Positions 1-64,000 of a stretch of DNA of 64,000 bases are shown in pieces. Numbering within the stretch: position 1 is the stretch's first letter; every line of letters begins with the position of its first letter. A program made the position numbers and the translations under genes. The stretch is taken from contig OY761611.1 in assembly GCA_963664875.1 (NCBI GenBank), positions 2,240,001 through 2,304,000 of the forward strand, written 5' to 3'. The notes under the pieces were generated by a model. That model made no database searches and was not told the origin of the DNA. It saw only the letters and a program-made list of their open reading frames with translations. The DNA comes from Candidatus Kapaibacterium sp. (GTDB lineage Bacteria; Bacteroidota; Ignavibacteria; Kapaibacteriales; UBA2268).

Positions 1-374
1 ATGCCGAGGTCAAATGCGCCATTCTGCGAAGAGTTTAATTTTATACCGTCTATCATAACTGCTGTCTGATTTGAAGATGTCCCACGCACGGAAACGGTTT
101 TCAATCCACCAAGACCGCCATAATCTTTTATGTATATACCCGGTACAGAATTAAGCACTTCGTTTATAGTTTCGCTGCCTTTCTGCTCTATGATTGATCT
201 GCCGATAGTTTTAGATGCCACATATTTCTTAGTGTCGGAGTATTTTACCTTGGAGTCGGTAACAATTACTTTTTCAGTTCGCACAGTGTCAGTCATCGCT
301 GCAAGAGATGATTGAGACATAATTAAACAAGCTCCGCAACCACAAATCAAATTGCGGAGCTTGCGATAATCCAT
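1..374 (-). CDS. TonB-dependent receptor, BtuB-like (5' part; runs off the window edge)
   Basis: Not in the ORF track; translated by hand from ATG 374: MDYRKLRNLICGCGACLIMSQSSLAAMTDTVRTEKVIVT...LNSVPGIYIKDYGGLGGLKTVSVRGTSSNQTAVMIDGIKLNSSQNGAFDLG. This is a TBDR plug with the KDYGGxGGLKTVSVRG motif of Bacteroidota B12 receptors, and it lies downstream of a cobalamin riboswitch. Confidence 0.85.
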   Translation of the reverse strand, partial: MDYRKLRNLICGCGACLIMSQSSLAAMTDTVRTEKVIVTDSKVKYSDTKKYVASKTIGRSIIEQKGSETINEVLNSVPGIYIKDYGGLGGLKTVSVRGTSSNQTAVMIDGIKLNSSQNGAFDLG

Positions 375-398
375 ATTTTTCAGACCACTTAGCATGTA

Positions 399-1724
399 CT
401 ATTTGATTACAACAAATGGAATTGATTGAATCGCATTATTTGCTTTGAGGTGTAGGACGTAAGTACCCGCAGCAAATTCTGTACAGTCTATAGAGATTTG
501 AGTCAGTGAATTACCCGCTATGTCAGATGAAACCTCTGCTACTTTAATGCCATCTATATTATAAATAGATATACTTTCCAAACCTACAGCCGGTGTGCTG
601 AAACTGAGTTCTGCTCTATCTGTTACAGGGTTAGGATAAAGCTTCATCTCTGCAGCGAATGCCTCTTCTGTAACTGAAGTAACAATTTGGAAGAAAGATA
701 CTGAATTGTTCGGAGTGTAGTCTGCGTTGCTTATGTTGCAAACAGATATAATATTATTAGAAATATCAAGCCCTTCGCCTTTTGCAGGCAACTCATACGA
801 ATCAACCATCTCCCCTGTGGCAAGGTCGAAAGCTCTGAGGTCTTCGTTGTAGGTTGTTACGTATAATGTGTTTTCGTGGACTCTACTTTGGCGTGGACCG
901 TTCAAACCCTCAGTACCTGTTGCTATTGTTTTTGCGATTTCTTTTGATTTCAAATCTATAACTTTTACTTCGTGGCTGCCGTTAACAGTTACATAAAGTT
1001 TGCCGTCAGCTATATTGATATGATTACCTGTGTCTCCCACATAAATGGTATCTATGGAAGTTACGGTAGTTCCTTCGCCTTGGTGATTCAATTTGTAAAT
1101 CATCACATTAGATGAGTCCACTCCGTAAGGGCCATTATTTAAAGCAACAAAACCCATTTCTCCGCTTACCATGTAAGGCAAGACTTCCATCAGGTTGATT
1201 CCTGCAGGGACATCAAAGAGTTTGTTTTTTGATTTTGTACTTATCACTTCGATTTTGGATTCAGCTCCCGGCACAGCAATAAATAAATGAGAAGAGTATA
1301 AACTCAACGATCCTGAATACCCGGTGTAAACATTTTCGTCTTTGACTGTGCCTAATCCGAGATTAAGAGCTACTATGCCTGTGCCTTGGCTAATATATAG
1401 AGTGCCGCTATTACTATCAAAGGCGTGGCGGGCGTTGAACTGAACTCCACCCATAGGAAAATCCATTACCTTTTCCGTTTCCATTGCACCGATATGAACT
1501 GGTATTTTCCACCACGAAGGATATTCATCACCTTCCTCAAAAACTCCGTTATAATTGAGATCGCGACCGACACAGAAAACTTGATAATAGCCTTCATAAT
1601 AAAATGATTCGGCAGGTTGCTGACCTACCTCGAAATCGTGCAAGTGCTTAAAGTCTGCCAAAGCCGAAAAAGTGAGTGTTGCAAATGCTACGGCAAACGC
1701 AAATAATCGCATAAGATTTTTCAT
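399..1724 (-). CDS. Secreted YncE/BtuG-like beta-propeller protein with T9SS type A C-terminal domain
   Basis: Sec signal MKNLMRLFAFAVAFATLTFSALA (ATG 1724); YVTN-like blades (GKLYVTVNGSHEVKVIDL, TLYVTTY); CTD LYPNP..YNIDG..AGTYVL..PFVVIK. First gene after the cobalamin riboswitch. Confidence 0.8.
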   Translation of the reverse strand: MKNLMRLFAFAVAFATLTFSALADFKHLHDFEVGQQPAESFYYEGYYQVFCVGRDLNYNGVFEEGDEYPSWWKIPVHIGAMETEKVMDFPMGGVQFNARHAFDSNSGTLYISQGTGIVALNLGLGTVKDENVYTGYSGSLSLYSSHLFIAVPGAESKIEVISTKSKNKLFDVPAGINLMEVLPYMVSGEMGFVALNNGPYGVDSSNVMIYKLNHQGEGTTVTSIDTIYVGDTGNHINIADGKLYVTVNGSHEVKVIDLKSKEIAKTIATGTEGLNGPRQSRVHENTLYVTTYNEDLRAFDLATGEMVDSYELPAKGEGLDISNNIISVCNISNADYTPNNSVSFFQIVTSVTEEAFAAEMKLYPNPVTDRAELSFSTPAVGLESISIYNIDGIKVAEVSSDIAGNSLTQISIDCTEFAAGTYVLHLKANNAIQSIPFVVIK

Positions 1725-2097
1725 CTCACACCCCAAATAGATATATTTATAAAAAAAGATATTTCAAATAAGTATATTGACTGCCAAGTAGTTAAATGAT
1801 TGGTATATAGCTCCGCTACGCGTAATAGCTATGATGCCAATAATCATATTGAAGTAGTATAATTATATGATATTCAGCCTTGTGCAGACAGATACCTTCC
1901 GCTTATGCGAAACGAATCGATGAAATATTACAATACTAATTCAAAAACTAACACTTTGCTTTAAAAGCCAATTTCTTTGATAATCTAAATATGAGGTACG
2001 AAACAAACATGAAGGCAGTATAACTGCGGAACAGTCGGAATTGAACCTCATTGCATTCGTAAAGCGCGAATGTATATATATTGCTATAATCAATGAG

Positions 2098-2252
2098 AAT
2101 CCCAGGGCTGTATTCTGACTTCGGGGTCATTCGCTTTTTCCGCCTTCCCGCATAAGAAGCAGTGGCTTGCTTTCGCATGGAAAATTTGTCACCCGTCACA
2201 GCGGCGCAACCGTGCAGGAATTTCACCTGCTTCCAATCTACACCTGAGACTA
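2098..2252 (-). ncRNA. Cobalamin (B12) riboswitch
   Basis: Minus strand reads GGAAGCAGGTGAAATTCCTGCACGGTTGCGCCGCTGTGA...GCCACTG...GGGAAGGC...AAGTCAGAATACAGCC, matching the conserved core and B12-box elements. It sits upstream of the BtuG-like and BtuB-like genes. Confidence 0.93.
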
Positions 2253-2256
2253 TGGA

Positions 2257-2288
2257 CAAAACTAATAAGAGTAAGCTAATTATCCAAA
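2257..2288 (-). promoter_or_regulatory. Bacteroidota-type housekeeping promoter (-33 TTTG / -7 TAnnTTTG) for the riboswitch transcript
   Basis: Minus strand TTTG (2288-2285), 20-nt spacer, TAGTTTTG (2264-2257), immediately 5' of the aptamer. Confidence 0.7.
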
Positions 2289-2761
2289 TAAATGTTTAGA
2301 TATTTGGAACTATGGGCAGTAAACAGCAGTGAGTCATGGCTTACATTGCTTAGTTTTTTTTACAGTATAGTACTCCTTTTTGCTATTCACTTCTCATTAC
2401 TCTGCTGTCATTTAGTTGTGCCTCTACTTTGGATTTTGCTAAACAAGCTATCAACTGTGTACTTATATGATATTACTTTCTAATTGTTGCTAAGGCTCAC
2501 TTGCTTTATAGCCAAAAATCAGCTTGTGGCAAGTCTATTTTACTTATTCATTACTAATATGGAAAGCCATAGACTTGAAAAATATGCAGTAATTAGGCTG
2601 ATTATGAAATATATTCATATAGTATAAAGTGATATGATATTTAGCACCATATATTCAAGTTAGTAGAAAATATGACATGGTATTATATGATTTAAATCCT
2701 ATAATATTAAGTACTTAGCGGCGTTTTTCTTTGTGTAGTTTGTTCACAGGAGAGAAAAATC

Positions 2762-3373
2762 ATGATACAAAAAAACGCTGAAACAAAAGTTGCCATTGAT
2801 TACACTTTGGCGTCTCGATGGAGTCCGTTTTCATTTAATCCATCCAAAAAATTGTCAAACGAACAGATAATTTCACTCTGCGAAGCCGGCAGGTGGGCAC
2901 ATTCTTCAATAAATGAAGAGCCTTGGAGGATAATAGTATGCGACAGAGAGCGCAATCCCAATGCTTTTGACAAATCAATGGAATGCATTGGCGAATGGCA
3001 TAGAAAATGGGCAAAAAATGCTCCTTTGATGTTGATTGTATGTGCTGACTATTTTATTAAAAAGAAAAACGTAACTCACAATAAATGGGCTCAGTACGAC
3101 ACGGGAGCATGTGCTGAAAACATAGCTCTACAGGCAACCGCCATAGGTGCTGCTTCGCATCAGATAGTCGGTTTTAGTGCTGCAAAGACCAGAGAGTTAT
3201 TTGACATTCCGGACAGATATGAGCCGATGGCATTTATGGCTATAGGCTACCAGGATATGTCAAACAAACTCGGCGAAGATTACTACGAAAAAGAATCTGA
3301 AGAAAGAAACAGAAGAGACCTCGGGGATTCTTTTTTTGACGGGGAATGGGGTAAAGCATATCTTTCCAAATAA
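2762..3373 (+). CDS. Nitroreductase family protein
   Basis: SRWSPFSF, GRWAHSSINEEPWRIIV, YDTGA..ENIALQA..G and AIGY motifs. Confidence 0.9.
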   Translation: MIQKNAETKVAIDYTLASRWSPFSFNPSKKLSNEQIISLCEAGRWAHSSINEEPWRIIVCDRERNPNAFDKSMECIGEWHRKWAKNAPLMLIVCADYFIKKKNVTHNKWAQYDTGACAENIALQATAIGAASHQIVGFSAAKTRELFDIPDRYEPMAFMAIGYQDMSNKLGEDYYEKESEERNRRDLGDSFFDGEWGKAYLSK

Positions 3374-3432
3374 ATGGCAAAGCTCATTTTGTTCCATTTG
3401 AAGAAATCAAAATAGTTGTAAAATTAGTAAAA

Positions 3433-3464
3433 AAAAGGACAAGGCTTTGCGGCTTTGTCCTTTT
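3433..3464. terminator. Bidirectional intrinsic terminator
   Basis: AAAAGGACAAGGC-loop-GCTTTGTCCTTTT between convergent genes. Confidence 0.75.
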
Positions 3465-3484
3465 AAATTTGGTGTGTGGCGTTA

Positions 3485-6244
3485 CTATTTGCTGATCTCG
3501 CTCTGCAAATACTTCAAAGCCTCTTCGAGTATTATGTCTCTGTCGAGAGCTTTGTAAATCGGATTATCATCAACGATTACATCGGGTTTTTGCTGACCGC
3601 TGATAGTTTCTCCGTCAAAAAGGAGATTGAGGGCAGGCATCGAGATGTAATAGTTGCCTGCTAGATTTACAATATCCATTATCGAAGAATTGCCCGAAGT
3701 TAGCTTGCCAAATGATTTTGCAATTTTACCGTTAGATGCGGTTTTCAATATTGCTTCGGAAAAACCGCTTGTTTTTTCGTCTATAAGCAAGGCTAACTTA
3801 GCTCTGAATGCAATATCGCTCGGAACAAGATTGCCACCAAGAGTATCACGTTTTGGAAGTTTTGCGGCGTGGTAATAAGTAAAACTCTCTCCTGAGTAGC
3901 ATTTAACTGTATCTTTCAGGAAGAAAGAAAGAAAATGTTCGGACACGAGTGCATTGCCTCTGAGATCTAAAATAATCCCTGAATAATCTTTCAAGCCGTC
4001 TATAAGTTTTGCCAATTCTTTATCATCGACTGCACAGGCATCAATATAAACCACAGAACTATCAACCAAAGCAATGCGTTCAGGAACAAAATATTTCAAC
4101 TCGCCCAGCAGCATGTTTTGTTCTACAGTTACTGAATATACTGACTCATCAGGTCTCATTAGTTCTAAGGAAACAGATTTGTCGCGGTATTTGTCTGTAA
4201 ATATCATATTAACCGCTTTTGCATATCGAGTCTCAATATTATCTGCAGGATTTAGAGTTTTGAGTTTATCTTCGACCAACTCATTTATCGGAATATTGTT
4301 GATTTTTAGAATTCTGTCTCCAGGATTGATATTGGAAGCAGAATCAAGCGTTTTGGTAATAATAACCTGATTATTGTAATATTCAGCAAGAAACGGAAGA
4401 TACTGAACGAGCTCGTCTTCGCCTTTCCAAATAGACACACCAGGCACATTGAGGCTGTAAACAGCTTCGCTTAATGCTTGCTGAAAACTATCCCTATTGT
4501 TAGCTACGGCTACTTTGTCGAAAAGAGTATTAAGTAGCTTGTTTTTTAAAGAATCATCAGATGATTTTTCAAAAAATCTAATTGCATTCCAAAGATTTAT
4601 AGCGATAGAGAGTCGAGAGTTCAAATCTTCTTCCAGATAAACAAACGAAGAATCTCTACCGGTAGTTAATGAAGGCAAAATAGATTCCGGCAGCAATTTG
4701 TATCCGTCGGAGTAAAAGCAGAGCGGAACATTAGCCCATAAAGTATCTTGAAGAGCTAAAGCTAAGCTTTCGCCCGGTGCAGGGAACGGCAAGGATTGAC
4801 TTTCGTCAGAGCTGATAACGAGGTAGTTATTTGATTTGCTTTTTTCCACGTAAATATTGTATCCTGCAAGTCTGCTGTGCTCGGGGATTAGCCATTTTGC
4901 GGGAGAGCCGTCGCTATCTAAAATATCAAATTCCGGATTGAACAATTTGAAAGGAAGCTCTACACCTTGAGTAACAATTTTTGATTTAATGTTGTCAAAT
5001 GTAGCTTTGCCGTCGCCATTTAGAGTAAATGCCAAAGTAATGGTCTGCGTGCCATCAGGAAAATCAAATTGAGTAGTATATCTTTTTAGCTTTTTATCTG
5101 TGATACGTATATTGTCAGCTATCAATTTTGCAAGAGGTTTGCCGTTTTGACCGTCTATTTTGATCCATAGCTCGCCTCTTGAACCTGTGATTTTAGAATC
5201 AAGAGAAGCGTCAAAAGAAACTTCCATTTTGCCGGCTTTGAAATCACTAAGACTCACAATCTGCATAGCTGTACCGTGCGATTTCCTTTGTGAATTCATA
5301 ATATTTATATTTGAAGAAACAAAGTTATCATCTTGTTTCAACTCCGGCAGACCGCTATGAATCATAGCCATAACTACATCTTCCAAAGCACCTTTAGGTT
5401 TAGTATATGACTTTAACCCATCTTTATTTTTCGCAAAGCTAATGCCAGGCAAAGTATATTTGCAAAGCGGATTGATTTGAGCAAGAAAATCAATATCATT
5501 TTTTGCCTTTAGCGAAGCATTTACTCCATGAAGCAGGATATTATCCCAGTCTATACTTTCAATTTTAGACTGCGAAGAATAATATCTCATATATCCGAAT
5601 AGCTTAGCAAAGATTGTAAGATAATGTTTTTGCAGTTCAGAGAGGTTTGTTTCTCGGTTAATAGCTTCAAATCCTGAATGTACAAGTTTAAAATCAAGCT
5701 CGTCAACCCATATTCTACCCTGACCTCTGCTAAATGCACCGTAGCTTATTTTGTCAGCTTCCAGAGGAACATAAAACTTAATCTCATATTTAGTCCAACT
5801 GTCTTTTTGCGTAGTTGGGATATACTCAGTATTATAAACATCCAGTGGAGTAGTTCCCTGAAACAAATTCACCCATAATCCTGCCTGAGATTTATCGCTT
5901 AGGTATTGTTCTTTTATATAGCCGGTAAGAGTAACCCATTTCCCACGGAACGCAAACGCATCAAGCTCCTGTTTCAACACGCCCTCTTTTTCTTTCAAAG
6001 GCAAAGTATCAGAAATGGTATAATTAGAAATCTCAGCTGAGAATTTTCCGTTATTTACTTCGGTGTCAGTTAAAACAGCGACATATCCCCGCTTCTCCGA
6101 ATTTTGAGTCATCGACCATGAGATTGGCATTTCGCCTTTGATGCCCAATTCAAATTTGGTATTATAAGGATGAGGAATAGAAGCAAAACAAAAATTACCA
6201 AAGAAAGAAAGAAGAAAAATTGCAACAGATAGATTTTTTATCAT
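3485..6244 (-). CDS. S41-family (tail-specific-like) peptidase homologue with two CBM-like beta-sandwich domains and PDZ; possibly inactive
   Basis: Signal peptide; two jelly-roll-like repeats (GKWVTLTGYIK..AGLWV..GRIWVDE and GELWIKID..GKATFDN); PDZ-like NPGDRILKINN; S41 motifs IILDLRGN and G..TSG. Confidence 0.75.
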   Translation of the reverse strand: MIKNLSVAIFLLSFFGNFCFASIPHPYNTKFELGIKGEMPISWSMTQNSEKRGYVAVLTDTEVNNGKFSAEISNYTISDTLPLKEKEGVLKQELDAFAFRGKWVTLTGYIKEQYLSDKSQAGLWVNLFQGTTPLDVYNTEYIPTTQKDSWTKYEIKFYVPLEADKISYGAFSRGQGRIWVDELDFKLVHSGFEAINRETNLSELQKHYLTIFAKLFGYMRYYSSQSKIESIDWDNILLHGVNASLKAKNDIDFLAQINPLCKYTLPGISFAKNKDGLKSYTKPKGALEDVVMAMIHSGLPELKQDDNFVSSNINIMNSQRKSHGTAMQIVSLSDFKAGKMEVSFDASLDSKITGSRGELWIKIDGQNGKPLAKLIADNIRITDKKLKRYTTQFDFPDGTQTITLAFTLNGDGKATFDNIKSKIVTQGVELPFKLFNPEFDILDSDGSPAKWLIPEHSRLAGYNIYVEKSKSNNYLVISSDESQSLPFPAPGESLALALQDTLWANVPLCFYSDGYKLLPESILPSLTTGRDSSFVYLEEDLNSRLSIAINLWNAIRFFEKSSDDSLKNKLLNTLFDKVAVANNRDSFQQALSEAVYSLNVPGVSIWKGEDELVQYLPFLAEYYNNQVIITKTLDSASNINPGDRILKINNIPINELVEDKLKTLNPADNIETRYAKAVNMIFTDKYRDKSVSLELMRPDESVYSVTVEQNMLLGELKYFVPERIALVDSSVVYIDACAVDDKELAKLIDGLKDYSGIILDLRGNALVSEHFLSFFLKDTVKCYSGESFTYYHAAKLPKRDTLGGNLVPSDIAFRAKLALLIDEKTSGFSEAILKTASNGKIAKSFGKLTSGNSSIMDIVNLAGNYYISMPALNLLFDGETISGQQKPDVIVDDNPIYKALDRDIILEEALKYLQSEISK

Positions 6245-6604
6245 TTTTAAACCTCACTATGTTTTACTCTTTAGTGCATTTCATATTACGAAAAAAAATA
6301 TTCGTCCAATATACGTAAAATAAATATATTTAGTATGCCGGCATAGTAATAGACACAATACATGCTATTAAGTTAGCAGATAAAATAATCATACTTAGTA
6401 TTTTTCTGTCCGAGTCTTCCATTTTTTAACAATAACATTAGCGAATTTAGATTTCATTCTTAAAATATTAGTCGCAACTTTGAATTTTCCATTTTTATAG
6501 AATTCTTATGCTGCTATACATTAAATTTTTAGTCAATTATCGAAATTTTATTTATATTAATATTACACCAAAACGTAAGTCCAAATCTAATTATATATAA
6601 TTGT

Positions 6605-9268
6605 ATGCAAAACACAGGGCATAGAAAAATCGGCTATATAAAAAAGTATAGCAAGTATGAAGCATTTTCGGATAATCAAAGCAATACGCTGAGGGCTTGC
6701 CCTGCATTTATAGGTGCAGATTGTTTTGATTTGTTTTTTTATGCCAAGACTCAGATTGATGTTTTTGACAGAGCCGGAGATATCTTAATATCCAATACAC
6801 TTTATTTAGATCATGGTGAACCATACAATATATTACTTGACCCACAGCTGGAGCTTTTTGATTTGTCTGCGAGATTTGAAGAGGTCAAATCAGGAAAAAT
6901 GATTGAATTTCCTGCAATAGAATATTTTATAAATGCTACTCAGTCCTTGTGGTTAGAAATAAAATTGATGCCTGTAAGTGATACAAATGATTCGGCAATT
7001 GTTTGTATCAGTCAAGATGTGAGCAAGTATAAAAACAAAGAATTTGAACTACTCCGAAATATGGCTGATAAAACAACTCATCATAAGCCCGGGCAGCAGC
7101 TGATAAGCGATCATGTTGCTTTTTTAAAATATTTTATTAAGCTTTTGCCCCATGATGTAGCTGTTTTCAATTCCGAAAAGAAGCTAATTTGTAGCAATTA
7201 CGAGCTCAAACAAGGTGTCATGGAAGAATCTTACATCAGCTCCATTGCTCCTAAAGTCAGCACTTTTAAGCCATTTACTTATCTTGGGCATAAATTCTAT
7301 GTCCAATTTAAAGATTCAATGCCTGACCGCTTGAATCTACACAAAGATGTGCTTTGTGTAACTGATATAGATGGAATGATACTTGACATATCTGATTCAG
7401 CCGAAAAATATTTGGATGAACCCAAAAGCAAGCTAATTGGAAATAATATCCAAAACTATTATAAATTTCCCAAAGAGCGGGAAACTATAATCAAAAAAAT
7501 CAAACAAGATAAGAGTATCTCTGATTATACTTTAACCTTAAAAAATTCGAAAGGAAGAGTCTTCAGGCATCTGACAAATATCAAACTTATTGAAGATTTT
7601 TCCAAACCCGTTCTGGTGTCTTCACTGAGAGAGATAGACAGCACAAGCTCCAAGTTGGAAAAGGTGTGCCGCAGCGAAGAATTGCTGACAGAAACACAAA
7701 AATTTTCTAAAACAGGTAGCTGGACTTATGATTTGTTAGATGGCGAACTTGACTTCTCACAGCAGTTAGCTGTTATCTTTGATTTGGAACCGGATGCAAT
7801 TGCTATGAGAAACCTAATTAGACCAATTGCTTGTAAAGATAAAATAAGGACGCTTAGATTCTTTGCTAATCTTAAATCTGCTGACAAACAAATTTCTCTT
7901 GAATGTATGATACTTACCAAACTTGGGAACAAAAAAATAATCTATTCTGAAGGGAAATTGGAAAAGGATTATTACGGCAATCCTCGCAGAATTGTTGGTT
8001 TTACACAAGATATTACTAAACTAAGAGAATTTGAAGCCGAAAAACAAACAGCACAAAACGACATGACTTCCTTGTATCGAGCCATACCGGCGATGCTGAT
8101 TCAAACTGATGAATTGTGCAATATAGTAAATGCTAGTATGTATTGTTTGGATAAACTCGGATATAATCTCAATGAAATTAAAGATCAACCATTGTACGAA
8201 TTGTTGCTGAAAGAGGGAAAAGTAATAGATATTTGCACTTTGAAAAATGCGACTCAAATCGATGCAGATATTATCAAAAAAGACAACACATTGCTACATG
8301 TTCGTGTTAATATCTCACCAATATTTGACAGAGAAAACATCACCGGCTTGACTGTTGTTTTGTCGGACATCTCCGATAAAGTACAAATCAACAGAGAATT
8401 AGAAATCAAAACTCAGGATTTGACCAATCGGGTAGAAATGAAAGCAGAAAAGCTTAAAGAGATGGTAGAGACTCTGCAAGCTGAAAATGAAAGGAATAAG
8501 AAACTGCAGTCTCAATTAGTCAAAGCTCAGCTCGAAATATCTAAAACTTTAGCTACTGAGCAGGAATCCAGCGAGCTTAAATCCAGATTTATTGATATGA
8601 TTTCTCATGAGTACAGAACTCCTCTGACTGTAATTATGTCTTCTGCTTATATAATCGAAAGGCTAGCAGACATAAATAATGATCAAAAAATACCTAAACA
8701 TATAGATAAGATTATTAAAGCATCACATGCAATGACCGGGCTTTTGGATAGTACATTAGATATGGTATTTCAGAATAGGCACGATTATCAGTTTATGCCT
8801 TCGCTATTCAATCTTGACAACTGTCTTGAAAGAGTAATCAAAGAGCTTGAAATAATAGACGGCAACTCGCACAAAATTGAATATATAAATAAAATTGAAG
8901 AACCTACCCTTTATACTGATTTAAGGCTAACAAGACTTGCCGTATATAATATTATTATGAATGCTCTCAAATATTCTCCCAAAAACTCTACTGTAACGAT
9001 AAAAGCAGAAGAAAATGACGGTATTGTTACTATCTCAGTAAGAGATGAGGGAGATGGCATTCCCGAATCAGAGCAGGATATGATATTTACACCATTTTAC
9101 AGGGGTAGCCAGATGGGCGGTCTGGTGCCGGGCACCGGATTGGGGCTAACAGTCAGCAAATCATGTATCGAAAAACTAAACGGGACAATAACATTTGATA
9201 CAGAGCATGGAAAAGGCAGCAGCTTCTACTGTACCTTCCCAAAGAGATTTGTGCTGAGAAGTAAATAA
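6605..9268 (+). CDS. Cytoplasmic multi-PAS sensor histidine kinase
   Basis: PAS/PAC repeats (GSWTYD..VGFTQDIT), H-box SHEYRTPL, N-box NALKYS, DEGDGI, GTGLGL. Confidence 0.92.
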   Translation: MQNTGHRKIGYIKKYSKYEAFSDNQSNTLRACPAFIGADCFDLFFYAKTQIDVFDRAGDILISNTLYLDHGEPYNILLDPQLELFDLSARFEEVKSGKMIEFPAIEYFINATQSLWLEIKLMPVSDTNDSAIVCISQDVSKYKNKEFELLRNMADKTTHHKPGQQLISDHVAFLKYFIKLLPHDVAVFNSEKKLICSNYELKQGVMEESYISSIAPKVSTFKPFTYLGHKFYVQFKDSMPDRLNLHKDVLCVTDIDGMILDISDSAEKYLDEPKSKLIGNNIQNYYKFPKERETIIKKIKQDKSISDYTLTLKNSKGRVFRHLTNIKLIEDFSKPVLVSSLREIDSTSSKLEKVCRSEELLTETQKFSKTGSWTYDLLDGELDFSQQLAVIFDLEPDAIAMRNLIRPIACKDKIRTLRFFANLKSADKQISLECMILTKLGNKKIIYSEGKLEKDYYGNPRRIVGFTQDITKLREFEAEKQTAQNDMTSLYRAIPAMLIQTDELCNIVNASMYCLDKLGYNLNEIKDQPLYELLLKEGKVIDICTLKNATQIDADIIKKDNTLLHVRVNISPIFDRENITGLTVVLSDISDKVQINRELEIKTQDLTNRVEMKAEKLKEMVETLQAENERNKKLQSQLVKAQLEISKTLATEQESSELKSRFIDMISHEYRTPLTVIMSSAYIIERLADINNDQKIPKHIDKIIKASHAMTGLLDSTLDMVFQNRHDYQFMPSLFNLDNCLERVIKELEIIDGNSHKIEYINKIEEPTLYTDLRLTRLAVYNIIMNALKYSPKNSTVTIKAEENDGIVTISVRDEGDGIPESEQDMIFTPFYRGSQMGGLVPGTGLGLTVSKSCIEKLNGTITFDTEHGKGSSFYCTFPKRFVLRSK

Positions 9269-9358
9269 GCTTATTAAGAAAAAGAAAATACTAGTAACTT
9301 CTTTGGTTTGTAGAGAAGAATACAATTCGTATTTGTTAGTAAATCTTACATATTACAT

Positions 9359-9391
9359 TATTGGCAAGGGGTTTTTACTCCCCTGCCAATA
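9359..9391. terminator. Hairpin between convergent genes (terminator or REP-like)
   Basis: TATTGGCAAGGGG-TTTTTACT-CCCCTGCCAATA with one bulge. Confidence 0.5.
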
Positions 9392-9443
9392 AACAAAAAT
9401 ATTACTTGATTGGATTTTCTAATCCCATTTTTGGGATAAATGA

Positions 9444-9751
9444 ATCCCACCTATTTCACTACAACAATCTTCTTCATAGCCGAAACTTCGCCGTTGTGTT
9501 TTACATTCAGGAAATATGTGCCTGCTGTGAGGTAGTCCGGCAAATTGAAACTGAGGGCGTGTTGAGTGCCTGCTGTGAGATGCTCTGAGGCAAGCGGCAG
9601 CTCGAACTCTCTTCCGCTGAGGTCGCTGATTGAATAAGAATAGTCGCCTGACTGTTGCACTTCGAATGACACGCTAAGGCTTGCGCCTGAGTAAACAGGA
9701 TTTGGATTTGCCGCAAGGCTGTTTATCTTTCGTCTTAGTTCGGATATGGAG
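9444..9751. repeat. Repeat B copy 1 (~308 bp, encodes the T9SS CTD plus stop codon)
   Basis: Matches 11210..11517 with 7 substitutions by manual alignment. Confidence 0.95.
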
Positions 9752-10890
9752 GTTTTAGCTTCTAAAGTAGCAATAAAGCCGTTAAACGCCAACATCCCTT
9801 TAGTTTCGGAGCTCATTGCGGCATCACGAATAATTGGTCGCATTTCTTTAGGCCATTCCTCACCATATTCTGATTCATAAAAAGTATTGCAATTGTCATT
9901 GCTTACAAAAACCCTAGACGTAGTAATTACTACCATAATATTCTTATCAATGGCATCCAATTTTTGAATGACACCCCTACTCTCACTCAATACAGTATCT
10001 ATAGTTGCTCCAAAATCATGAGATTTGTACAATGCAGTAACCGTGACAACTTTAGTAGAACTATCGCCTACCGGATCGATATAAGGCTGAGTTTTTGCAT
10101 ATTGCATAGCGAGATATAATGTATTATCATGAGATAAATGAAGATAATCGCAAACTCTATTATCCATTCGAGGTTTGGTTTGCCATGTTTTGCCTCTATC
10201 AAAAGAAACAAGCAATTTGAAGTCCCATTCATAATCAAGAGAAGGATTCTGTAAATCCTCGAATCGAACAAGTTCGACTACAACAAAGCAAGTATCTCCA
10301 AAAACATAAGATTGGACAGGATCGACGTAGTCCTTCGAATAAAACGAAGTATCATAATCTATTTTGATTACCTCTTTTTCCCAAGTTTTCCCCTTATCTG
10401 TGCTTATAGCCAATGTGTCAGGCCAGACCACACACGAAAGTGTTCCATTGTGATAATTAATCTTCCCATATATATAATTAGTATCAAACGGAAAAAAATC
10501 ATTCCCCCAAGTCTCGCCATCATCTGTGCTACGAATCACTCTGTCATTTTTTGCCTGAGCCCAAAGTTCTCCATCTCCTAAATTGATAAGATTAATAATG
10601 AAATCCGGATCCCAAAAATTTTTAAGTTTTACACTATCTCTTCTAAATACAGTTTTCCATGTCTTACCATAATCAGTTGTTTTTTCAAAATAAATATATG
10701 GCTCTAAAGCTCCTTTCACAGAGTGTGCCCAGATATAAGTGTTCGAATCAATATCTATTATTTCAGTAGTTTCTGCCCAAAGCGTATCATTCGCAGGCTG
10801 GTGAAGTTTCCATTCATTTGCAACTGCATACGTGTTTAGGGTAGCTAAAAATAATGAAGTTAAAAATACCATATTAAAAACCGCTTTCAT
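9451..10890 (-). CDS. T9SS cargo protein with BNR/Asp-box beta-propeller
   Basis: Start moved to ATG 10890 (AGGAG RBS, signal peptide MKAVFNMVFLTSLFLA). Asp-boxes TTDYGKTW, STDDGETW, STDKGKTW, SFDRGKTW; T9SS CTD ANPNP..TAGTYFL..KKIVVVK. Confidence 0.85.
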   Translation of the reverse strand: MKAVFNMVFLTSLFLATLNTYAVANEWKLHQPANDTLWAETTEIIDIDSNTYIWAHSVKGALEPYIYFEKTTDYGKTWKTVFRRDSVKLKNFWDPDFIINLINLGDGELWAQAKNDRVIRSTDDGETWGNDFFPFDTNYIYGKINYHNGTLSCVVWPDTLAISTDKGKTWEKEVIKIDYDTSFYSKDYVDPVQSYVFGDTCFVVVELVRFEDLQNPSLDYEWDFKLLVSFDRGKTWQTKPRMDNRVCDYLHLSHDNTLYLAMQYAKTQPYIDPVGDSSTKVVTVTALYKSHDFGATIDTVLSESRGVIQKLDAIDKNIMVVITTSRVFVSNDNCNTFYESEYGEEWPKEMRPIIRDAAMSSETKGMLAFNGFIATLEAKTSISELRRKINSLAANPNPVYSGASLSVSFEVQQSGDYSYSISDLSGREFELPLASEHLTAGTQHALSFNLPDYLTAGTYFLNVKHNGEVSAMKKIVVVK

Positions 10891-11055
10891 AACAACTCCT
10901 AATTTTAATAACTCAGTTTGATATATAAAGAAATACATTGTATTTACACTATATAACAACAATATCAATAAAATGTTCACAATAAAATAAAAAAATATTA
11001 GCATTGATTAGGTGAAAATATCATAGGATATGACAATAGGAAAGTGTCTTGTGAA

Positions 11056-11189
11056 ATGCACAAAAAAAACCGCAGTATTGTAAAAATAACTGCGGTTTTA
11101 GATTCTTAGATTTTATAGTAAAATCAATAAACAGAATAATCCTATCTATACACTACAAATCTGCCATTTATAAACTTATCATTTGCCAC
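11056..11189. repeat. Repeat A copy 1 (134 bp; orphan duplicate of the 3' end and terminator of the 14133..16766 gene)
   Basis: Identical to 14047..14180. Confidence 0.95.
11062..11099 (-). terminator. Intrinsic terminator within repeat A
   Basis: AAAACCGCAGT-N12-ACTGCGGTTTT, with an 8-U tail on the minus strand. Confidence 0.8.
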
Positions 11190-11209
11190 ATAGCCATTAT
11201 GATATAACC

Positions 11210-11517
11210 ATCCCACCTATTTCACTACAACAATCTTCTTCATTGCCGAAACTTCGCCGTTGTGTTTTACATTCAGGAAATATGTGCCTGCTGTAAGGTC
11301 GTCCGGCAAATTGAAACTGAGGGCGTGTTGAGTGCCTGCTGTGAGATGCTCTGAGGCAAGCGACAGCTCGAACTCTCTTCCGCTGAGGTCGCTGATTGAA
11401 TAAGAATAGTCGCCTGACTGTTGCACTTCGAATGACACGCTAAGGCTTGCGCCTAAGTAAACAGGATTAGGATTTGCCGCAAGGCTGTTTATCTTTCGCC
11501 TTAGTTCGGATATGGAG
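11210..11517. repeat. Repeat B copy 2 (~308 bp, T9SS CTD cassette)
   Basis: Matches 9444..9751. Confidence 0.95.
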
Positions 11518-12653
11518 CTTGTGCTTTCGTATCTAATGTATGCGTTTATCCTTCCTATCATTCCGTGATTTTCATCTGCCATTACCAAATCGCTAAAACT
11601 GATTATTGTTTTCGGATCTTTTATTCCTTCGGAATCTCTAAATTTTTCTAAATACCATGTTTCGCCTTTGTCTTCTGACCTTAAAGCATTATTTACAAAC
11701 ATCATATTAAATTTGTTGCCTGTTAGACATACCTTACCCCCAACAGTTGGGTACTCACCTCGAGGCGTGTCCCAAACTGTATCTATTTGGTTGGTTTCTG
11801 TGTCAAATTTTAGCAAATGCGAATATGTAGCACAACGTAAGTATGGAGTATCCTCCCCTGGTTTATACACAGTATCCTGAAGTACATAATACTCATTCAA
11901 AAAATAAATATTGCCGTCATTATCTTTTGCAACTGACTTACACACTGTTTCATCCAATCTTACAATCGAATCCCAACTTTCTCCAGAATCAGTTGATTTA
12001 TACAATACAAAATCGGAAATATAAGGCATATTGATGTAGTTGCTTCTTCTTGTTATCTTTGCAGAACTATATATATTACCATTGATGAATATCGGTGCAG
12101 AACACCAAGGTGTAAAAACATCATCCGAGCTGTGATCAATGTTGATTTTGATATTTATCTTTTCCCAAGTATCGCCAAAATCTTCAGTATAATAAAATGC
12201 ACTATCAATTCGATTGCCTGCATAAATGACATCATTCTCAACAACTATCTCCATAGAAACGTTGGCTGTTGCAGAATCACCTACCCAGCTGTGAATCCAA
12301 CTATCTCCACCGTTTGTAGTCTTCCAGAACTCTCCATAACCTTCTAATGCAAATATTGAATCCTTGCTTTTGTAGTATAGATCATATATTTGATTTTTTC
12401 CGTTCTCGGCAATTGAATCCTCCCTGAAGAAAATAGTATCCCAGGTTTGACCGTAATCTGATGTACGTTCGATATATCTGTTTTCGAGCATACCACTTGT
12501 AGAGCGGGCTATGATAAAATTGGCTGAGTCAAGAGCAGAAACATGAATTTGAAATTCTGTCCAGTTCAAATCACTTTTTTTGGTAAATATCCACTCTCCG
12601 GAATATAAAGATGATGTAATCAATAACAAGCAAAATAGTATTGTTCTTCTCAT
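11217..12653 (-). CDS. T9SS cargo protein with BNR/Asp-box beta-propeller
   Basis: Start moved to ATG 12653 (AGGAG RBS, MRRTILFCLLLITSSLYS). Asp-boxes TSDYGQTW, TTNGGDSW, TEDFGDTW, STDSGESW, SEDKGETW; CTD nearly identical to that of the neighbouring gene. Confidence 0.85.
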   Translation of the reverse strand: MRRTILFCLLLITSSLYSGEWIFTKKSDLNWTEFQIHVSALDSANFIIARSTSGMLENRYIERTSDYGQTWDTIFFREDSIAENGKNQIYDLYYKSKDSIFALEGYGEFWKTTNGGDSWIHSWVGDSATANVSMEIVVENDVIYAGNRIDSAFYYTEDFGDTWEKINIKINIDHSSDDVFTPWCSAPIFINGNIYSSAKITRRSNYINMPYISDFVLYKSTDSGESWDSIVRLDETVCKSVAKDNDGNIYFLNEYYVLQDTVYKPGEDTPYLRCATYSHLLKFDTETNQIDTVWDTPRGEYPTVGGKVCLTGNKFNMMFVNNALRSEDKGETWYLEKFRDSEGIKDPKTIISFSDLVMADENHGMIGRINAYIRYESTSSISELRRKINSLAANPNPVYLGASLSVSFEVQQSGDYSYSISDLSGREFELSLASEHLTAGTQHALSFNLPDDLTAGTYFLNVKHNGEVSAMKKIVVVK

Positions 12654-12681
12654 TCTGTTTTCTCCTGATATATATAGGAAA

Positions 12682-12705
12682 GGGTAGAGCAGAAAAGCTC
12701 TACCC
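12682..12705 (-). terminator. Intergenic hairpin (weak terminator or mRNA stabiliser)
   Basis: Perfect 9-bp stem GGGTAGAGC-N6-GCTCTACCC. Confidence 0.6.
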
Positions 12706-12725
12706 AATTTGATTTAATAAACTAA

Positions 12726-13775
12726 CTACTTAGTGATTGTAAGCATTATTGTATCGATTTTTGTTTCTTCTGCGTAGATAGATACCGTATAGGTTCCCGA
12801 GGAAAGATTGGAAATATCGTATGATGAAACATTTGAGTTTTGAGTAGTTTCAAATACAACATTACCTAATACATCTGTTACTATGATGTTGTAAACCTGT
12901 TTGCTGTAATCGTCGATCCTTACGGTCAAATTGTCATCAGCCGGATTTGGAGATACTTTTACAGTAGTTCCGATATTATCAGTAGTTGCCAATTTACCTG
13001 CACTTGCCTCAAAGTAAGTATTTAAATCAGCACAAGAGTATTTACAATCCAAATCAGGGCATACATCTTCTCCTGCATAGTCCACAACTACCTCTCTTAC
13101 ACCATTGTTTATGGTAATAGTATTCGGAGGATTAAATCCTTCATCGTATCCAAAATGCCAATAGGCTATGCAGCACGGAGAACCATCACACCCCATCATG
13201 GAAACATCAGAATGGAATATAATTTCTCCTGTTTCAGAATCGTAATGAAAAGGCATTTCCGGCCAATATTCATCTCCTTTTAAAGCAACTAATCTTTTAT
13301 CGATTGCAACAAAACCAATTTCTTCATTTTTTGATTTGCATGTTGCAGTACTTGCTACCCATACTTGTGCATCCATGGTGCTAGTGTTTTGTGTGAATTT
13401 TTCAATAAGCTTTATTTCCAAATATCCGAAGATATCTACAATGCCGTTCAAATCACGGAAACCACCATTGACCAAATCATAGAAATTATGAGTACATCCG
13501 GGCTGAGATTCGTTAATATCTACCCTCGTTACAGAAATGGCAGGTAAGCCATTAGGCATTGTTGCTATGTAATATTCGTACATAACATAACAGCCGCAAG
13601 GGAGTTGCATCATTTCGACTCTACGATCGCCCCATACAACTGTTTCATTCAAGATTTTGTCGCAAGGCGGTTTGCCTTCGAATCTTTCTTCTGTGTGAGC
13701 GAAAGTATTGGTAGGAATACCAAAAGAAAAAGCTAGCAAGATGCATAAAAGCATGAGCTGAATAAAATTTTTCAT
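12726..13775 (-). CDS. Cysteine-rich secreted protein with T9SS CTD, unknown function
   Basis: Signal peptide; about 11 Cys in the mature region (PCGC, GCDGSPCC, CPDLDCKYSC); CTD VSPNPA..DVLG..LSSGTY. Confidence 0.8.
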   Translation of the reverse strand: MKNFIQLMLLCILLAFSFGIPTNTFAHTEERFEGKPPCDKILNETVVWGDRRVEMMQLPCGCYVMYEYYIATMPNGLPAISVTRVDINESQPGCTHNFYDLVNGGFRDLNGIVDIFGYLEIKLIEKFTQNTSTMDAQVWVASTATCKSKNEEIGFVAIDKRLVALKGDEYWPEMPFHYDSETGEIIFHSDVSMMGCDGSPCCIAYWHFGYDEGFNPPNTITINNGVREVVVDYAGEDVCPDLDCKYSCADLNTYFEASAGKLATTDNIGTTVKVSPNPADDNLTVRIDDYSKQVYNIIVTDVLGNVVFETTQNSNVSSYDISNLSSGTYTVSIYAEETKIDTIMLTITK

Positions 13776-14046
13776 ACGAAAAACCTTTTTTAAATTTGTA
13801 AATATTACATTTAATTACATGGCATTTTGCAGAATGCCATGGGTGAGGATTGGCGTGTACACAATAGACCAATCCTCATTTTTTTTACGGCCATAAAAAA
13901 AATATTACAGCTAAATAAAAATCAGCTGCTATAGCGTGTACATTTATACACTAATTTGTATTCAATATATGATATTTTGTATTATTTGCAAAGTAATTTT
14001 TTAAATTATTTGAAATTTTATCAACTACTTTGCAGTTAATAAAGAT

Positions 14047-14180
14047 ATGCACAAAAAAAACCGCAGTATTGTAAAAATAACTGCGGTTTTAGATTCTTAG
14101 ATTTTATAGTAAAATCAATAAACAGAATAATCCTATCTATACACTACAAATCTGCCATTTATAAACTTATCATTTGCCAC
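14047..14180. repeat. Repeat A copy 2 (134 bp; native 3' end of the FN3-repeat gene plus terminator)
   Basis: Identical to 11056..11189; includes the codons for VANDKFINGRFVVYR-stop. Confidence 0.95.
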
Positions 14181-16766
14181 GATTGTGTAAGTGTAAACAC
14201 CCGCTACCAAGTCGCTGACATTTAGGCGAATTGTTTGTGTGCCGGCGGCTAATTGCTGCATTGGAAGAGCAATAACTTTGCTGCCTGATGCATCAAAGAT
14301 ATCCACAGTAACATTAGTTAACGTGCTTAGCTCTAAGCTAATGGAAGTTTCAGTCTGAGCCGGATTAGGATAAACATTAACATCGCCACCAAATTCCTGA
14401 TAATCAGCAACAGAAGTTTCATCTTCTGTAGTAAACGAATAAACCGGAGACCAAGTAGTTTCACCAGCTTCGTTGTATGCTTTTATTCTCCAGAAATAAG
14501 TAGTATTGTAATCCAAATCCTGTAGATAAAGGTCATTAGTCCAGTAATTTTCTTTTTCGTAAACCATGTTGCCGAACTGATTATCTTTAGCTACCTGCAC
14601 ATGGTAATACAAAGCATTTGGCACTACAGCCCATTCTAAAGTAATGTCAGTAAGCATTTCAGTAGCATTGTCAGCAGGGAATACCAAAACAACATCGCCT
14701 TCTGGAGCTTTCATAATTGTTCTAAATTTCCAGGCTTCAGACCACTGAGAGTAACCTGAATCATTAAGAGCACGAACTCTCCAGTAGTATTGAGTATTGT
14801 TTTTCAAGCCGCTATATGAAGCAGTAGTGTCTGCCAAATCTTTAAGCTCAGCAGTAAGAGTAACAAAAGCGTCGCGTTCTGCGATTTGCAATTCGTAAGA
14901 GTCCGCACCTTCAGTAGTAAACCAAGTGAAAGTGATATTAGTATCCAATTTTGTTTCGCTCTTCGCCGGGTACTCTAACATAGGTTTAGCAGGACCTGCA
15001 ATAATAGTAGTGAAAGCATAAGCTTGAGACCAAGGACCATTACCTTCTGCATTGCGAGCGTAAACTCTCCACCAATATTTAGTGTTAGGAGCAAAAATAG
15101 CAGCTTGCACGCTATTGGCAGGAATGTCTCTGACTTCAGTTACAGGATTAGCAAACAAAGAGTCAGTTGCTACTTCAACAACATAAGTTTCGGCAAGCGG
15201 CACTGATGTCCATCTGAAAAGCACATTGTGAACTACATCAATAGCACCATCAGCAGGGAAAGTAAGCTCAGGAGCACCAATAGAAGTTCTAAATTTGTGA
15301 GTTTCAGTCCATTCACTTTCGCAATCGCCAAGCATTGCTTTCACGCGCCAGAAATAATTAGTATTAAAAGTGTCAAGAGCAAAAGCAAAAGAGTTATTGA
15401 TACCTGTGAGAGTGTCCAAAATCAATAAAGTATCAACGAAGTTAGAATCTTTGCTAAGTTGCAATCTGTAGTTATCGTGAGCATCAGCAAATGACCATGC
15501 AAATTCCATAATTTTGCTGATACCTGTCATATTTTGAGCAGGGAAAGTAAGCACAGGAGCCAATAAAGCACTTGTAAAGCTATGAATTTCGCTCCATTCG
15601 CCGGTGTTTTTAGCATCCATGGCTCTAACTCTCCAGAAGAACTCATAGTTTGATCTATCAAGAGGAACAACTACAAAGTTTGTATCTATATCAGCAACAT
15701 CAAAAGCGATGTGATTGACAAAATCATTTGTATATGCTATCTGAATCTGATAAGCATCTGCATTAGGAACTTCAGTCCACTCAAAAGCAGCATTGATATC
15801 AACGCAAAGAGCTTCGTGTTCCGGCATAGTAGTAGCCGGAGCTTCGTAGCGAGTCCAAAAAGCAAAAACATCAGAGTAGTCAGACCAGCATGAGTTAGTG
15901 TCGCCTTTAACTTTCCAGAAGTACTTAGTACCTTTTGCAAGTTCGGAAACAGAGTAGCTTGTGTCAGTGGTCATGAAAATCTGAGCATCGTCGAAGTTTT
16001 CTTTGTCAGCCACCATTAACTGATAATTTTGGAACTCTACATCAGCAGACCAAAGGAGATTGACATTTACATCTAAATTAGATGCGTTATTTGCAGGAGT
16101 CAAAGCAATTGGTTTTTGAGCAGCAGTTGTAACTCTGAATGTCTGAGACCAATCAGATTTGCAGTTAAGATATTCTCTTCTGACTTTCCAGAAGTAGTCT
16201 GTCAAAAAGCCACTTAAATGTCCAATATAGAAGTTAGTGTCAACTTCTTCGAAATGGATGGTATCAGTGAAGTCAACATTTGTAGAAATCCAAATTTCGT
16301 AAGTGTTGCTTGCATCTGCTTCTGTCCAAGAGAATTCTACATTCTGAGGCAGACAGGAAGTATTGTTATCCGGCAAAGTAAGCACTACCGGCTCAGTTTC
16401 AGTAGCAAAAGTGTATTCCATAGAGTACTCAGTAGTGTAATCATCAAAAGTAGTGATTACTCTCCAGAAATAATCAGTAGAAAAGTTAGGCAAATCAACT
16501 GTAACTGCGTTAGTGTCCACAGTCTGATTTGTTACGAAAGTAGAAAAATCCTGAGCAGCAGATACCTGAAGGACATAGTTCATGACCCTGTTAGAGTCTT
16601 TTACAGTCCAAGTAAATTCTGTGGAAATTTCCTGACATATTGCATTGTTAGCAGGTGATTGCAACACAGCAGCGTCGAAGGAAAACAGACTGCCTGTGCT
16701 TACAATGCTTACCAACAGAAGCAATAAGAAGTGTCTTAATAATTTGCTATTTAGCCTCATGGCCAA
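14133..16766 (-). CDS. T9SS cargo protein with ~8 tandem fibronectin type III-like repeats
   Basis: Repeated ~90-aa unit P.L..P....F.W......Y.LQ....F...YFWRV.A....S.WS....F.T; signal peptide; CTD VYPNPA..AGVYTY. Confidence 0.88.
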   Translation of the reverse strand: MAMRLNSKLLRHFLLLLLVSIVSTGSLFSFDAAVLQSPANNAICQEISTEFTWTVKDSNRVMNYVLQVSAAQDFSTFVTNQTVDTNAVTVDLPNFSTDYFWRVITTFDDYTTEYSMEYTFATETEPVVLTLPDNNTSCLPQNVEFSWTEADASNTYEIWISTNVDFTDTIHFEEVDTNFYIGHLSGFLTDYFWKVRREYLNCKSDWSQTFRVTTAAQKPIALTPANNASNLDVNVNLLWSADVEFQNYQLMVADKENFDDAQIFMTTDTSYSVSELAKGTKYFWKVKGDTNSCWSDYSDVFAFWTRYEAPATTMPEHEALCVDINAAFEWTEVPNADAYQIQIAYTNDFVNHIAFDVADIDTNFVVVPLDRSNYEFFWRVRAMDAKNTGEWSEIHSFTSALLAPVLTFPAQNMTGISKIMEFAWSFADAHDNYRLQLSKDSNFVDTLLILDTLTGINNSFAFALDTFNTNYFWRVKAMLGDCESEWTETHKFRTSIGAPELTFPADGAIDVVHNVLFRWTSVPLAETYVVEVATDSLFANPVTEVRDIPANSVQAAIFAPNTKYWWRVYARNAEGNGPWSQAYAFTTIIAGPAKPMLEYPAKSETKLDTNITFTWFTTEGADSYELQIAERDAFVTLTAELKDLADTTASYSGLKNNTQYYWRVRALNDSGYSQWSEAWKFRTIMKAPEGDVVLVFPADNATEMLTDITLEWAVVPNALYYHVQVAKDNQFGNMVYEKENYWTNDLYLQDLDYNTTYFWRIKAYNEAGETTWSPVYSFTTEDETSVADYQEFGGDVNVYPNPAQTETSISLELSTLTNVTVDIFDASGSKVIALPMQQLAAGTQTIRLNVSDLVAGVYTYTIVANDKFINGRFVVYR

Positions 16767-16905
16767 ACTCCAAGTTGTGATTAAAACTATATATTTAGCT
16801 GTATATTACAAATTTACGGATAAATGGATAAAGTTCATTATTAATAATGTTGCATATTTGTAGCATTATTTTGTTAGTTTAGTTCTTTAATATCAAGACA
16901 TTACA

Positions 16906-16922
16906 TGCAAAAATCATACCGA
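16906..16922 (-). promoter_or_regulatory. Putative sigma-54 -24/-12 site upstream of the FN3-repeat gene
   Basis: Minus strand TCGGTATGATTTTTGCA (GG-N10-GC). A Bacteroidota-type TAAATTTG -7 box is also present at ~16809-16816. Confidence 0.35.
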
Positions 16923-17481
16923 TATATATTGGCGAAAAATAATATCAATATTTGCTATACCTTATAATATAAGACACATTTAGAGTAAAAAAGTTATTCT
17001 TGCACCCTGAATAGAGAGAAAGCAAAGAATTTGTCTATATTTTCCGTGATAGGCATACTATTGCACTTTGATATTTAAAACGATTTCTGCAATTAGCTAT
17101 GACCTTATCTGTCAATTTTATTACTATCAAATCCGATTAAAATAAAATATTCTGAAATTAAAACACTCAGCTGTCAGAATTGAATTCGAACATAGTTATT
17201 TTTTGCACAAAGAGAATCCTATATAGGCGATTTTTAGCAATTATAGGCTATTATAAAGTTTCTTTTATCTGTATTAACATTGAAATTACTTTAGACTAAA
17301 GTAGAAATAAAATACTTAGAGATGCGTATTAATAATAAGTGCCTTTGACTTTGGTATTTTCTTTTATATTACTGATAAATTGGTAGTCCCACTTTTCATA
17401 TAAACACAAAAGATGCGACTGCTTCAGTCTAATCTAAAATGGCAATCATTGTTATTATCAAATATTTTTGAGGGAATCGCT

Positions 17482-17988
17482 ATGAAAAAGAATGTTACAC
17501 TAATCTCCTTATTTGCATTTGTAGCTTTGCTGTTTGCTACGGCTTTAGCTCAAAAACCTGCACCGGCAAACGTTGCTGCGGCACTTACCGTAAAGATTGC
17601 GGGTTTTAACAAAAATCTCACAGGAGATATTACTATCTATGTTGTCGGCAATGATGACATAGCATCTGAGTTAAAAAAAGCAGTAGGCAAACCTCTCGGT
17701 GGTGGTACTTTAAAAAGTGTAACTACCGGTAGCGGAGCACCTTCTTCTAAACCATCTATTATTTTTATTTCTAATGCAGGTGCAGTTGGAGCTATTACAA
17801 AATACTCAAGAGCAAACAAAGTGCTTACAGTAACTAACGATCCGGGTATCGTTTCTGATGGTGCTACTCTTGGTGTAGTGGTTGGCGATGACGGCAAACC
17901 AAAAATCTTACTTAACCTAACTTCATCTGTAGAAGAAGGCGTAGATTGGAACCCTGCAATTATGAAAGTAGCTCAAACAATTAAGTAA
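17482..17988 (+). CDS. YfiR/HmsC family (DUF4154) periplasmic protein
   Basis: Start moved to ATG 17482 (GAGGG RBS, signal peptide). Family-like C-terminal pattern KVLTVT..VSDGATLGV...GKPKILLNL..S..EG. Confidence 0.75.
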   Translation: MKKNVTLISLFAFVALLFATALAQKPAPANVAAALTVKIAGFNKNLTGDITIYVVGNDDIASELKKAVGKPLGGGTLKSVTTGSGAPSSKPSIIFISNAGAVGAITKYSRANKVLTVTNDPGIVSDGATLGVVVGDDGKPKILLNLTSSVEEGVDWNPAIMKVAQTIK

Positions 17989-18009
17989 CAGATGTGGTTG
18001 GGATTTTAT

Positions 18010-21000
18010 ATGAATACAAAATCGATTAAGTTCAAAATACTGTTGCTGATTGCAGGTATCGACATTGTTTTGTCACTGATTCTTGCGATTTATGCTCCTC
18101 AGCAGGCTGAAAGCATGGGTAACAGTATAACAAATCAGAATGCTAATTTTATTGCCGAACTTGTAGCAGAAAATGTATCTTTGGGCCTTCAGACTATGAT
18201 TATAGATGACGGTGCAGCTCTTCAGCAAACACTTGACATACTGAAGCCCAAAAGTGACAAAAGTAAAAAAGACAAAGCTAAAGAAGCGGAAACTATCTCG
18301 AATGTATATGTTTATGATGCAGATCTTGCTCTTTTAAAAGCAACTGACACTGCAGCGACTGCTAAACAAAAGAATTTTAAAAAATCAAAAAATATAGAAT
18401 TCAAACACACAGATGATTTGCTTACAGCTTGGATGCCGGTAAAAGATGCTGATGCCAATGTGCAGGGCTACGTGCAGATAGATTTCTCGTTGGATTATCT
18501 CAATCAACGCGTCTCCGAACAAAGTGCTACTTTTGCTACTATTGCTGTTATAGTATTCATCCTGACAATGATACTTGGTTACTTCTTCCTTAACACAATG
18601 GTTAAGAAGCTGGTAGTCATCACTGATGCCGCACAAAAAATTGCTGTCGGCGATGTAGATATTACTATTGATGTAGTCTCGAATGACGAAATAGGCCAGT
18701 TAGCCGAATCTTTCAAAGAAATTATTCAAAGCTTTAAAGACAAAGCCAATGTGGCTATTGAAATTGCAAACGGTAATCTTAACGTCCGTGCAAATGTGCT
18801 TTCTGAGAAGGACATTCTTGGTTCGTCCATGAATACTATGAAAGACAACATCAGCAATTTGGCCAAAGATGTCAAATCACTCGCTTTAGACGCACAAAAT
18901 GGTGTTTTAGATTCTAGAGCAGACATCAGCAAACATCAGGGCGACTTTAGAGTAATTGTAGAAGGTATGAATAACACTCTCGATTCTGTAATTAGCCCAC
19001 TAAATATGGCAGCAAATTACATTGATAGAATATCTAAGGGTGATTTGCCTGAAAAAATCAAAGATGAGTTTAAAGGTGAATTTAATACAATCAAAAACAA
19101 CCTAAATATTGCGATTGATGCAATTGGGGCTCTAATCGCCGATGCGAATATGCTTGCAGGAGCTGCAGTTAGCGGTAACCTTGGTGCCAGAGCCGACGTT
19201 ACTAAACATCAAGGCGATTTCAGAGCTATCATCGAAGGTGTCAATAATACATTAGATGCTGTTATTGCTCCATTAAATCTTACTGCTGACTACATCGACA
19301 GAATTTCTAAGGGCGATATCCCAGATAAAATTACTCAAGCATACAAAGGTGAATTTAATACCCTAATTAATAACCTCAATGTATGTATTGGCGCTATAGA
19401 CAATATGATAGAAGACACAATGTCGCTTGTTAGTGCTGCTGCAGAAGGCAAGCTCAAAAACAGAGCTCAGGCAGACAGACATCAGGGTGATTTCAGAAAA
19501 ATCATTCAGGGATTTAACGATACTTTAGATAATATTCTTACACCTGTAAATGATGCAATGGCTGCTGTAGCAAAACAGGCAAAAGGCGAATTTGCAATCA
19601 TAGACAAAGTTTACAAAGGCGACTACGAAACAATCAAACGCAATGTAAACGATGTATCAAGAGCATTTACAGCGATTACGGAGCAATTCAACAACCTTTC
19701 TGAAGCAGGCAATGCAGGCAATCTTAGTTTCCGCGGTGATGCAACAGAATTCCAGGGAGATTTCCAGAAAATAGTTGAAATAGTAAACCAAACTCTTGAT
19801 AATATCCTAACACCGCTAAATGAAGCAATGGATGCACTCGCCGAAGTTGCTCAAGGTAATTTTGTAGTTATAGACAAAGTTTATAATGGTGATTATGAAG
19901 GTATCAAGCAAAACGTAAATAATGTTTCTAATGCCATGATAGAGATGAAAGGGCAATTTAATTTGCTATCTAATGCAGGCACGAACGGTAATCTTCAATT
20001 CCGTGGCAATGCGGAGCAGTTCCATGGCGATTTCAAAGAGATAGTTCTAATTGTCAATCAAACTTTAGACAATATACTTACTCCTCTCAATGAAGCAATG
20101 AATGCTTTGGCTGAAGTTGCCCAAGGTAACTTGTTTGTTATCGAAAAGCAATATCAAGGCGATTATGAAACAATCAAGCAGAATGTAAACAACGTTTCTA
20201 AAACACTAATCGACATGACACACCAATTTGAATTGCTTGCCGATGCAGGTGACAATGGCAAATTGAGTTACCGTGGCAACGCAGACCAATTCCAGGGAGA
20301 TTTCAAAAAAATCGTTCAAATTGTTAATCAGTCATTAGATAATATCATCAATCCTTTGTATATGACAGCGGACAATCTAAACCGCATATCTAAGGGAGAT
20401 ATTCCTCCTATAATTAAAGATGACTACAAAGGTGATTTCAACGAAATTAAAGAAAGCATCAATCAGTGTATCACTGCAGTTAACAACCTTGTTGCAGATG
20501 CAAATATGCTTGCAGAGTCTGCCGTCTCCGGTAACTTAAATGTTAGGGCAGATGCCGGCAAACATCAAGGTGATTTTGCTAGAGTTATCGAAGGTGTAAA
20601 TAATACTCTTGATGCAATTGTTGATCCTATCAATGAAGCAAACGAAGTCTTAAGTGTGTTGGCAACCGGGGACTTTACTGTGCAGATGCATGGAAATTAC
20701 CGAGGTGATCACCAAAAAATCAAAGAAAATATCAACACACTTGTATTTTCTCTTTCTAAACTAATTCGACAGCTTAACGAAGCAGTAGATACAGTAAGTA
20801 ATTCGACAAATCACATTTCTACAATCACTGACACTATGGTTATTGCGGCAAACAACCAAAATAATCAGATAGAAGAAGTAGCCACTGCGATAGAGGAAAT
20901 GAGCAAAACTGTATATGACAATGCAAATGCAGCAACTCAAACTGCCTCAATGGCGCAGGACAATGGTAGCATTGCTCAAGATGGCGGCAAAATTGTAGAA

Positions 21001-21663
21001 CAAACCGTTCATAAAATGAGAGACATTGCAGCTGTTGTAAATCAATCTGCTGAAAAAATTGCTGCTCTTGGTGAGTCCGGAAAGGCTATTGGCGAGATTG
21101 TCTCTGTTATCAATGACATTGCTGATCAGACCAACCTGCTTGCATTAAACGCAGCTATAGAAGCTGCCAGAGCTGGCGAGCAGGGAAGAGGCTTTGCGGT
21201 AGTAGCTGATGAAGTGAGAAAACTTGCAGAAAGAACGACTGATGCTACAAAACAAATCGCCGGAATGATTAAAAACATTCAAGACGAAACACAAGATGCA
21301 GTTCGAGTGATGACTCATGGTAACGAAGAGGTAACTGTAGGTATCGAATATGCTGATAAAGCAGGTCAGGCACTTCGTTCTATTTTGAACAGTTCGGATC
21401 AGCTTCTTGGCATGATTAGTCAAATAGCTGCTGCTAACGAAGAGCAATCTGCTACTAGTGAACAGCTCGCTAAAAATGTTACTTCCATATCTGCTGTTAC
21501 TAATGATTCGACTCAAAAGATGCAAGAAATTGCCGGCTCTACAGAGGATTTGGTCAGACTTACAACTGAGCTGACTGAAATCATGGGACAGTTTGTTATT
21601 GAAGATATTAACAGTCATGGTTATAACAGATTAGATCATGGGGGACGGAAACTAAAGCCATAG
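18010..21663 (+). CDS. Methyl-accepting chemotaxis protein with periplasmic sensor domain and long poly-HAMP array
   Basis: Two TM helices, HAMP ([10 protein letters not shown]), seven N.LD...P repeats, signalling hairpin [40 protein letters not shown]. Alternative start at 17992. Confidence 0.95.
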
Positions 21664-21693
21664 ATATTTCTAATTCCACAAAATAAATTGCAA

Positions 21694-21729
21694 TCCGGGC
21701 AGTAAAGCACACTTCTAAATCTGCCCGGA
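21694..21729 (+). other. Intercistronic stem-loop
   Basis: Perfect 9-bp stem TCCGGGCAG-N18-CTGCCCGGA without a U-tract. Confidence 0.55.
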
Positions 21730-21757
21730 AAGCAAATAGTTTCAACTCGGAGGCATT

Positions 21758-23923
21758 ATGAAAAAGATGTTCCTATCTCTGATTGTTTTAATCACATTTT
21801 CAATGAATTTATCTGCCCAAGAGACTGATGAGTTATTAGATATGTCTCTTGATGAGCTTATGAATATCAAAGTAGTTTCTTCTACTAAAAAGGCAGAAAA
21901 AATCAGTAAAGCACCAAGTGTTATTAATAGTATCAGCAAACAGCAAAGAGACACTTACGGCTGGAATACAATTAATGACATTCTTTTTGCTCAACCCGGT
22001 TTTTTTCATTCCATCGACTTTGATCGACACACTGTAGGTTTCAGAGGAGCCTCAGAAAGTTGGAACAATAACCACTTGTTGATGCTAATCGATGGTATTC
22101 CTTACAATGACAACCAATATGGCTCAGCTTATACTTCAGAAGTTACTCCTTTGTTTTTTGCAAACAATATTGAAATAATTCGTGGCCCAGGCTCCGCATT
22201 ATATGGCTCAAACGCTACAAACGGCGTAATAAGCATCAATTCTGTAACCCCTAAAAAGGGTGAAAGCTCAATGGATATGCGTATGAGCTACGGCAGTTTT
22301 AATACAATGTCATTTGATGTGCTAAGCAATTACGATACTGACATTGCTTCTTTCAGCGTTGGCTACAATAAGTTTAAAACTGACGGTTTCGAATATGAAA
22401 CAGTAGATGGCTCAGGCCGTGCGAATGAAGCCGGAACATTACTAAAATTTGAAACTAACGACAACAGAAACAGCGACTACTTATATGCAAAAGTTCTCCC
22501 TAAGGGTGCACTTGAAGGATTGATGTTGCAGGTACATTTCCAAAGGTGGGAATTCGAAACAAATTATGGTTGGTTGTTTGCAGTGCCTGACATTGAAGAA
22601 TCTATGCACGAAAGCAGAAATATGATAGCACTTCGCTACAAACCGGAACTCGAAGGTCCGTTGCAGTTTGAAATTACAAGCAGATACCAGTATCACAAAA
22701 TCAACTGGTTTATGCAATTGTATCAGCATGGTGCTTTTGATAACTTTTATCCAGCAGGAGTAAATGAGTATCTGATAACAAATACAGAAGATTTATTCAC
22801 TAGAGTGCAGCTATCTTATGACTTCAATGATATAGGAACATCATTGTTGCTTGGTGCAGAATCAGATATCTTTTGGTATGGTGGCGAAGATAAGGAGCAT
22901 TCTTCGAATGTTGACCTTTCCGATACAGGCGAGCCGTTTCCTAACGGAGAAATGAGACCTTTAGGTCAATGGTTAGGCTGGATTGGCGATAATAAAGTAA
23001 TGAACTACGCAGCTTTCCTACAATTAACAAGTGGCAGTATCTTTTCTGATGATTTATCTGCTGTAGCAGGTTTCAGATATGACTATCAATCATTCGATTT
23101 CTTCACACTTGATGGGGCTGATCCTACCGCAACTCAGAATAAAACATTTTCACAGGTAGGCCCACGTATAGGATTAGTTTATCATCCAACTGAAGCTTTG
23201 TCTTTCAAAGCATTATTTGGTAAAGCATTCAGAGCGCCATCCCCTACTGAAATGTTTGGAGCTAACACATGGACGCTTGCTTCAAATGTCTCTACTATTA
23301 AACCTGAAGAGATTTACACAGCTGATTTTGCGATTGATTATATGCTAAATACAAATATCAATCTAAAATTGAATGCTTTTTACTCTGACTTCAGAAACAA
23401 AACAGCATATTCGCCAACAGGCAATAATGCCATTGCTAACATTTACAGCACTGAAACCGCCGGAGCAGAATTTGAAGTAAACTTCAAAATAGACGCTTTC
23501 TCAGGTTATCTCAATTACTCCTATACTCATCTTTTAGAAGAGACAATAGCCGAAGAGCAAAAAGTAGCAATATTTGAATCCGATGAGATTGTATGGGCAC
23601 CAAAAATGCTCCTCAAATACGGGATCAGTTACAAGCTGAGCGATTTTAGATTTACTTTGGCAGGCATTTACACAGATAAATTTCTGCGAAGAACAAGCGA
23701 CAATCTAATAGCTTCTAATTTAGATTTAAGAGGCAAAGAAGTAGATGCAAGTTTGGTATTAGACTTTAAAGCAGAGTATCAGATTTTAAAAAATATTAGA
23801 ATCAATGTGAAATTGAATAATATTCTCGATGCAGAATATTATATAATCAAAAATACTGACATGCCTTTCGACTATAAAATGCCGGGCATGAATTTATTAA
23901 GTCAAATAATTGTAGATATCTAA
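21758..23923 (+). CDS. TonB-dependent receptor 1
   Basis: GGAGG RBS, signal peptide, plug motifs LMLIDG and IEIIRGPGSALYGSNATNGVI, beta-barrel motifs (GKAFRAPS, NILD). Confidence 0.93.
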   Translation: MKKMFLSLIVLITFSMNLSAQETDELLDMSLDELMNIKVVSSTKKAEKISKAPSVINSISKQQRDTYGWNTINDILFAQPGFFHSIDFDRHTVGFRGASESWNNNHLLMLIDGIPYNDNQYGSAYTSEVTPLFFANNIEIIRGPGSALYGSNATNGVISINSVTPKKGESSMDMRMSYGSFNTMSFDVLSNYDTDIASFSVGYNKFKTDGFEYETVDGSGRANEAGTLLKFETNDNRNSDYLYAKVLPKGALEGLMLQVHFQRWEFETNYGWLFAVPDIEESMHESRNMIALRYKPELEGPLQFEITSRYQYHKINWFMQLYQHGAFDNFYPAGVNEYLITNTEDLFTRVQLSYDFNDIGTSLLLGAESDIFWYGGEDKEHSSNVDLSDTGEPFPNGEMRPLGQWLGWIGDNKVMNYAAFLQLTSGSIFSDDLSAVAGFRYDYQSFDFFTLDGADPTATQNKTFSQVGPRIGLVYHPTEALSFKALFGKAFRAPSPTEMFGANTWTLASNVSTIKPEEIYTADFAIDYMLNTNINLKLNAFYSDFRNKTAYSPTGNNAIANIYSTETAGAEFEVNFKIDAFSGYLNYSYTHLLEETIAEEQKVAIFESDEIVWAPKMLLKYGISYKLSDFRFTLAGIYTDKFLRRTSDNLIASNLDLRGKEVDASLVLDFKAEYQILKNIRINVKLNNILDAEYYIIKNTDMPFDYKMPGMNLLSQIIVDI

Positions 23924-23934
23924 TCAAATATATC

Positions 23935-23974
23935 AGGGTATGACTTACTTTGAAAGTAAGTCTGCCCTTTTTTT
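23935..23974 (+). terminator. Terminator-like hairpin between the two TBDR genes
   Basis: AGGGTA-T-GACTTACT-TTGAA-AGTAAGTC-TGCCCT followed by a T-run. Confidence 0.6.
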
Positions 23975-23988
23975 ATACAGGAGGATGT

Positions 23989-26007
23989 ATGAATTACAAA
24001 TTACTTCTATCTATTCTAATTGTTTTTTCCGCAATTAGTATGAAAGCTCAGGAGACTGATGAGTTATTAGATATGTCTCTTGACGAGCTTATGAATATCG
24101 AAGTTAGTGTTGCTTCTAAAAAAGCAGAATCTATCAATGATGCTCCGGGAATTATCACGGTAGTTACAAAGCATGAAATTGAAGGTTTTGGAGCTCAGCA
24201 TCTTGGTGATGTAATAAATAGAGTTGTCTCTATGTCTTTCCTTTCTGCAAACGTTTTTACAGATAATATTGCTAATATGCGTGCATCCGCTACTACTCCT
24301 TACGATAATCACGTGCTTATTCTCATGAATGGCAGACCAGTGAGAGATCCTATTTCAGGTGGCTTGAATCAGGCTGTTTATACAGGCTTCCCACTTGATA
24401 TGATTGAACGACTTGAGATTATCCGAGGTCCCGGCTCTGTACTTTATGGGTCTTGTGCTTATGCAGGAGTAATCAATATAGTAACTAAACAAGCTAAGCA
24501 AAACGAACAACACGGCACTATGGGCTTGACTTTAGGCAATGAAGAAACTTATGGCGGTAACGGATATATTGGTTTTGCTAAAGGTGATTTTAGTGCTAAT
24601 GTTGGTGTTATGGGATATTATACAGCCGGTCCTGAATTTGATTTTACTGATTATTCTAATGTAACAGATACTAATCATTTCTGGAGAAAAAATATTTCCG
24701 TAGCCGGTACTTTTAAGTTATCAGATTTCCAGGTAAATACTTTCTACTCTAATTACAGACCATACGGATTGAACGGACCTGATAACTCGTGGGATTATCC
24801 TGAAGAAGGTAAAAATCTTAATGACCACGAAGTATTTATGTTTGACTTAGGTTATTCTAAAGAAGTAAACAAATTCTTAGATATAAATGCAAATATTACT
24901 TTCAATAACCATTATTGGAATCAGGATGCCGGAACAGAAATGACTGCTCATGAGTTCCTTTCTGAATTGATGCTTGCTATTCATCCGATGGAAGATATGA
25001 ATATTTTGCTCGGTGGTACATTTATCAAATCAAAACAGATCAGTTCCCGATTTATTGGCGAGATTATGGATCAACTCGATGTTAACTCTTCAGTTTATAC
25101 TCAAATAGACTACCGCCCAATCGAAAACTTAAAATTGATTGCCGGTGCTCAGATGAATATGATTGAAGGATTAGATGCTAACATCTCTCCGCGTGTAGGT
25201 GCTATCTATAACTTCAATAAAGAACTCGGTGTAAAATTGCTTTACAGCTCAGCATTCAGAAAAGCCTACCCGTTAGAATACGGATTTAACCATCCTGTAT
25301 TCAGAGGTAATCCTGACATAAGTCCTGAACTTATAAATACCTTAGAAGCTCAGATTTTCTACCAAAAAGAAAAATTGTCATTAGCACTTACATTTTATAA
25401 TAGTGTGATGAATGATATCATCATCCGAACATGGTATGATGACCCTTCTGTTGATGTCGGTGGTGGCTACTTGAAATACGGCAACGGAAAAGATTTTACG
25501 TTTATGGGTATTGAGTTTGAAGCCAAGTATAGCTTTGACAGAAATTGGTTAGCTCTTGCATCATTCAACTGGCAAACCAATAAAAACCCTAACGGTTTAG
25601 GCGATGGTCAAGAACTGGAAAATGCGACATTGCATCCAAATATAATGGCAAAAGGCGGAATACTATACGATCAGGAAAAACTATCGATTGGTGTATTTGC
25701 ATCAATGTTTGGTGAGCCATACTCAGTGAACGAATACTACGGATATGAGCAAGACTCTGACAATTACAATAAACTTGTAGTAAATGAAGAAGGTGAATCA
25801 TATATATTGCTTTCTGCAAAAGCTACATTGAAATTAGATAAATTGCTACCTTTGAATACTGCCTATGGAGTAAATCTATCAATAGAAGCAGAAAACTTGC
25901 TTGATGAAACTATTAGATACCCTGAATTTACATCTAAAGGTAAAAATACTCTTATTCCTTTGAAATCAGGAATGGGATTATATGGAATAATATCTATAGT
26001 GTTCTAA
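23989..26007 (+). CDS. TonB-dependent receptor 2
   Basis: Start moved to ATG 23989 (AGGAGG RBS); plug LEIIRGPGSVLYGS..GVINIVTK; C-terminal Phe. Confidence 0.93.
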   Translation: MNYKLLLSILIVFSAISMKAQETDELLDMSLDELMNIEVSVASKKAESINDAPGIITVVTKHEIEGFGAQHLGDVINRVVSMSFLSANVFTDNIANMRASATTPYDNHVLILMNGRPVRDPISGGLNQAVYTGFPLDMIERLEIIRGPGSVLYGSCAYAGVINIVTKQAKQNEQHGTMGLTLGNEETYGGNGYIGFAKGDFSANVGVMGYYTAGPEFDFTDYSNVTDTNHFWRKNISVAGTFKLSDFQVNTFYSNYRPYGLNGPDNSWDYPEEGKNLNDHEVFMFDLGYSKEVNKFLDINANITFNNHYWNQDAGTEMTAHEFLSELMLAIHPMEDMNILLGGTFIKSKQISSRFIGEIMDQLDVNSSVYTQIDYRPIENLKLIAGAQMNMIEGLDANISPRVGAIYNFNKELGVKLLYSSAFRKAYPLEYGFNHPVFRGNPDISPELINTLEAQIFYQKEKLSLALTFYNSVMNDIIIRTWYDDPSVDVGGGYLKYGNGKDFTFMGIEFEAKYSFDRNWLALASFNWQTNKNPNGLGDGQELENATLHPNIMAKGGILYDQEKLSIGVFASMFGEPYSVNEYYGYEQDSDNYNKLVVNEEGESYILLSAKATLKLDKLLPLNTAYGVNLSIEAENLLDETIRYPEFTSKGKNTLIPLKSGMGLYGIISIVF

Positions 26008-26034
26008 GTCTTTTTTGGGCTTTCTACTTTTTTC

Positions 26035-26064
26035 AGGGTGGTTTTTAAATTAAAGCCACCCTTT
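26035..26064 (+). terminator. Intrinsic terminator
   Basis: AGGGTGGTTT..AAAGCCACCCT followed by a T-rich tail. Confidence 0.7.
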
Positions 26065-26122
26065 GTATTTTAAGTTGTACTAAATAATGATAAATGTTGC
26101 TTATTAAAGGGTAGAATGACCT

Positions 26123-26497
26123 ATGAAAAGAATACTGATTTATGACGGAGATTGTGGTATCTGCTCTTATCTTGCCGCTTATGTTACAAAACGAACAAAA
26201 TCGCCATTGCATGCCTTGCCCGAAATTACGTCGGAGATTGAGAAAGATTATGGAGAAGAGCTGTCCGCTATGGCTAAATCAGGGGTATTGTTTATCGAGG
26301 CAGGGAGTGTCTTTTATAAAACACAAGCTGTAGGCAAATGTTTATTATTATTGCCCTATCCGATAAAGCTGTTGGCTTATTTGTTTACAAATAAAATGTT
26401 GGCTTACTTGTTTAATCCTATATATGATCTCATTGCGAGAAACCGACATAAAATATCGAGGTTATTCGGATTGGCAAGTTGCAAAATTAAATCCTGA
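26123..26497 (+). CDS. DCC1-like thiol-disulfide oxidoreductase family (DUF393)
   Basis: YDGDCGIC (DxxCxxC) at the N-terminus and YDLIARNR motif. Confidence 0.88.
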   Translation: MKRILIYDGDCGICSYLAAYVTKRTKSPLHALPEITSEIEKDYGEELSAMAKSGVLFIEAGSVFYKTQAVGKCLLLLPYPIKLLAYLFTNKMLAYLFNPIYDLIARNRHKISRLFGLASCKIKS

Positions 26498-29400
26498 TTG
26501 ACATTACCCTTTCGATTTCTTCTAAAAGTCCATCGAAGTTAATGGGTTTAGTTATTCTACCGGAAAATCCATAATCTCTATAGTTTGCAACAATGGACTT
26601 ATCCGAATGTGCACTACAAACTATGGCTCTAATTTCAGGATTAAGTACAAGCAGTTTATTTAAAGTCTCTTCTCCTTCCATACCGCCTACGATAGTCAAA
26701 TCAAGAATCGCCAAGTCAAATGGTCGGCTTGTAAGATAAGCTTTTTGATATTCAATCAAAGCAGTTTCTCCTTTTGAGACAGAAACTACATTATGACCTG
26801 AAAGTTCTAATATTTCGGTCATACTTATTCGAAGTGCGTCATCGTCGTCCATGAGAAGGATTCGGTAACTGTTTTTCCTGATGATTTTTTCCTCAATCTG
26901 TTTTTTCACCATGATGCCATTCTTGTTAGCAGGCAAAAATATATTGAATTCTGTACCGATATTTTCCTGAGAGTGGACTTTGATAAAGCCTTTATGTTTT
27001 TTTATAATGAGATTGACAGTAGCAAGACCGAGACCGTGCCCGTTATCTTTAGTAGTAAAAAACGGATCGAATACCTTGCTTATTATGTTTTCAGGGATAC
27101 CAATACCTTCATCTCGGACAGATATTTTAACAAAATCGCCTGTAAACTTATTTACTTTAGGATTATCCAGAGTGCAGTTTTCGACATCTACATATATCTT
27201 GCCTTGCTTATTTTCCATAGCTTGTTTTGAGTTAAGGAAAAGATTAGTAAAAACTTCAGTAATTTGTTTTGTATCAATCTCAACATTCCAGACTTTGCGG
27301 TCATAATTATTAATATGCTGAACATTAGTACCACCAAGAGCTATACTTAGCGATTCATCAATAACTTCGCAAACATTAGCTATTTCTCTGACAGGTTCGC
27401 CTCCGGAAGAAAATGTCTGGAATCTGAGAGCAATAGCATTTGCCTGAGCGATAGTCTTTTCGATTCTGTCTGCATAGATATTAAGTTTGTCAGGTTTGCG
27501 TCTCGCCAAATCTACAGAAAGGCTAATCGAAGCAAGCATATTTTTAAAGTTATGTGCAATACCACTTGCGAGGACGCTTAGAGATTCGAGTTTTGCCATC
27601 TTTGTTAACTCTTCTTCAGCATATTTCCTTGCTGTAATATCGAGTATAAACCCTTCCAACCAGATAAGCCTGTCATTTTCGTATAGACCAATACCGTTTT
27701 CTTCTACCCATTTATAATTTCCGGTGATTCCTTGAATTCTGTATTCAATTCTAAAAGATTCGAGTTTAGCAACGGCATCGTTTATTGAACCCCTGACGTA
27801 ATCAAAATCCTCAGGATGAATAAGACTGTCGTAAGTCTTTGCTCCGTTCAGGAATAATTCTTTTGCATACCCGGTAAGTTTTTCAATTTCATCATTGAGA
27901 TAAATCATTGTATAATTAGCATCATTTTCGCAAAGGTATATAGTACCCGGGACATTTTCCGCAAGCAATCTGAATTGAGTTTCGCTCTGTCTTATTTTTG
28001 TTTCAGCTTCATTTCTCTCAGTAATATCTTCTATGGCAGCCTGAACTCCTATCACTTTGCCATTGTCAAACACAGGTGAAAGATAAGATTTCAAATAAAG
28101 ATTTTTTCCAAATCTGGAGTAGTAAGGAAATTCTGCAACAACATTTTGCTTTGAGTCAATACACTGTTCAAAATATTGAAATGTAGAAAACTTAAGGATA
28201 GAATCCTGCGACAAAATATTCTCACCAAGGCTCGCTTCTTTGCCGGGGGAACCTACCATATTTAGCATAGCAGTATTAATATCAAGGATATCTCCATCAA
28301 GATTCATATAAATGATACCAATTGGAGTATTTTCAAAGAGTCCTCTGTATTTTTGCTCGTTTTCAGAAATAATCGCTCTGGAATGTAATAGTTCCTGTTC
28401 CGCTCTTTTCCTTTGAGTGATATCGTGAACTATCGAATAGAGTCTTATCTTTCCGCCAATTTGCACTTTGCCGGCGTAAGATTCGATATCTCTGATTTCA
28501 CCATTAGCGAGTCTGTGCTTGAATTCAAAGTGATTTCTTTGCTCAGTAAAAGCCTTTTGAATTTCAACGGTAATTTGCTCAGGAGTAAGAATATTGATAT
28601 TGCTGATATTTATTCTTGTTATTTCTTCGTAGGTGTAGCCATAGTAACGACACGCAGCTTCATTAGCATCTAAAATATCGCCGGTTTCAGGTTCGATAAG
28701 AAGCATAATACTGTAGCTCGTTCTGAACAAAGACTCATACCGGTCTCTCGCTTCTGAAAGCTCTTTTTCGAGTTTTCGCTTTATTTGGAGATTATAGGCT
28801 AAAATAAAAATGATTAGAACAACAAGAGTGAGAAGAAAAGCGACTATGTAAAAAGTATTTTTACTAATAAAAATTATCTCTTGGGGCTGATTTATAAGCC
28901 TTGCATGTTCGGAAATATTGGCGAGATAAAGTCCAAATTTTTTGAGTACTTCAAAATCAAAAACAAGGGTATTCGGACTTTTTTTAATAACTTTTATTTT
29001 CGCCGGAGATGTCCCGTTAAATATAGAATCTACAAGCAACAATGCAGTTTTTGCCTGATTGGCATGACTGATTAGCTTTCCACCTGCGATACCGTCTCCG
29101 AGTCCATGCTCCCAAAGATGATAGACAGGAATCTTTGCCTTCTCTATAATCTTTTTCAGGCTGTATTCGAAAGTATAGTTTTTGTTTTCTGCATCTATAA
29201 AGCCGGAAAGAAGTAAAAATGCTTTATTCCCTTTGATTTTATCTATTTCATTTAAAAATCTGTCTAATTTGTACAAACTAAAATCCATTTCCGTAAATTT
29301 GATTTTTGGAAACTTTGAAGCCTCGGCGAAGAAATTCCTTTTATCCGCAAGCCCGGTTTCAGTATCATCTGTGATCGCAATAATTTCCTGTAAATTCGGA

Positions 29401-29894
29401 TTTAATTCATTTGCATGCTTTATAGTTTCATAGACAGATATATCTTCTACTACGCCGGTTACAAATTTATTTGTATCCTGTGAGTGAGCAAGTTCTTTGT
29501 TGTTGATGCCCCAAAATACAATAGGTATCCTTTGGAACAGGCTGTCTTGCATTTGCAATACAAATTGAAGTGCAAAGTCATCTGAAACAAGGACTAAGTC
29601 GAGATCAGTACATTTTTTGCGAACATATTCAAATCTTTCTTTGAGAATTGGAATATAATCGCTACTATTATATTTCTTTGCGTATAAGAACTGTGTTTCT
29701 ATCTGATTGTTGGTTTCCTTGGCATAAGCGTCAAGCACAGGCTTGATTTTTTCATAAGTCGGAAAATTCGGACTATAGGAATTAATATATAAAATATGCC
29801 TGCCTTCGTGTGCCGAGCATAACAAAGGAAAGATTGCAATGAAAAGAATTATATATTTTTGTATTCCCATATATATTATATACAAAGTAGGCAT
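26487..29894 (-). CDS. Hybrid sensor histidine kinase (periplasmic substrate-binding-like domain, TM, 3 PAS, HisKA/HATPase, receiver)
   Basis: INSY..SDDFAL..PIVFWGIN binding domain, GIAHNFKN H-box, PFFTTK..GHGLGL, receiver ILLMDDD..DLAILD..KP. Confidence 0.92.
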   Translation of the reverse strand: MPTLYIIYMGIQKYIILFIAIFPLLCSAHEGRHILYINSYSPNFPTYEKIKPVLDAYAKETNNQIETQFLYAKKYNSSDYIPILKERFEYVRKKCTDLDLVLVSDDFALQFVLQMQDSLFQRIPIVFWGINNKELAHSQDTNKFVTGVVEDISVYETIKHANELNPNLQEIIAITDDTETGLADKRNFFAEASKFPKIKFTEMDFSLYKLDRFLNEIDKIKGNKAFLLLSGFIDAENKNYTFEYSLKKIIEKAKIPVYHLWEHGLGDGIAGGKLISHANQAKTALLLVDSIFNGTSPAKIKVIKKSPNTLVFDFEVLKKFGLYLANISEHARLINQPQEIIFISKNTFYIVAFLLTLVVLIIFILAYNLQIKRKLEKELSEARDRYESLFRTSYSIMLLIEPETGDILDANEAACRYYGYTYEEITRINISNINILTPEQITVEIQKAFTEQRNHFEFKHRLANGEIRDIESYAGKVQIGGKIRLYSIVHDITQRKRAEQELLHSRAIISENEQKYRGLFENTPIGIIYMNLDGDILDINTAMLNMVGSPGKEASLGENILSQDSILKFSTFQYFEQCIDSKQNVVAEFPYYSRFGKNLYLKSYLSPVFDNGKVIGVQAAIEDITERNEAETKIRQSETQFRLLAENVPGTIYLCENDANYTMIYLNDEIEKLTGYAKELFLNGAKTYDSLIHPEDFDYVRGSINDAVAKLESFRIEYRIQGITGNYKWVEENGIGLYENDRLIWLEGFILDITARKYAEEELTKMAKLESLSVLASGIAHNFKNMLASISLSVDLARRKPDKLNIYADRIEKTIAQANAIALRFQTFSSGGEPVREIANVCEVIDESLSIALGGTNVQHINNYDRKVWNVEIDTKQITEVFTNLFLNSKQAMENKQGKIYVDVENCTLDNPKVNKFTGDFVKISVRDEGIGIPENIISKVFDPFFTTKDNGHGLGLATVNLIIKKHKGFIKVHSQENIGTEFNIFLPANKNGIMVKKQIEEKIIRKNSYRILLMDDDDALRISMTEILELSGHNVVSVSKGETALIEYQKAYLTSRPFDLAILDLTIVGGMEGEETLNKLLVLNPEIRAIVCSAHSDKSIVANYRDYGFSGRITKPINFDGLLEEIERVMSIRI

Positions 29895-29965
29895 ATATTT
29901 ATTTTAAGTATGTAGCCATAATATATGAAATATTTTATTAATTATACAAGTTGGTTTTTAAAAAT

Positions 29966-32809
29966 ATGAATCAGAGAAAAGAATTATATCTGATAGACGG
30001 TATGAGTGTCGTATTTAGAGCTTTCCATGCGATGAGTCGTTCGGATTTGACCTCCCCGTCAGGAATGCCTTCGGGAGCTATATTTGCTTTTGTAAATATT
30101 ATTACGAGGCTTTTAGAAAAACAAAAACCGGAGCACATAGCCTGTGTTTTTGACAGGTCAGAGCCTACTTTCAGGCACGAAATGTATCCTGAATACAAGG
30201 CAAACCGAGACGAATTCCCTCAGGAGTTAGTACCCCAGTTACCAATAATTAAACAATTCCTTGATTTAATTGGTATGCAGCGAATAGAAAAACCCGGTTT
30301 TGAGGCTGATGATATAATAGGAACACTTGCCAAAAGAGCATCTGATGACGGATTCAAAGTGATATGTTTGACTAATGACAAAGATTATTATCAGTTAGTC
30401 AATGACAATACCTTGCTCTACAAACCTCAAAAAGGTGATGAATTTGATATAGTAGATATTGAAGCTGTTAAAGATAAATTTGGTGTAAGCCCGGAACAGG
30501 TAATTGATGTGCTTGCATTGATGGGTGACGCAAGCGACAATGTCCCCGGAGTAAAAGGTATAGGCGAAAAAACCGCAATTCCTATGGTACAGGAGTTTGG
30601 CTCTGTAGAAGGTATATATCAAAATCTTGATAAAATCACACGCAAGGCTGTACTAACAAAGCTGGAAAGTGATAAGGATAAAGCATTTCTTTCCAAAAAG
30701 CTCGTAACTATCGATACCAATGTTGATTTGGAACTTCACCATGCAGATATTAAATTAAGCACACCGGATTACTCGCAGTTAGATGTCTTATTCAAAAATC
30801 TCGGATTTCGCACTTTACGTGAAAAATGGCTCGCCAAAGCCGGTACTGATTATACTATCCCATCGATCGAAAGCGAGAGTAATGAAGATTCCGAATATGA
30901 AGATATTAAGCAGGAAATAGTGGGATTTGATTCTAAATCAGTTAATTACAAGCTGATCAGCACAGAAACGGAGTTAGATAGCATCATTAGTCAAATTAAG
31001 GAAAATCAACTCCTTAGTTTTGATCTTGAGACAGACGCTTTGGATAGGCTATCCTGCAATATTGTAGGTGTCGCACTTTCGTGGAAGGAAGGTTCGGCAT
31101 GCTATATATCTGTTTCAGGCAGTGCCCCCGACGGAAAATCACATATTCGACAAGCTGCCTCACTGTTCGATGAACCACAGGAAGAAATCCCATTTGCAGA
31201 CAGTTGCATCCCTGTAGAAACAGCATTAGCAAAACTAAAACCTATTTTAGAGAATGAAAACATCCCTAAATGCGGGCAAAATGCAAAATTTGATATGTAT
31301 ATTCTTAAGCGATATGGTGTCGAAGTAAACGGATTTTTGATAGACTCAATGTTAGCTTCGTATTTGCTCGACCCTGCAGAAAAACACAATATGGATGCTC
31401 TTGCAGTCAAATGGCTTAATTATGAGCCTATAAGCATAACCTCACTTATAGGAGAAAAGAAAAAAGATCAGAAATCAATGCGAGATCTCCATCCTACTGA
31501 AGTTTCAAATTATGCCTGCGAAGATGCCGACATCACTCTTCGACTTTGCAACCTGTTATCCAAAAAGATACGCGAAGAAAAACTGGAGCGCTTAGCTTAT
31601 GAAATAGAATTCCCTTTGACAAAAGTGCTTACAGACATGGAATTTGAGGGAGCAAAAATTGACGAAGCAGCGTTAAAAGAGTTAAGTGTCGAAATGAAAA
31701 AAGACCTCGAACTTCTTACTAAAAAGATATATTCAGAAGCAGGTGCAGAATTCAATATAGATTCACCTAAACAGTTAGGTCATATATTATTTGAAAAGTT
31801 AATGATACCTCCCGTCAAAAAAACAAAGACGGGCTATAGCACAGATGTGGAGGTAATGAATGAGCTTTCTCAGACTTACCCTATTGCAGAGCTAATATTG
31901 GAATACCGCAGTCTTGCAAAATTGCTTTCTACATACATAGACGCTTTGCCAAAACTCGTAAATCCCACAACAGGCAGGATACATACAACTTATAATCAGA
32001 CAGTAGCTGCAACAGGCAGATTGAGCTCGACAGATCCAAACTTACAGAATATTCCAATCAGAACCGATAAGGGAAAAGAAATAAGGAAAGCATTTATTCC
32101 TCGAAGCAAAGACCACATCTTACTGGCAGCAGACTATTCACAGATTGAATTGCGAATAATGGCTTTTATCTGCGATGATGAAAAAATGGTAGAAGGATTC
32201 AAACAAGGGCATGACATACACACTGCTACAGCAGCAATCTTAAATAACATTCCGCACGAAGAAGTTACTAAAGATATGAGAAGAATTGCCAAAACAGTCA
32301 ATTTCGGAATCATGTACGGTCTTGGAAGTTTCGGACTTTCACAACGCATAGGTATTGGCAGGTCGGAAGCTAAGAACATAATAGATAACTACTTCGAAAA
32401 GTATCCAGGCATTAAAAAATATATGGATATGACTATAGAAAAGACTCAAAAACTTGGATACGCGGAAACACTTTGCGGAAGAAGAAGATTTTTTGCTGAT
32501 ATAAATGATAAAAACAGAATGAGACGAACCGCTGCAGAAAGAGGTGCTATAAATATGCCTATACAAGGTACGGCTTCAGACATGATGAAGATAGCAATGA
32601 TAAAAATACACACTGAAATGCAAAGACTTAATCTGAAATCTAAAATGATTTTACAAGTCCATGACGAATTGATCTTCGATGTACACAAAGATGAAATAGA
32701 GCAATTAAAAGACTTGGTCATTTCAAATATGGAATCTGCTCTCAGCCTTGGGAAAGTGCCCGTGCTGGTAGATGCCGGTATAGGAAACAACTGGTTTGAA
32801 GCACACTAA
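29966..32809 (+). CDS. polA: DNA polymerase I
   Basis: LIDG..RAFHA 5' nuclease, EADD, GDASDNVPGVKGIGEKTA, DLET exonuclease, TGRLSSTDPNLQNIP, DYSQIELR, QVHDEL. Confidence 0.99.
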   Translation: MNQRKELYLIDGMSVVFRAFHAMSRSDLTSPSGMPSGAIFAFVNIITRLLEKQKPEHIACVFDRSEPTFRHEMYPEYKANRDEFPQELVPQLPIIKQFLDLIGMQRIEKPGFEADDIIGTLAKRASDDGFKVICLTNDKDYYQLVNDNTLLYKPQKGDEFDIVDIEAVKDKFGVSPEQVIDVLALMGDASDNVPGVKGIGEKTAIPMVQEFGSVEGIYQNLDKITRKAVLTKLESDKDKAFLSKKLVTIDTNVDLELHHADIKLSTPDYSQLDVLFKNLGFRTLREKWLAKAGTDYTIPSIESESNEDSEYEDIKQEIVGFDSKSVNYKLISTETELDSIISQIKENQLLSFDLETDALDRLSCNIVGVALSWKEGSACYISVSGSAPDGKSHIRQAASLFDEPQEEIPFADSCIPVETALAKLKPILENENIPKCGQNAKFDMYILKRYGVEVNGFLIDSMLASYLLDPAEKHNMDALAVKWLNYEPISITSLIGEKKKDQKSMRDLHPTEVSNYACEDADITLRLCNLLSKKIREEKLERLAYEIEFPLTKVLTDMEFEGAKIDEAALKELSVEMKKDLELLTKKIYSEAGAEFNIDSPKQLGHILFEKLMIPPVKKTKTGYSTDVEVMNELSQTYPIAELILEYRSLAKLLSTYIDALPKLVNPTTGRIHTTYNQTVAATGRLSSTDPNLQNIPIRTDKGKEIRKAFIPRSKDHILLAADYSQIELRIMAFICDDEKMVEGFKQGHDIHTATAAILNNIPHEEVTKDMRRIAKTVNFGIMYGLGSFGLSQRIGIGRSEAKNIIDNYFEKYPGIKKYMDMTIEKTQKLGYAETLCGRRRFFADINDKNRMRRTAAERGAINMPIQGTASDMMKIAMIKIHTEMQRLNLKSKMILQVHDELIFDVHKDEIEQLKDLVISNMESALSLGKVPVLVDAGIGNNWFEAH

Positions 32810-32821
32810 TATTTTAGACAT

Positions 32822-32868
32822 CCAATGTGCCTTCTTTACCCCAAAGAGGGTGCATTGGTCTTTTTTTA
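32822..32868 (+). terminator. Intrinsic terminator after polA
   Basis: CCAATGTGCCTTCTTT-loop-AAAGAGGGTGCATTGG followed by a T-run. Confidence 0.75.
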
Positions 32869-32946
32869 TTGCCTGCTATTTTGATGTATTTTACCTGTTT
32901 TTTATGCTTTTTTTATACCCCAACAAAAATATGTTATCTCAGTTGA

Positions 32947-33882
32947 TTAGCTTTGTATCAACTGTAAAAATGCCTGCGGATTTTGATTACTCTGAGCTAA
33001 AGATGTTAACGACGTTTGTTGTAGGAACTGAGCTTTTATCAGCTCTAATTGCTCTTTAGCTACGTCAGAATCCTCGAGTCTGGAAATTGCGGCATTATAA
33101 TTTGTTACCTGATTTTGCAAAACATCTTCCTGAGAAGTCAGTCTGTTCGATATACCTCCCAGATATGCTGCTACTTTATTTACATTATTTAGAGCAGCCG
33201 AAAGGCTTTGCATTGTAGTGCCAATATTTTCAGAAGAGAAAATACCCAAGCTGGTAGCTGAAACATTATTTAACTCACGAAGATCTAAATTTGTTACACC
33301 CGCAAAATTGCCGATAGCAAGAGAGTTTAGTTCGAAATTTTGACTATCGACATTGAAGTCAATATTAGACGTTGACATATCTATAGCTAAGTCAAGCAAT
33401 TCATGCTTTGCATTAGTTCCTATGTAAAAAGTGGTAGTAAAAGAACCATCAAGTAATTGTTTACCGCCAAATACAGAAGAATCTACTACAGTCTGAATCT
33501 GTTGAGTCATTCGATATGCCGCTTTGGCTAAGGCTACTTTTTCATCAGTACCTAAGGCACCTGAGGAAGCAGAAGCCGCAGAATCCTTAATCAGTGTGAT
33601 CAATTCGTTTACATTATCGAGAGAGTCCATCAGAATATTCGTCATATTCTGTGCATCACCAACGCTATTTTGGGCTGCTTTAAGCGAACCGTTTCGGGCT
33701 ATAAGAGAACGCGACGTTATGTAACCTGCAACATCGTCTGCTGCATTATTAATCCTTTTACCGGTCGAGAGCCTGAGCTGGCGGAGAGAAATCTCTCTGT
33801 TAGCTTTATCCAATGCGTTGTAGGCTGTTTCTGCCGGTATATTCGTGCGAATCCGTGGTATCCCTTTAAATGCTGAAGGCAT
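32947..33882 (-). CDS. fliC: Flagellin (copy 2)
   Basis: RLSTGKRINNAADD, FGGKQLLDGSF, LGGISNRL..SRLEDSDVAKE..LAQSNQNPQ. Confidence 0.93.
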   Translation of the reverse strand: MPSAFKGIPRIRTNIPAETAYNALDKANREISLRQLRLSTGKRINNAADDVAGYITSRSLIARNGSLKAAQNSVGDAQNMTNILMDSLDNVNELITLIKDSAASASSGALGTDEKVALAKAAYRMTQQIQTVVDSSVFGGKQLLDGSFTTTFYIGTNAKHELLDLAIDMSTSNIDFNVDSQNFELNSLAIGNFAGVTNLDLRELNNVSATSLGIFSSENIGTTMQSLSAALNNVNKVAAYLGGISNRLTSQEDVLQNQVTNYNAAISRLEDSDVAKEQLELIKAQFLQQTSLTSLAQSNQNPQAFLQLIQS

Positions 33883-33909
33883 GACTTTAACCTCTGACAG
33901 TATAAACTA

Positions 33910-33923
33910 AAACATCCATGTTT
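33910..33923 (-). promoter_or_regulatory. Putative CsrA-binding hairpin in the flagellin 2 leader
   Basis: Minus strand AAACAUGGAUGUUU with GGA at the hairpin apex, matching the ACAnGGAUGU consensus. Confidence 0.6.
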
Positions 33924-33934
33924 ATTATTCTATC

Positions 33935-34870
33935 CTAACCTTGGATCAACTGTAAGAATGACTGCGGATTAGCATTCGCCTGAGCCAAAGAAGTAAGAGA
34001 AGCTTGTTGCAAGAACTGAGATTTAACCAATTCGAGCTGCTCTTTGGCAACATCCGTATCTTCTATTCTTGAGATTGCAGTATTGTAGTTAGTAATTTGG
34101 CTTTTCAGAATATCATCCTGAGAAGTAAGTCTATTTACTACACCACCAAGATAAGAGGCTACTTTATTTACGTTGTCTAATGCATCAGCAAGAGAAGTCA
34201 AAGTAGTCGCTATATGAGAGTAATCAAATATACCCAAATCTTCACCTGAAACTGCATCTAAGTCTCTTAAATCCAAGCCTGTAACACCGGCAAAACTTCC
34301 ACTCATTAATGAATTAACATCAAAGTTGTTGCTTTCAATGTTGAAATCAAGATTACCGTTTGTCAAATCGACATCTAAAGTTATCAGGTCATGTGCAGCA
34401 TTTGTACCAATAACAAAGTCTGCTGAAAAAGTACCGTCAATAAGCTGTCTGCCACCAAAAACTGTAGATTCTACTACTGTTTGAATCTGCTCAGCCATTC
34501 TAAATGCCGCTTTCGCAAGTGCTACTTTCTCATCAGTACCCATAGCACCTGATGCAGCAGTTGCAGCAGAATCTTTGATGTTAGTTATGAGGTCACCTAT
34601 ATTCGCTAATGAATCCATAGCAATATAGGACACGTTCTGAGCATCACCCACAGCACGAGTTGCTGCTTTTAGTGAGCCATTTCTTGAAATTAAGGCACGT
34701 GACGTAATATATCCTGCCACATCATCACCGGCATTGTTGATTCTTTTACCGGTAGAAAGGCGGAGTTGCCTAAGCGAGATGTCTCTACTAGATACATCTA
34801 AAGCATTGTAGGCATTCTCAGAAGGAATATTAGTCCTTATCCTTGCATTTCCTCCTATTGCAAAAGGCAT
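33935..34870 (-). CDS. fliC: Flagellin (copy 1)
   Basis: RLSTGKRINNAGDD, FGGRQLIDGTF, LGGVVNRL..SRIEDTDVAKE..LAQANANPQ; strong GGAGGTG RBS. Confidence 0.95.
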   Translation of the reverse strand: MPFAIGGNARIRTNIPSENAYNALDVSSRDISLRQLRLSTGKRINNAGDDVAGYITSRALISRNGSLKAATRAVGDAQNVSYIAMDSLANIGDLITNIKDSAATAASGAMGTDEKVALAKAAFRMAEQIQTVVESTVFGGRQLIDGTFSADFVIGTNAAHDLITLDVDLTNGNLDFNIESNNFDVNSLMSGSFAGVTGLDLRDLDAVSGEDLGIFDYSHIATTLTSLADALDNVNKVASYLGGVVNRLTSQDDILKSQITNYNTAISRIEDTDVAKEQLELVKSQFLQQASLTSLAQANANPQSFLQLIQG

Positions 34871-34872
34871 TA

Positions 34873-34915
34873 TTCACCTCCATGTGAAATTAGTAATCCA
34901 TGGGCTTTACATCCC
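34873..34915 (-). promoter_or_regulatory. Putative CsrA sites overlapping the flagellin 1 RBS
   Basis: UUCAC-AUGGAG-GUGAA hairpin over the SD, plus upstream CAUGGAU and GGGAUGU. Confidence 0.55.
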
Positions 34916-34968
34916 ACCCATCATCGTCGAGTTCATTTCCGACCATTTTGGCCTGTTGGTTAATAATT

Positions 34969-34983
34969 ACAACTCTTATGCCA
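34969..34983 (-). promoter_or_regulatory. Putative sigma-54 promoter for the flagellins
   Basis: Minus strand TGGCAT-AAGAG-TTGT, compared with consensus TGGCAC-N5-TTGC. Confidence 0.45.
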
Positions 34984-35096
34984 AAATGACCGACACAGTA
35001 TCAATGCACTTATTTGTGCAATTACGCCTTGACAAACAAAATGAACATAGTTTTTGCTCAGTTGACTATAGAATAATCCGTGCCAATATATTTTCA

Positions 35097-35360
35097 TGTG
35101 GAAAACTATTGAGCTAAAATTGCTGAAATTGCCCTCTAATTCAAGTGTTAATAAGAATGTGGAAATGTGGAAAACATTTGGAAGCTGTTGAAAGGTATCG
35201 TATTTATGTATTTTTATTATCCAGAGTGGCTATTTATCCACTGTGCAATCTGCTAATATCAGCCACAATTTATAAAGAGAAGGAAATGGATATGTGCATA
35301 ACTTTCACTTTTTTATTATTCATCTCTTGAAATTGATATAAATCATATTAGTAATACACA
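35097..35360. other. DnaA-box cluster, candidate replication origin
   Basis: Three perfect TTWTNCACA boxes (35097, 35166, 35293, all minus) and five one-mismatch boxes (35146, 35158, 35217, 35234, 35352) in an AT-rich, gene-free interval. Confidence 0.55.
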
Positions 35361-35550
35361 TCAATTTATGCCCGTTTATAGCCATAATCCAAATATTGTA
35401 GAATATTATACAGCCACTGCGTTTTAAAAGTGCTTCTCTACAGGCAAGATATTCTCTTTTTTGAACTCAATATTTAAGATTATTTTGCATAATTGCAACA
35501 ATGCTTAGATTTTTGGACATTGAAATATCAAAAAGATTATACATATAGAT

Positions 35551-36594
35551 ATGGACGCATTTTTTGCATCAGTAGAGCAAAGAGACTTCCCGCAGTACCG
35601 AGGTAAGCCCTTGGTTGTCGGTGGCAAAAAAAGGCGTGGTGTTGTAGCCGCTGCAAGCTATGAAGCCCGTAAATATGGTATTCACTCTGCGATGCCAAGC
35701 TTTATTGCTGCTAAAAAATGCCCTCATCTTATTTTTGCAAGACCAAGATTTGAAGTTTACAAAAAGGTATCAAATCAAATAAATGATATATTTAAACAAT
35801 ATACCGACTTAGTCGAACCTGTTTCGCTTGATGAGGCATATTTGGATGTAACCAATAATAAAAAGGGCATTTCCTCTGCTGCAGAAATAGCAAGACAGAT
35901 TAAATCAAAAATCTTAGCAACCACATCTTTGACCGCCTCCGCCGGAGTTTCTTTCAATAAATTTTTAGCAAAAGTTGCCTCTGACTACAGAAAGCCGAAC
36001 GGGATTACGGTAGTTACTCCTGAAAATGCAGCTAAGTTTCTTACTAATTTGCCAATTTCCAAAATACCGGGCATAGGAAAGGTAACTCAAAAAAAAATGG
36101 AGGAAATGGGAATTTATACCGGTGGTCAACTCAGAGATTATTCCGAAGAGTTTTTATCATATCATTTTGGCAAAGTTGGTGCTCATTACTTCAGATTGAC
36201 TCATCTATCAAGCTCTGACACGGTAAGTCCGACTCGAACAAGAAAGTCTATTGGGACTGAACGTACATTTTTGGAAGATGTAACTACGGAAACCGAAATG
36301 ACTGAATCTATTGTTGATATATGCTCGGAACTTAAAAGAAGGATGGACAAAGCCAACGTTTGCGGTAAAACTTTAACTTTGAAGATTAAGTATTCGGACT
36401 TCACTATCCTTAGTAGGAGTCGCACAATAATGGATTACTTTATGGATGAAGTTGAGCTACTTGATATGGCAATTGAGTTGCTTAAAAGACCAACTCTGCC
36501 ATCTAAACCGGTTAGACTACTTGGCTTGCAACTCAGCGGCCTTGCAAATATAACGATTGATATGCTACCTTATCAGTTAAGACTCAAGTTTTAA
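35551..36594 (+). CDS. dinB: DNA polymerase IV (true start uncertain; see findings)
   Basis: (KIIHID)MDAFFASVEQ, ASYEARKYG..SAM, SLDEAYLD, KFLAKVASD..KPNG, GIGK, RLLG. Confidence 0.95.
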   Translation: MDAFFASVEQRDFPQYRGKPLVVGGKKRRGVVAAASYEARKYGIHSAMPSFIAAKKCPHLIFARPRFEVYKKVSNQINDIFKQYTDLVEPVSLDEAYLDVTNNKKGISSAAEIARQIKSKILATTSLTASAGVSFNKFLAKVASDYRKPNGITVVTPENAAKFLTNLPISKIPGIGKVTQKKMEEMGIYTGGQLRDYSEEFLSYHFGKVGAHYFRLTHLSSSDTVSPTRTRKSIGTERTFLEDVTTETEMTESIVDICSELKRRMDKANVCGKTLTLKIKYSDFTILSRSRTIMDYFMDEVELLDMAIELLKRPTLPSKPVRLLGLQLSGLANITIDMLPYQLRLKF

Positions 36595-36625
36595 CTGATT
36601 GTATGTGTATTTTCGAATGGATAAG

Positions 36626-37786
36626 TTAAAATTTGTTAGAAGTGATTTGTAGCGGGTACCACGCAAAAAACGCAGTCCCTTTCTCCACAGAACTTTCGAA
36701 CCATACTTTTCCTTCGAGGTATTTTTCAGTCAATAGCTTTATACTATATGTACCAAGCCCTCTTCCGGTTCCTTTCGTTGAAAAAGAACGTTTGAATAGT
36801 TGCAGTTGGTGATCATGAGGAATATATCCGGAGTTTTTAACAGCAAACACTACACCCTGATCCTTGCTAAAACATGACAAATCTACTGTATCCCCTTTGT
36901 CTATTGCTTCAAGAGCGTTTTTCAGCAAATTGCCTAATACACGGATCAGCAGTGTTTCGTCGGATTGCATAAAGATATTTTCTGATAGCGGATTTATAAT
37001 TATCTGCTTGTTATTTCTAATTTGATATTTAAGATATATCTCTTTGACTTTTTCCAAGACTTTTTTAGAGGAAGTAGCTGTCGGACGCACAGCAAGCTCA
37101 TCATGCTCCGCATCAATCAAATCTTTTTGAGCAGCAATCTCATCTATAAGCCTATCTGAAAGTTTTTTGATAATGTCGGCAAATGAATAATAATCTTCAG
37201 GTTTCGAATTGACAAGAATTTCTGCAAACCCCTTTAATCCGCCGGCAGTATTCATTATGTCATGGAAAAATATACGCTCTAGAGCAATCTTCCGCTTCAA
37301 TTCGGAAATATCTTTAAGGTAATTAATCGTGAAAGTGTGATCGCCCACAGTAAATGGTGTTGCTGTGATGGAAAATTCATAGGTATGCTGTGAATGTATA
37401 TTTGTTATTTCGCACTCACTTGTACTTTTAGTACCATTTATAGCACTTAGGGTCGCCTGCACATTGCCACAAGTTTTACAGAACTCTGTAGTACCACAGC
37501 CTCCAACTTCTTTGTCCCAGTATTCGCAAGCCATAGTCTCACCAAGGCGTTTGCCGGTATTCAATTCGGAAGTGTCTCCTACAAAATGATAAAAGGCACG
37601 GTTTGCAAGTACCAACTGGCGAGCAGAATTTAAAATACAGAAAATATCGGGCACAGAATCGATAAGCTCTTTAATATACGGAATGTCCAATAGAATCTTT
37701 CTATGCTCTGCTATCTGTTTGTCGTCATACCGAAAAGCCGAAGCATATTTTGTAGGCAAATCTATATTGGTTCTGTGCATATACAA
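36626..37786 (-). CDS. PAS sensor histidine kinase with a Cys-rich insert
   Basis: PAS-like region with C-x9-GCG-x4-C-xx-C, H-box FFHDIMN, NLLKNALEA, FSTKGTGRGLG. Confidence 0.88.
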   Translation of the reverse strand: MYMHRTNIDLPTKYASAFRYDDKQIAEHRKILLDIPYIKELIDSVPDIFCILNSARQLVLANRAFYHFVGDTSELNTGKRLGETMACEYWDKEVGGCGTTEFCKTCGNVQATLSAINGTKSTSECEITNIHSQHTYEFSITATPFTVGDHTFTINYLKDISELKRKIALERIFFHDIMNTAGGLKGFAEILVNSKPEDYYSFADIIKKLSDRLIDEIAAQKDLIDAEHDELAVRPTATSSKKVLEKVKEIYLKYQIRNNKQIIINPLSENIFMQSDETLLIRVLGNLLKNALEAIDKGDTVDLSCFSKDQGVVFAVKNSGYIPHDHQLQLFKRSFSTKGTGRGLGTYSIKLLTEKYLEGKVWFESSVEKGTAFFAWYPLQITSNKF

Positions 37787-37880
37787 TTCCGCAAAATGAT
37801 ATTGACTTAATATCGGAATAAATGGGTAACAATAAAAGGTAAAATACTGCTATTGTAAAAGTTTAATTGACAATTAAGAG

Positions 37881-38948
37881 TTATGCTTTAAGAAATCCTA
37901 CAATAACTGTGGTAGTGTCTCCCTGCTTACTGCATACTTCAAATTTGCCATCGTAAAGCGTAACAAGTTTTTTGACTATAGCAAGCCCAAGCCCTAAGCC
38001 CTGCTGCTCGAAAGAACAACGGTCAAATTGCATAAAAGCACCAATATACTCTATCTGCTCGGGCGTAAATCCTCGACCGTGGTTAGTAAACTTATAATAT
38101 ATATATCCTGATTTTTCGTAGCTTTCGATTAGGACTTTTGTTTCAGGAGCAGCAAACTTGAATGAGTTATCGGCAAGTTCCCCAATAATCTTAATAAAAT
38201 GTTTCCCTGAAACCTTTACACTGAAATGTTCAACTTTGTCAATGATATCTTTATCTCTGCCATACATTCTGGCTATATTATGGATATGGTCAGTAAGAAA
38301 CATTTCCTGTCCGTCGGGGATCACTTCACAGCTTGTCAGGTTCATGATATCAACATACAAATTGTAGTTTTCTAACAAATGGAGCAATCTCGAGCCGGAT
38401 TCGTGGATATTTGCAAGCATCAAATCGATTTCCTGTGGAGTAAATCTATCCAAAGAAGTGCGAAGCATGCTAGCAAAGCCCATAATAGAATTGAGCGGAG
38501 TTCTGAATTCGTGAGGGAGTGACTTTGTGAAAGTACTTCTTAGTTCATGCAAGTACTTTTCGTAATGACTTTTGATTTTTCTATACTTTTTAAGATTAGC
38601 CTCTATTGCCTTTATCACTTCATTGTTATCGAAGGGTTTCACCAAATAATCGTCAGCACCGAGCTCCATGCCGCTTCTTCTGTCAGCATCTTCCGCTTTT
38701 GCAGTCAGAAAGATGAATGGAGTAGCATAAGTATTAGGAGATGTTTTGAGCGCTTTGAGTACATCATAGCCGTTGGTTTCAGGCATCATAATGTCGCTGA
38801 TTACCAAATCAGGAAATTCCTCGAATGCTATCTTGATGCCTTCTCTACCATTGGTAGCAGTGATGACCTCATAGTCTTTCAATTCGAGAAGCTCACTGAG
38901 GTTTTCGAGTACTTCGAAATCGTCTTCGATTATTAGGATTTTCGCCAT
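37881..38948 (-). CDS. Receiver-histidine kinase hybrid
   Basis: KILIIEDD..PDLVISDIMMP..FLTA..GADDYLVKP; PHEFRTPLN; GLGLGL. Confidence 0.93.
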   Translation of the reverse strand: MAKILIIEDDFEVLENLSELLELKDYEVITATNGREGIKIAFEEFPDLVISDIMMPETNGYDVLKALKTSPNTYATPFIFLTAKAEDADRRSGMELGADDYLVKPFDNNEVIKAIEANLKKYRKIKSHYEKYLHELRSTFTKSLPHEFRTPLNSIMGFASMLRTSLDRFTPQEIDLMLANIHESGSRLLHLLENYNLYVDIMNLTSCEVIPDGQEMFLTDHIHNIARMYGRDKDIIDKVEHFSVKVSGKHFIKIIGELADNSFKFAAPETKVLIESYEKSGYIYYKFTNHGRGFTPEQIEYIGAFMQFDRCSFEQQGLGLGLAIVKKLVTLYDGKFEVCSKQGDTTTVIVGFLKA

Positions 38949-39052
38949 AGCTTGAGTAATTGGTATAGGGCAATATTTTAGGATAATTTACATAAGGAGA
39001 GTAATTTTTAAAAATAATATTATATCACTACGATGTAATAAAATATATTTGC

Positions 39053-41731
39053 TTATTTGTTCAATCGGACAAGCACTTTTGTGTATTTGTTTGGTTCGCT
39101 TTGAATTTTAATCCTACCTCCAAGCAAATCTAAACACCTTTGGACAATAGTCAGTCCAAGCCCAGAGCCCATAGTAGGCGAGACTTTTTCGCTGCGTATG
39201 AAAGGGTCAAAAATGACCTGCAATTCCTGCTCAGAAATACCTATTCCTTTGTCTTCTATTTCGATAAAGTAATATTTGCTGTCGGAACTCACCATTATTT
39301 TAATTTCTGTATTGGCAGGAGAAAATTTCAGAGAATTGAGCAAAAGATTATTGAAAATCATATAAAGCAGTTTTGGGTCGCTTTTTACCACAGTGTCTTT
39401 GCTATCATAAACAAAAGTTAGCCGGTGAGAGTCGTTATCATAAATAGTAATCTCGTCAATTATTTTCCATAACAATTTTTCGAGATTGAGTTCTATAAGT
39501 ATAGCACTAAGTTTGCCGTCGTTACTTGATTGGAAGGCAGTTACGTTTTCTAAAAGCTGAATAAGCGTATTGATGGCTTTTTTTATTTTTTGTGAGTGTT
39601 TGTCGAATCGTTCTTGATTACCTTTTTTAAAATGCTCATTCATCAGCTCTAACGAAGAGCTTATGACTGTAATAGGAGTTCGGTACTGATGGGATATCAT
39701 AGTTATAAATTTATTCTTTATTTCGTTTAAATCACGCTCAGTATTCAAAGCTTTTGCCAAATCTTCTTTAGTAGCTATCAAATCAGACTCTATCCCTTCT
39801 CTTCTCAAAATTTCAAGACGTAAATCCTGAAATGCATCTTCTAATTGAGCAGTTCTCTCTTTTACTCTGTTTTCGAGCTCCATATTCAGAGATATAATTT
39901 CTTTCTCAACCAAAACTCTTTTAGTAACATCACGCAATATTGCAGCAAATAGGAAGTCCGAGTTGGTTTCGAAAGGGAATAAAAACAGTTTGAGAAATAA
40001 ATCTTTATTTTTGTCATCTTTTAGATGTAAATCAAACTGCATGAGCTGCTTAGTAGAACGTGAATGAGCCCGATAATCTACAAAAAATGTTTTTAGCTCT
40101 TCGGAGCTTAATTCATATTCTGCAGGAACATATTTTACTAACGACAATATGTCCCAGATGTCTTTATTTAGTAATTTATTGCCGGCTACACGAAGAATTT
40201 TGCCAAGAGCAGGATTTGTATCGACAATTTTTCCCTGAGTATTAAACACCAGTAAACCATCGACCAGCTGATTTACCACTGTTCTGAATTTATTTTCGCT
40301 CGCGATTAGTTCTTCTTTGAATTGCTGACTCTCTGTAATATCTCTTATAACCACAGTAGTGCCAAGATACGCACTATCATTGCCTCTTCTTGCAGTAAAT
40401 CGCGAAGAAAACCATTTTCGCTTTCCATGTTTGTCGATAAAAAATATGTAGTCCATCGCCCTGCGCTTACTTCTTGCGGAATCTATATATTTAGAAAAAG
40501 CTGAGGCAAGATCCGGAGGCATTGTGTCATGCAAAGCTCTGCCAAGGCAATCATCAGGACCGGGGAGATATTTATGCGTCTTATCAGGGGTATAAATATC
40601 GACAAATATATTGTTTTTATCCAGAACATAAACCAAATCGTCCATCGACATAAGAGTCGATTTCATATTATCTCTGTTATTCTGGAGAGCTCCTTCGAGC
40701 ACCTTTGTGCCTGTAATATCTCGAGCAAGACAAAGCAGACCGTCTTCTGCCGGGTAAATCCCAAAATTAAACCACCTATCTTTACCGTCAAAGATTTTTG
40801 TATTAACCACAACAGAATCAGGGTTTCGGGAGTGCATCACTTTTTCTAATATCGAATACATTTCAGTATTAAGAATTCCCGGAAATATCTGAAAAAGTGT
40901 CTGTCCTTCCGGTTTGGTCTGATTACCGTTACTCATTAGATACTGTTTAGATATTTCATTTGCAAAAATGCATTTCCAATGCAAATCAAAAACAATGACT
41001 ATATCGCGAATACTATTCAGCAAATTTTCGTATTGGCTTTGACTTTGCCTGCAGGCTTCCTCAAGATTTTTCCTTTTGGTAATATCTCTGGCAATACCGT
41101 TGATCTCTTCCATGTTCCCGGATCTGAGCAAGGGAGTGGTTTTGACTTCAAGAGCCACGTATGTGCCGTTGGACTTTCTTACTCTCAAATCAATATTTTG
41201 ACCAATTTGGAGTTCGACTAAGTCAATAAATTTTTCATTGGCGAGAGCCAAATCGTCTTCATGAATAAGCTCAGAAAAATGTTTGCCTAAGATTTCAGCT
41301 CTCTCTATACCTAAAATACTTTCAAAAGATTTATTCAATTTTGTAAAGAACCCATCTTTGTTCAAAGAAAAAAGGATATCCGAGATGGTATCCATATAAG
41401 ATGAGTAGTCATTGATATGAACCTTGTTGACAGGCTGCTTTAGGAGAAATTTCAATGCAGAAGTAAGGTTCGACTTCAAATGAGAATTTACTTCTATAGT
41501 AAATACTTTTTCGGAATCTGAACTTATTGAGCCGAGAGCAATAATATAATTATATACAGGCAGCAAAGAATTCAATTCTGTTTCGTCGTCGCAAACAGCT
41601 ATGAAGTAAGCATCAAAATCGCGGTTTGAGCTATCAGAAAGGATAGATTGCAAAGTTGCTCTAACTTTATTTTTCAAAGTAGAGTCTTTGATAGAATCTA
41701 AATACACCGGATATTGATGATATTTTGTCAA
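39053..41731 (-). CDS. Multi-PAS sensor histidine kinase
   Basis: Four PAS/PAC units ending in RDIT/RDVT; SHQYRTP H-box; DKGIGI; GSGLGL. Confidence 0.92.
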   Translation of the reverse strand: MTKYHQYPVYLDSIKDSTLKNKVRATLQSILSDSSNRDFDAYFIAVCDDETELNSLLPVYNYIIALGSISSDSEKVFTIEVNSHLKSNLTSALKFLLKQPVNKVHINDYSSYMDTISDILFSLNKDGFFTKLNKSFESILGIERAEILGKHFSELIHEDDLALANEKFIDLVELQIGQNIDLRVRKSNGTYVALEVKTTPLLRSGNMEEINGIARDITKRKNLEEACRQSQSQYENLLNSIRDIVIVFDLHWKCIFANEISKQYLMSNGNQTKPEGQTLFQIFPGILNTEMYSILEKVMHSRNPDSVVVNTKIFDGKDRWFNFGIYPAEDGLLCLARDITGTKVLEGALQNNRDNMKSTLMSMDDLVYVLDKNNIFVDIYTPDKTHKYLPGPDDCLGRALHDTMPPDLASAFSKYIDSARSKRRAMDYIFFIDKHGKRKWFSSRFTARRGNDSAYLGTTVVIRDITESQQFKEELIASENKFRTVVNQLVDGLLVFNTQGKIVDTNPALGKILRVAGNKLLNKDIWDILSLVKYVPAEYELSSEELKTFFVDYRAHSRSTKQLMQFDLHLKDDKNKDLFLKLFLFPFETNSDFLFAAILRDVTKRVLVEKEIISLNMELENRVKERTAQLEDAFQDLRLEILRREGIESDLIATKEDLAKALNTERDLNEIKNKFITMISHQYRTPITVISSSLELMNEHFKKGNQERFDKHSQKIKKAINTLIQLLENVTAFQSSNDGKLSAILIELNLEKLLWKIIDEITIYDNDSHRLTFVYDSKDTVVKSDPKLLYMIFNNLLLNSLKFSPANTEIKIMVSSDSKYYFIEIEDKGIGISEQELQVIFDPFIRSEKVSPTMGSGLGLTIVQRCLDLLGGRIKIQSEPNKYTKVLVRLNK

Positions 41732-41925
41732 TTATTATACCTGCATTTTTACTTTGCTACAATAATATGATAATTATTTAATACCTGCAAGCAAAATCCA
41801 AGTGAACCAATAAAAATAATACTTGTACAAGTCTATTGTACTGATAGCTTTTTTACTGTCAGTTGCTTACTTACTATTTACTTTATAAAGAATTGAGTAA
41901 ATTGTAAAGTGCTGTATTTGCATTT

Positions 41926-44900
41926 TTGCCGAAAAAAATCTATTTGTTACAATTGAACGGCATCCGAATAAAGCTTTATGTTATAATGGAAAGACTTATG
42001 AGTGTCAATAAAAGAATATCAGGTTTTATAAAAAGTTTAATTACAGTCGTAGTATTTATAGTTCTTTTTGCCTTGCCATCGAGTGCGGAAGCTCCTCAAT
42101 ATATGGGCAATTATAACTTGATGCAGAGACAGATTCTGTTAAGCTCTATGAGTCTGAGCAGTATCTTTTATAATTTCAACATTTGGTATAATTTGTATTT
42201 GATGCAAATGTTCCAAAGAGACAACCTTTTCAAAAAAGACACCAGCGACTACAAACCTGCTTTTTTGAAAATTCCTGAGATAGACGGGAATATTTATCGC
42301 GACAATTCATTAGGGAACGATAGACTCGACAGTCTTGATATTTATTCGAGAGAGGACAAAATTGATACTCTCGGACAAAATGTAAGCTCTAAAGAAAAAA
42401 TCGGAGATGTGGATCTTGGATATACTTATGATTTGGATCTTGACAGTTATCTAAGACAACGCAAGGAACATTTACAACGTGAAGTCTGGGATTCGATTTT
42501 AACTCAATATGATTTGAAGAAAGCTCTTTCTAAAGGTGATTTAGCCAAAATGCTCGCACAATCTACCGGACTTACAATACCACTACCTCCTAATCCGGTA
42601 ATTGGTATATTCGGCAAGCCACAGATTAGAGTCAATGTGCATGGTCAGGTCAATATTAGGGTAGGCTGGAGATGGGATTCACAAAATCTCGGTACAGTCT
42701 CTGCTTTTGGACAGACTCAATCCTCGCCTATCTTTAGTCAGGATATTAAAGTTGGGGTTAACGCTCAGATTGGCGACAAACTTAAGTTAGTAACCGACTG
42801 GGACACAAAAAGGATGTTCGAGTTCCAAAACAAATTTAAAATTGGTTTCGAAGGCGAAGACGATGACATTATCAAATTGGTAGAAGTCGGAAATGTAAGC
42901 CTGCCGCTCGAATCTACTTTAATAAGTGGAGGTGAGGCATTGTTCGGAGTAAGAGCAGACTTCCAATTTGGGCCTTTGTATCTAAAAACATTATTTTCTC
43001 AGAGAAAAGGTCAGAAGAAGTTTGTAGATGTAAGAGGTGGAGCTTCACGCCAGTATTTCAATTTGCGTGCTTATGACTATGCAAAAAATCACTTTTTTAT
43101 AGATACTGCCTATAAAGCTGTTTATGATGATTACTTTAAGAACTCGACACCTGTTGCGTCCAAAGAATTTGCACATCTAAGAGTAAAAGAAATTGAGGTA
43201 TGGGAAGCTACCAATCAGGTAACAGAAACCCGCTCTGCCATTTCGGTTGCTCACTCCGATTTGCCTGGTGTGCGCCGTAAACTTGGTGAAAACTATACAC
43301 CTGACATCAAAAACAAACCAATACAGTCCGGTATAGTCGAGCGAGGTAGATTTGTCCGCTTGGATTCAAATAAATACACTTTTGACTATAATCTTGGTAC
43401 TTTAAGTATCCATAATCTCCGACAGGATAGGTATTATGCAGTTTCATACCGCATAGAAGGTCCGACTAGCTCCAATGAAGATGATATTTATGTCGGCGAT
43501 TTGTCGTATTTAGTTGGCGAACGTGATTCGCTTATATTAAAACTCGTCTATAGACCAAATATGCAACCGGGTTTTGCATCGCTTTGGTCCAGACAGATGA
43601 AAAACAAATATTCTATCAATTCTACAAATGTCAATACAACAGACACTCGAATCGGGGTATGGTACATTAGGCAATCTAATGACTCTACTGATGTGATTGA
43701 GGGATCTAACGAAAAACTTGTTACCATTTTTGGTGTGGACAGGGTAAATAATAGTACTGGTTCTACTCCGGCAGATGGTATGTTCGATTTGAGACCACCT
43801 TTCTTCGATCCGATTAGAGGCGAAATTACCTTCCCATCGACGGAGCCATTTGGAGATGGATTGAGGCGGTATTTTTCAGATCCTTTAAAGAATCTAAATC
43901 CTGGCGATGCTGAGAATTATGTTTTTGATGAAGTTTATGACACGACTTATGATGTTGCTCGCCGCAATACAGCTCGCGATAGATTTATGATTACCGGTGA
44001 AGTAACCGGCAGACAGTCTAATAGAATTTTCCTTGGCGGTTATAACATACCGCAGGGTAGCGTTAGAGTTACTTTAGACGGTCGTCCGTTGAAAGAGTTC
44101 CAGGACTATATCGTAGATTATTATTCAGGTATGCTAACTTTAAAAAATGAGCGTGCTACACTTCCAAATGCAAACTTGAGAATAGAATACGAACAGCAGG
44201 ATATCTTTAATGTCTCGACACGAACTCTGGCAGGGATTAGGGCAGATTATAAGCTCTATGAGCAGAGGAATATCGAGGCTATACTGGGTATGACCTTTAT
44301 GCACTATGACCAGTCGGCAGTTGTCGATAGGGTAAGGCTTGGAGATGAACCTGTATCAAATAGTATGATTGGTTTAGATGCTAAACTTAACGTAAAAGCG
44401 CCATGGATTACTAAAGCCTTGGATGCACTTCCGTTTTTTGACACAAAAGCAGAATCTTCAATAAATCTTCGTGGTGAGTGGGCTATGATCTTGCCGACTC
44501 CTAATAAACGCAAATCTACAGTTGCTTCTGATAATGGAGCTGCAGTTGTTTATATTGATGATTTTGATGCAGCGCAAAGACATATTTCTCTTGGTATGAA
44601 TGCTACTTTATGGTCTCATTCTTCTCAGCCGGAAGATATTTTTATCGGAGCGAATGACAGTATTCGTGCAGGCTTTAGAGCGAGAACGTTTTGGTTCCAA
44701 TATTTCATACCTTCTGTGCCAACTACGGAAGTATGGCCTAATAGACAAGACATACAACAAGGTAATAGAAATATTTCACCTTTGCATTTAGTTTTCGATC
44801 CCGAATATAGAGGTATTTATAACAAAAACCCTCAATATGTAGATGCTCTAAATCCCGAATTTAATCAAGCAAATGCTTTCTGGGATAACGAATCAAATAT

Positions 44901-47900
44901 GGAACGTATCTGGGGTGGTATGATGAGACTATTCTCTTCATTCAATACTAACTTTGATACAGAGAATATAGAATATATCGAACTAATGATGAAAGTAGAT
45001 CATCAGAGATTTGGAAGCACAAGAATGTTTATCGATATTGGACAAATAAGCGAAGATATTATTCCAAATCAGGCACTTGATACAGAAGACGGAATTACCG
45101 AAGAAAGCACATATCCTAATAATATGATAGATACCGGCGAAGATTTGGGTATTGATGCACTAACTAATGCACAGGAAAAAGAACAGTACCCCGCTCCTTT
45201 GAATCTGGAAGAAGACCCGGCGCGTGATGATTATGCATTCGATTTCCAAAAAGATGACAGAGACAGAGAAGAAGCTGACTTTATAAAATATAATAATTTT
45301 GAAGGAAATTCTTTGATTTCTGAAGTTGGTCAGTTCCCTGACACTGAAGTTTTGAATAAAAACAACGGACAAACTGTATCTCTTGATAATAGTTATTTTA
45401 CCTATGAGGTCAATCTCGACACTCGCCCGACTACTAACCCTCAGATAAAGGGTAGCAATAACGGCTGGAATTTATACCGAATTCCAATCAGAAAACCGGA
45501 CAGCAAAGTAGGTAATCCACTGTTTTCTAATATTCAATATATCAGAGTCAGATTCCAAGGCGGTGTATTCAAAGCAAGAATCGCTGACTGGAGACTTGTC
45601 GGATCGCAATGGCAACGTATAAATAATTTCCAAAACGTTGCTTCAACTGATAGTGTAATGCAGCTCGCTTTTGTGAACCTATGGGATAACAGTGGAGCTC
45701 CGGACTATTACTCTATGCCTCCGGGAGTTGATGCTCCACGTCAGTTGAATAACCCTGATGCAACTCAGGATATTAGACTTAATGAACAATCTCTTTCAGT
45801 TAGCGTTTCAAACTTACGATATGGCGATGAAAGAATGGCTGTTAGAATTTTCCAACCTTTGGATATATTCTACTACAAAAAATTGAAACTCTTTATACAT
45901 GGTGATGGTTCTATGCCTGCGGTAATGGTTCCTGGGGCAGTGCCTAAAGCAAACTTCTTTATCAGATTTGGTATTGACTCGAGCAACTATTACGAGTACA
46001 GACGACCACTCGTGAGCGGCTGGCAGGATATTGAGATTAACCTTGCAGAACTTACTGCAATCAAACAGTCGCGAGATACATCTATGCTTTACGACAGACA
46101 ATATGTGCCTGTCGAAGGTGATGAGCTGGCTTATTTCTACATAAAAGGTAATCCGATACTTACAAGAGTCAATTTCTTTGGTCTTGGTATCGCAAACCCT
46201 GCAGAACGTTTCCCTAACGAATTGACCACTACTATGTGGGTTGATGAACTTAGGCTTTTGGAACCGGAAAACAGAAAAGATTGGGCTGCAGTAGCTAACG
46301 TCAACGTAAAACTTGCAGACCTTGGAAATGTAAATGCATCTTTTGAAAGAAGGGAACCAAACTTCCACCAGTTGGAAGAAAGATTTGGCGACAGAGTCAG
46401 CCAGACCAACTGGACTGTTTCGATGGATGCAAGCTTAGATAAATTTGCTCCTAAATCCATGAGTAAAATGAAAGTACCAATTACTTACACCCACTCTGAG
46501 TTTATGAGCAAACCTGAATACGAAGCAAGTAACGATATTAAATTGGAGCGAGCTGCGGAGTCTGCTTATGCACAAGCAAGAAGAAACGGATATAGCGAAG
46601 ACGAAGCAAGACAAATATCCGAAAGAGTAAAAGTGGAATCACAATCGCTTAGAGTGCAGGACAGCTGGGCTATTACTTCTATGAAACTTGGCATACCTAT
46701 TAGCCATTGGTTGGTAGATAAAACATTAAACGGCTTGACTTTTGGTTATTCTTATGCTCAGGAATTTGAACGTTCTCCGATTTACGAACAGAAATTCAAC
46801 TGGCAGTGGAGATTTAATGTCAAATATGACCTTGCAATACCTGATTTACTTTCATTGCAGCCACTCGGCTTTTTGAAAAAAGTGCCGGTTTTAAATGCCT
46901 ATTCAGATTGGAAAATTAACTTCCTCCCCGGTGCATTTAATGCAGGTTTGGACATGAACAGAAGAAGACAAACTGAGCAATCAAGATTCCTTGATTACCC
47001 GAGTCCTGTGTTCAGAGATTTTACTGCCGTTCAGAGTGCCTCTTTCAACTGGAAACTTACAGAAGGCGGCTTGTTGAGTCCTGAGATACAATATACTGTA
47101 AATACAAATTCAACTCTTGTACCTTATGAATTGGACGAAGACGGCAATCAAAGGACAGGAGCAGATCTATGGAGATATATCTTTAGTGGCGGTTTGAATC
47201 TTGGTAATAACAATCTCCATTCGCAGACTGTAAACATCAACTTCAAGCCTGTACTGCCTAACATCTTAGGTATGAGCAAGTATTTTGCGATCACAGGGAG
47301 CTACAATGTCAATTATCAATGGCAAGATCCTATGCAACCGGATCCGGCACTTCGTGATTTGGTTAAAAATGCGAGCTACAATGCATCATTGAGATTTAAA
47401 ATTGACTGGCAGCTTATGAAGCTGGGCGATGAGTGGTTTGGCAAAAAAGCTCCGGAAAGAAAAAAACGCATAAGCAGAAGTAAATCAGACGATGATAAAG
47501 AAAAAGCTAACCAGGCAGCTCAAGAAGGTGGAATTTGGGATGCTACTATGAGCACAATCAAAACTATTTTCTTTGACTGGCAAAAAGTTACTTTTAGCTT
47601 CAACCAGAATAATACTGCCAATAACCCAGGGGTTTACGGCGGTACCGGTATGAATAACTTCTGGGGAAGAGGTCTTACTTTCCGTGATTCTAAACAGATG
47701 TACGGACCAAGTTTTGCCTACCAGCTTGGCTTGGTATCGAATCCTCACGGAGGATTTCGTACAAATGGTTTTGGATTTGAAACTTATACAGGTCTCAGAC
47801 CTGCTGATGGTGTAATGCAGGACAACTATAATCAGTCCACTAACCTTAAAGCAAACACTTCAAGACCGCTTTGGGAAGGTGCGATGTTAAATCTCGAATG

Positions 47901-48882
47901 GAATACTGATTTTGGATATACGCGTAATCAGACAGTAGTGACAGATGAAAATGGTGTACCTGATTTTACAAATATTATGGCGACAGAAAACTTTAAACGT
48001 TCTTATATTAGTTTCCCTTCGTTCTTTGGGTTCAATTTATTCAGCAACACAATCGAAAATGTAATAGATTTATACGAACAGAGAAGACCGGGCATTCTAA
48101 ATTCAGACTTAGACACTGTTTCTAAAAATCAGGCTTTGCAAAATGCACTTTCAGAATCTTTCTACGAAGGACTTGAAGCATTCAGTCTCTTTGGGGTTGG
48201 CAAAATTGGTAAATTCTTACCTGCTGTCAACTGGGAGATTACATGGGAAGGCATGGAAAAATTCCCTCTTTGGAGTAGCTTTATAGACAAAATGCGTTTC
48301 CAACATAAATACAAATCTTCCTATCAGGAAAATGTATTGATCACTGACAACGGACGAGCTGTTCAAAATCAGGTAATTGAGTATGAGTTTGCACCGCTTT
48401 TTGGCTGGAATCTAACTTTTGATGAAGATTTGTTTGACGGCATATTGAATGCAGAAGCGAAATACAGCACAAAAACTTCTTACAATTTGAACTCTGCAAA
48501 CCGCTCTACTATAACCAGACAAAGGACAGATGACATAACCATCAGAGCCGGCTACACGATGAAAGGATTTGAGTTCCCGCTTTTCGGACTTGTTCTAAAA
48601 AATGATCTTGAGTATGCTTTCTTGTTTACATTCAAAAACAACTCAAGTGCTACTTATGACATATTGGATAAAGCGAGCTTGAACGACAACGAAGGAAGAA
48701 CTCTAAACGGCAATAAACAAATTATCTTAGAACCGAGTGCAAGGTATTCGATTTCAGATAGATTTACTGCAGCGTTGTTTTTCCGCTATGAAGGCACATT
48801 TACCGAAGGGGCTGCCTCTCCGGGCTTCCACACTACTCAGGTAGGGCTTGATATTAGGATGTCTATTGCCGGTGGCAGGTAA
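41926..48882 (+). CDS. sprA: Type IX secretion system outer-membrane translocon SprA (start may be 41986 or 41998)
   Basis: ~2300 aa; FEFQNKFKIGFEGEDDDIIKLVEVGNVSLP..LFGVRADFQFG, NIPQGSVRVT..DYIVDY, YIDDFD, WVDELRL, LADLG. Confidence 0.93.
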   Translation: MPKKIYLLQLNGIRIKLYVIMERLMSVNKRISGFIKSLITVVVFIVLFALPSSAEAPQYMGNYNLMQRQILLSSMSLSSIFYNFNIWYNLYLMQMFQRDNLFKKDTSDYKPAFLKIPEIDGNIYRDNSLGNDRLDSLDIYSREDKIDTLGQNVSSKEKIGDVDLGYTYDLDLDSYLRQRKEHLQREVWDSILTQYDLKKALSKGDLAKMLAQSTGLTIPLPPNPVIGIFGKPQIRVNVHGQVNIRVGWRWDSQNLGTVSAFGQTQSSPIFSQDIKVGVNAQIGDKLKLVTDWDTKRMFEFQNKFKIGFEGEDDDIIKLVEVGNVSLPLESTLISGGEALFGVRADFQFGPLYLKTLFSQRKGQKKFVDVRGGASRQYFNLRAYDYAKNHFFIDTAYKAVYDDYFKNSTPVASKEFAHLRVKEIEVWEATNQVTETRSAISVAHSDLPGVRRKLGENYTPDIKNKPIQSGIVERGRFVRLDSNKYTFDYNLGTLSIHNLRQDRYYAVSYRIEGPTSSNEDDIYVGDLSYLVGERDSLILKLVYRPNMQPGFASLWSRQMKNKYSINSTNVNTTDTRIGVWYIRQSNDSTDVIEGSNEKLVTIFGVDRVNNSTGSTPADGMFDLRPPFFDPIRGEITFPSTEPFGDGLRRYFSDPLKNLNPGDAENYVFDEVYDTTYDVARRNTARDRFMITGEVTGRQSNRIFLGGYNIPQGSVRVTLDGRPLKEFQDYIVDYYSGMLTLKNERATLPNANLRIEYEQQDIFNVSTRTLAGIRADYKLYEQRNIEAILGMTFMHYDQSAVVDRVRLGDEPVSNSMIGLDAKLNVKAPWITKALDALPFFDTKAESSINLRGEWAMILPTPNKRKSTVASDNGAAVVYIDDFDAAQRHISLGMNATLWSHSSQPEDIFIGANDSIRAGFRARTFWFQYFIPSVPTTEVWPNRQDIQQGNRNISPLHLVFDPEYRGIYNKNPQYVDALNPEFNQANAFWDNESNMERIWGGMMRLFSSFNTNFDTENIEYIELMMKVDHQRFGSTRMFIDIGQISEDIIPNQALDTEDGITEESTYPNNMIDTGEDLGIDALTNAQEKEQYPAPLNLEEDPARDDYAFDFQKDDRDREEADFIKYNNFEGNSLISEVGQFPDTEVLNKNNGQTVSLDNSYFTYEVNLDTRPTTNPQIKGSNNGWNLYRIPIRKPDSKVGNPLFSNIQYIRVRFQGGVFKARIADWRLVGSQWQRINNFQNVASTDSVMQLAFVNLWDNSGAPDYYSMPPGVDAPRQLNNPDATQDIRLNEQSLSVSVSNLRYGDERMAVRIFQPLDIFYYKKLKLFIHGDGSMPAVMVPGAVPKANFFIRFGIDSSNYYEYRRPLVSGWQDIEINLAELTAIKQSRDTSMLYDRQYVPVEGDELAYFYIKGNPILTRVNFFGLGIANPAERFPNELTTTMWVDELRLLEPENRKDWAAVANVNVKLADLGNVNASFERREPNFHQLEERFGDRVSQTNWTVSMDASLDKFAPKSMSKMKVPITYTHSEFMSKPEYEASNDIKLERAAESAYAQARRNGYSEDEARQISERVKVESQSLRVQDSWAITSMKLGIPISHWLVDKTLNGLTFGYSYAQEFERSPIYEQKFNWQWRFNVKYDLAIPDLLSLQPLGFLKKVPVLNAYSDWKINFLPGAFNAGLDMNRRRQTEQSRFLDYPSPVFRDFTAVQSASFNWKLTEGGLLSPEIQYTVNTNSTLVPYELDEDGNQRTGADLWRYIFSGGLNLGNNNLHSQTVNINFKPVLPNILGMSKYFAITGSYNVNYQWQDPMQPDPALRDLVKNASYNASLRFKIDWQLMKLGDEWFGKKAPERKKRISRSKSDDDKEKANQAAQEGGIWDATMSTIKTIFFDWQKVTFSFNQNNTANNPGVYGGTGMNNFWGRGLTFRDSKQMYGPSFAYQLGLVSNPHGGFRTNGFGFETYTGLRPADGVMQDNYNQSTNLKANTSRPLWEGAMLNLEWNTDFGYTRNQTVVTDENGVPDFTNIMATENFKRSYISFPSFFGFNLFSNTIENVIDLYEQRRPGILNSDLDTVSKNQALQNALSESFYEGLEAFSLFGVGKIGKFLPAVNWEITWEGMEKFPLWSSFIDKMRFQHKYKSSYQENVLITDNGRAVQNQVIEYEFAPLFGWNLTFDEDLFDGILNAEAKYSTKTSYNLNSANRSTITRQRTDDITIRAGYTMKGFEFPLFGLVLKNDLEYAFLFTFKNNSSATYDILDKASLNDNEGRTLNGNKQIILEPSARYSISDRFTAALFFRYEGTFTEGAASPGFHTTQVGLDIRMSIAGGR

Positions 48883-48909
48883 AATCAGAACAGAATTTAG
48901 ATAAATATC

Positions 48910-48956
48910 AAAAAAGGAGTGTTTATTCGAACTAAAATGAAAAACACTCCTTTTTT
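48910..48956. terminator. Bidirectional terminator between sprA and bfr
   Basis: AAAAAAGGAGTGTTT..AAACACTCCTTTTTT. Confidence 0.85.
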
Positions 48957-48959
48957 CTA

Positions 48960-49463
48960 TTATTCCGGTCTTTGACCCATAGAGATAGATTTGCTTCTTT
49001 CGATAGATTGAAGAGCCAAATAATTATCGCCAAACTTAGTGAGATTGTCAAGTTCTACGTCGAATTGATCGCCGTGTCTTTCTTCGTCTTCTACTAAGGA
49101 TTCAAATAATTTTTTTGAAACCGAATCTGCATTTGCAGAGCATTCATTTGCCCAGATATTGTAATCCGTTGCACTCGAATCTTCCATAGCAACTGCGATT
49201 TCTAACATTTCACGTACATTGTGAATCTTTTTAACATCTTCAGCAGGTTTCATTTCGACTTCGCCTTTTAGGAATAGTATCCTTTCGGCAAGCATTTCTA
49301 TATGCATCATTTCCTGTATAGCTGTAGTTTTGAAAAGCTGTGCAAGCAAATCATAACCTTGGTCATCGCAGTGAAAATGGAAGTACATATATTGATGCAC
49401 TGCAGTCAATTCGTCAGCAATTGCTTTGTTGAGCAATTCGATGCTTCTTTCTTTTTTAGCCAT
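48960..49463 (-). CDS. bfr: Bacterioferritin
   Basis: Ferroxidase ligands DELTAVHQY, EMMH (including the haem Met), DEERH; LAERILFL.G. Confidence 0.92.
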   Translation of the reverse strand: MAKKERSIELLNKAIADELTAVHQYMYFHFHCDDQGYDLLAQLFKTTAIQEMMHIEMLAERILFLKGEVEMKPAEDVKKIHNVREMLEIAVAMEDSSATDYNIWANECSANADSVSKKLFESLVEDEERHGDQFDVELDNLTKFGDNYLALQSIERSKSISMGQRPE

Positions 49464-49602
49464 TTCTGAACCTCTTGAGTATATATTGAGTATAGTAATT
49501 TTATTATTTCAGATGTGATTGATATGATAATATAGTCAATATTTATTACTGTTACAAGCTTTGTGCACAAGATTTTATACCGTTTGAGAGAATCATCTGA
49601 TA

Positions 49603-49648
49603 TATAAAACCTCGTATCAAATTGTGAATTTGGCACGAGGTTTTTATA
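49603..49648. terminator. Long imperfect hairpin, probable terminator of the upstream minus-strand operon
   Basis: TATAAAACCTCGTATCAAATT-GTG-AATTTGGCACGAGGTTTTTATA. Confidence 0.6.
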
Positions 49649-49681
49649 GATTCAATGCTTACTTTTATCTTTGCAAATATA

Positions 49682-50050
49682 TTATTTGGAGTTATTCTTG
49701 CTTTTGAGAGGACCAAACCTGAAATTGAGATAGGCTGAGCAACCAAGAGAAGCCATTAGATATATGCTTGCTAACAAATCTATCTCATAGTTAATTATAC
49801 CCATGCTTTTCAAACCAAGGAGCAAAGGCAAAATAAACAAAGAAGACAAGAGAATAGAAAACATAATTCGCAGTTTTGTTGTTTTTATTATTTCGTCAAG
49901 ATTCGGCACTACAGAATCTACGCTAATCAAGAAAAAACACACAGGATTCATAATGTACAAAACAACACCTTTTTGCTCTAACGCAAAAAGAGAAATCAGC
50001 ATCCCCACAATACCAAGTATCGAAAGGGCTGACAGAATTTTTTTCTGCAT
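49682..50050 (-). CDS. Hypothetical membrane protein (~4 TM)
   Basis: Start moved to ATG 50050 (GGAG RBS, 2 nt after the upstream stop); hydrophobic segments. Confidence 0.6.
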   Translation of the reverse strand: MQKKILSALSILGIVGMLISLFALEQKGVVLYIMNPVCFFLISVDSVVPNLDEIIKTTKLRIMFSILLSSLFILPLLLGLKSMGIINYEIDLLASIYLMASLGCSAYLNFRFGPLKSKNNSK

Positions 50051-50052
50051 AG

Positions 50053-50346
50053 TTACTCCGCAGTATATTGCTCTACGACTAAGCGGAACTCTTCCGGCAA
50101 CGCAGTTCTTGCTCCATCCGGGAAGACTATTCTGCATTTCTTATTTTCAATAGAGCCTTTGATTGTATATTTGGACTTTACGATAACTCTGAAAAATGGC
50201 TTGCCTAAAGTCTCATTGATAGCAAGTTTGCCTAATGTGCCAATATGTTTTGCAAAATCAATTGCAATTGGGTTGTCAAAATATATGTCAAGTATCGAAG
50301 AGCTTTCGAGGCAGCCTTCGATTTGTTTTGTGCTTATAATTTTCAT
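50053..50346 (-). CDS. Hypothetical protein translationally coupled to the desulfurase
   Basis: ATG directly follows the desulfurase stop codon; 97 aa. Confidence 0.7.
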   Translation of the reverse strand: MKIISTKQIEGCLESSSILDIYFDNPIAIDFAKHIGTLGKLAINETLGKPFFRVIVKSKYTIKGSIENKKCRIVFPDGARTALPEEFRLVVEQYTAE

Positions 50347-51489
50347 CTATCTTACAAATGTATTAACAATATCCTTTACTGCTTCTATAAAACGATTGAT
50401 TTCATCATCGCTTGTAAAATAAGACGGACTGCAGCGTACTGTGCCCCAAGCGTCTATGCCCAAAGGTTTTAAGGTCAGAGGAGCACAATGTACCCCAGCT
50501 CTTACAAATATATCGTAAGATGATTCTAAAATGTAATTGACCTCTTCAGGTGCCATTTTGCCTATGTTGAAGGTGTAAACTGAATAGCTGTTTTTTGTCT
50601 CCGATTTGTATGATTTTATCTCAGGAATAGCATCTAATTCTGCAATTACCTTTTTCATCATTTTTTTCTTTGTCTCGTGTATAGTTTCCACTCCTTGAGT
50701 GAGTAGCCATTTGACACCAGCATTGAGCGAGACTATGCCTGGTTTGTTTGGAGTTCCGCTTTCGAGATAATAAGGTAACTCTTTGGGTTGGAGAAGGGAC
50801 ATGCTTCTAATGCCGGTGCCGCCTGTTTTTAGAGGTTCGAGTTCGATTCCTTCTTTTATATATAATCCTCCGATACCCTGAATGCCATACAAATTTTTAT
50901 GCCCTGTAAATGCCATTAAATCTACATCCATATCAACTACATCAATAGGAATTGCACCGGCACCCTGTGAGGCATCTAAAATAAAGATACATCCGTGGGC
51001 GTGAGCTATTTTAGCAATTTCTTTTACATCCTGAATCGTTCCTGTTACATTAGAAACAAAATTTAGAACAACAACTTTTGTTCTTCCATTGATTAGTTCC
51101 TCTATAGATTTTGGCTCGACATATCCTGTCTCGTCGCATACTGCAAAATCAACATCTATAAGTCCTTTTTCCTGTAGTGCATTTAACGGTCTGATAACGG
51201 AATTATGCTCGATAGTAGTAGCAACCACATGACAGTCTGATAGTTTGAGTCCTTTTATTGCCAAATTTAAAGATTCTGTGCTTCCGGAAGTAAAGATGAT
51301 ATTATTGGGATTGGGAGCATTGAAAAGTTTAGCAAGCAGAGCTCTCGTTTCTGCAACTATATCAATACCTTCTTCGCCGCTACCGGAACGAGCCGAATGC
51401 AAAGGAGGCTCTGTGATACACAAGTTTACGGCATCTAATGTGTCCTGAGGTTTCGGGTATGTAGTGGCAGCATTATTAAGATATATCAT
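50347..51489 (-). CDS. Class V PLP-dependent cysteine desulfurase-family protein
   Basis: IYLNNAATT, FTSGSTESLN, EHNSV, DASQ, FTGHK (PLP Lys), ESGTPN, RAGVHCA (catalytic Cys). Confidence 0.92.
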   Translation of the reverse strand: MIYLNNAATTYPKPQDTLDAVNLCITEPPLHSARSGSGEEGIDIVAETRALLAKLFNAPNPNNIIFTSGSTESLNLAIKGLKLSDCHVVATTIEHNSVIRPLNALQEKGLIDVDFAVCDETGYVEPKSIEELINGRTKVVVLNFVSNVTGTIQDVKEIAKIAHAHGCIFILDASQGAGAIPIDVVDMDVDLMAFTGHKNLYGIQGIGGLYIKEGIELEPLKTGGTGIRSMSLLQPKELPYYLESGTPNKPGIVSLNAGVKWLLTQGVETIHETKKKMMKKVIAELDAIPEIKSYKSETKNSYSVYTFNIGKMAPEEVNYILESSYDIFVRAGVHCAPLTLKPLGIDAWGTVRCSPSYFTSDDEINRFIEAVKDIVNTFVR

Positions 51490-51855
51490 ATTTATATTCC
51501 TTCTTAGATTTAATCAAGCTTGTTTAAAATAGGAAAATTTAGTTAGACATTGCATTAAAAAAGCTATTTATACTGCATGTTAATCTGTCTAAAAAAAAAA
51601 TTATAACTCAAAATAGAGATCCCACAGTGAAAAAACAAATATGTTTAAGCACTCTAAAAATATTCGTTATGAGATAAAAAAGTTAACGCTATAATAAGTG
51701 CAACAGAAAGGTAAAATTTGCCACACAAAAAACAATTAAATTTGAAATTTCTTTATTCTTTAATTTTATTAAAATAACAAATTTTCTTATCTTGCTATTT
51801 TACTACATAGCTGGAATTTAATAGGATTCTTAGATTTTCGTGGGGGAGAAAGAAG

Positions 51856-52803
51856 ATGAGAAGACATATATTTTCTATTATGATAATGATGCTTACGGTT
51901 GGACTCATAAGATGTGGATTTGCACAAAGCGATAAAGAACAAGTATTTCAACCTTTAATCAATAAGCTATATGCCGCCGGAGTGGATAGTAATTTTATTC
52001 GCAAAGCTCTAAACAATGCTAATCTTGATTATAACGAAAAATTTGTTAAAATCAACGTAACAGGTGCGTTCAAAAAGCCTGATTATTCCGGGCATTATAA
52101 TAAATTCTCTGTCAAAAAATCTAAAACCTTTTACAAAGAAAATCTTGAATTGCTAAAATCCGCTGAGCAAAAATTTGGTGTTCCTGCAGAAGTTATTGCA
52201 TCTGTTTTGTGGGTAGAAACAAGACATGGTGCTTACCTTGGAAATAACAACATAGCATCTGTATTTTTCAGCACTGCATTGGCAAATCTGCCGGAAAATA
52301 TTCAGATGAATAAAGATGATTTGAAATCCAAATTTGTAGGCGAAGAAGAAGAATTAGATTCACTATTCAAAAGAATAGAAGAAAGAGCAAACAAAAAAGC
52401 AAAGTGGGCTTTCGAGCAGATACTGGCTTTAGAAAAATTAGATAAGGTTTCGCCCATAGACGTATTCGAAATTAAAGGTTCTTGGGCAGGAGCGTTCGGG
52501 ATGTCCCAATTCCTGCCATCCAGCTATATTTCATGGGCTTTCGATGGAGACAGCGACGGTGTAATCAATCTATTCCACAAAGAAGATGCTGTTTTCAGTG
52601 TGGCGAACTATCTTAAAAGCAACGGATGGGGAGAAAGCAATGAAGCACAACGTGCTGCTGTGTTTCATTATAATAACAGCAACGACTATGTAGATGCCGT
52701 CCTAAAACTTGCCTCTTTGATAGTAAGTGAGGATTCGGATACTGACAGCAGTATGCTTAGATTCGACATTAAAACACCCTTGAACAAACAACTTTTAAAT
52801 TAA
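51856..52803 (+). CDS. mltB: Lytic murein transglycosylase, MltB-like (GH103)
   Basis: GVPAEVIASVLWVETRHG, GSWAGAFGMSQFLPSSY, DGDSDG..DAVFSVANYL..GW, HYNNS..Y. Confidence 0.9.
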   Translation: MRRHIFSIMIMMLTVGLIRCGFAQSDKEQVFQPLINKLYAAGVDSNFIRKALNNANLDYNEKFVKINVTGAFKKPDYSGHYNKFSVKKSKTFYKENLELLKSAEQKFGVPAEVIASVLWVETRHGAYLGNNNIASVFFSTALANLPENIQMNKDDLKSKFVGEEEELDSLFKRIEERANKKAKWAFEQILALEKLDKVSPIDVFEIKGSWAGAFGMSQFLPSSYISWAFDGDSDGVINLFHKEDAVFSVANYLKSNGWGESNEAQRAAVFHYNNSNDYVDAVLKLASLIVSEDSDTDSSMLRFDIKTPLNKQLLN

Positions 52804-52815
52804 TATAGGTTATTT

Positions 52816-53802
52816 ATGAAGCTACTTTTACGAGTTATGCTAATCTTTGCTATTAGCTTCTCTTTTGTAAGTCCTACATTCTCCCAGTTTTGGGAAGAAG
52901 AAGAAAACGGCAAACCTGAAAAAACAGAAAAAAAAGAAGAAAGTTCATTTGGTATTTGGGGCGAGGCTCCGCCTGACACAACTACATCCGAATCAAAATC
53001 CGGCTTTTGGGACATATTTAAAGGTGAACCCGAAGACTCTGCTACTGCTGCCAGAAAAAAAATGATAGAAGAGGCTGATTCTGAAAAAAATAAAGAAAAA
53101 TTTGATTCTTTTGGTAAAGATAAATTTACAAACAACGACAAAAACTCTGACCTTAAAGAGTACGAAGGCTCTACTGTCTTGTTAACAGGCACTGTCCTCG
53201 ATGAGAAAGGCAAGCCGATTCAGGATAATATTTATCTAATCAACCAGTATGGTAAACGCAAACTCTGCCGTGCAAATAATGAAGGCATTTATAAAACAGT
53301 TTTACCATCAGGTGGCTATTATAATATATACCTGAAAAATAGGATAGTTGATAATCCTGTAGTGGTCTTGAAAAAGACAAGCAAATACACAGAGGTCAGC
53401 CACGATTTTAAAGCTGACATTATTAAAGAGGGAAGCGTGGTTTTCTGTAAAAACATTTTTACTTCTAACCAATCTCAAATAAACACAAATCTTGATACTT
53501 TGAAAAATTTGCTTGGCACATATAACCATGTCTCTTTTACTATTGAAGTAAATGCTCCGGTAGTAAAAGAAAAAACGAAAAAAAGTAAAAAATCTAAAAA
53601 GAAAAAAGGTAAAAATCAGGCCGATCCTACTCCTAAGTTAGACGCAACTATAGCTCAGGCAAGAATAGAACAGTTAGAAGGTACTTTCGCAGAAATGGGT
53701 ATAAATAAAAAACTTTACGAAATAAAGGCAGCTGATTATAACAAACAGCTCCCCGAAAACTGTGTTACAATAAAAATCAAATCGATAACAAAACTACAGT
53801 AA
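52816..53802 (+). CDS. Exported protein with carboxypeptidase-regulatory-like and degenerate OmpA-C-like domains
   Basis: Signal peptide; LLTGTVLDEKGKP..NNEGIYKTVLP; C-terminal KNIF..LDTLKNLL..TIEV..AQAR..GI pattern. Confidence 0.55.
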   Translation: MKLLLRVMLIFAISFSFVSPTFSQFWEEEENGKPEKTEKKEESSFGIWGEAPPDTTTSESKSGFWDIFKGEPEDSATAARKKMIEEADSEKNKEKFDSFGKDKFTNNDKNSDLKEYEGSTVLLTGTVLDEKGKPIQDNIYLINQYGKRKLCRANNEGIYKTVLPSGGYYNIYLKNRIVDNPVVVLKKTSKYTEVSHDFKADIIKEGSVVFCKNIFTSNQSQINTNLDTLKNLLGTYNHVSFTIEVNAPVVKEKTKKSKKSKKKKGKNQADPTPKLDATIAQARIEQLEGTFAEMGINKKLYEIKAADYNKQLPENCVTIKIKSITKLQ

Positions 53803-53824
53803 TACAGAAACTGAAAATAAATCA

Positions 53825-53874
53825 AAAACAGCCTGCATTTCATTATAACTTTTGAAAATGCAGGCTGTTTTTTT
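53825..53874. terminator. Bidirectional intrinsic terminator
   Basis: AAAAACAGCCTGCATTT..AAATGCAGGCTGTTTTTT. Confidence 0.85.
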
Positions 53875-53973
53875 AATATATAAGTATATTCAGCAGAGTT
53901 TGTCAAGTCTGAAACTTAGATTCCCGGCAAAATCTAGTTATGCATATTTGTTGCATCTGACAAGTCAGTTTGT

Positions 53974-54525
53974 TTATTTGCTTTGGTTGCGAGACTCTTT
54001 TTTTGCTTCTTTTAACCATTTGATATTTAATATAAGAAGAGGCAACCATACCGCTAATTGCATCATCGAAAGATAAACTTCCGCCTGCATATAAGAAAAT
54101 AGATTGACAAAATTTCCTAGTACAAAAACGGCTGACCCGAAAATATTCGATTTGAAAGTGATTCTATTCTTTTTAAAGAAATATTCCATAGCAAAGCCCA
54201 TTGCAAAGAAAGATTCAGCTAATAACATTAAATTGTCAATAGAGCTTTCCGTAGCGTTATGTGGATTTGCCCAGCCTTCAGAATACAAATATGCAACAAT
54301 GTTTATAACCAGAAGTACGGCACCCAAAATACTTAGAAGCTTTTTCTTTTTGACTAAATTTTCCATTTCATCAGAGAGTATCATCCTGTCCAAAGCATTT
54401 CTAATCTGCTTTTTGTCATAGTATTCCTCAGACAGCTTCTCAACTATTTCAGTCGGCTGCATCCCGGCAAGCATCATTTCTTGTGCCTTAGGAAATAATT
54501 CCTTATCTATTGATTTCTTGGTCAT
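53974..54525 (-). CDS. Hypothetical membrane protein
   Basis: 183-aa ORF with a soluble N-terminus and ~4 hydrophobic segments. Confidence 0.65.
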   Translation of the reverse strand: MTKKSIDKELFPKAQEMMLAGMQPTEIVEKLSEEYYDKKQIRNALDRMILSDEMENLVKKKKLLSILGAVLLVINIVAYLYSEGWANPHNATESSIDNLMLLAESFFAMGFAMEYFFKKNRITFKSNIFGSAVFVLGNFVNLFSYMQAEVYLSMMQLAVWLPLLILNIKWLKEAKKESRNQSK

Positions 54526-54636
54526 TATATTTCTTGTTGTTAGTTAATCATATTGCAAGATAAGCAATAGATATATATTTATAAAACAGAAATATCCAAA
54601 TTGTCGATTATAAAAGCTGATGAAGGTATTAACAAA

Positions 54637-54663
54637 AGAGGCTATCGAATATGCGACAGCCTC
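54637..54663 (-). terminator. Terminator after leuS
   Basis: Minus strand GAGGCTGTCG-CATATT-CGATAGCCTC-TTTTG. Confidence 0.7.
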
Positions 54664-54690
54664 AATTAGAATATTATATATGATAATTTC

Positions 54691-57243
54691 TTAGTTCGCA
54701 ATAAAGTTGATCAATTTGTTTGGAACAAAGATTACTTTACGGATAGTTTTTCCTTCGAGATAGCTTTGTACCTTTTCATCAGCTTTTGCAAGTTCTTCAA
54801 TTTGCTGCTGAGTTGCTTCAGCAGGCACTTGCAGTTTTGCTCTGATTTTTGAAGCTACCTGCACTACAAATTCTATTGTGCTTTTTTGAGTTTTTGCTTC
54901 ATCATATTCCGGATATGCCTGTAAAACTACAGATTCTGATTTGCCGAGAATCTGCCATAGCTCTTCCGCAATGTGAGGAGCAAACGGAGCAAGGCAAAGC
55001 ACGAATTTTTCCATAGCTTCTCTTGGTTTTACTTCCGCTTTAGTAAATTCATTAACAAAAACCATCATAGCAGAAATAGCAGTATTAAAGTGCATATTGT
55101 CGATATCTTCGCCAACTTTTTTGATTGTAGTATGAAGTACGTAGTCCTGTTCTTCATTTAGAGCTACATCTTGCACTGCCGCAGATAAGCTGCCTTCAGC
55201 GTCAACAATCATTCTCCACGCTCTATCCAAGAAGTTGGAAACACCTTTGATGCCTTGAGTTGACCAAGGTTTGGAATCGCCAAGAGGGCCTAAGAACATT
55301 TCATATAATCTTAGAGAATCCGCACCGTATTCTTTGATTACATCATCAGGATTGACAACATTTCCCAAAGACTTTGACATTTTCCTGCCATCTTCGCCCA
55401 TGATTAGACCCTGATGGAACAATTTTCTAAATGGTTCTTCTGTAGAAACGTAACCATAATCAAAAAGAACTTTGTGCCAGAAACGAGCATATAGCAAGTG
55501 GAGAACTGCATGCTCTGCACCACCCATATATAAATCAACACCCTGTCCCTGCATCCAATATTCTTCTTTTTCAGGATCGCAGAATATTTCGTCGTTTGTT
55601 GGGTCAATATATCTCAAGTAATACCAGCAAGAGCCTGCCCATTGAGGCATAGTGTTAGTTTCGAATCTTGCCTTTTTACCCGTTAAAGGATCGACAAAGT
55701 TAGTCCATGATTCAACATTTGCTAATGGAGACTCTCCTGTTCCTGCCGGCTGATAGTCAGTTACATCCGGCAATACAAGCGGCAACTCGTCTTCATTTAA
55801 AGCACGTTTTGTGCCGTCTTCAAAGAACATAATTGGCATTGGTTCACCCCAATATCTTTGGCGAGAGAACAACCAGTCACGAAGTTTGAATTGAACTTTT
55901 GCTTTGCCAAGTAACTGATCTTCGAACCATTTCGTCATAATTTTGCCCCCTTCAGCAGTAGGCATATCATCTATAGAAACTTCATTGTTTGAAGAGTTGC
56001 AGCAGATGCCATACTCTGTAAATGCAGCTTCCTGCACGTCCCATTCAGAACCATCAGCAGGCTTCACAACTTGTTTGATAGGCAAGCCAAGAGCTTTTGC
56101 AAATTCGTGGTCTCTTGCGTCGTGTCCGGGAACAGCCATAATAGCACCAGTGCCGTAATGAGCAAGAACGTAGTCTGCTATCAAAACAGGAATTTTAGTT
56201 TTATTAGCAGGGTTGCAGGCATAAGCACCTGTGAACACACCTGTTTTTTCTTTGCTTAATTCTGTTCTTTCAAGATCACTTTTAAGAGCAGATTTTTCAA
56301 TATATTTTTCGATTGCTTCTTTGTGCTCAGGCGTAGTGATTTTTGCAACAAGTTCATGCTCAGGAGCAAGCACCATGTACGTAGCGCCGAAAATCGTGTC
56401 AGGACGTGTAGTAAATACTTTAACCTGATCGCCTGTTTCAGCTATTTCAAAAGTAAGCTCTGCACCGGTGCTTTTACCAATCCAGTTTTTCTGCATATCT
56501 TTAGTAGAGTTTGGCCATTCAACCAAATCAAGATCATCCAGCAAACGGTGAGCATATTCTGTAATTTTTAGCATCCACTGTCTCATCGGACGACGCTCAA
56601 CAGTATAGCCTTTGTCTTTCCATTCGTCAACTTCTTCATTTGCAAGTACAGTACCAAGCTCTTCGCACCAGTTCACCGGAATCATAGAGATATAAGCAAG
56701 TCTGTGATCGTCTTTATAGTCTTCAATTTCTTTTTCGGACTTAAGATTTTCAGGAATTGGAAGCTCGTCTATGTGGCGAGCTTTGTCAGCTTCTTTGTCA
56801 TACCAAGAATTATATATCATAAGGAACATCCACTGAGTCCATTTATAATAAGACGGGTCAGTAGTATTTACAGAGCGATCCCAATCATATCCCAAGCCAA
56901 TCATATCAAGCTGACGTATGAAGTTTTCGATATTTTTAGAAGTTGCCTCCACCGGGTGGATACCTGTTTTCATGCAATATCTTTCAGTAGGCAAACCAAA
57001 AGCATCAAAGCCCATTGGGTGAATAACATTAAAGCCGGTCATTCTTTTGTAGCGAGCGATAATATCAGTCGCTGTGTAGCCTTCCGGGTGACCAATATGC
57101 AAGCCTGCGCCTGATGGATAAGGGAACATATCCAGAATATAATATTTAGGTTTATCGTATTCTTCGCCTGTTTTGTAGATTTGCTTTTCTTTCCAATATT
57201 GTTGCCATTTAGGCTCAATACTGCCAAAAGGATAAGTTGACAT
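54691..57243 (-). CDS. leuS: Leucine--tRNA ligase
   Basis: [51 protein letters not shown]. Confidence 0.99.
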
Positions 57244-57498
57244 CGTAAGTCCTTAGAATTAAATTACTATACTAAATTGATTATATACTTATTCAAGTAA
57301 ATCAAAAATACGAAAATTTGAGAGGAAATAATATTAGGAGGGAAAATTCTTTTTAGTTTATATTGTTTTGCTCACTTTAGCTAAGTATCAAGCTCGCTCA
57401 GCTTCCTCATGACCAATTGAATATAAGCATGCCCTGCAATCTATCCAACCTTAAGTCAAGCAAAGAATAGAATCAACTATAAACTACCAAATTCTGCT

Positions 57499-59391
57499 CT
57501 AAATGGCTAAATCACCACGATACTTTGGCACAGTAAAGTAGAATTTACTGCCAAGATTGATTTGGCTTCTTACCCAAATTCTGCCGCCGTGCTTTTGGAC
57601 AAACTCTTTGCATAGCACTAAGCCTAGCCCTGTGCCTTTTTCTGCATTAGTACCTAAGGAGGTATGATGATGCTCCGGATTAAAAAGATTAGAAGCAACT
57701 TCTTCTTCCATCCCTATTCCTGTATCTTCAATGCAAACTGTAACAAATTCTGAGTCTTCTGCGACTACATCAAAAGTTATTTTGCCGCCCTCTTCTGTAA
57801 ATTTTATAGCATTAGAAGTTAAATTCCTTATTACTGTAGTGAGCATATTTCTGTCGCCATGGACATACACCGGGCTTTTGATTTTTGAGCTTAGATCTAT
57901 CATTTTTTCTTTTGCTGAGGCTGAAAGAAGATAAATATTATTAAAGGCAAGTTCCTGCAAATCGATTGGTTCGGGATTAAACGATATATTACCCATTTGA
58001 GTTCTTGACCATTGGAGTAAATCTTCGAGTAGCTTATAAATGCTGTTAGCTGAATCATAAATTGACGAGGCAGTCTCTTTCAAATCCTTCATAGTCATTT
58101 CTTCAATATCTTTATTAAGCACTTTAGAAAGTCCAAGAAAGTTCCCCATAGGTCCTTTCATGTCGTGTGCTATGATTGAGAAGAATTTGTCTTTTACTGA
58201 TAGGGCTTCCTGAAGCTTCTTTTCAGATTCTTTGAGTGCAAGCTCTGTGCTTTTTTGTTTAGTAATCTCTGTAATGACGATTACAACACCGTTTAATTCG
58301 CCTTCCGGAGTATAAAAAGCACGGGGCGTAACCAAGACCGGGACTGTATTGCCGTTTTCATGTATCAGATTGAGTTCGAAAGATTCGTTTCCGTTATCAA
58401 ATCTTTTTAAGCGAATCGCAAGGAATTGTGCTTCATTTTCAGAAATAAAATCAAATGGGGTCATTCCGTGAATTTTGTTTTGTGCTTTGCCAATCATATT
58501 ACAAAATGCACCATTGCCAAAAGTAATTTTGAAATCCTTGTCTGTTTTAATCAGACCTTCGCCCATGGTATCAATTAGAAATCTATAGTGCGAGAGAGCT
58601 TCTTTGAGTTTGTTTTCTGCAATTATGCTGGAAGTAATATCCCTAACTGTCCCTTCGATGAAAGCATCGCTTCCGAATTTATCTTTGATTAGTCTGGCAG
58701 TTACAGATACCCATACGATAGAACCGTCTTTTTTTTGAATCTTGGTCTCATATTGGTCAATAACACCAAATTCTAAGAGTTTATTTTTGAATAGTTGTAC
58801 TCTGTGAGGCTGCAAAGAATTCTCAAAAACATTGAGCCCAACAAGCTCGCCGGGAGTATATCCGGTAACGTCAAAACAGGAAGGCGAAATCATTAGAATA
58901 TATCCATCTGTATCCATCCTAAGAAATACATCTCGCAAATTGGAGAATAATGCCCTATATTCCTGCTCTCTAATTAGGAGAGCTTCTTGAGCTGCTTTTC
59001 TTTCAGATATATCAAGTATCACTCCGATAATCTCAATCACCTTTCCCGAAGAATCCTTTAGCGGAGTAACTGAAAGATCAGCCCAGAGTATGGTGCCGTC
59101 TGACTTTATGTAGCGTTTCTCTATGCGATAGAAGTCAAGCTCACCGTTGACCAATTTAGAATATAAAGTCTTTGTTTTTTCGAGGTCATCCTTTACTGTA
59201 ATATCAAATATATTTTTAGCATTGAGCTCATTCTCCGAGTAACCCAAGATAGTTTGTAAATATGTATTGGTGTAGAGTATTTTACCTTCTGTATTCAATA
59301 AATCTATACCGACAGCAGCGTTGTCAAAAACTGCAGTTAGTTTAGCTTCTGTTTGCGTTTGGATTGCTTTTATGTGATTCTTTTTACTCAT
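57499..59391 (-). CDS. Multi-PAS sensor histidine kinase
   Basis: Three PAS domains; IIAHDMKGP; NAIKFT; DTGIGM; EKGTGLGL. Confidence 0.93.
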   Translation of the reverse strand: MSKKNHIKAIQTQTEAKLTAVFDNAAVGIDLLNTEGKILYTNTYLQTILGYSENELNAKNIFDITVKDDLEKTKTLYSKLVNGELDFYRIEKRYIKSDGTILWADLSVTPLKDSSGKVIEIIGVILDISERKAAQEALLIREQEYRALFSNLRDVFLRMDTDGYILMISPSCFDVTGYTPGELVGLNVFENSLQPHRVQLFKNKLLEFGVIDQYETKIQKKDGSIVWVSVTARLIKDKFGSDAFIEGTVRDITSSIIAENKLKEALSHYRFLIDTMGEGLIKTDKDFKITFGNGAFCNMIGKAQNKIHGMTPFDFISENEAQFLAIRLKRFDNGNESFELNLIHENGNTVPVLVTPRAFYTPEGELNGVVIVITEITKQKSTELALKESEKKLQEALSVKDKFFSIIAHDMKGPMGNFLGLSKVLNKDIEEMTMKDLKETASSIYDSANSIYKLLEDLLQWSRTQMGNISFNPEPIDLQELAFNNIYLLSASAKEKMIDLSSKIKSPVYVHGDRNMLTTVIRNLTSNAIKFTEEGGKITFDVVAEDSEFVTVCIEDTGIGMEEEVASNLFNPEHHHTSLGTNAEKGTGLGLVLCKEFVQKHGGRIWVRSQINLGSKFYFTVPKYRGDLAI

Positions 59392-59444
59392 AAAAATATA
59401 TTTATCTTAATTTTAGAGAAGGTGTAAAACTTGTTTGTTTCCTA

Positions 59445-59471
59445 TTATCGACCAATTTGTAACAATGTTTA
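59445..59471 (-). promoter_or_regulatory. Putative sigma-28 (FliA) promoter
   Basis: Minus strand TAAA-N15-GTCGATAA, 54 nt upstream of the kinase ATG. Confidence 0.55.
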
Positions 59472-59735
59472 ATAATTCGTGTCGAAAGAACTCACAATAT
59501 ATTACACAAAAACGATTTATCTAAATATAATATTGCTACGCGTAAATAATATCGGTAGTTATACTTAATTACCATAAGTATTTTACGCTACTATGCATTT
59601 TTATACTTAACTGCTTCAGGGTATAATTTTAAAGTAGTAAAAGGTATTTAATTTCACAAAAGTAACATTGGAAAAATTACTTGTATCTACTTAAAAGAAT
59701 AAGTATGTTTGATAAATTTTATTATTTAAATATCT

Positions 59736-60161
59736 GTGATGCAAGTACTTCAAAAAGACATTACTTTAAAGCGAAGAAGCAGGGGTGCCCATCTAATAAC
59801 CGGTGAAATAACAGATTCTTTCAGAGAAATGTCTTCGATAAAAGCCGGAATAGCTAATATTTTTATCAAACATACCAGTGCTTCTTTAGCAATCAATGAG
59901 AATGCCGATCCTGATGTAAGAATAGATTTAGAGCACTATCTGAACCGTGCAGTACCCGAAAATGCTTCAGATTATCTACACACAGCAGAGGGTGCTGACG
60001 ATATGACTTCGCATATTAAAAGCATTCTAATTGGAAGTTCGCTCACTATTCCGATAAAAAACGGTAAATTTGCATTAGGCACATGGCAGGGTATTTATTT
60101 ATGTGAGCATCGCAATAATGCTTCAGCCCGACATTTGACAATTACGATAATAGGCGAATAA
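59736..60161 (+). CDS. yjbQ: YjbQ/UPF0047 family protein
   Basis: HTSASLAINENADPDV, HIKS, LGTWQGIYLCEH. Confidence 0.93.
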   Translation: MMQVLQKDITLKRRSRGAHLITGEITDSFREMSSIKAGIANIFIKHTSASLAINENADPDVRIDLEHYLNRAVPENASDYLHTAEGADDMTSHIKSILIGSSLTIPIKNGKFALGTWQGIYLCEHRNNASARHLTITIIGE

Positions 60162-60166
60162 ACAAT

Positions 60167-60847
60167 ATGGATAAGAAAATAGCAGTAGTCTTGCTTAGTG
60201 GTGGTATGGATTCTGCTCTTTGTGCTGCAATAGCAAAAGAGGAAGGATATGAATTGGCAGCTCTCCACCTGAATTACAAACAAAAGACACAAGAAAAAGA
60301 GTACCAATCTTTCAAAAGACTATGCGATCATTATCAAATCAAATATAGATTGTCTGTCGATGTAAGTTATCTAAATCAAATAGGAGGCTCGTCTCTTACT
60401 GATGAAAGAATGACAGTTGACAAAGCAAATTTGGAAAGTGAGGACATACCCACCAGCTATGTCCCTTTTCGTAATGCAAATATTATGGCAATAGCTACAA
60501 GCTGGGCAGAAGTATTGGGTGCTTCAGCTTTATATGTAGGAGCTGTCGAGCAAGACAGTAGCGGATATCCTGACTGTAGAGTAAGTTTTTTCGAAGCTTT
60601 CCAGCAGGTAATCAATACAGGAACTAAACCGGACACACACATAGAAGTAAAGACTCCGGTAATTCACATGATGAAATCAGATATAGCAAGAAAAGGCTAC
60701 GAACTTGGAGTGCCATTTGAAAAAACCTGGAGCTGCTACCAAAATAGCGAGGAAGCATGTGGAGAATGCGAATCATGCGTTTTGAGGCTTAGAGGCTTTT
60801 CCAATGCAGGTTTAGAAGATCCTATTACTTATGTAAAAAAGAAATAA
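60167..60847 (+). CDS. queC: 7-cyano-7-deazaguanine synthase
   Basis: LLSGGMDS, YVPFRN, SGYPDCR, TWSCY..CGECESC..R. Confidence 0.97.
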   Translation: MDKKIAVVLLSGGMDSALCAAIAKEEGYELAALHLNYKQKTQEKEYQSFKRLCDHYQIKYRLSVDVSYLNQIGGSSLTDERMTVDKANLESEDIPTSYVPFRNANIMAIATSWAEVLGASALYVGAVEQDSSGYPDCRVSFFEAFQQVINTGTKPDTHIEVKTPVIHMMKSDIARKGYELGVPFEKTWSCYQNSEEACGECESCVLRLRGFSNAGLEDPITYVKKK

Positions 60848-60868
60848 TTGAATTATTTCAAAAAAGAT

Positions 60869-60899
60869 TTTGTCGCTTTGTGGAAAAGTTTTAAATTTG
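60869..60899 (+). promoter_or_regulatory. Bacteroidota-type promoter for rpsD
   Basis: TTTG-N19-TAAATTTG. Confidence 0.6.
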
Positions 60900-60965
60900 T
60901 AATCCTTTTATATGTAGCATGTTATAGAATAAACTACACAAATAAATTGTATTTAGTGAGGTAAA

Positions 60966-61568
60966 ATGAATTACAACGGTCCTAAAGTAAAGCTATCCCG
61001 TAAACTTGGGTTAACTATAACTCCGAAGGCAAAAAAAGTTACAGGTAAAAAACCTTATCCTCCGGGACAGCATGGAGCTTCTAAACGCCGTGCTAAACAG
61101 TCTGACTTTGGTCGTCAGTTATTGGAAAAACAGAGATTAAGAATGCAATACAACATCTCTGAAAGCCATATGCGTAAGTATTACAAAAAAGCGACTCACA
61201 TGACTGGTAACACAGGTGATTTGTTGGTTCAGTTGATGGAATCAAGACTTGATTCTTTAGTATTGCGTGCAGGATTTGCCCGCACAATTTACGCAGCTCG
61301 TCAGTATGTAACACATGGTCACGTATTTATCAACGGTAGAAAAATGAATGTACCGTCTTATCAGGTAAAAGTAAACGATGTGATTACGATCAAAGAAAAA
61401 AGCAGAAATTTGGATTGCTTCCAGGAATCTGTAAGAAATACTAATCCACCTGCTTACTTAGAAGTTTCTAAAGCTGATTTGAGTGCTAAATATATCTACG
61501 TTCCTCCTCGCGAAGAAATTCCTGTAGAAGGTGAAGTACCATTAGTGGTGGAATTCTACTCTCGTTAA
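60966..61568 (+). CDS. rpsD: 30S ribosomal protein S4
   Basis: GPKVKLSR, PPGQHG, QLLEKQ, ESRLD, ARQYVTHGH..ING..PSY, VEFYSR. Confidence 0.98.
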   Translation: MNYNGPKVKLSRKLGLTITPKAKKVTGKKPYPPGQHGASKRRAKQSDFGRQLLEKQRLRMQYNISESHMRKYYKKATHMTGNTGDLLVQLMESRLDSLVLRAGFARTIYAARQYVTHGHVFINGRKMNVPSYQVKVNDVITIKEKSRNLDCFQESVRNTNPPAYLEVSKADLSAKYIYVPPREEIPVEGEVPLVVEFYSR

Positions 61569-61590
61569 TAGTAGAATGGATAAAATTTAC

Positions 61591-61635
61591 AAAAAAAATG
61601 CCTCCTCGAAACGCTACGAGTCGGCATTTTTTTTT
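61591..61635. terminator. Bidirectional terminator
   Basis: AAAAAAAATGCC..CTCG..CGAG..GGCATTTTTTTT. Confidence 0.75.
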
Positions 61636-61650
61636 GTTAGTAAAATTTTT

Positions 61651-63972
61651 TTATCTCACAATTACAAGAGGCATTTGTTCTAATATCAAATTATTATCTT
61701 TGATAATGAGAACGTATTTACCCGGGCTAACATCTTCGACATTGAAGCTAAAACTATTTTTCCCTGAATTGATACTGAAATCGTCGAATAATTTAACTAT
61801 TTGACCACTAGAATTTACCAAAAGTAAACTACAAAAACTACCAGCATTTCCGGTGTATTCAAATTCTACATTACAGCTATTTAGAACAGGATTAGGCTTT
61901 AATTGGCTTAGTTTCAAAATATCATCTGATAACACTGAAGTTCCTTCACCCTCCCCACTAAGCGACACATATACAATAGAATTTTCCGGGTCGTTAGATC
62001 GAATTCGGAGTTCTGATAAAAACAAATCTGCACTCACGGGAGTAAATTTTACTTTAACATTGGCAGTTTCACCGATAGGTATTATAGGATTGGGTAAGTC
62101 ATCTACTTCAAAAACTCCGCTATCATCTGCTACAATATACAGTGAGTAAATTTCCAAATCTGAATCACCCTTATTAGATATTTGGATTTCCTTTTCTAGA
62201 GTATTGCCAACTACAACCGATTGAAAATCTAGCTCTGCAAGATTAGTGGAGATTTTACTTATATTTTTATACGTTCCATCAATTTCAATGTTGTCTAACC
62301 ATAAAGCATTGCCTCCACTTCCCGGAATAACTGATATCTTTATTAGAACATTTTTGCCAAAAAGAGATTTCAAATCCACAGAATCTTTTTTGTAATCTGA
62401 GGATCTTGGTACATAAGTTCCTGAGCTGCTCCCTGTTTCAGTATCTATTGGAATCTTTCTATCTATTTCAATCCATGTATGCCCATCGTCTTCAGATGCA
62501 TAAAAGACTATTTCAGGATCAGTTTTTCCAAAATTTCCGTTGGAGTATGCATAGAAGTATTTAATTTTTGCATCGTCCAATATCTTAAGATTCGCTTCTC
62601 CAAAAAGCAGTGTAGCGGGCTTTCCTTCAATTTCATAATTTGTATGCAAATGGTAAAGAACCGCATCTTTTGAATTGTTTACACCTATAGGATATGTGGC
62701 ATGAGAAACTAAATATCTGGTATTTTTATCAATATCAAGAGCAAAATGCTCGGTTCCTTCTTCAAATGTAAATGTTGTTTTATCGAAAGCAGCTCTATGG
62801 AAATGAATCCCTTCGTGAGTGCTGTAGTTATCAAACTGATCCAAATCAACAATAAGTTGTCCGGTTTCTTTTGAATTATTGATATTGTCAAATCCGGATA
62901 TTTTTATATAATAATTTCCTGTAAACTCACAATAGATGTCCCCAAAATCCATAGTAACAGATTCCCCTTTTTTCAAATTTCCTTTAAAGGTTTTACTATA
63001 GTCATATTGATTCGCAGTAACTTTTAAATCAAATTGAGTAACTTCCGTTTCAAATTCGTTGGTAATGACTACTTTTGGATTAAAGGTATCAAAAAAATAA
63101 CCTTTGGGCATTACAGTCAAGTCCTGCAAAGACAACATCACCATATTTTCGGCTGGGATGCCAACTCTCGTGCCCGCAGCAGTAATAATATTTGCTTTAT
63201 CAGGCGCAATAAATGCAACAACTTCAAGCTGAGTTAGGTCAAGCTCGATATCGCGGATTGTTTCTGGGAGAACGAGCTTATACTCTCTTTTACCAAAAGT
63301 GCCTCCTGTTGTATTTGCAATCTCATCTCCCCAAACTGACTCTGTCAGGGGCATTCGTAAACAATGTTGATGTCGATATAATCCATCTTCTGTAACAAAA
63401 TCCGGGTTAAGTTTTTCCGCATTTGCTTGATAACTTATGATTTCATTTTGTAGCAACATAACCGATAAATGATTAGTCGGGTTAGCTTCTGTACTTGTAT
63501 AGTAATACTCTACCAGTACATTTAATTCTCGTGTTGATAGGTTGACATCAGCTTCTATGGCTAAATTTACAGGAGAAGCCTCCCCTATTAGCTTCTTAAC
63601 ATTATCTTCCCAATAATTCCTACTTTGAGCCCAAGGCTTTGTATTTCGATTAATCGATCCGGTAGGATAAGCTTCAGCACCGGCCATGGAGTCTATAGTT
63701 TCGCCGGCATCTGTTCTCATGTCCTTGTCGCGGCTCTGCTGAGGAATGGCATAGTAATCTGCGTGAATATTAATCGGGAAAAATCGATTTTCATATTTTG
63801 CAGCTAATTCATTCGCGATTTTGTGACCATCCGGACACCAACCACAATATATTCCCGTAAATTCTTCAAGTACAGCATTTCGATTTGTCGGAGATGTAGA
63901 AACAATAGTTTGAGTAAATGTTACATCAAAACAAAAAAATGCAAATGTGAATAACAAACAAAACAACCTCAT
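61651..63972 (-). CDS. Omp28-related thioredoxin-fold protein with Ig-like domain and T9SS CTD
   Basis: VLEEFTGIYCGWCPDG, INIH, YPTGSINR, HQHCLR; Ig-like ISNKGDSDLEI..FTP..IRSNDP..LSGEG; CTD KPNPV..PGKY. Confidence 0.85.
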   Translation of the reverse strand: MRLFCLLFTFAFFCFDVTFTQTIVSTSPTNRNAVLEEFTGIYCGWCPDGHKIANELAAKYENRFFPINIHADYYAIPQQSRDKDMRTDAGETIDSMAGAEAYPTGSINRNTKPWAQSRNYWEDNVKKLIGEASPVNLAIEADVNLSTRELNVLVEYYYTSTEANPTNHLSVMLLQNEIISYQANAEKLNPDFVTEDGLYRHQHCLRMPLTESVWGDEIANTTGGTFGKREYKLVLPETIRDIELDLTQLEVVAFIAPDKANIITAAGTRVGIPAENMVMLSLQDLTVMPKGYFFDTFNPKVVITNEFETEVTQFDLKVTANQYDYSKTFKGNLKKGESVTMDFGDIYCEFTGNYYIKISGFDNINNSKETGQLIVDLDQFDNYSTHEGIHFHRAAFDKTTFTFEEGTEHFALDIDKNTRYLVSHATYPIGVNNSKDAVLYHLHTNYEIEGKPATLLFGEANLKILDDAKIKYFYAYSNGNFGKTDPEIVFYASEDDGHTWIEIDRKIPIDTETGSSSGTYVPRSSDYKKDSVDLKSLFGKNVLIKISVIPGSGGNALWLDNIEIDGTYKNISKISTNLAELDFQSVVVGNTLEKEIQISNKGDSDLEIYSLYIVADDSGVFEVDDLPNPIIPIGETANVKVKFTPVSADLFLSELRIRSNDPENSIVYVSLSGEGEGTSVLSDDILKLSQLKPNPVLNSCNVEFEYTGNAGSFCSLLLVNSSGQIVKLFDDFSINSGKNSFSFNVEDVSPGKYVLIIKDNNLILEQMPLVIVR

Positions 63973-64000
63973 AACGCACCTTTGGTTATTTGTGTAAAAA

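Follow-up and report, generated by a model that had tools for sequence, protein, structure and literature searches.

The window, i.e., the whole stretch of 64,000 nucleotides of Candidatus Kapaibacterium sp. DNA analysed in the present work, carries four co-oriented genes on the plus strand between positions 17482 and 26007. In gene order, they code for a YfiR-like protein, a methyl-accepting chemotaxis protein (MCP), and two TonB-dependent receptors (TBDR1 and TBDR2); a terminator-like hairpin closes the cluster, which confirms the layout given in the original prediction. The features are the following:

16767..17481, no strand, intergenic region of 715 bp without any ORF of at least 80 aa, probable promoter region of the cluster
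17482..17988, plus strand, YfiR-like DUF4154 protein of 168 aa, putatively periplasmic (Pfam PF13689, fold match to YfiR)
18010..21663, plus strand, methyl-accepting chemotaxis protein of 1217 aa (Pfam HAMP, seven HAMP_2, MCPsignal)
18097..18528, plus strand, predicted PDC/Cache-like periplasmic sensor of the MCP, residues ~30–173 (predicted structure and Foldseek; outside the Pfam families)
18586..18732, plus strand, canonical HAMP (PF00672, residues 199–247 of the ORF starting at 17992)
18733..20946, plus strand, poly-HAMP stalk with seven HAMP_2 stretches (PF18947, E 1.6e-167), its extent being the space between HAMP and MCPsignal
20947..21501, plus strand, MCP signalling domain (PF00015, E 2.7e-51, 174.3 bits, residues 986–1170 of the ORF starting at 17992)
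21681..21742, plus strand, imperfect hairpin in the MCP–TBDR1 spacer, without a T-run (repeat search; 22-nt arms, 77% complementary, 18 nt apart)
21758..23923, plus strand, TBDR1 of 721 aa, Plug and barrel, without STN (Pfam)
23942..23962, plus strand, terminator-like hairpin with a T-run in the TBDR1–TBDR2 spacer (9 pairs, 3 GC, tail TGCCCTTTTT)
23989..26007, plus strand, TBDR2 of 672 aa from the ATG, Plug and barrel, without STN (Pfam)
26035..26062, plus strand, terminator-like hairpin at the cluster end (11-bp stem, 5 GC, T-rich tail)

The gene spacing is 3 or 21 bp for YfiR-like–MCP, 94 bp for MCP–TBDR1, and 65 bp for TBDR1–TBDR2; an ATG at 17992 is an alternative start of the MCP, giving 1223 aa. 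The TBDR2 ORF opens at 23950, but translation probably begins with the ATG at 23989, which follows a GGAGG and is consistent with the N-termini of the orthologues. Given the hairpins in the MCP–TBDR1 and TBDR1–TBDR2 spacers, a single four-gene transcript cannot be assumed. The original prediction had omitted the hairpins at 21681–21742 and 23942–23962. The region upstream of the cluster (16767–17481) contains only consensus promoter-like hexamers (e.g., 17012–17041 and 17274–17302), with no inverted repeat found by a search of the same interval; the Rfam scan of positions 16500–26600 retrieved a lncRNA at E 0.83 as the sole match and no riboswitch. Base composition did not reveal any island signature around the cluster. 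According to Pfam, no ECF sigma factor is encoded by the scanned neighbour ORFs (14133–16766, 26123–26497, 26487–29894, and 29951–32809), and no OmpA-type domain by the scanned ORFs of the window.

In the YfiBNR system of Pseudomonas, the periplasmic YfiR inhibits the inner-membrane cyclase YfiN and is sequestered by the outer-membrane YfiB; we take HmsCDE of Yersinia to be a related system. The assignment of the small protein to the YfiR fold held both in Pfam and in a fold search. Residues 56–187 of the long ORF match PF13689 (E 1.2e-11, 45.4 bits, cut-off 24.9), and the predicted structure (pLDDT 89.8) matches 4yn7_A in Foldseek (E 2.6e-4, TM 0.68/0.73, rmsd 2.8 Å, 142 columns), along with the YfiR structures 4xjy, 4zhu, and 5eb1, and with 6ikk; halves of ABC-type binding proteins also resemble the model. 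On the basis of this model, a YfiR fold can be assigned to the small protein. The link to solved YfiR proteins comes from the fold search alone, the subfamily profile having retrieved none of them at E ≤ 1. The N-terminus is signal-peptide-like (basic start, hydrophobic core, end ALA/QK), and the protein is probably exported to the periplasm. Among the matches listed there are 83 homologues, which share a strongly conserved C-terminal motif and all but two of which carry PF13689; the subfamily is single-copy in this genome. The protein has no cysteine, unlike Pseudomonas YfiR, for which disulfide-based redox sensing is described; sensing of this type, therefore, cannot apply here.

The second gene product carries an MCPsignal domain, and CheA and CheW are encoded elsewhere in the genome, which places it in the MCP class. 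Its topology comprises TM1 (~9–29), a periplasmic part (~30–173), and TM2 (~174–196); the periplasmic part measures ~144 aa, in agreement with the ~140 aa initially estimated. The poly-HAMP stalk is lineage-specific, because orthologous MCPs from elsewhere are mostly 520–690 aa long. The sensor model (pLDDT 81) consists of a long helix, a short helix, and a five-strand sheet, and its best Foldseek matches are the WalK/YycG extracellular domain (5is1, 4ywz), KinD, and CitA; the LuxP-LuxQ complex (2hj9) and an integrative WalK model (9a5d) are also among the fold matches. The domain is conserved across 40 aligned homologues and is single-copy in this genome. Longer proteins carrying this domain were also looked for by a word-based search; the 10 matches are all MCPs and too few for a census of outputs.

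The original prediction had suggested a check of the sensor for CHASE8/Cache. The fold of the model is Cache/PDC-like, whereas the Pfam cut-off for CHASE8 was not reached: Pfam returned ArlS_N, dCache_1, and CHASE8 for the sensor and its homologues, all sub-threshold; CHASE8 was matched by 2 of the 40 homologues, both under the cut-off, and not by the window sensor at E ≤ 10. The NCBIfam WalK model was weakly matched by 39 of the 40 homologues, far under its cut-off (52.8 vs 725 bits), and the DgcN/YfiN model, again weakly, by 21. A CHASE8 identity was considered and rejected: hhalign against the CHASE8 kinase of the same genome gave 96.5% when TM, sensor, and HAMP were aligned jointly, but no more than 11.6% (E 0.0026) when the alignment was restricted to the periplasmic part. 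CHASE8 itself is placed in the Cache/PDC clan (PMC8846402).

Both receptors exceed the Pfam cut-offs (Plug 56.8 bits for TBDR1 and 60.7 for TBDR2; barrel 124.4 and 72.4 bits), and no domain other than Plug and barrel, neither a FecA-type STN nor another signalling domain, was found at E ≤ 0.01; this agrees with the earlier placement of the two proteins outside FecA-type signalling. Neither exceeds the cut-off of any NCBIfam substrate class. They share an N-terminal motif ending in a V-x-V/S-x-S/A stretch, which is probably the TonB box. The same motif occurs in 10 of the 29 Plug ORFs of the genome, eight of which do not adjoin a DUF4154 gene (one of these adjoins Fur and ferritin genes). The idea that it represents a specific docking tag for YfiR was accordingly dropped, as the eight further TBDRs carry it in unrelated contexts; this also weakens the case for the N-terminal peptide to which the original prediction had pointed.

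The comparison with YfiBNR of P. aeruginosa and E. coli revealed three shared aspects: a gene for a DUF4154 protein of predicted YfiR fold lies directly upstream of that for an inner-membrane transducer, this transducer has two TM, a ~140-aa periplasmic domain predicted to be PAS/PDC-like, and a HAMP, and a gene for an outer-membrane protein belongs to the cluster. The MCP occupies the position of YfiN, as originally proposed, but YfiN/DgcN is a CHASE8-HAMP-GGDEF protein, whereas the window protein has HAMP, HAMP_2, and an MCPsignal output without GGDEF, and a sensor that falls short of the CHASE8 cut-off. The outer-membrane gene, in turn, codes for a TBDR of the 22-strand type and not for an OmpA/Pal-like lipoprotein such as YfiB.

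The genome harbors 13 MCPsignal ORFs, 6 CheW-domain ORFs, 2 CheA, 5 flagellins, and 8 TonB_C ORFs. Its second DUF4154 gene sits directly upstream of a gene for a CHASE8-HAMP kinase, so that "DUF4154 then sensor" is a general rule.

To place the cluster in a wider context, we surveyed 53 loci from distant phyla, chosen for the presence of the YfiR subfamily and embedding 57 genes of it; such a sample is silent on how frequently these TBDRs or sensors occur without the subfamily. In 41 of the 57 cases a transducer gene lies directly downstream on the same strand, which bears out the proposed coupling of the YfiR-like protein to the MCP. A homologous sensor domain is present in 38 of these transducers (34 MCPs, three HAMP-GAF histidine kinases, and one at a contig end), and the remaining three are MCPs whose sensor is unmatched by BLAST, so that the totals are 37 MCPs and three histidine kinases. 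No other family, out of 502 ORFs surveyed, recurs in more than four of the 53 loci. The arrangement is beyond chance, as members of these families are again found side by side in 53 loci of other phyla. A fortuitous juxtaposition, with a small ORF devoid of any function with its neighbours, is hardly credible in view of this synteny, kept in many phyla, and of the C-terminal motif of the 83 homologues. According to these counts, the YfiR-like/sensor pair is therefore the core of the module, and the two proteins are quite probably functional partners. A complex prediction for residues 24–168 of the YfiR-like protein and 29–176 of the MCP scored 0.00 twice; run without controls, it speaks neither for nor against binding.

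The association with TBDRs is looser. The expected triad of TBDR, DUF4154, and MCP proved conserved across phyla as far as the pair is concerned, but the receptor is dispensable: of the 53 loci, 28 have a TBDR at a distance of no more than 6 kb and 25 do not. A rough chance expectation would be ~0.1 (29 Plug ORFs in 3.83 Mb), about one fifth of the observed value. For 18 YfiR genes in 17 loci the TBDR is immediately upstream on the same strand (gaps of 4–213 bp), and on the YfiR tree the adjacent cases group together (8 changes vs a shuffled mean of 19.3). In the TBDR tree, TBDR2 belongs to a clade of 17 members with 100% support that is a recurrent companion of DUF4154 genes across phyla, whereas the clade of TBDR1 includes, besides it, only sequences from the closest relatives, loci L014 and L015; the claim that two receptors feed one MCP thus appears weak, as the TBDR2 type alone is widely conserved. 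These data suggest that TBDR2-type receptors are a frequent, lineage-stable, and dispensable third part of the module.

The dispensability of the receptor raises the possibility that the YfiR-like protein and the MCP form a self-contained sensor of the periplasmic or envelope state, the TBDRs being ordinary nutrient transporters that share the neighbourhood or its regulation; YfiR and YfiN are known to respond to envelope and redox stress. The 25 loci without a TBDR fit this explanation, as do the absence of a TBDR2-like gene (E ≤ 1e-20) from three of the five genomes with the pair, the terminator-like hairpins found between the MCP and TBDR1 genes and between the two TBDR genes, and the lability of the TBDR content (in L014 and L015 there is a third TBDR; its orthologue in the present genome is situated 183 kb from the cluster, next to Fur and ferritin genes). 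We nevertheless consider it improbable, because adjacency is about five times as frequent as roughly expected, with one clade recurring in different phyla, and because a search from TBDR2, blind to YfiR, pointed the same way: 2 of 400 other genomes of the phylum match at E ≤ 1e-50, and both TBDR2-like genes are followed by a DUF4154 gene and then by that for a CHASE8-HAMP protein. The lack of cysteine, excluding disulfide-based redox sensing, also counts against it. It seems somewhat probable, on the whole, that the TBDR is functionally tied to the YfiR-like/MCP pair by one route or another.

Genes, folds, conserved synteny, and a chemotaxis and flagellar apparatus are all present, and the following working can be depicted. 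The exported YfiR-like protein would be the dedicated partner of the PDC-like periplasmic sensor of the MCP; by analogy with YfiR and YfiN, it would bind the sensor and set its signalling state, the output passing through CheW and CheA to the flagellar motor. The input would be supplied by the TBDRs, TBDR2 above all, which might admit into the periplasm a ligand whose size or scarcity rules out entry through porins; once admitted, it would be read either by the YfiR-like protein or by the sensor domain, and the cell would swim toward a compound otherwise sensed only after uptake. This overall model of a pair fed by TBDR-imported ligand is held tentatively, as it falls a little short of being probable; as for the route itself, ligand admission is possible rather than probable, and slightly favoured over protein contact.

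The contact route would consist of a relay in which a ligand bound at the cell surface alters the N-terminus or the periplasmic face of the TBDR; the receptor would then capture the YfiR-like protein or let it go, in the manner of YfiB with YfiR, thereby freeing or blocking the MCP sensor, so that CheA is signalled without transport. It is established for TBDRs that their TonB-box region is released once substrate is bound, a behaviour that would suit a relay of this kind. The TBDR would stand in the place of YfiB, and the enrichment of TBDRs and the absence of any conserved OmpA/YfiB-like gene near the module in the 53 loci are consistent with that part of the original proposal; the role of a sequestering sensor, on the other hand, did not find support. 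The order TBDR-then-YfiR of the 18 genes mentioned above favours the relay as well, as does the existence of a sister trio with kinases in NCBIfam. TBDR–YfiR pairs without an adjacent sensor, either isolated or closing a complete che operon (L020, L021, and L044), point to a direct relationship between the two proteins and hence count against admission. In the same 53 loci, the conserved neighbours of the module include neither an inner-membrane transporter nor a catabolic gene nor TonB-ExbBD; the absence of conserved uptake genes fits a purely sensory TBDR and, equally, a protein relay.

Other data speak for admission over the relay. Zixibacteria, Acidobacteriota, and Melioribacteraceae-type lineages have the pair but no TBDR with it, so the pair must be able to read a periplasmic cue unaided; the N-terminus of the receptors has no special domain, neither of them carrying an STN or another signalling domain, and its motif is unspecific, being shared with the eight TBDRs that do not adjoin a DUF4154 gene. 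The search for fused or longer forms (TBDR–YfiR or YfiR–MCP) found none, which is weak evidence against the relay. We regard the relay as unlikely, and the more specific claim that TBDR2-type receptors report surface ligand occupancy to the chemoreceptor by capturing or releasing the YfiR-like protein as slightly less likely again. The admission model, in turn, is weakened by the spacer hairpins and by TBDR2-like genes that have no DUF4154 gene nearby (a paralogue in the present genome and two genes of genome G003).

Other signalling systems share single aspects with the cluster. As in FecA/FecR/FecI, there is a genetic link between a TBDR of the outer membrane and a signalling protein of the cytoplasmic membrane, but the two TBDRs of the cluster lack STN, the cluster has no anti-sigma/ECF sigma gene, and the output would be CheA and not transcription. 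MBP-Tar is a case of binding-protein-dependent sensing, and, as in LuxP-LuxQ, a binding-protein-like periplasmic protein would here dock on a PDC-type sensor; unlike in both, the partner gene strictly adjoins that of the receptor, outside an ABC transporter operon, and the YfiR fold corresponds to only half of a periplasmic binding protein. The likeness to the WalK extracellular domain, the best fold match of the sensor, is limited to the fold and the TM-HAMP layout. The regulators of WalK are YycH and YycI, accessory proteins of another kind. Among the matches listed from the literature searched, which comprised sources outside the subscription journals, no experimental study of a module made up of a TBDR, a YfiR-like protein, and an MCP or kinase was found, in line with the original statement that no characterised system with such a wiring is known.

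The general view is that chemoreceptors sense only compounds present in the periplasm, and ECF sigma factors are, to our knowledge, the only established end point of TBDR signalling. The conserved pair of a YfiR-type protein and a chemoreceptor, often near TBDRs, hints at envelope signals feeding swimming behaviour. If this were true, the combination of a TBDR, a YfiR-type partner, and an MCP would extend chemotaxis to siderophores, cofactors, and oligosaccharides, under either admission or relay, and the YfiR partner switch, which in Pseudomonas serves c-di-GMP control, would be a general input device for MCPs, kinases, and cyclases. A relay, if real, would give TonB-dependent signalling across the envelope a second mode that works without a sigma factor: flagellated bacteria would swim toward molecules whose entry into the periplasm is not required, and in the sister trios already catalogued, kinases and c-di-GMP enzymes would be driven in the same way. 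With three proteins and one ~144-aa sensor domain the module is compact. Its natural hosts are mostly uncultured; the pair without a TBDR is found in isolates such as the source of L051.

The sister trio catalogued in NCBIfam consists of NF053590 (TOL_0244 family TBDR), NF053591 (TOL_0243 family YfiR-like periplasmic protein), and NF053592 (sensor histidine kinase, YfiR-like protein-associated). The three kinds of protein are the same as in the window, and most related loci have the order TBDR, YfiR-like, sensor; the window differs in its order (YfiR-like, MCP, TBDR1, TBDR2) and in its output, an MCP and not a kinase. All the window proteins stay far below the respective cut-offs: 28.8 bits for the YfiR-like protein against NF053591 (cut-off 125), 27.1 for the MCP N-terminus against NF053592 (cut-off 194), and 75.4 and 97.5 for TBDR1 and TBDR2 against NF053590 (cut-off 645), where profile positions 2–139 and 2–159 alone are matched, by the N-terminal region and plug of the receptors. 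The second DUF4154/kinase pair of the genome is close to the models of the trio, with 69.4 and 153.6 bits, respectively.

The four genes of the cluster all lie on the + strand and a terminator-like hairpin follows the last of them, as the original prediction had it. The intergenic gaps are 3 or 21 bp, 94 bp and 65 bp.

17482 (ATG start), +: YfiR-like protein, 168 aa; N-terminus resembling a signal peptide, no cysteine
18010-21663 (alternative start 17992), +: MCP, 1217 aa; HAMP, seven HAMP_2 stretches and MCP signalling domain
21681-21742: imperfect hairpin between MCP and TBDR1
21758-23923, +: TonB-dependent receptor TBDR1, Plug and barrel
23942-23962: terminator-like hairpin with a T-run, between TBDR1 and TBDR2
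23989-26007, +: TonB-dependent receptor TBDR2, Plug and barrel
26035-26062: good terminator-like hairpin, 3' of TBDR2

Pfam found no STN signalling domain in TBDR1 or TBDR2. Directly past the terminator lies a DCC1-like thiol-disulfide oxidoreductase gene (26123-26497, +), for which the related loci showed no link to the cluster; convergent with the cluster is a hybrid histidine kinase gene (26487-29894, -), whose product combines several PAS domains with HisKA/HATPase and a receiver. The N-terminal part of this kinase weakly matches ABC_sub_bind (21.8 bits, below the cut-off), a binding-protein family half of whose fold resembles the YfiR fold.

The assignment of the small protein to the YfiR-like proteins was confirmed by a match to Pfam DUF4154 (YfiR/HmsC-like; 45.4 bits, cut-off 24.9) and by structure. 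The model, built from a 26-sequence alignment (pLDDT 89.8), superposes on the Pseudomonas YfiR crystal structure 4yn7_A (TM 0.68/0.73, rmsd 2.8 Å), as well as on 4xjy, 4zhu and the YfiB-YfiR complexes 5eb1 and 6ikk; halves of ABC-type binding proteins are further structural matches. By sequence the protein is remote from solved YfiR, since a profile of its subfamily retrieved no solved YfiR at E<=1.

The MCP has about 144 periplasmic residues between two TM segments, followed by HAMP, in agreement with the predicted domain of about 140 aa. A model of its N-terminus from a 40-sequence alignment (pLDDT 81) shows a long helix that runs on from TM1, then a short helix, and a sheet of five strands running into TM2. 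The domains it matches best are the extracellular ones of WalK/YycG, KinD and CitA; thus, the modelled sensor has a PDC/Cache-like fold. Of the two families proposed for it, Cache is therefore upheld at the level of fold, and CHASE8 is not: none of 40 sensor homologues reached the cut-off of any Pfam sensor family, CHASE8 giving weak matches in two, and a 96.5% hhalign match to a CHASE8 kinase of the same genome fell to 11.6% with the periplasmic part alone. We therefore regard the sensor as sharing the layout of YfiN without belonging to CHASE8.

The YfiR-like subfamily is a tight group of 83 homologues, nearly invariant in a C-terminal stretch around K-P-K-I-L-L-N and W-N-P-A-I. Scanning one genome per species yielded 53 loci with 57 subfamily genes, from Fibrobacterota, Calditrichota, KSB1, Zixibacteria, Acidobacteriota, Ignavibacteria-type Bacteroidota, Desulfobacterota and others. 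In 41 of the 57 cases the next same-strand gene, within 350 bp, encodes a transducer, and 38 of these 41 share the sensor domain of the window MCP (BLASTP E<1e-5 against residues 1-200 of that protein): 34 MCPs, three HAMP-GAF histidine kinases and one protein cut by a contig end; the other three are MCPs without a BLAST match of the sensor. For three of the 16 genes lacking an adjacent transducer the contig ends within 450 bp, and at two loci (L018 and L028) a same-sensor MCP is nearby, yet not the next gene. The YfiR-fold protein and the PDC-type MCP sensor are thus tightly and widely paired, and what stays constant is a YfiR-like protein together with a periplasmic sensor domain of its own, the output being variable. 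The window's genome has one copy of each. It also harbors a second DUF4154 locus without a TBDR (G000:C1:1220539-1228254; L013 1540-9255, -), in the order dCache-PAS histidine kinase, DUF4154, CHASE8-HAMP-PAS histidine kinase (directly downstream of the DUF4154 gene), lone receiver and REC-PAS histidine kinase. Its DUF4154 protein approaches the NF053591 cut-off without reaching it (69.4 against 125), as does the kinase for NF053592 (153.6 against 194).

These two families and NF053590 form a sister trio in NCBIfam (TBDR, NF053590; YfiR-like, NF053591; kinase, NF053592), which the window proteins match only far below cut-off. As described in PMC4655355 for YfiBNR, YfiR acts on the periplasmic PAS domain of the cyclase YfiN to repress it, the outer-membrane lipoprotein YfiB sequesters YfiR, and one conserved YfiR surface serves both partners. 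By analogy, the window's module may work in a similar way, differing in output domain, in outer-membrane partner and, by curated thresholds, in sensor family. The YfiR-like protein is likely to bind the sensor and to adjust how CheA is controlled. The literature search found no study of a TBDR/YfiR-like/MCP-type module, which would be categorically new only if a protein relay from the TBDR proves true.

The expected conservation of the neighborhood, which held for the YfiR-transducer pairing, held in part for the TBDRs: one lies within 6 kb in 28 of the 53 loci, against a chance expectation of roughly one locus in 10 (arithmetic from 29 Plug ORFs in 3.83 Mb), and immediately upstream on the same strand in 17 loci (18 YfiR genes). 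Only three families recurred among the 502 ORFs within 7 kb of YfiR genes: YfiR in 52 loci, MCP/HAMP proteins in 48 and TBDRs in 28 (the next one was in four); no ABC transporter, permease, TonB-ExbBD or OmpA-like gene was conserved among them. The frequent neighbors belong to one clade. In a FastTree phylogeny of 57 TBDRs (all 29 of the window's genome and 28 of 37 locus ORFs, those of at least 550 aa, nine fragments being dropped), TBDR2 falls in a clade of 17 with 100% support, comprising 16 YfiR-adjacent members and one paralogue from the window's genome; TBDR1 clusters only with orthologues from the two closest relatives. As this sample was selected by YfiR adjacency and hence biased, a further search started from TBDR2. 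Of 400 further genomes from the phylum, no more than two gave matches at E<=1e-50, and in both the TBDR precedes a DUF4154 gene of a different subfamily (29.9 bits, and 19.9 bits, below the cut-off) and then a CHASE8-HAMP membrane protein gene (36.5 and 30.5 bits, cut-off 27). As counter-examples, the TBDR2 paralogue of the window's genome and two TBDR2-like genes in another genome (G003) have no adjoining DUF4154 gene. At locus L076 (1495-3408; G390:C1:2887795-2889702), a TBDR2-like gene has two in-frame stops (one TGA, one TAA), the following DUF4154 and CHASE8-HAMP genes being open frames; it may be a decaying receptor or reflect sequencing errors.

These data suggest that the TBDR is probably tied functionally to the YfiR-like/MCP pair. 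Two routes may be considered. On the first, the TBDR would admit a TonB-dependent ligand into the periplasm, where the YfiR-like protein or the MCP sensor would read it. We tentatively favor this route over capture because the pair is also found by itself and the TBDR lacks any dedicated part for signalling. Capture of the YfiR-like protein by the TBDR, as by YfiB, seems rather doubtful; in its favor are the absence of conserved uptake genes and the TBDR-YfiR pairs that lack a sensor, which in L020 and L021 lie at the end of a CheR-CheA-CheD-CheB-CheY operon. In these two uncultured-bacterium MAGs (L020 214-9513, L021 1-8769), TBDR2-clade and YfiR-subfamily genes end a complete chemotaxis operon (CheR, CheA, unknown, CheD, CheB, unknown, two CheY-like receivers) with no adjacent MCP; the next gene in L021, truncated where the contig ends, encodes a protein of the periplasmic sugar-binding type.

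TBDR adjacency clusters by lineage on the YfiR tree (eight changes versus a shuffled mean of 19.3; none of 500 shuffles as low), being present in Fibrobacterota, Calditrichota, KSB1 and the window's group and absent from Zixibacteria, Acidobacteriota and most Melioribacteraceae-type rows. In five genomes (completeness not given) with the pair and no adjacent TBDR, a whole-genome search retrieved no TBDR2-like gene at E<=1e-20 in three, weak paralogues only in one and two distant copies in the last. A self-contained envelope sensor, with the TBDRs as bystanders, is unlikely in our judgment; the genomes with the pair but no TBDR2-like gene speak for it, the excess of TBDRs over chance against it.

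At their N-termini TBDR1 and TBDR2 share an acidic stretch, helix-like, after which comes a TonB-box-like strand. This motif was ruled out as a YfiR tag: it occurs on 10 of the genome's 29 Plug ORFs, eight of which have unrelated neighborhoods, and is the mark of a wide class of TBDRs. One such TBDR (L068, G000:C1:2446005-2450172) has peroxiredoxin, ferritin-like and Fur-family genes as neighbors. A third TBDR directly follows TBDR2 in the two closest relatives (L014 and L015); its orthologue in the window's genome, 84% identical, is the Fur-adjacent TBDR of L068, 183 kb away.

The YfiR subfamily was not found in 120 other genomes of the same class, four of them of the same family (E<=1e-10), nor were TBDR2-like genes in six same-family genomes; homologues of the YfiR-like protein with 40-60% identity occur in distant phyla. 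Such a patchy distribution would be expected of a mobile or frequently lost unit.

The window's genome (complete, single contig, 3.83 Mb; nearest named relative among public genomes a 'Candidatus Kapaibacterium' MAG) has a complete chemotaxis and flagellar apparatus. It encodes 13 MCP signalling domains, the majority in frames >1000 aa, six CheW-domain ORFs, two CheA, five flagellin genes and eight TonB C-terminal domains; according to the CheW, CheA and flagellin genes, pathway and motor are therefore available to the cluster's chemoreceptor. Since orthologous MCPs elsewhere are mostly 520-690 aa (1217 aa here), the poly-HAMP stalk goes with this genome rather than with the module. Two of the flagellin genes (32947-33882 and 33935-34870, -; Flagellin_N and Flagellin_C, 311 aa each) lie in tandem 7 kb downstream of the cluster. 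Furthermore, an SprA-like type IX secretion protein (41926-48882, +; 2318 aa) and type IX C-terminal sorting domains on three proteins (399-1736, 12726-13775 and 14133-16766, all -) imply that this flagellated genome also has type IX secretion parts. A TBDR and a membrane signalling protein are also unusually paired at L072 (G000:C1:1752023-1756232), where a motif-bearing TBDR is divergent from the genes for a BlaI-type repressor and a BlaR1-peptidase protein ending in a TonB C-terminal domain.
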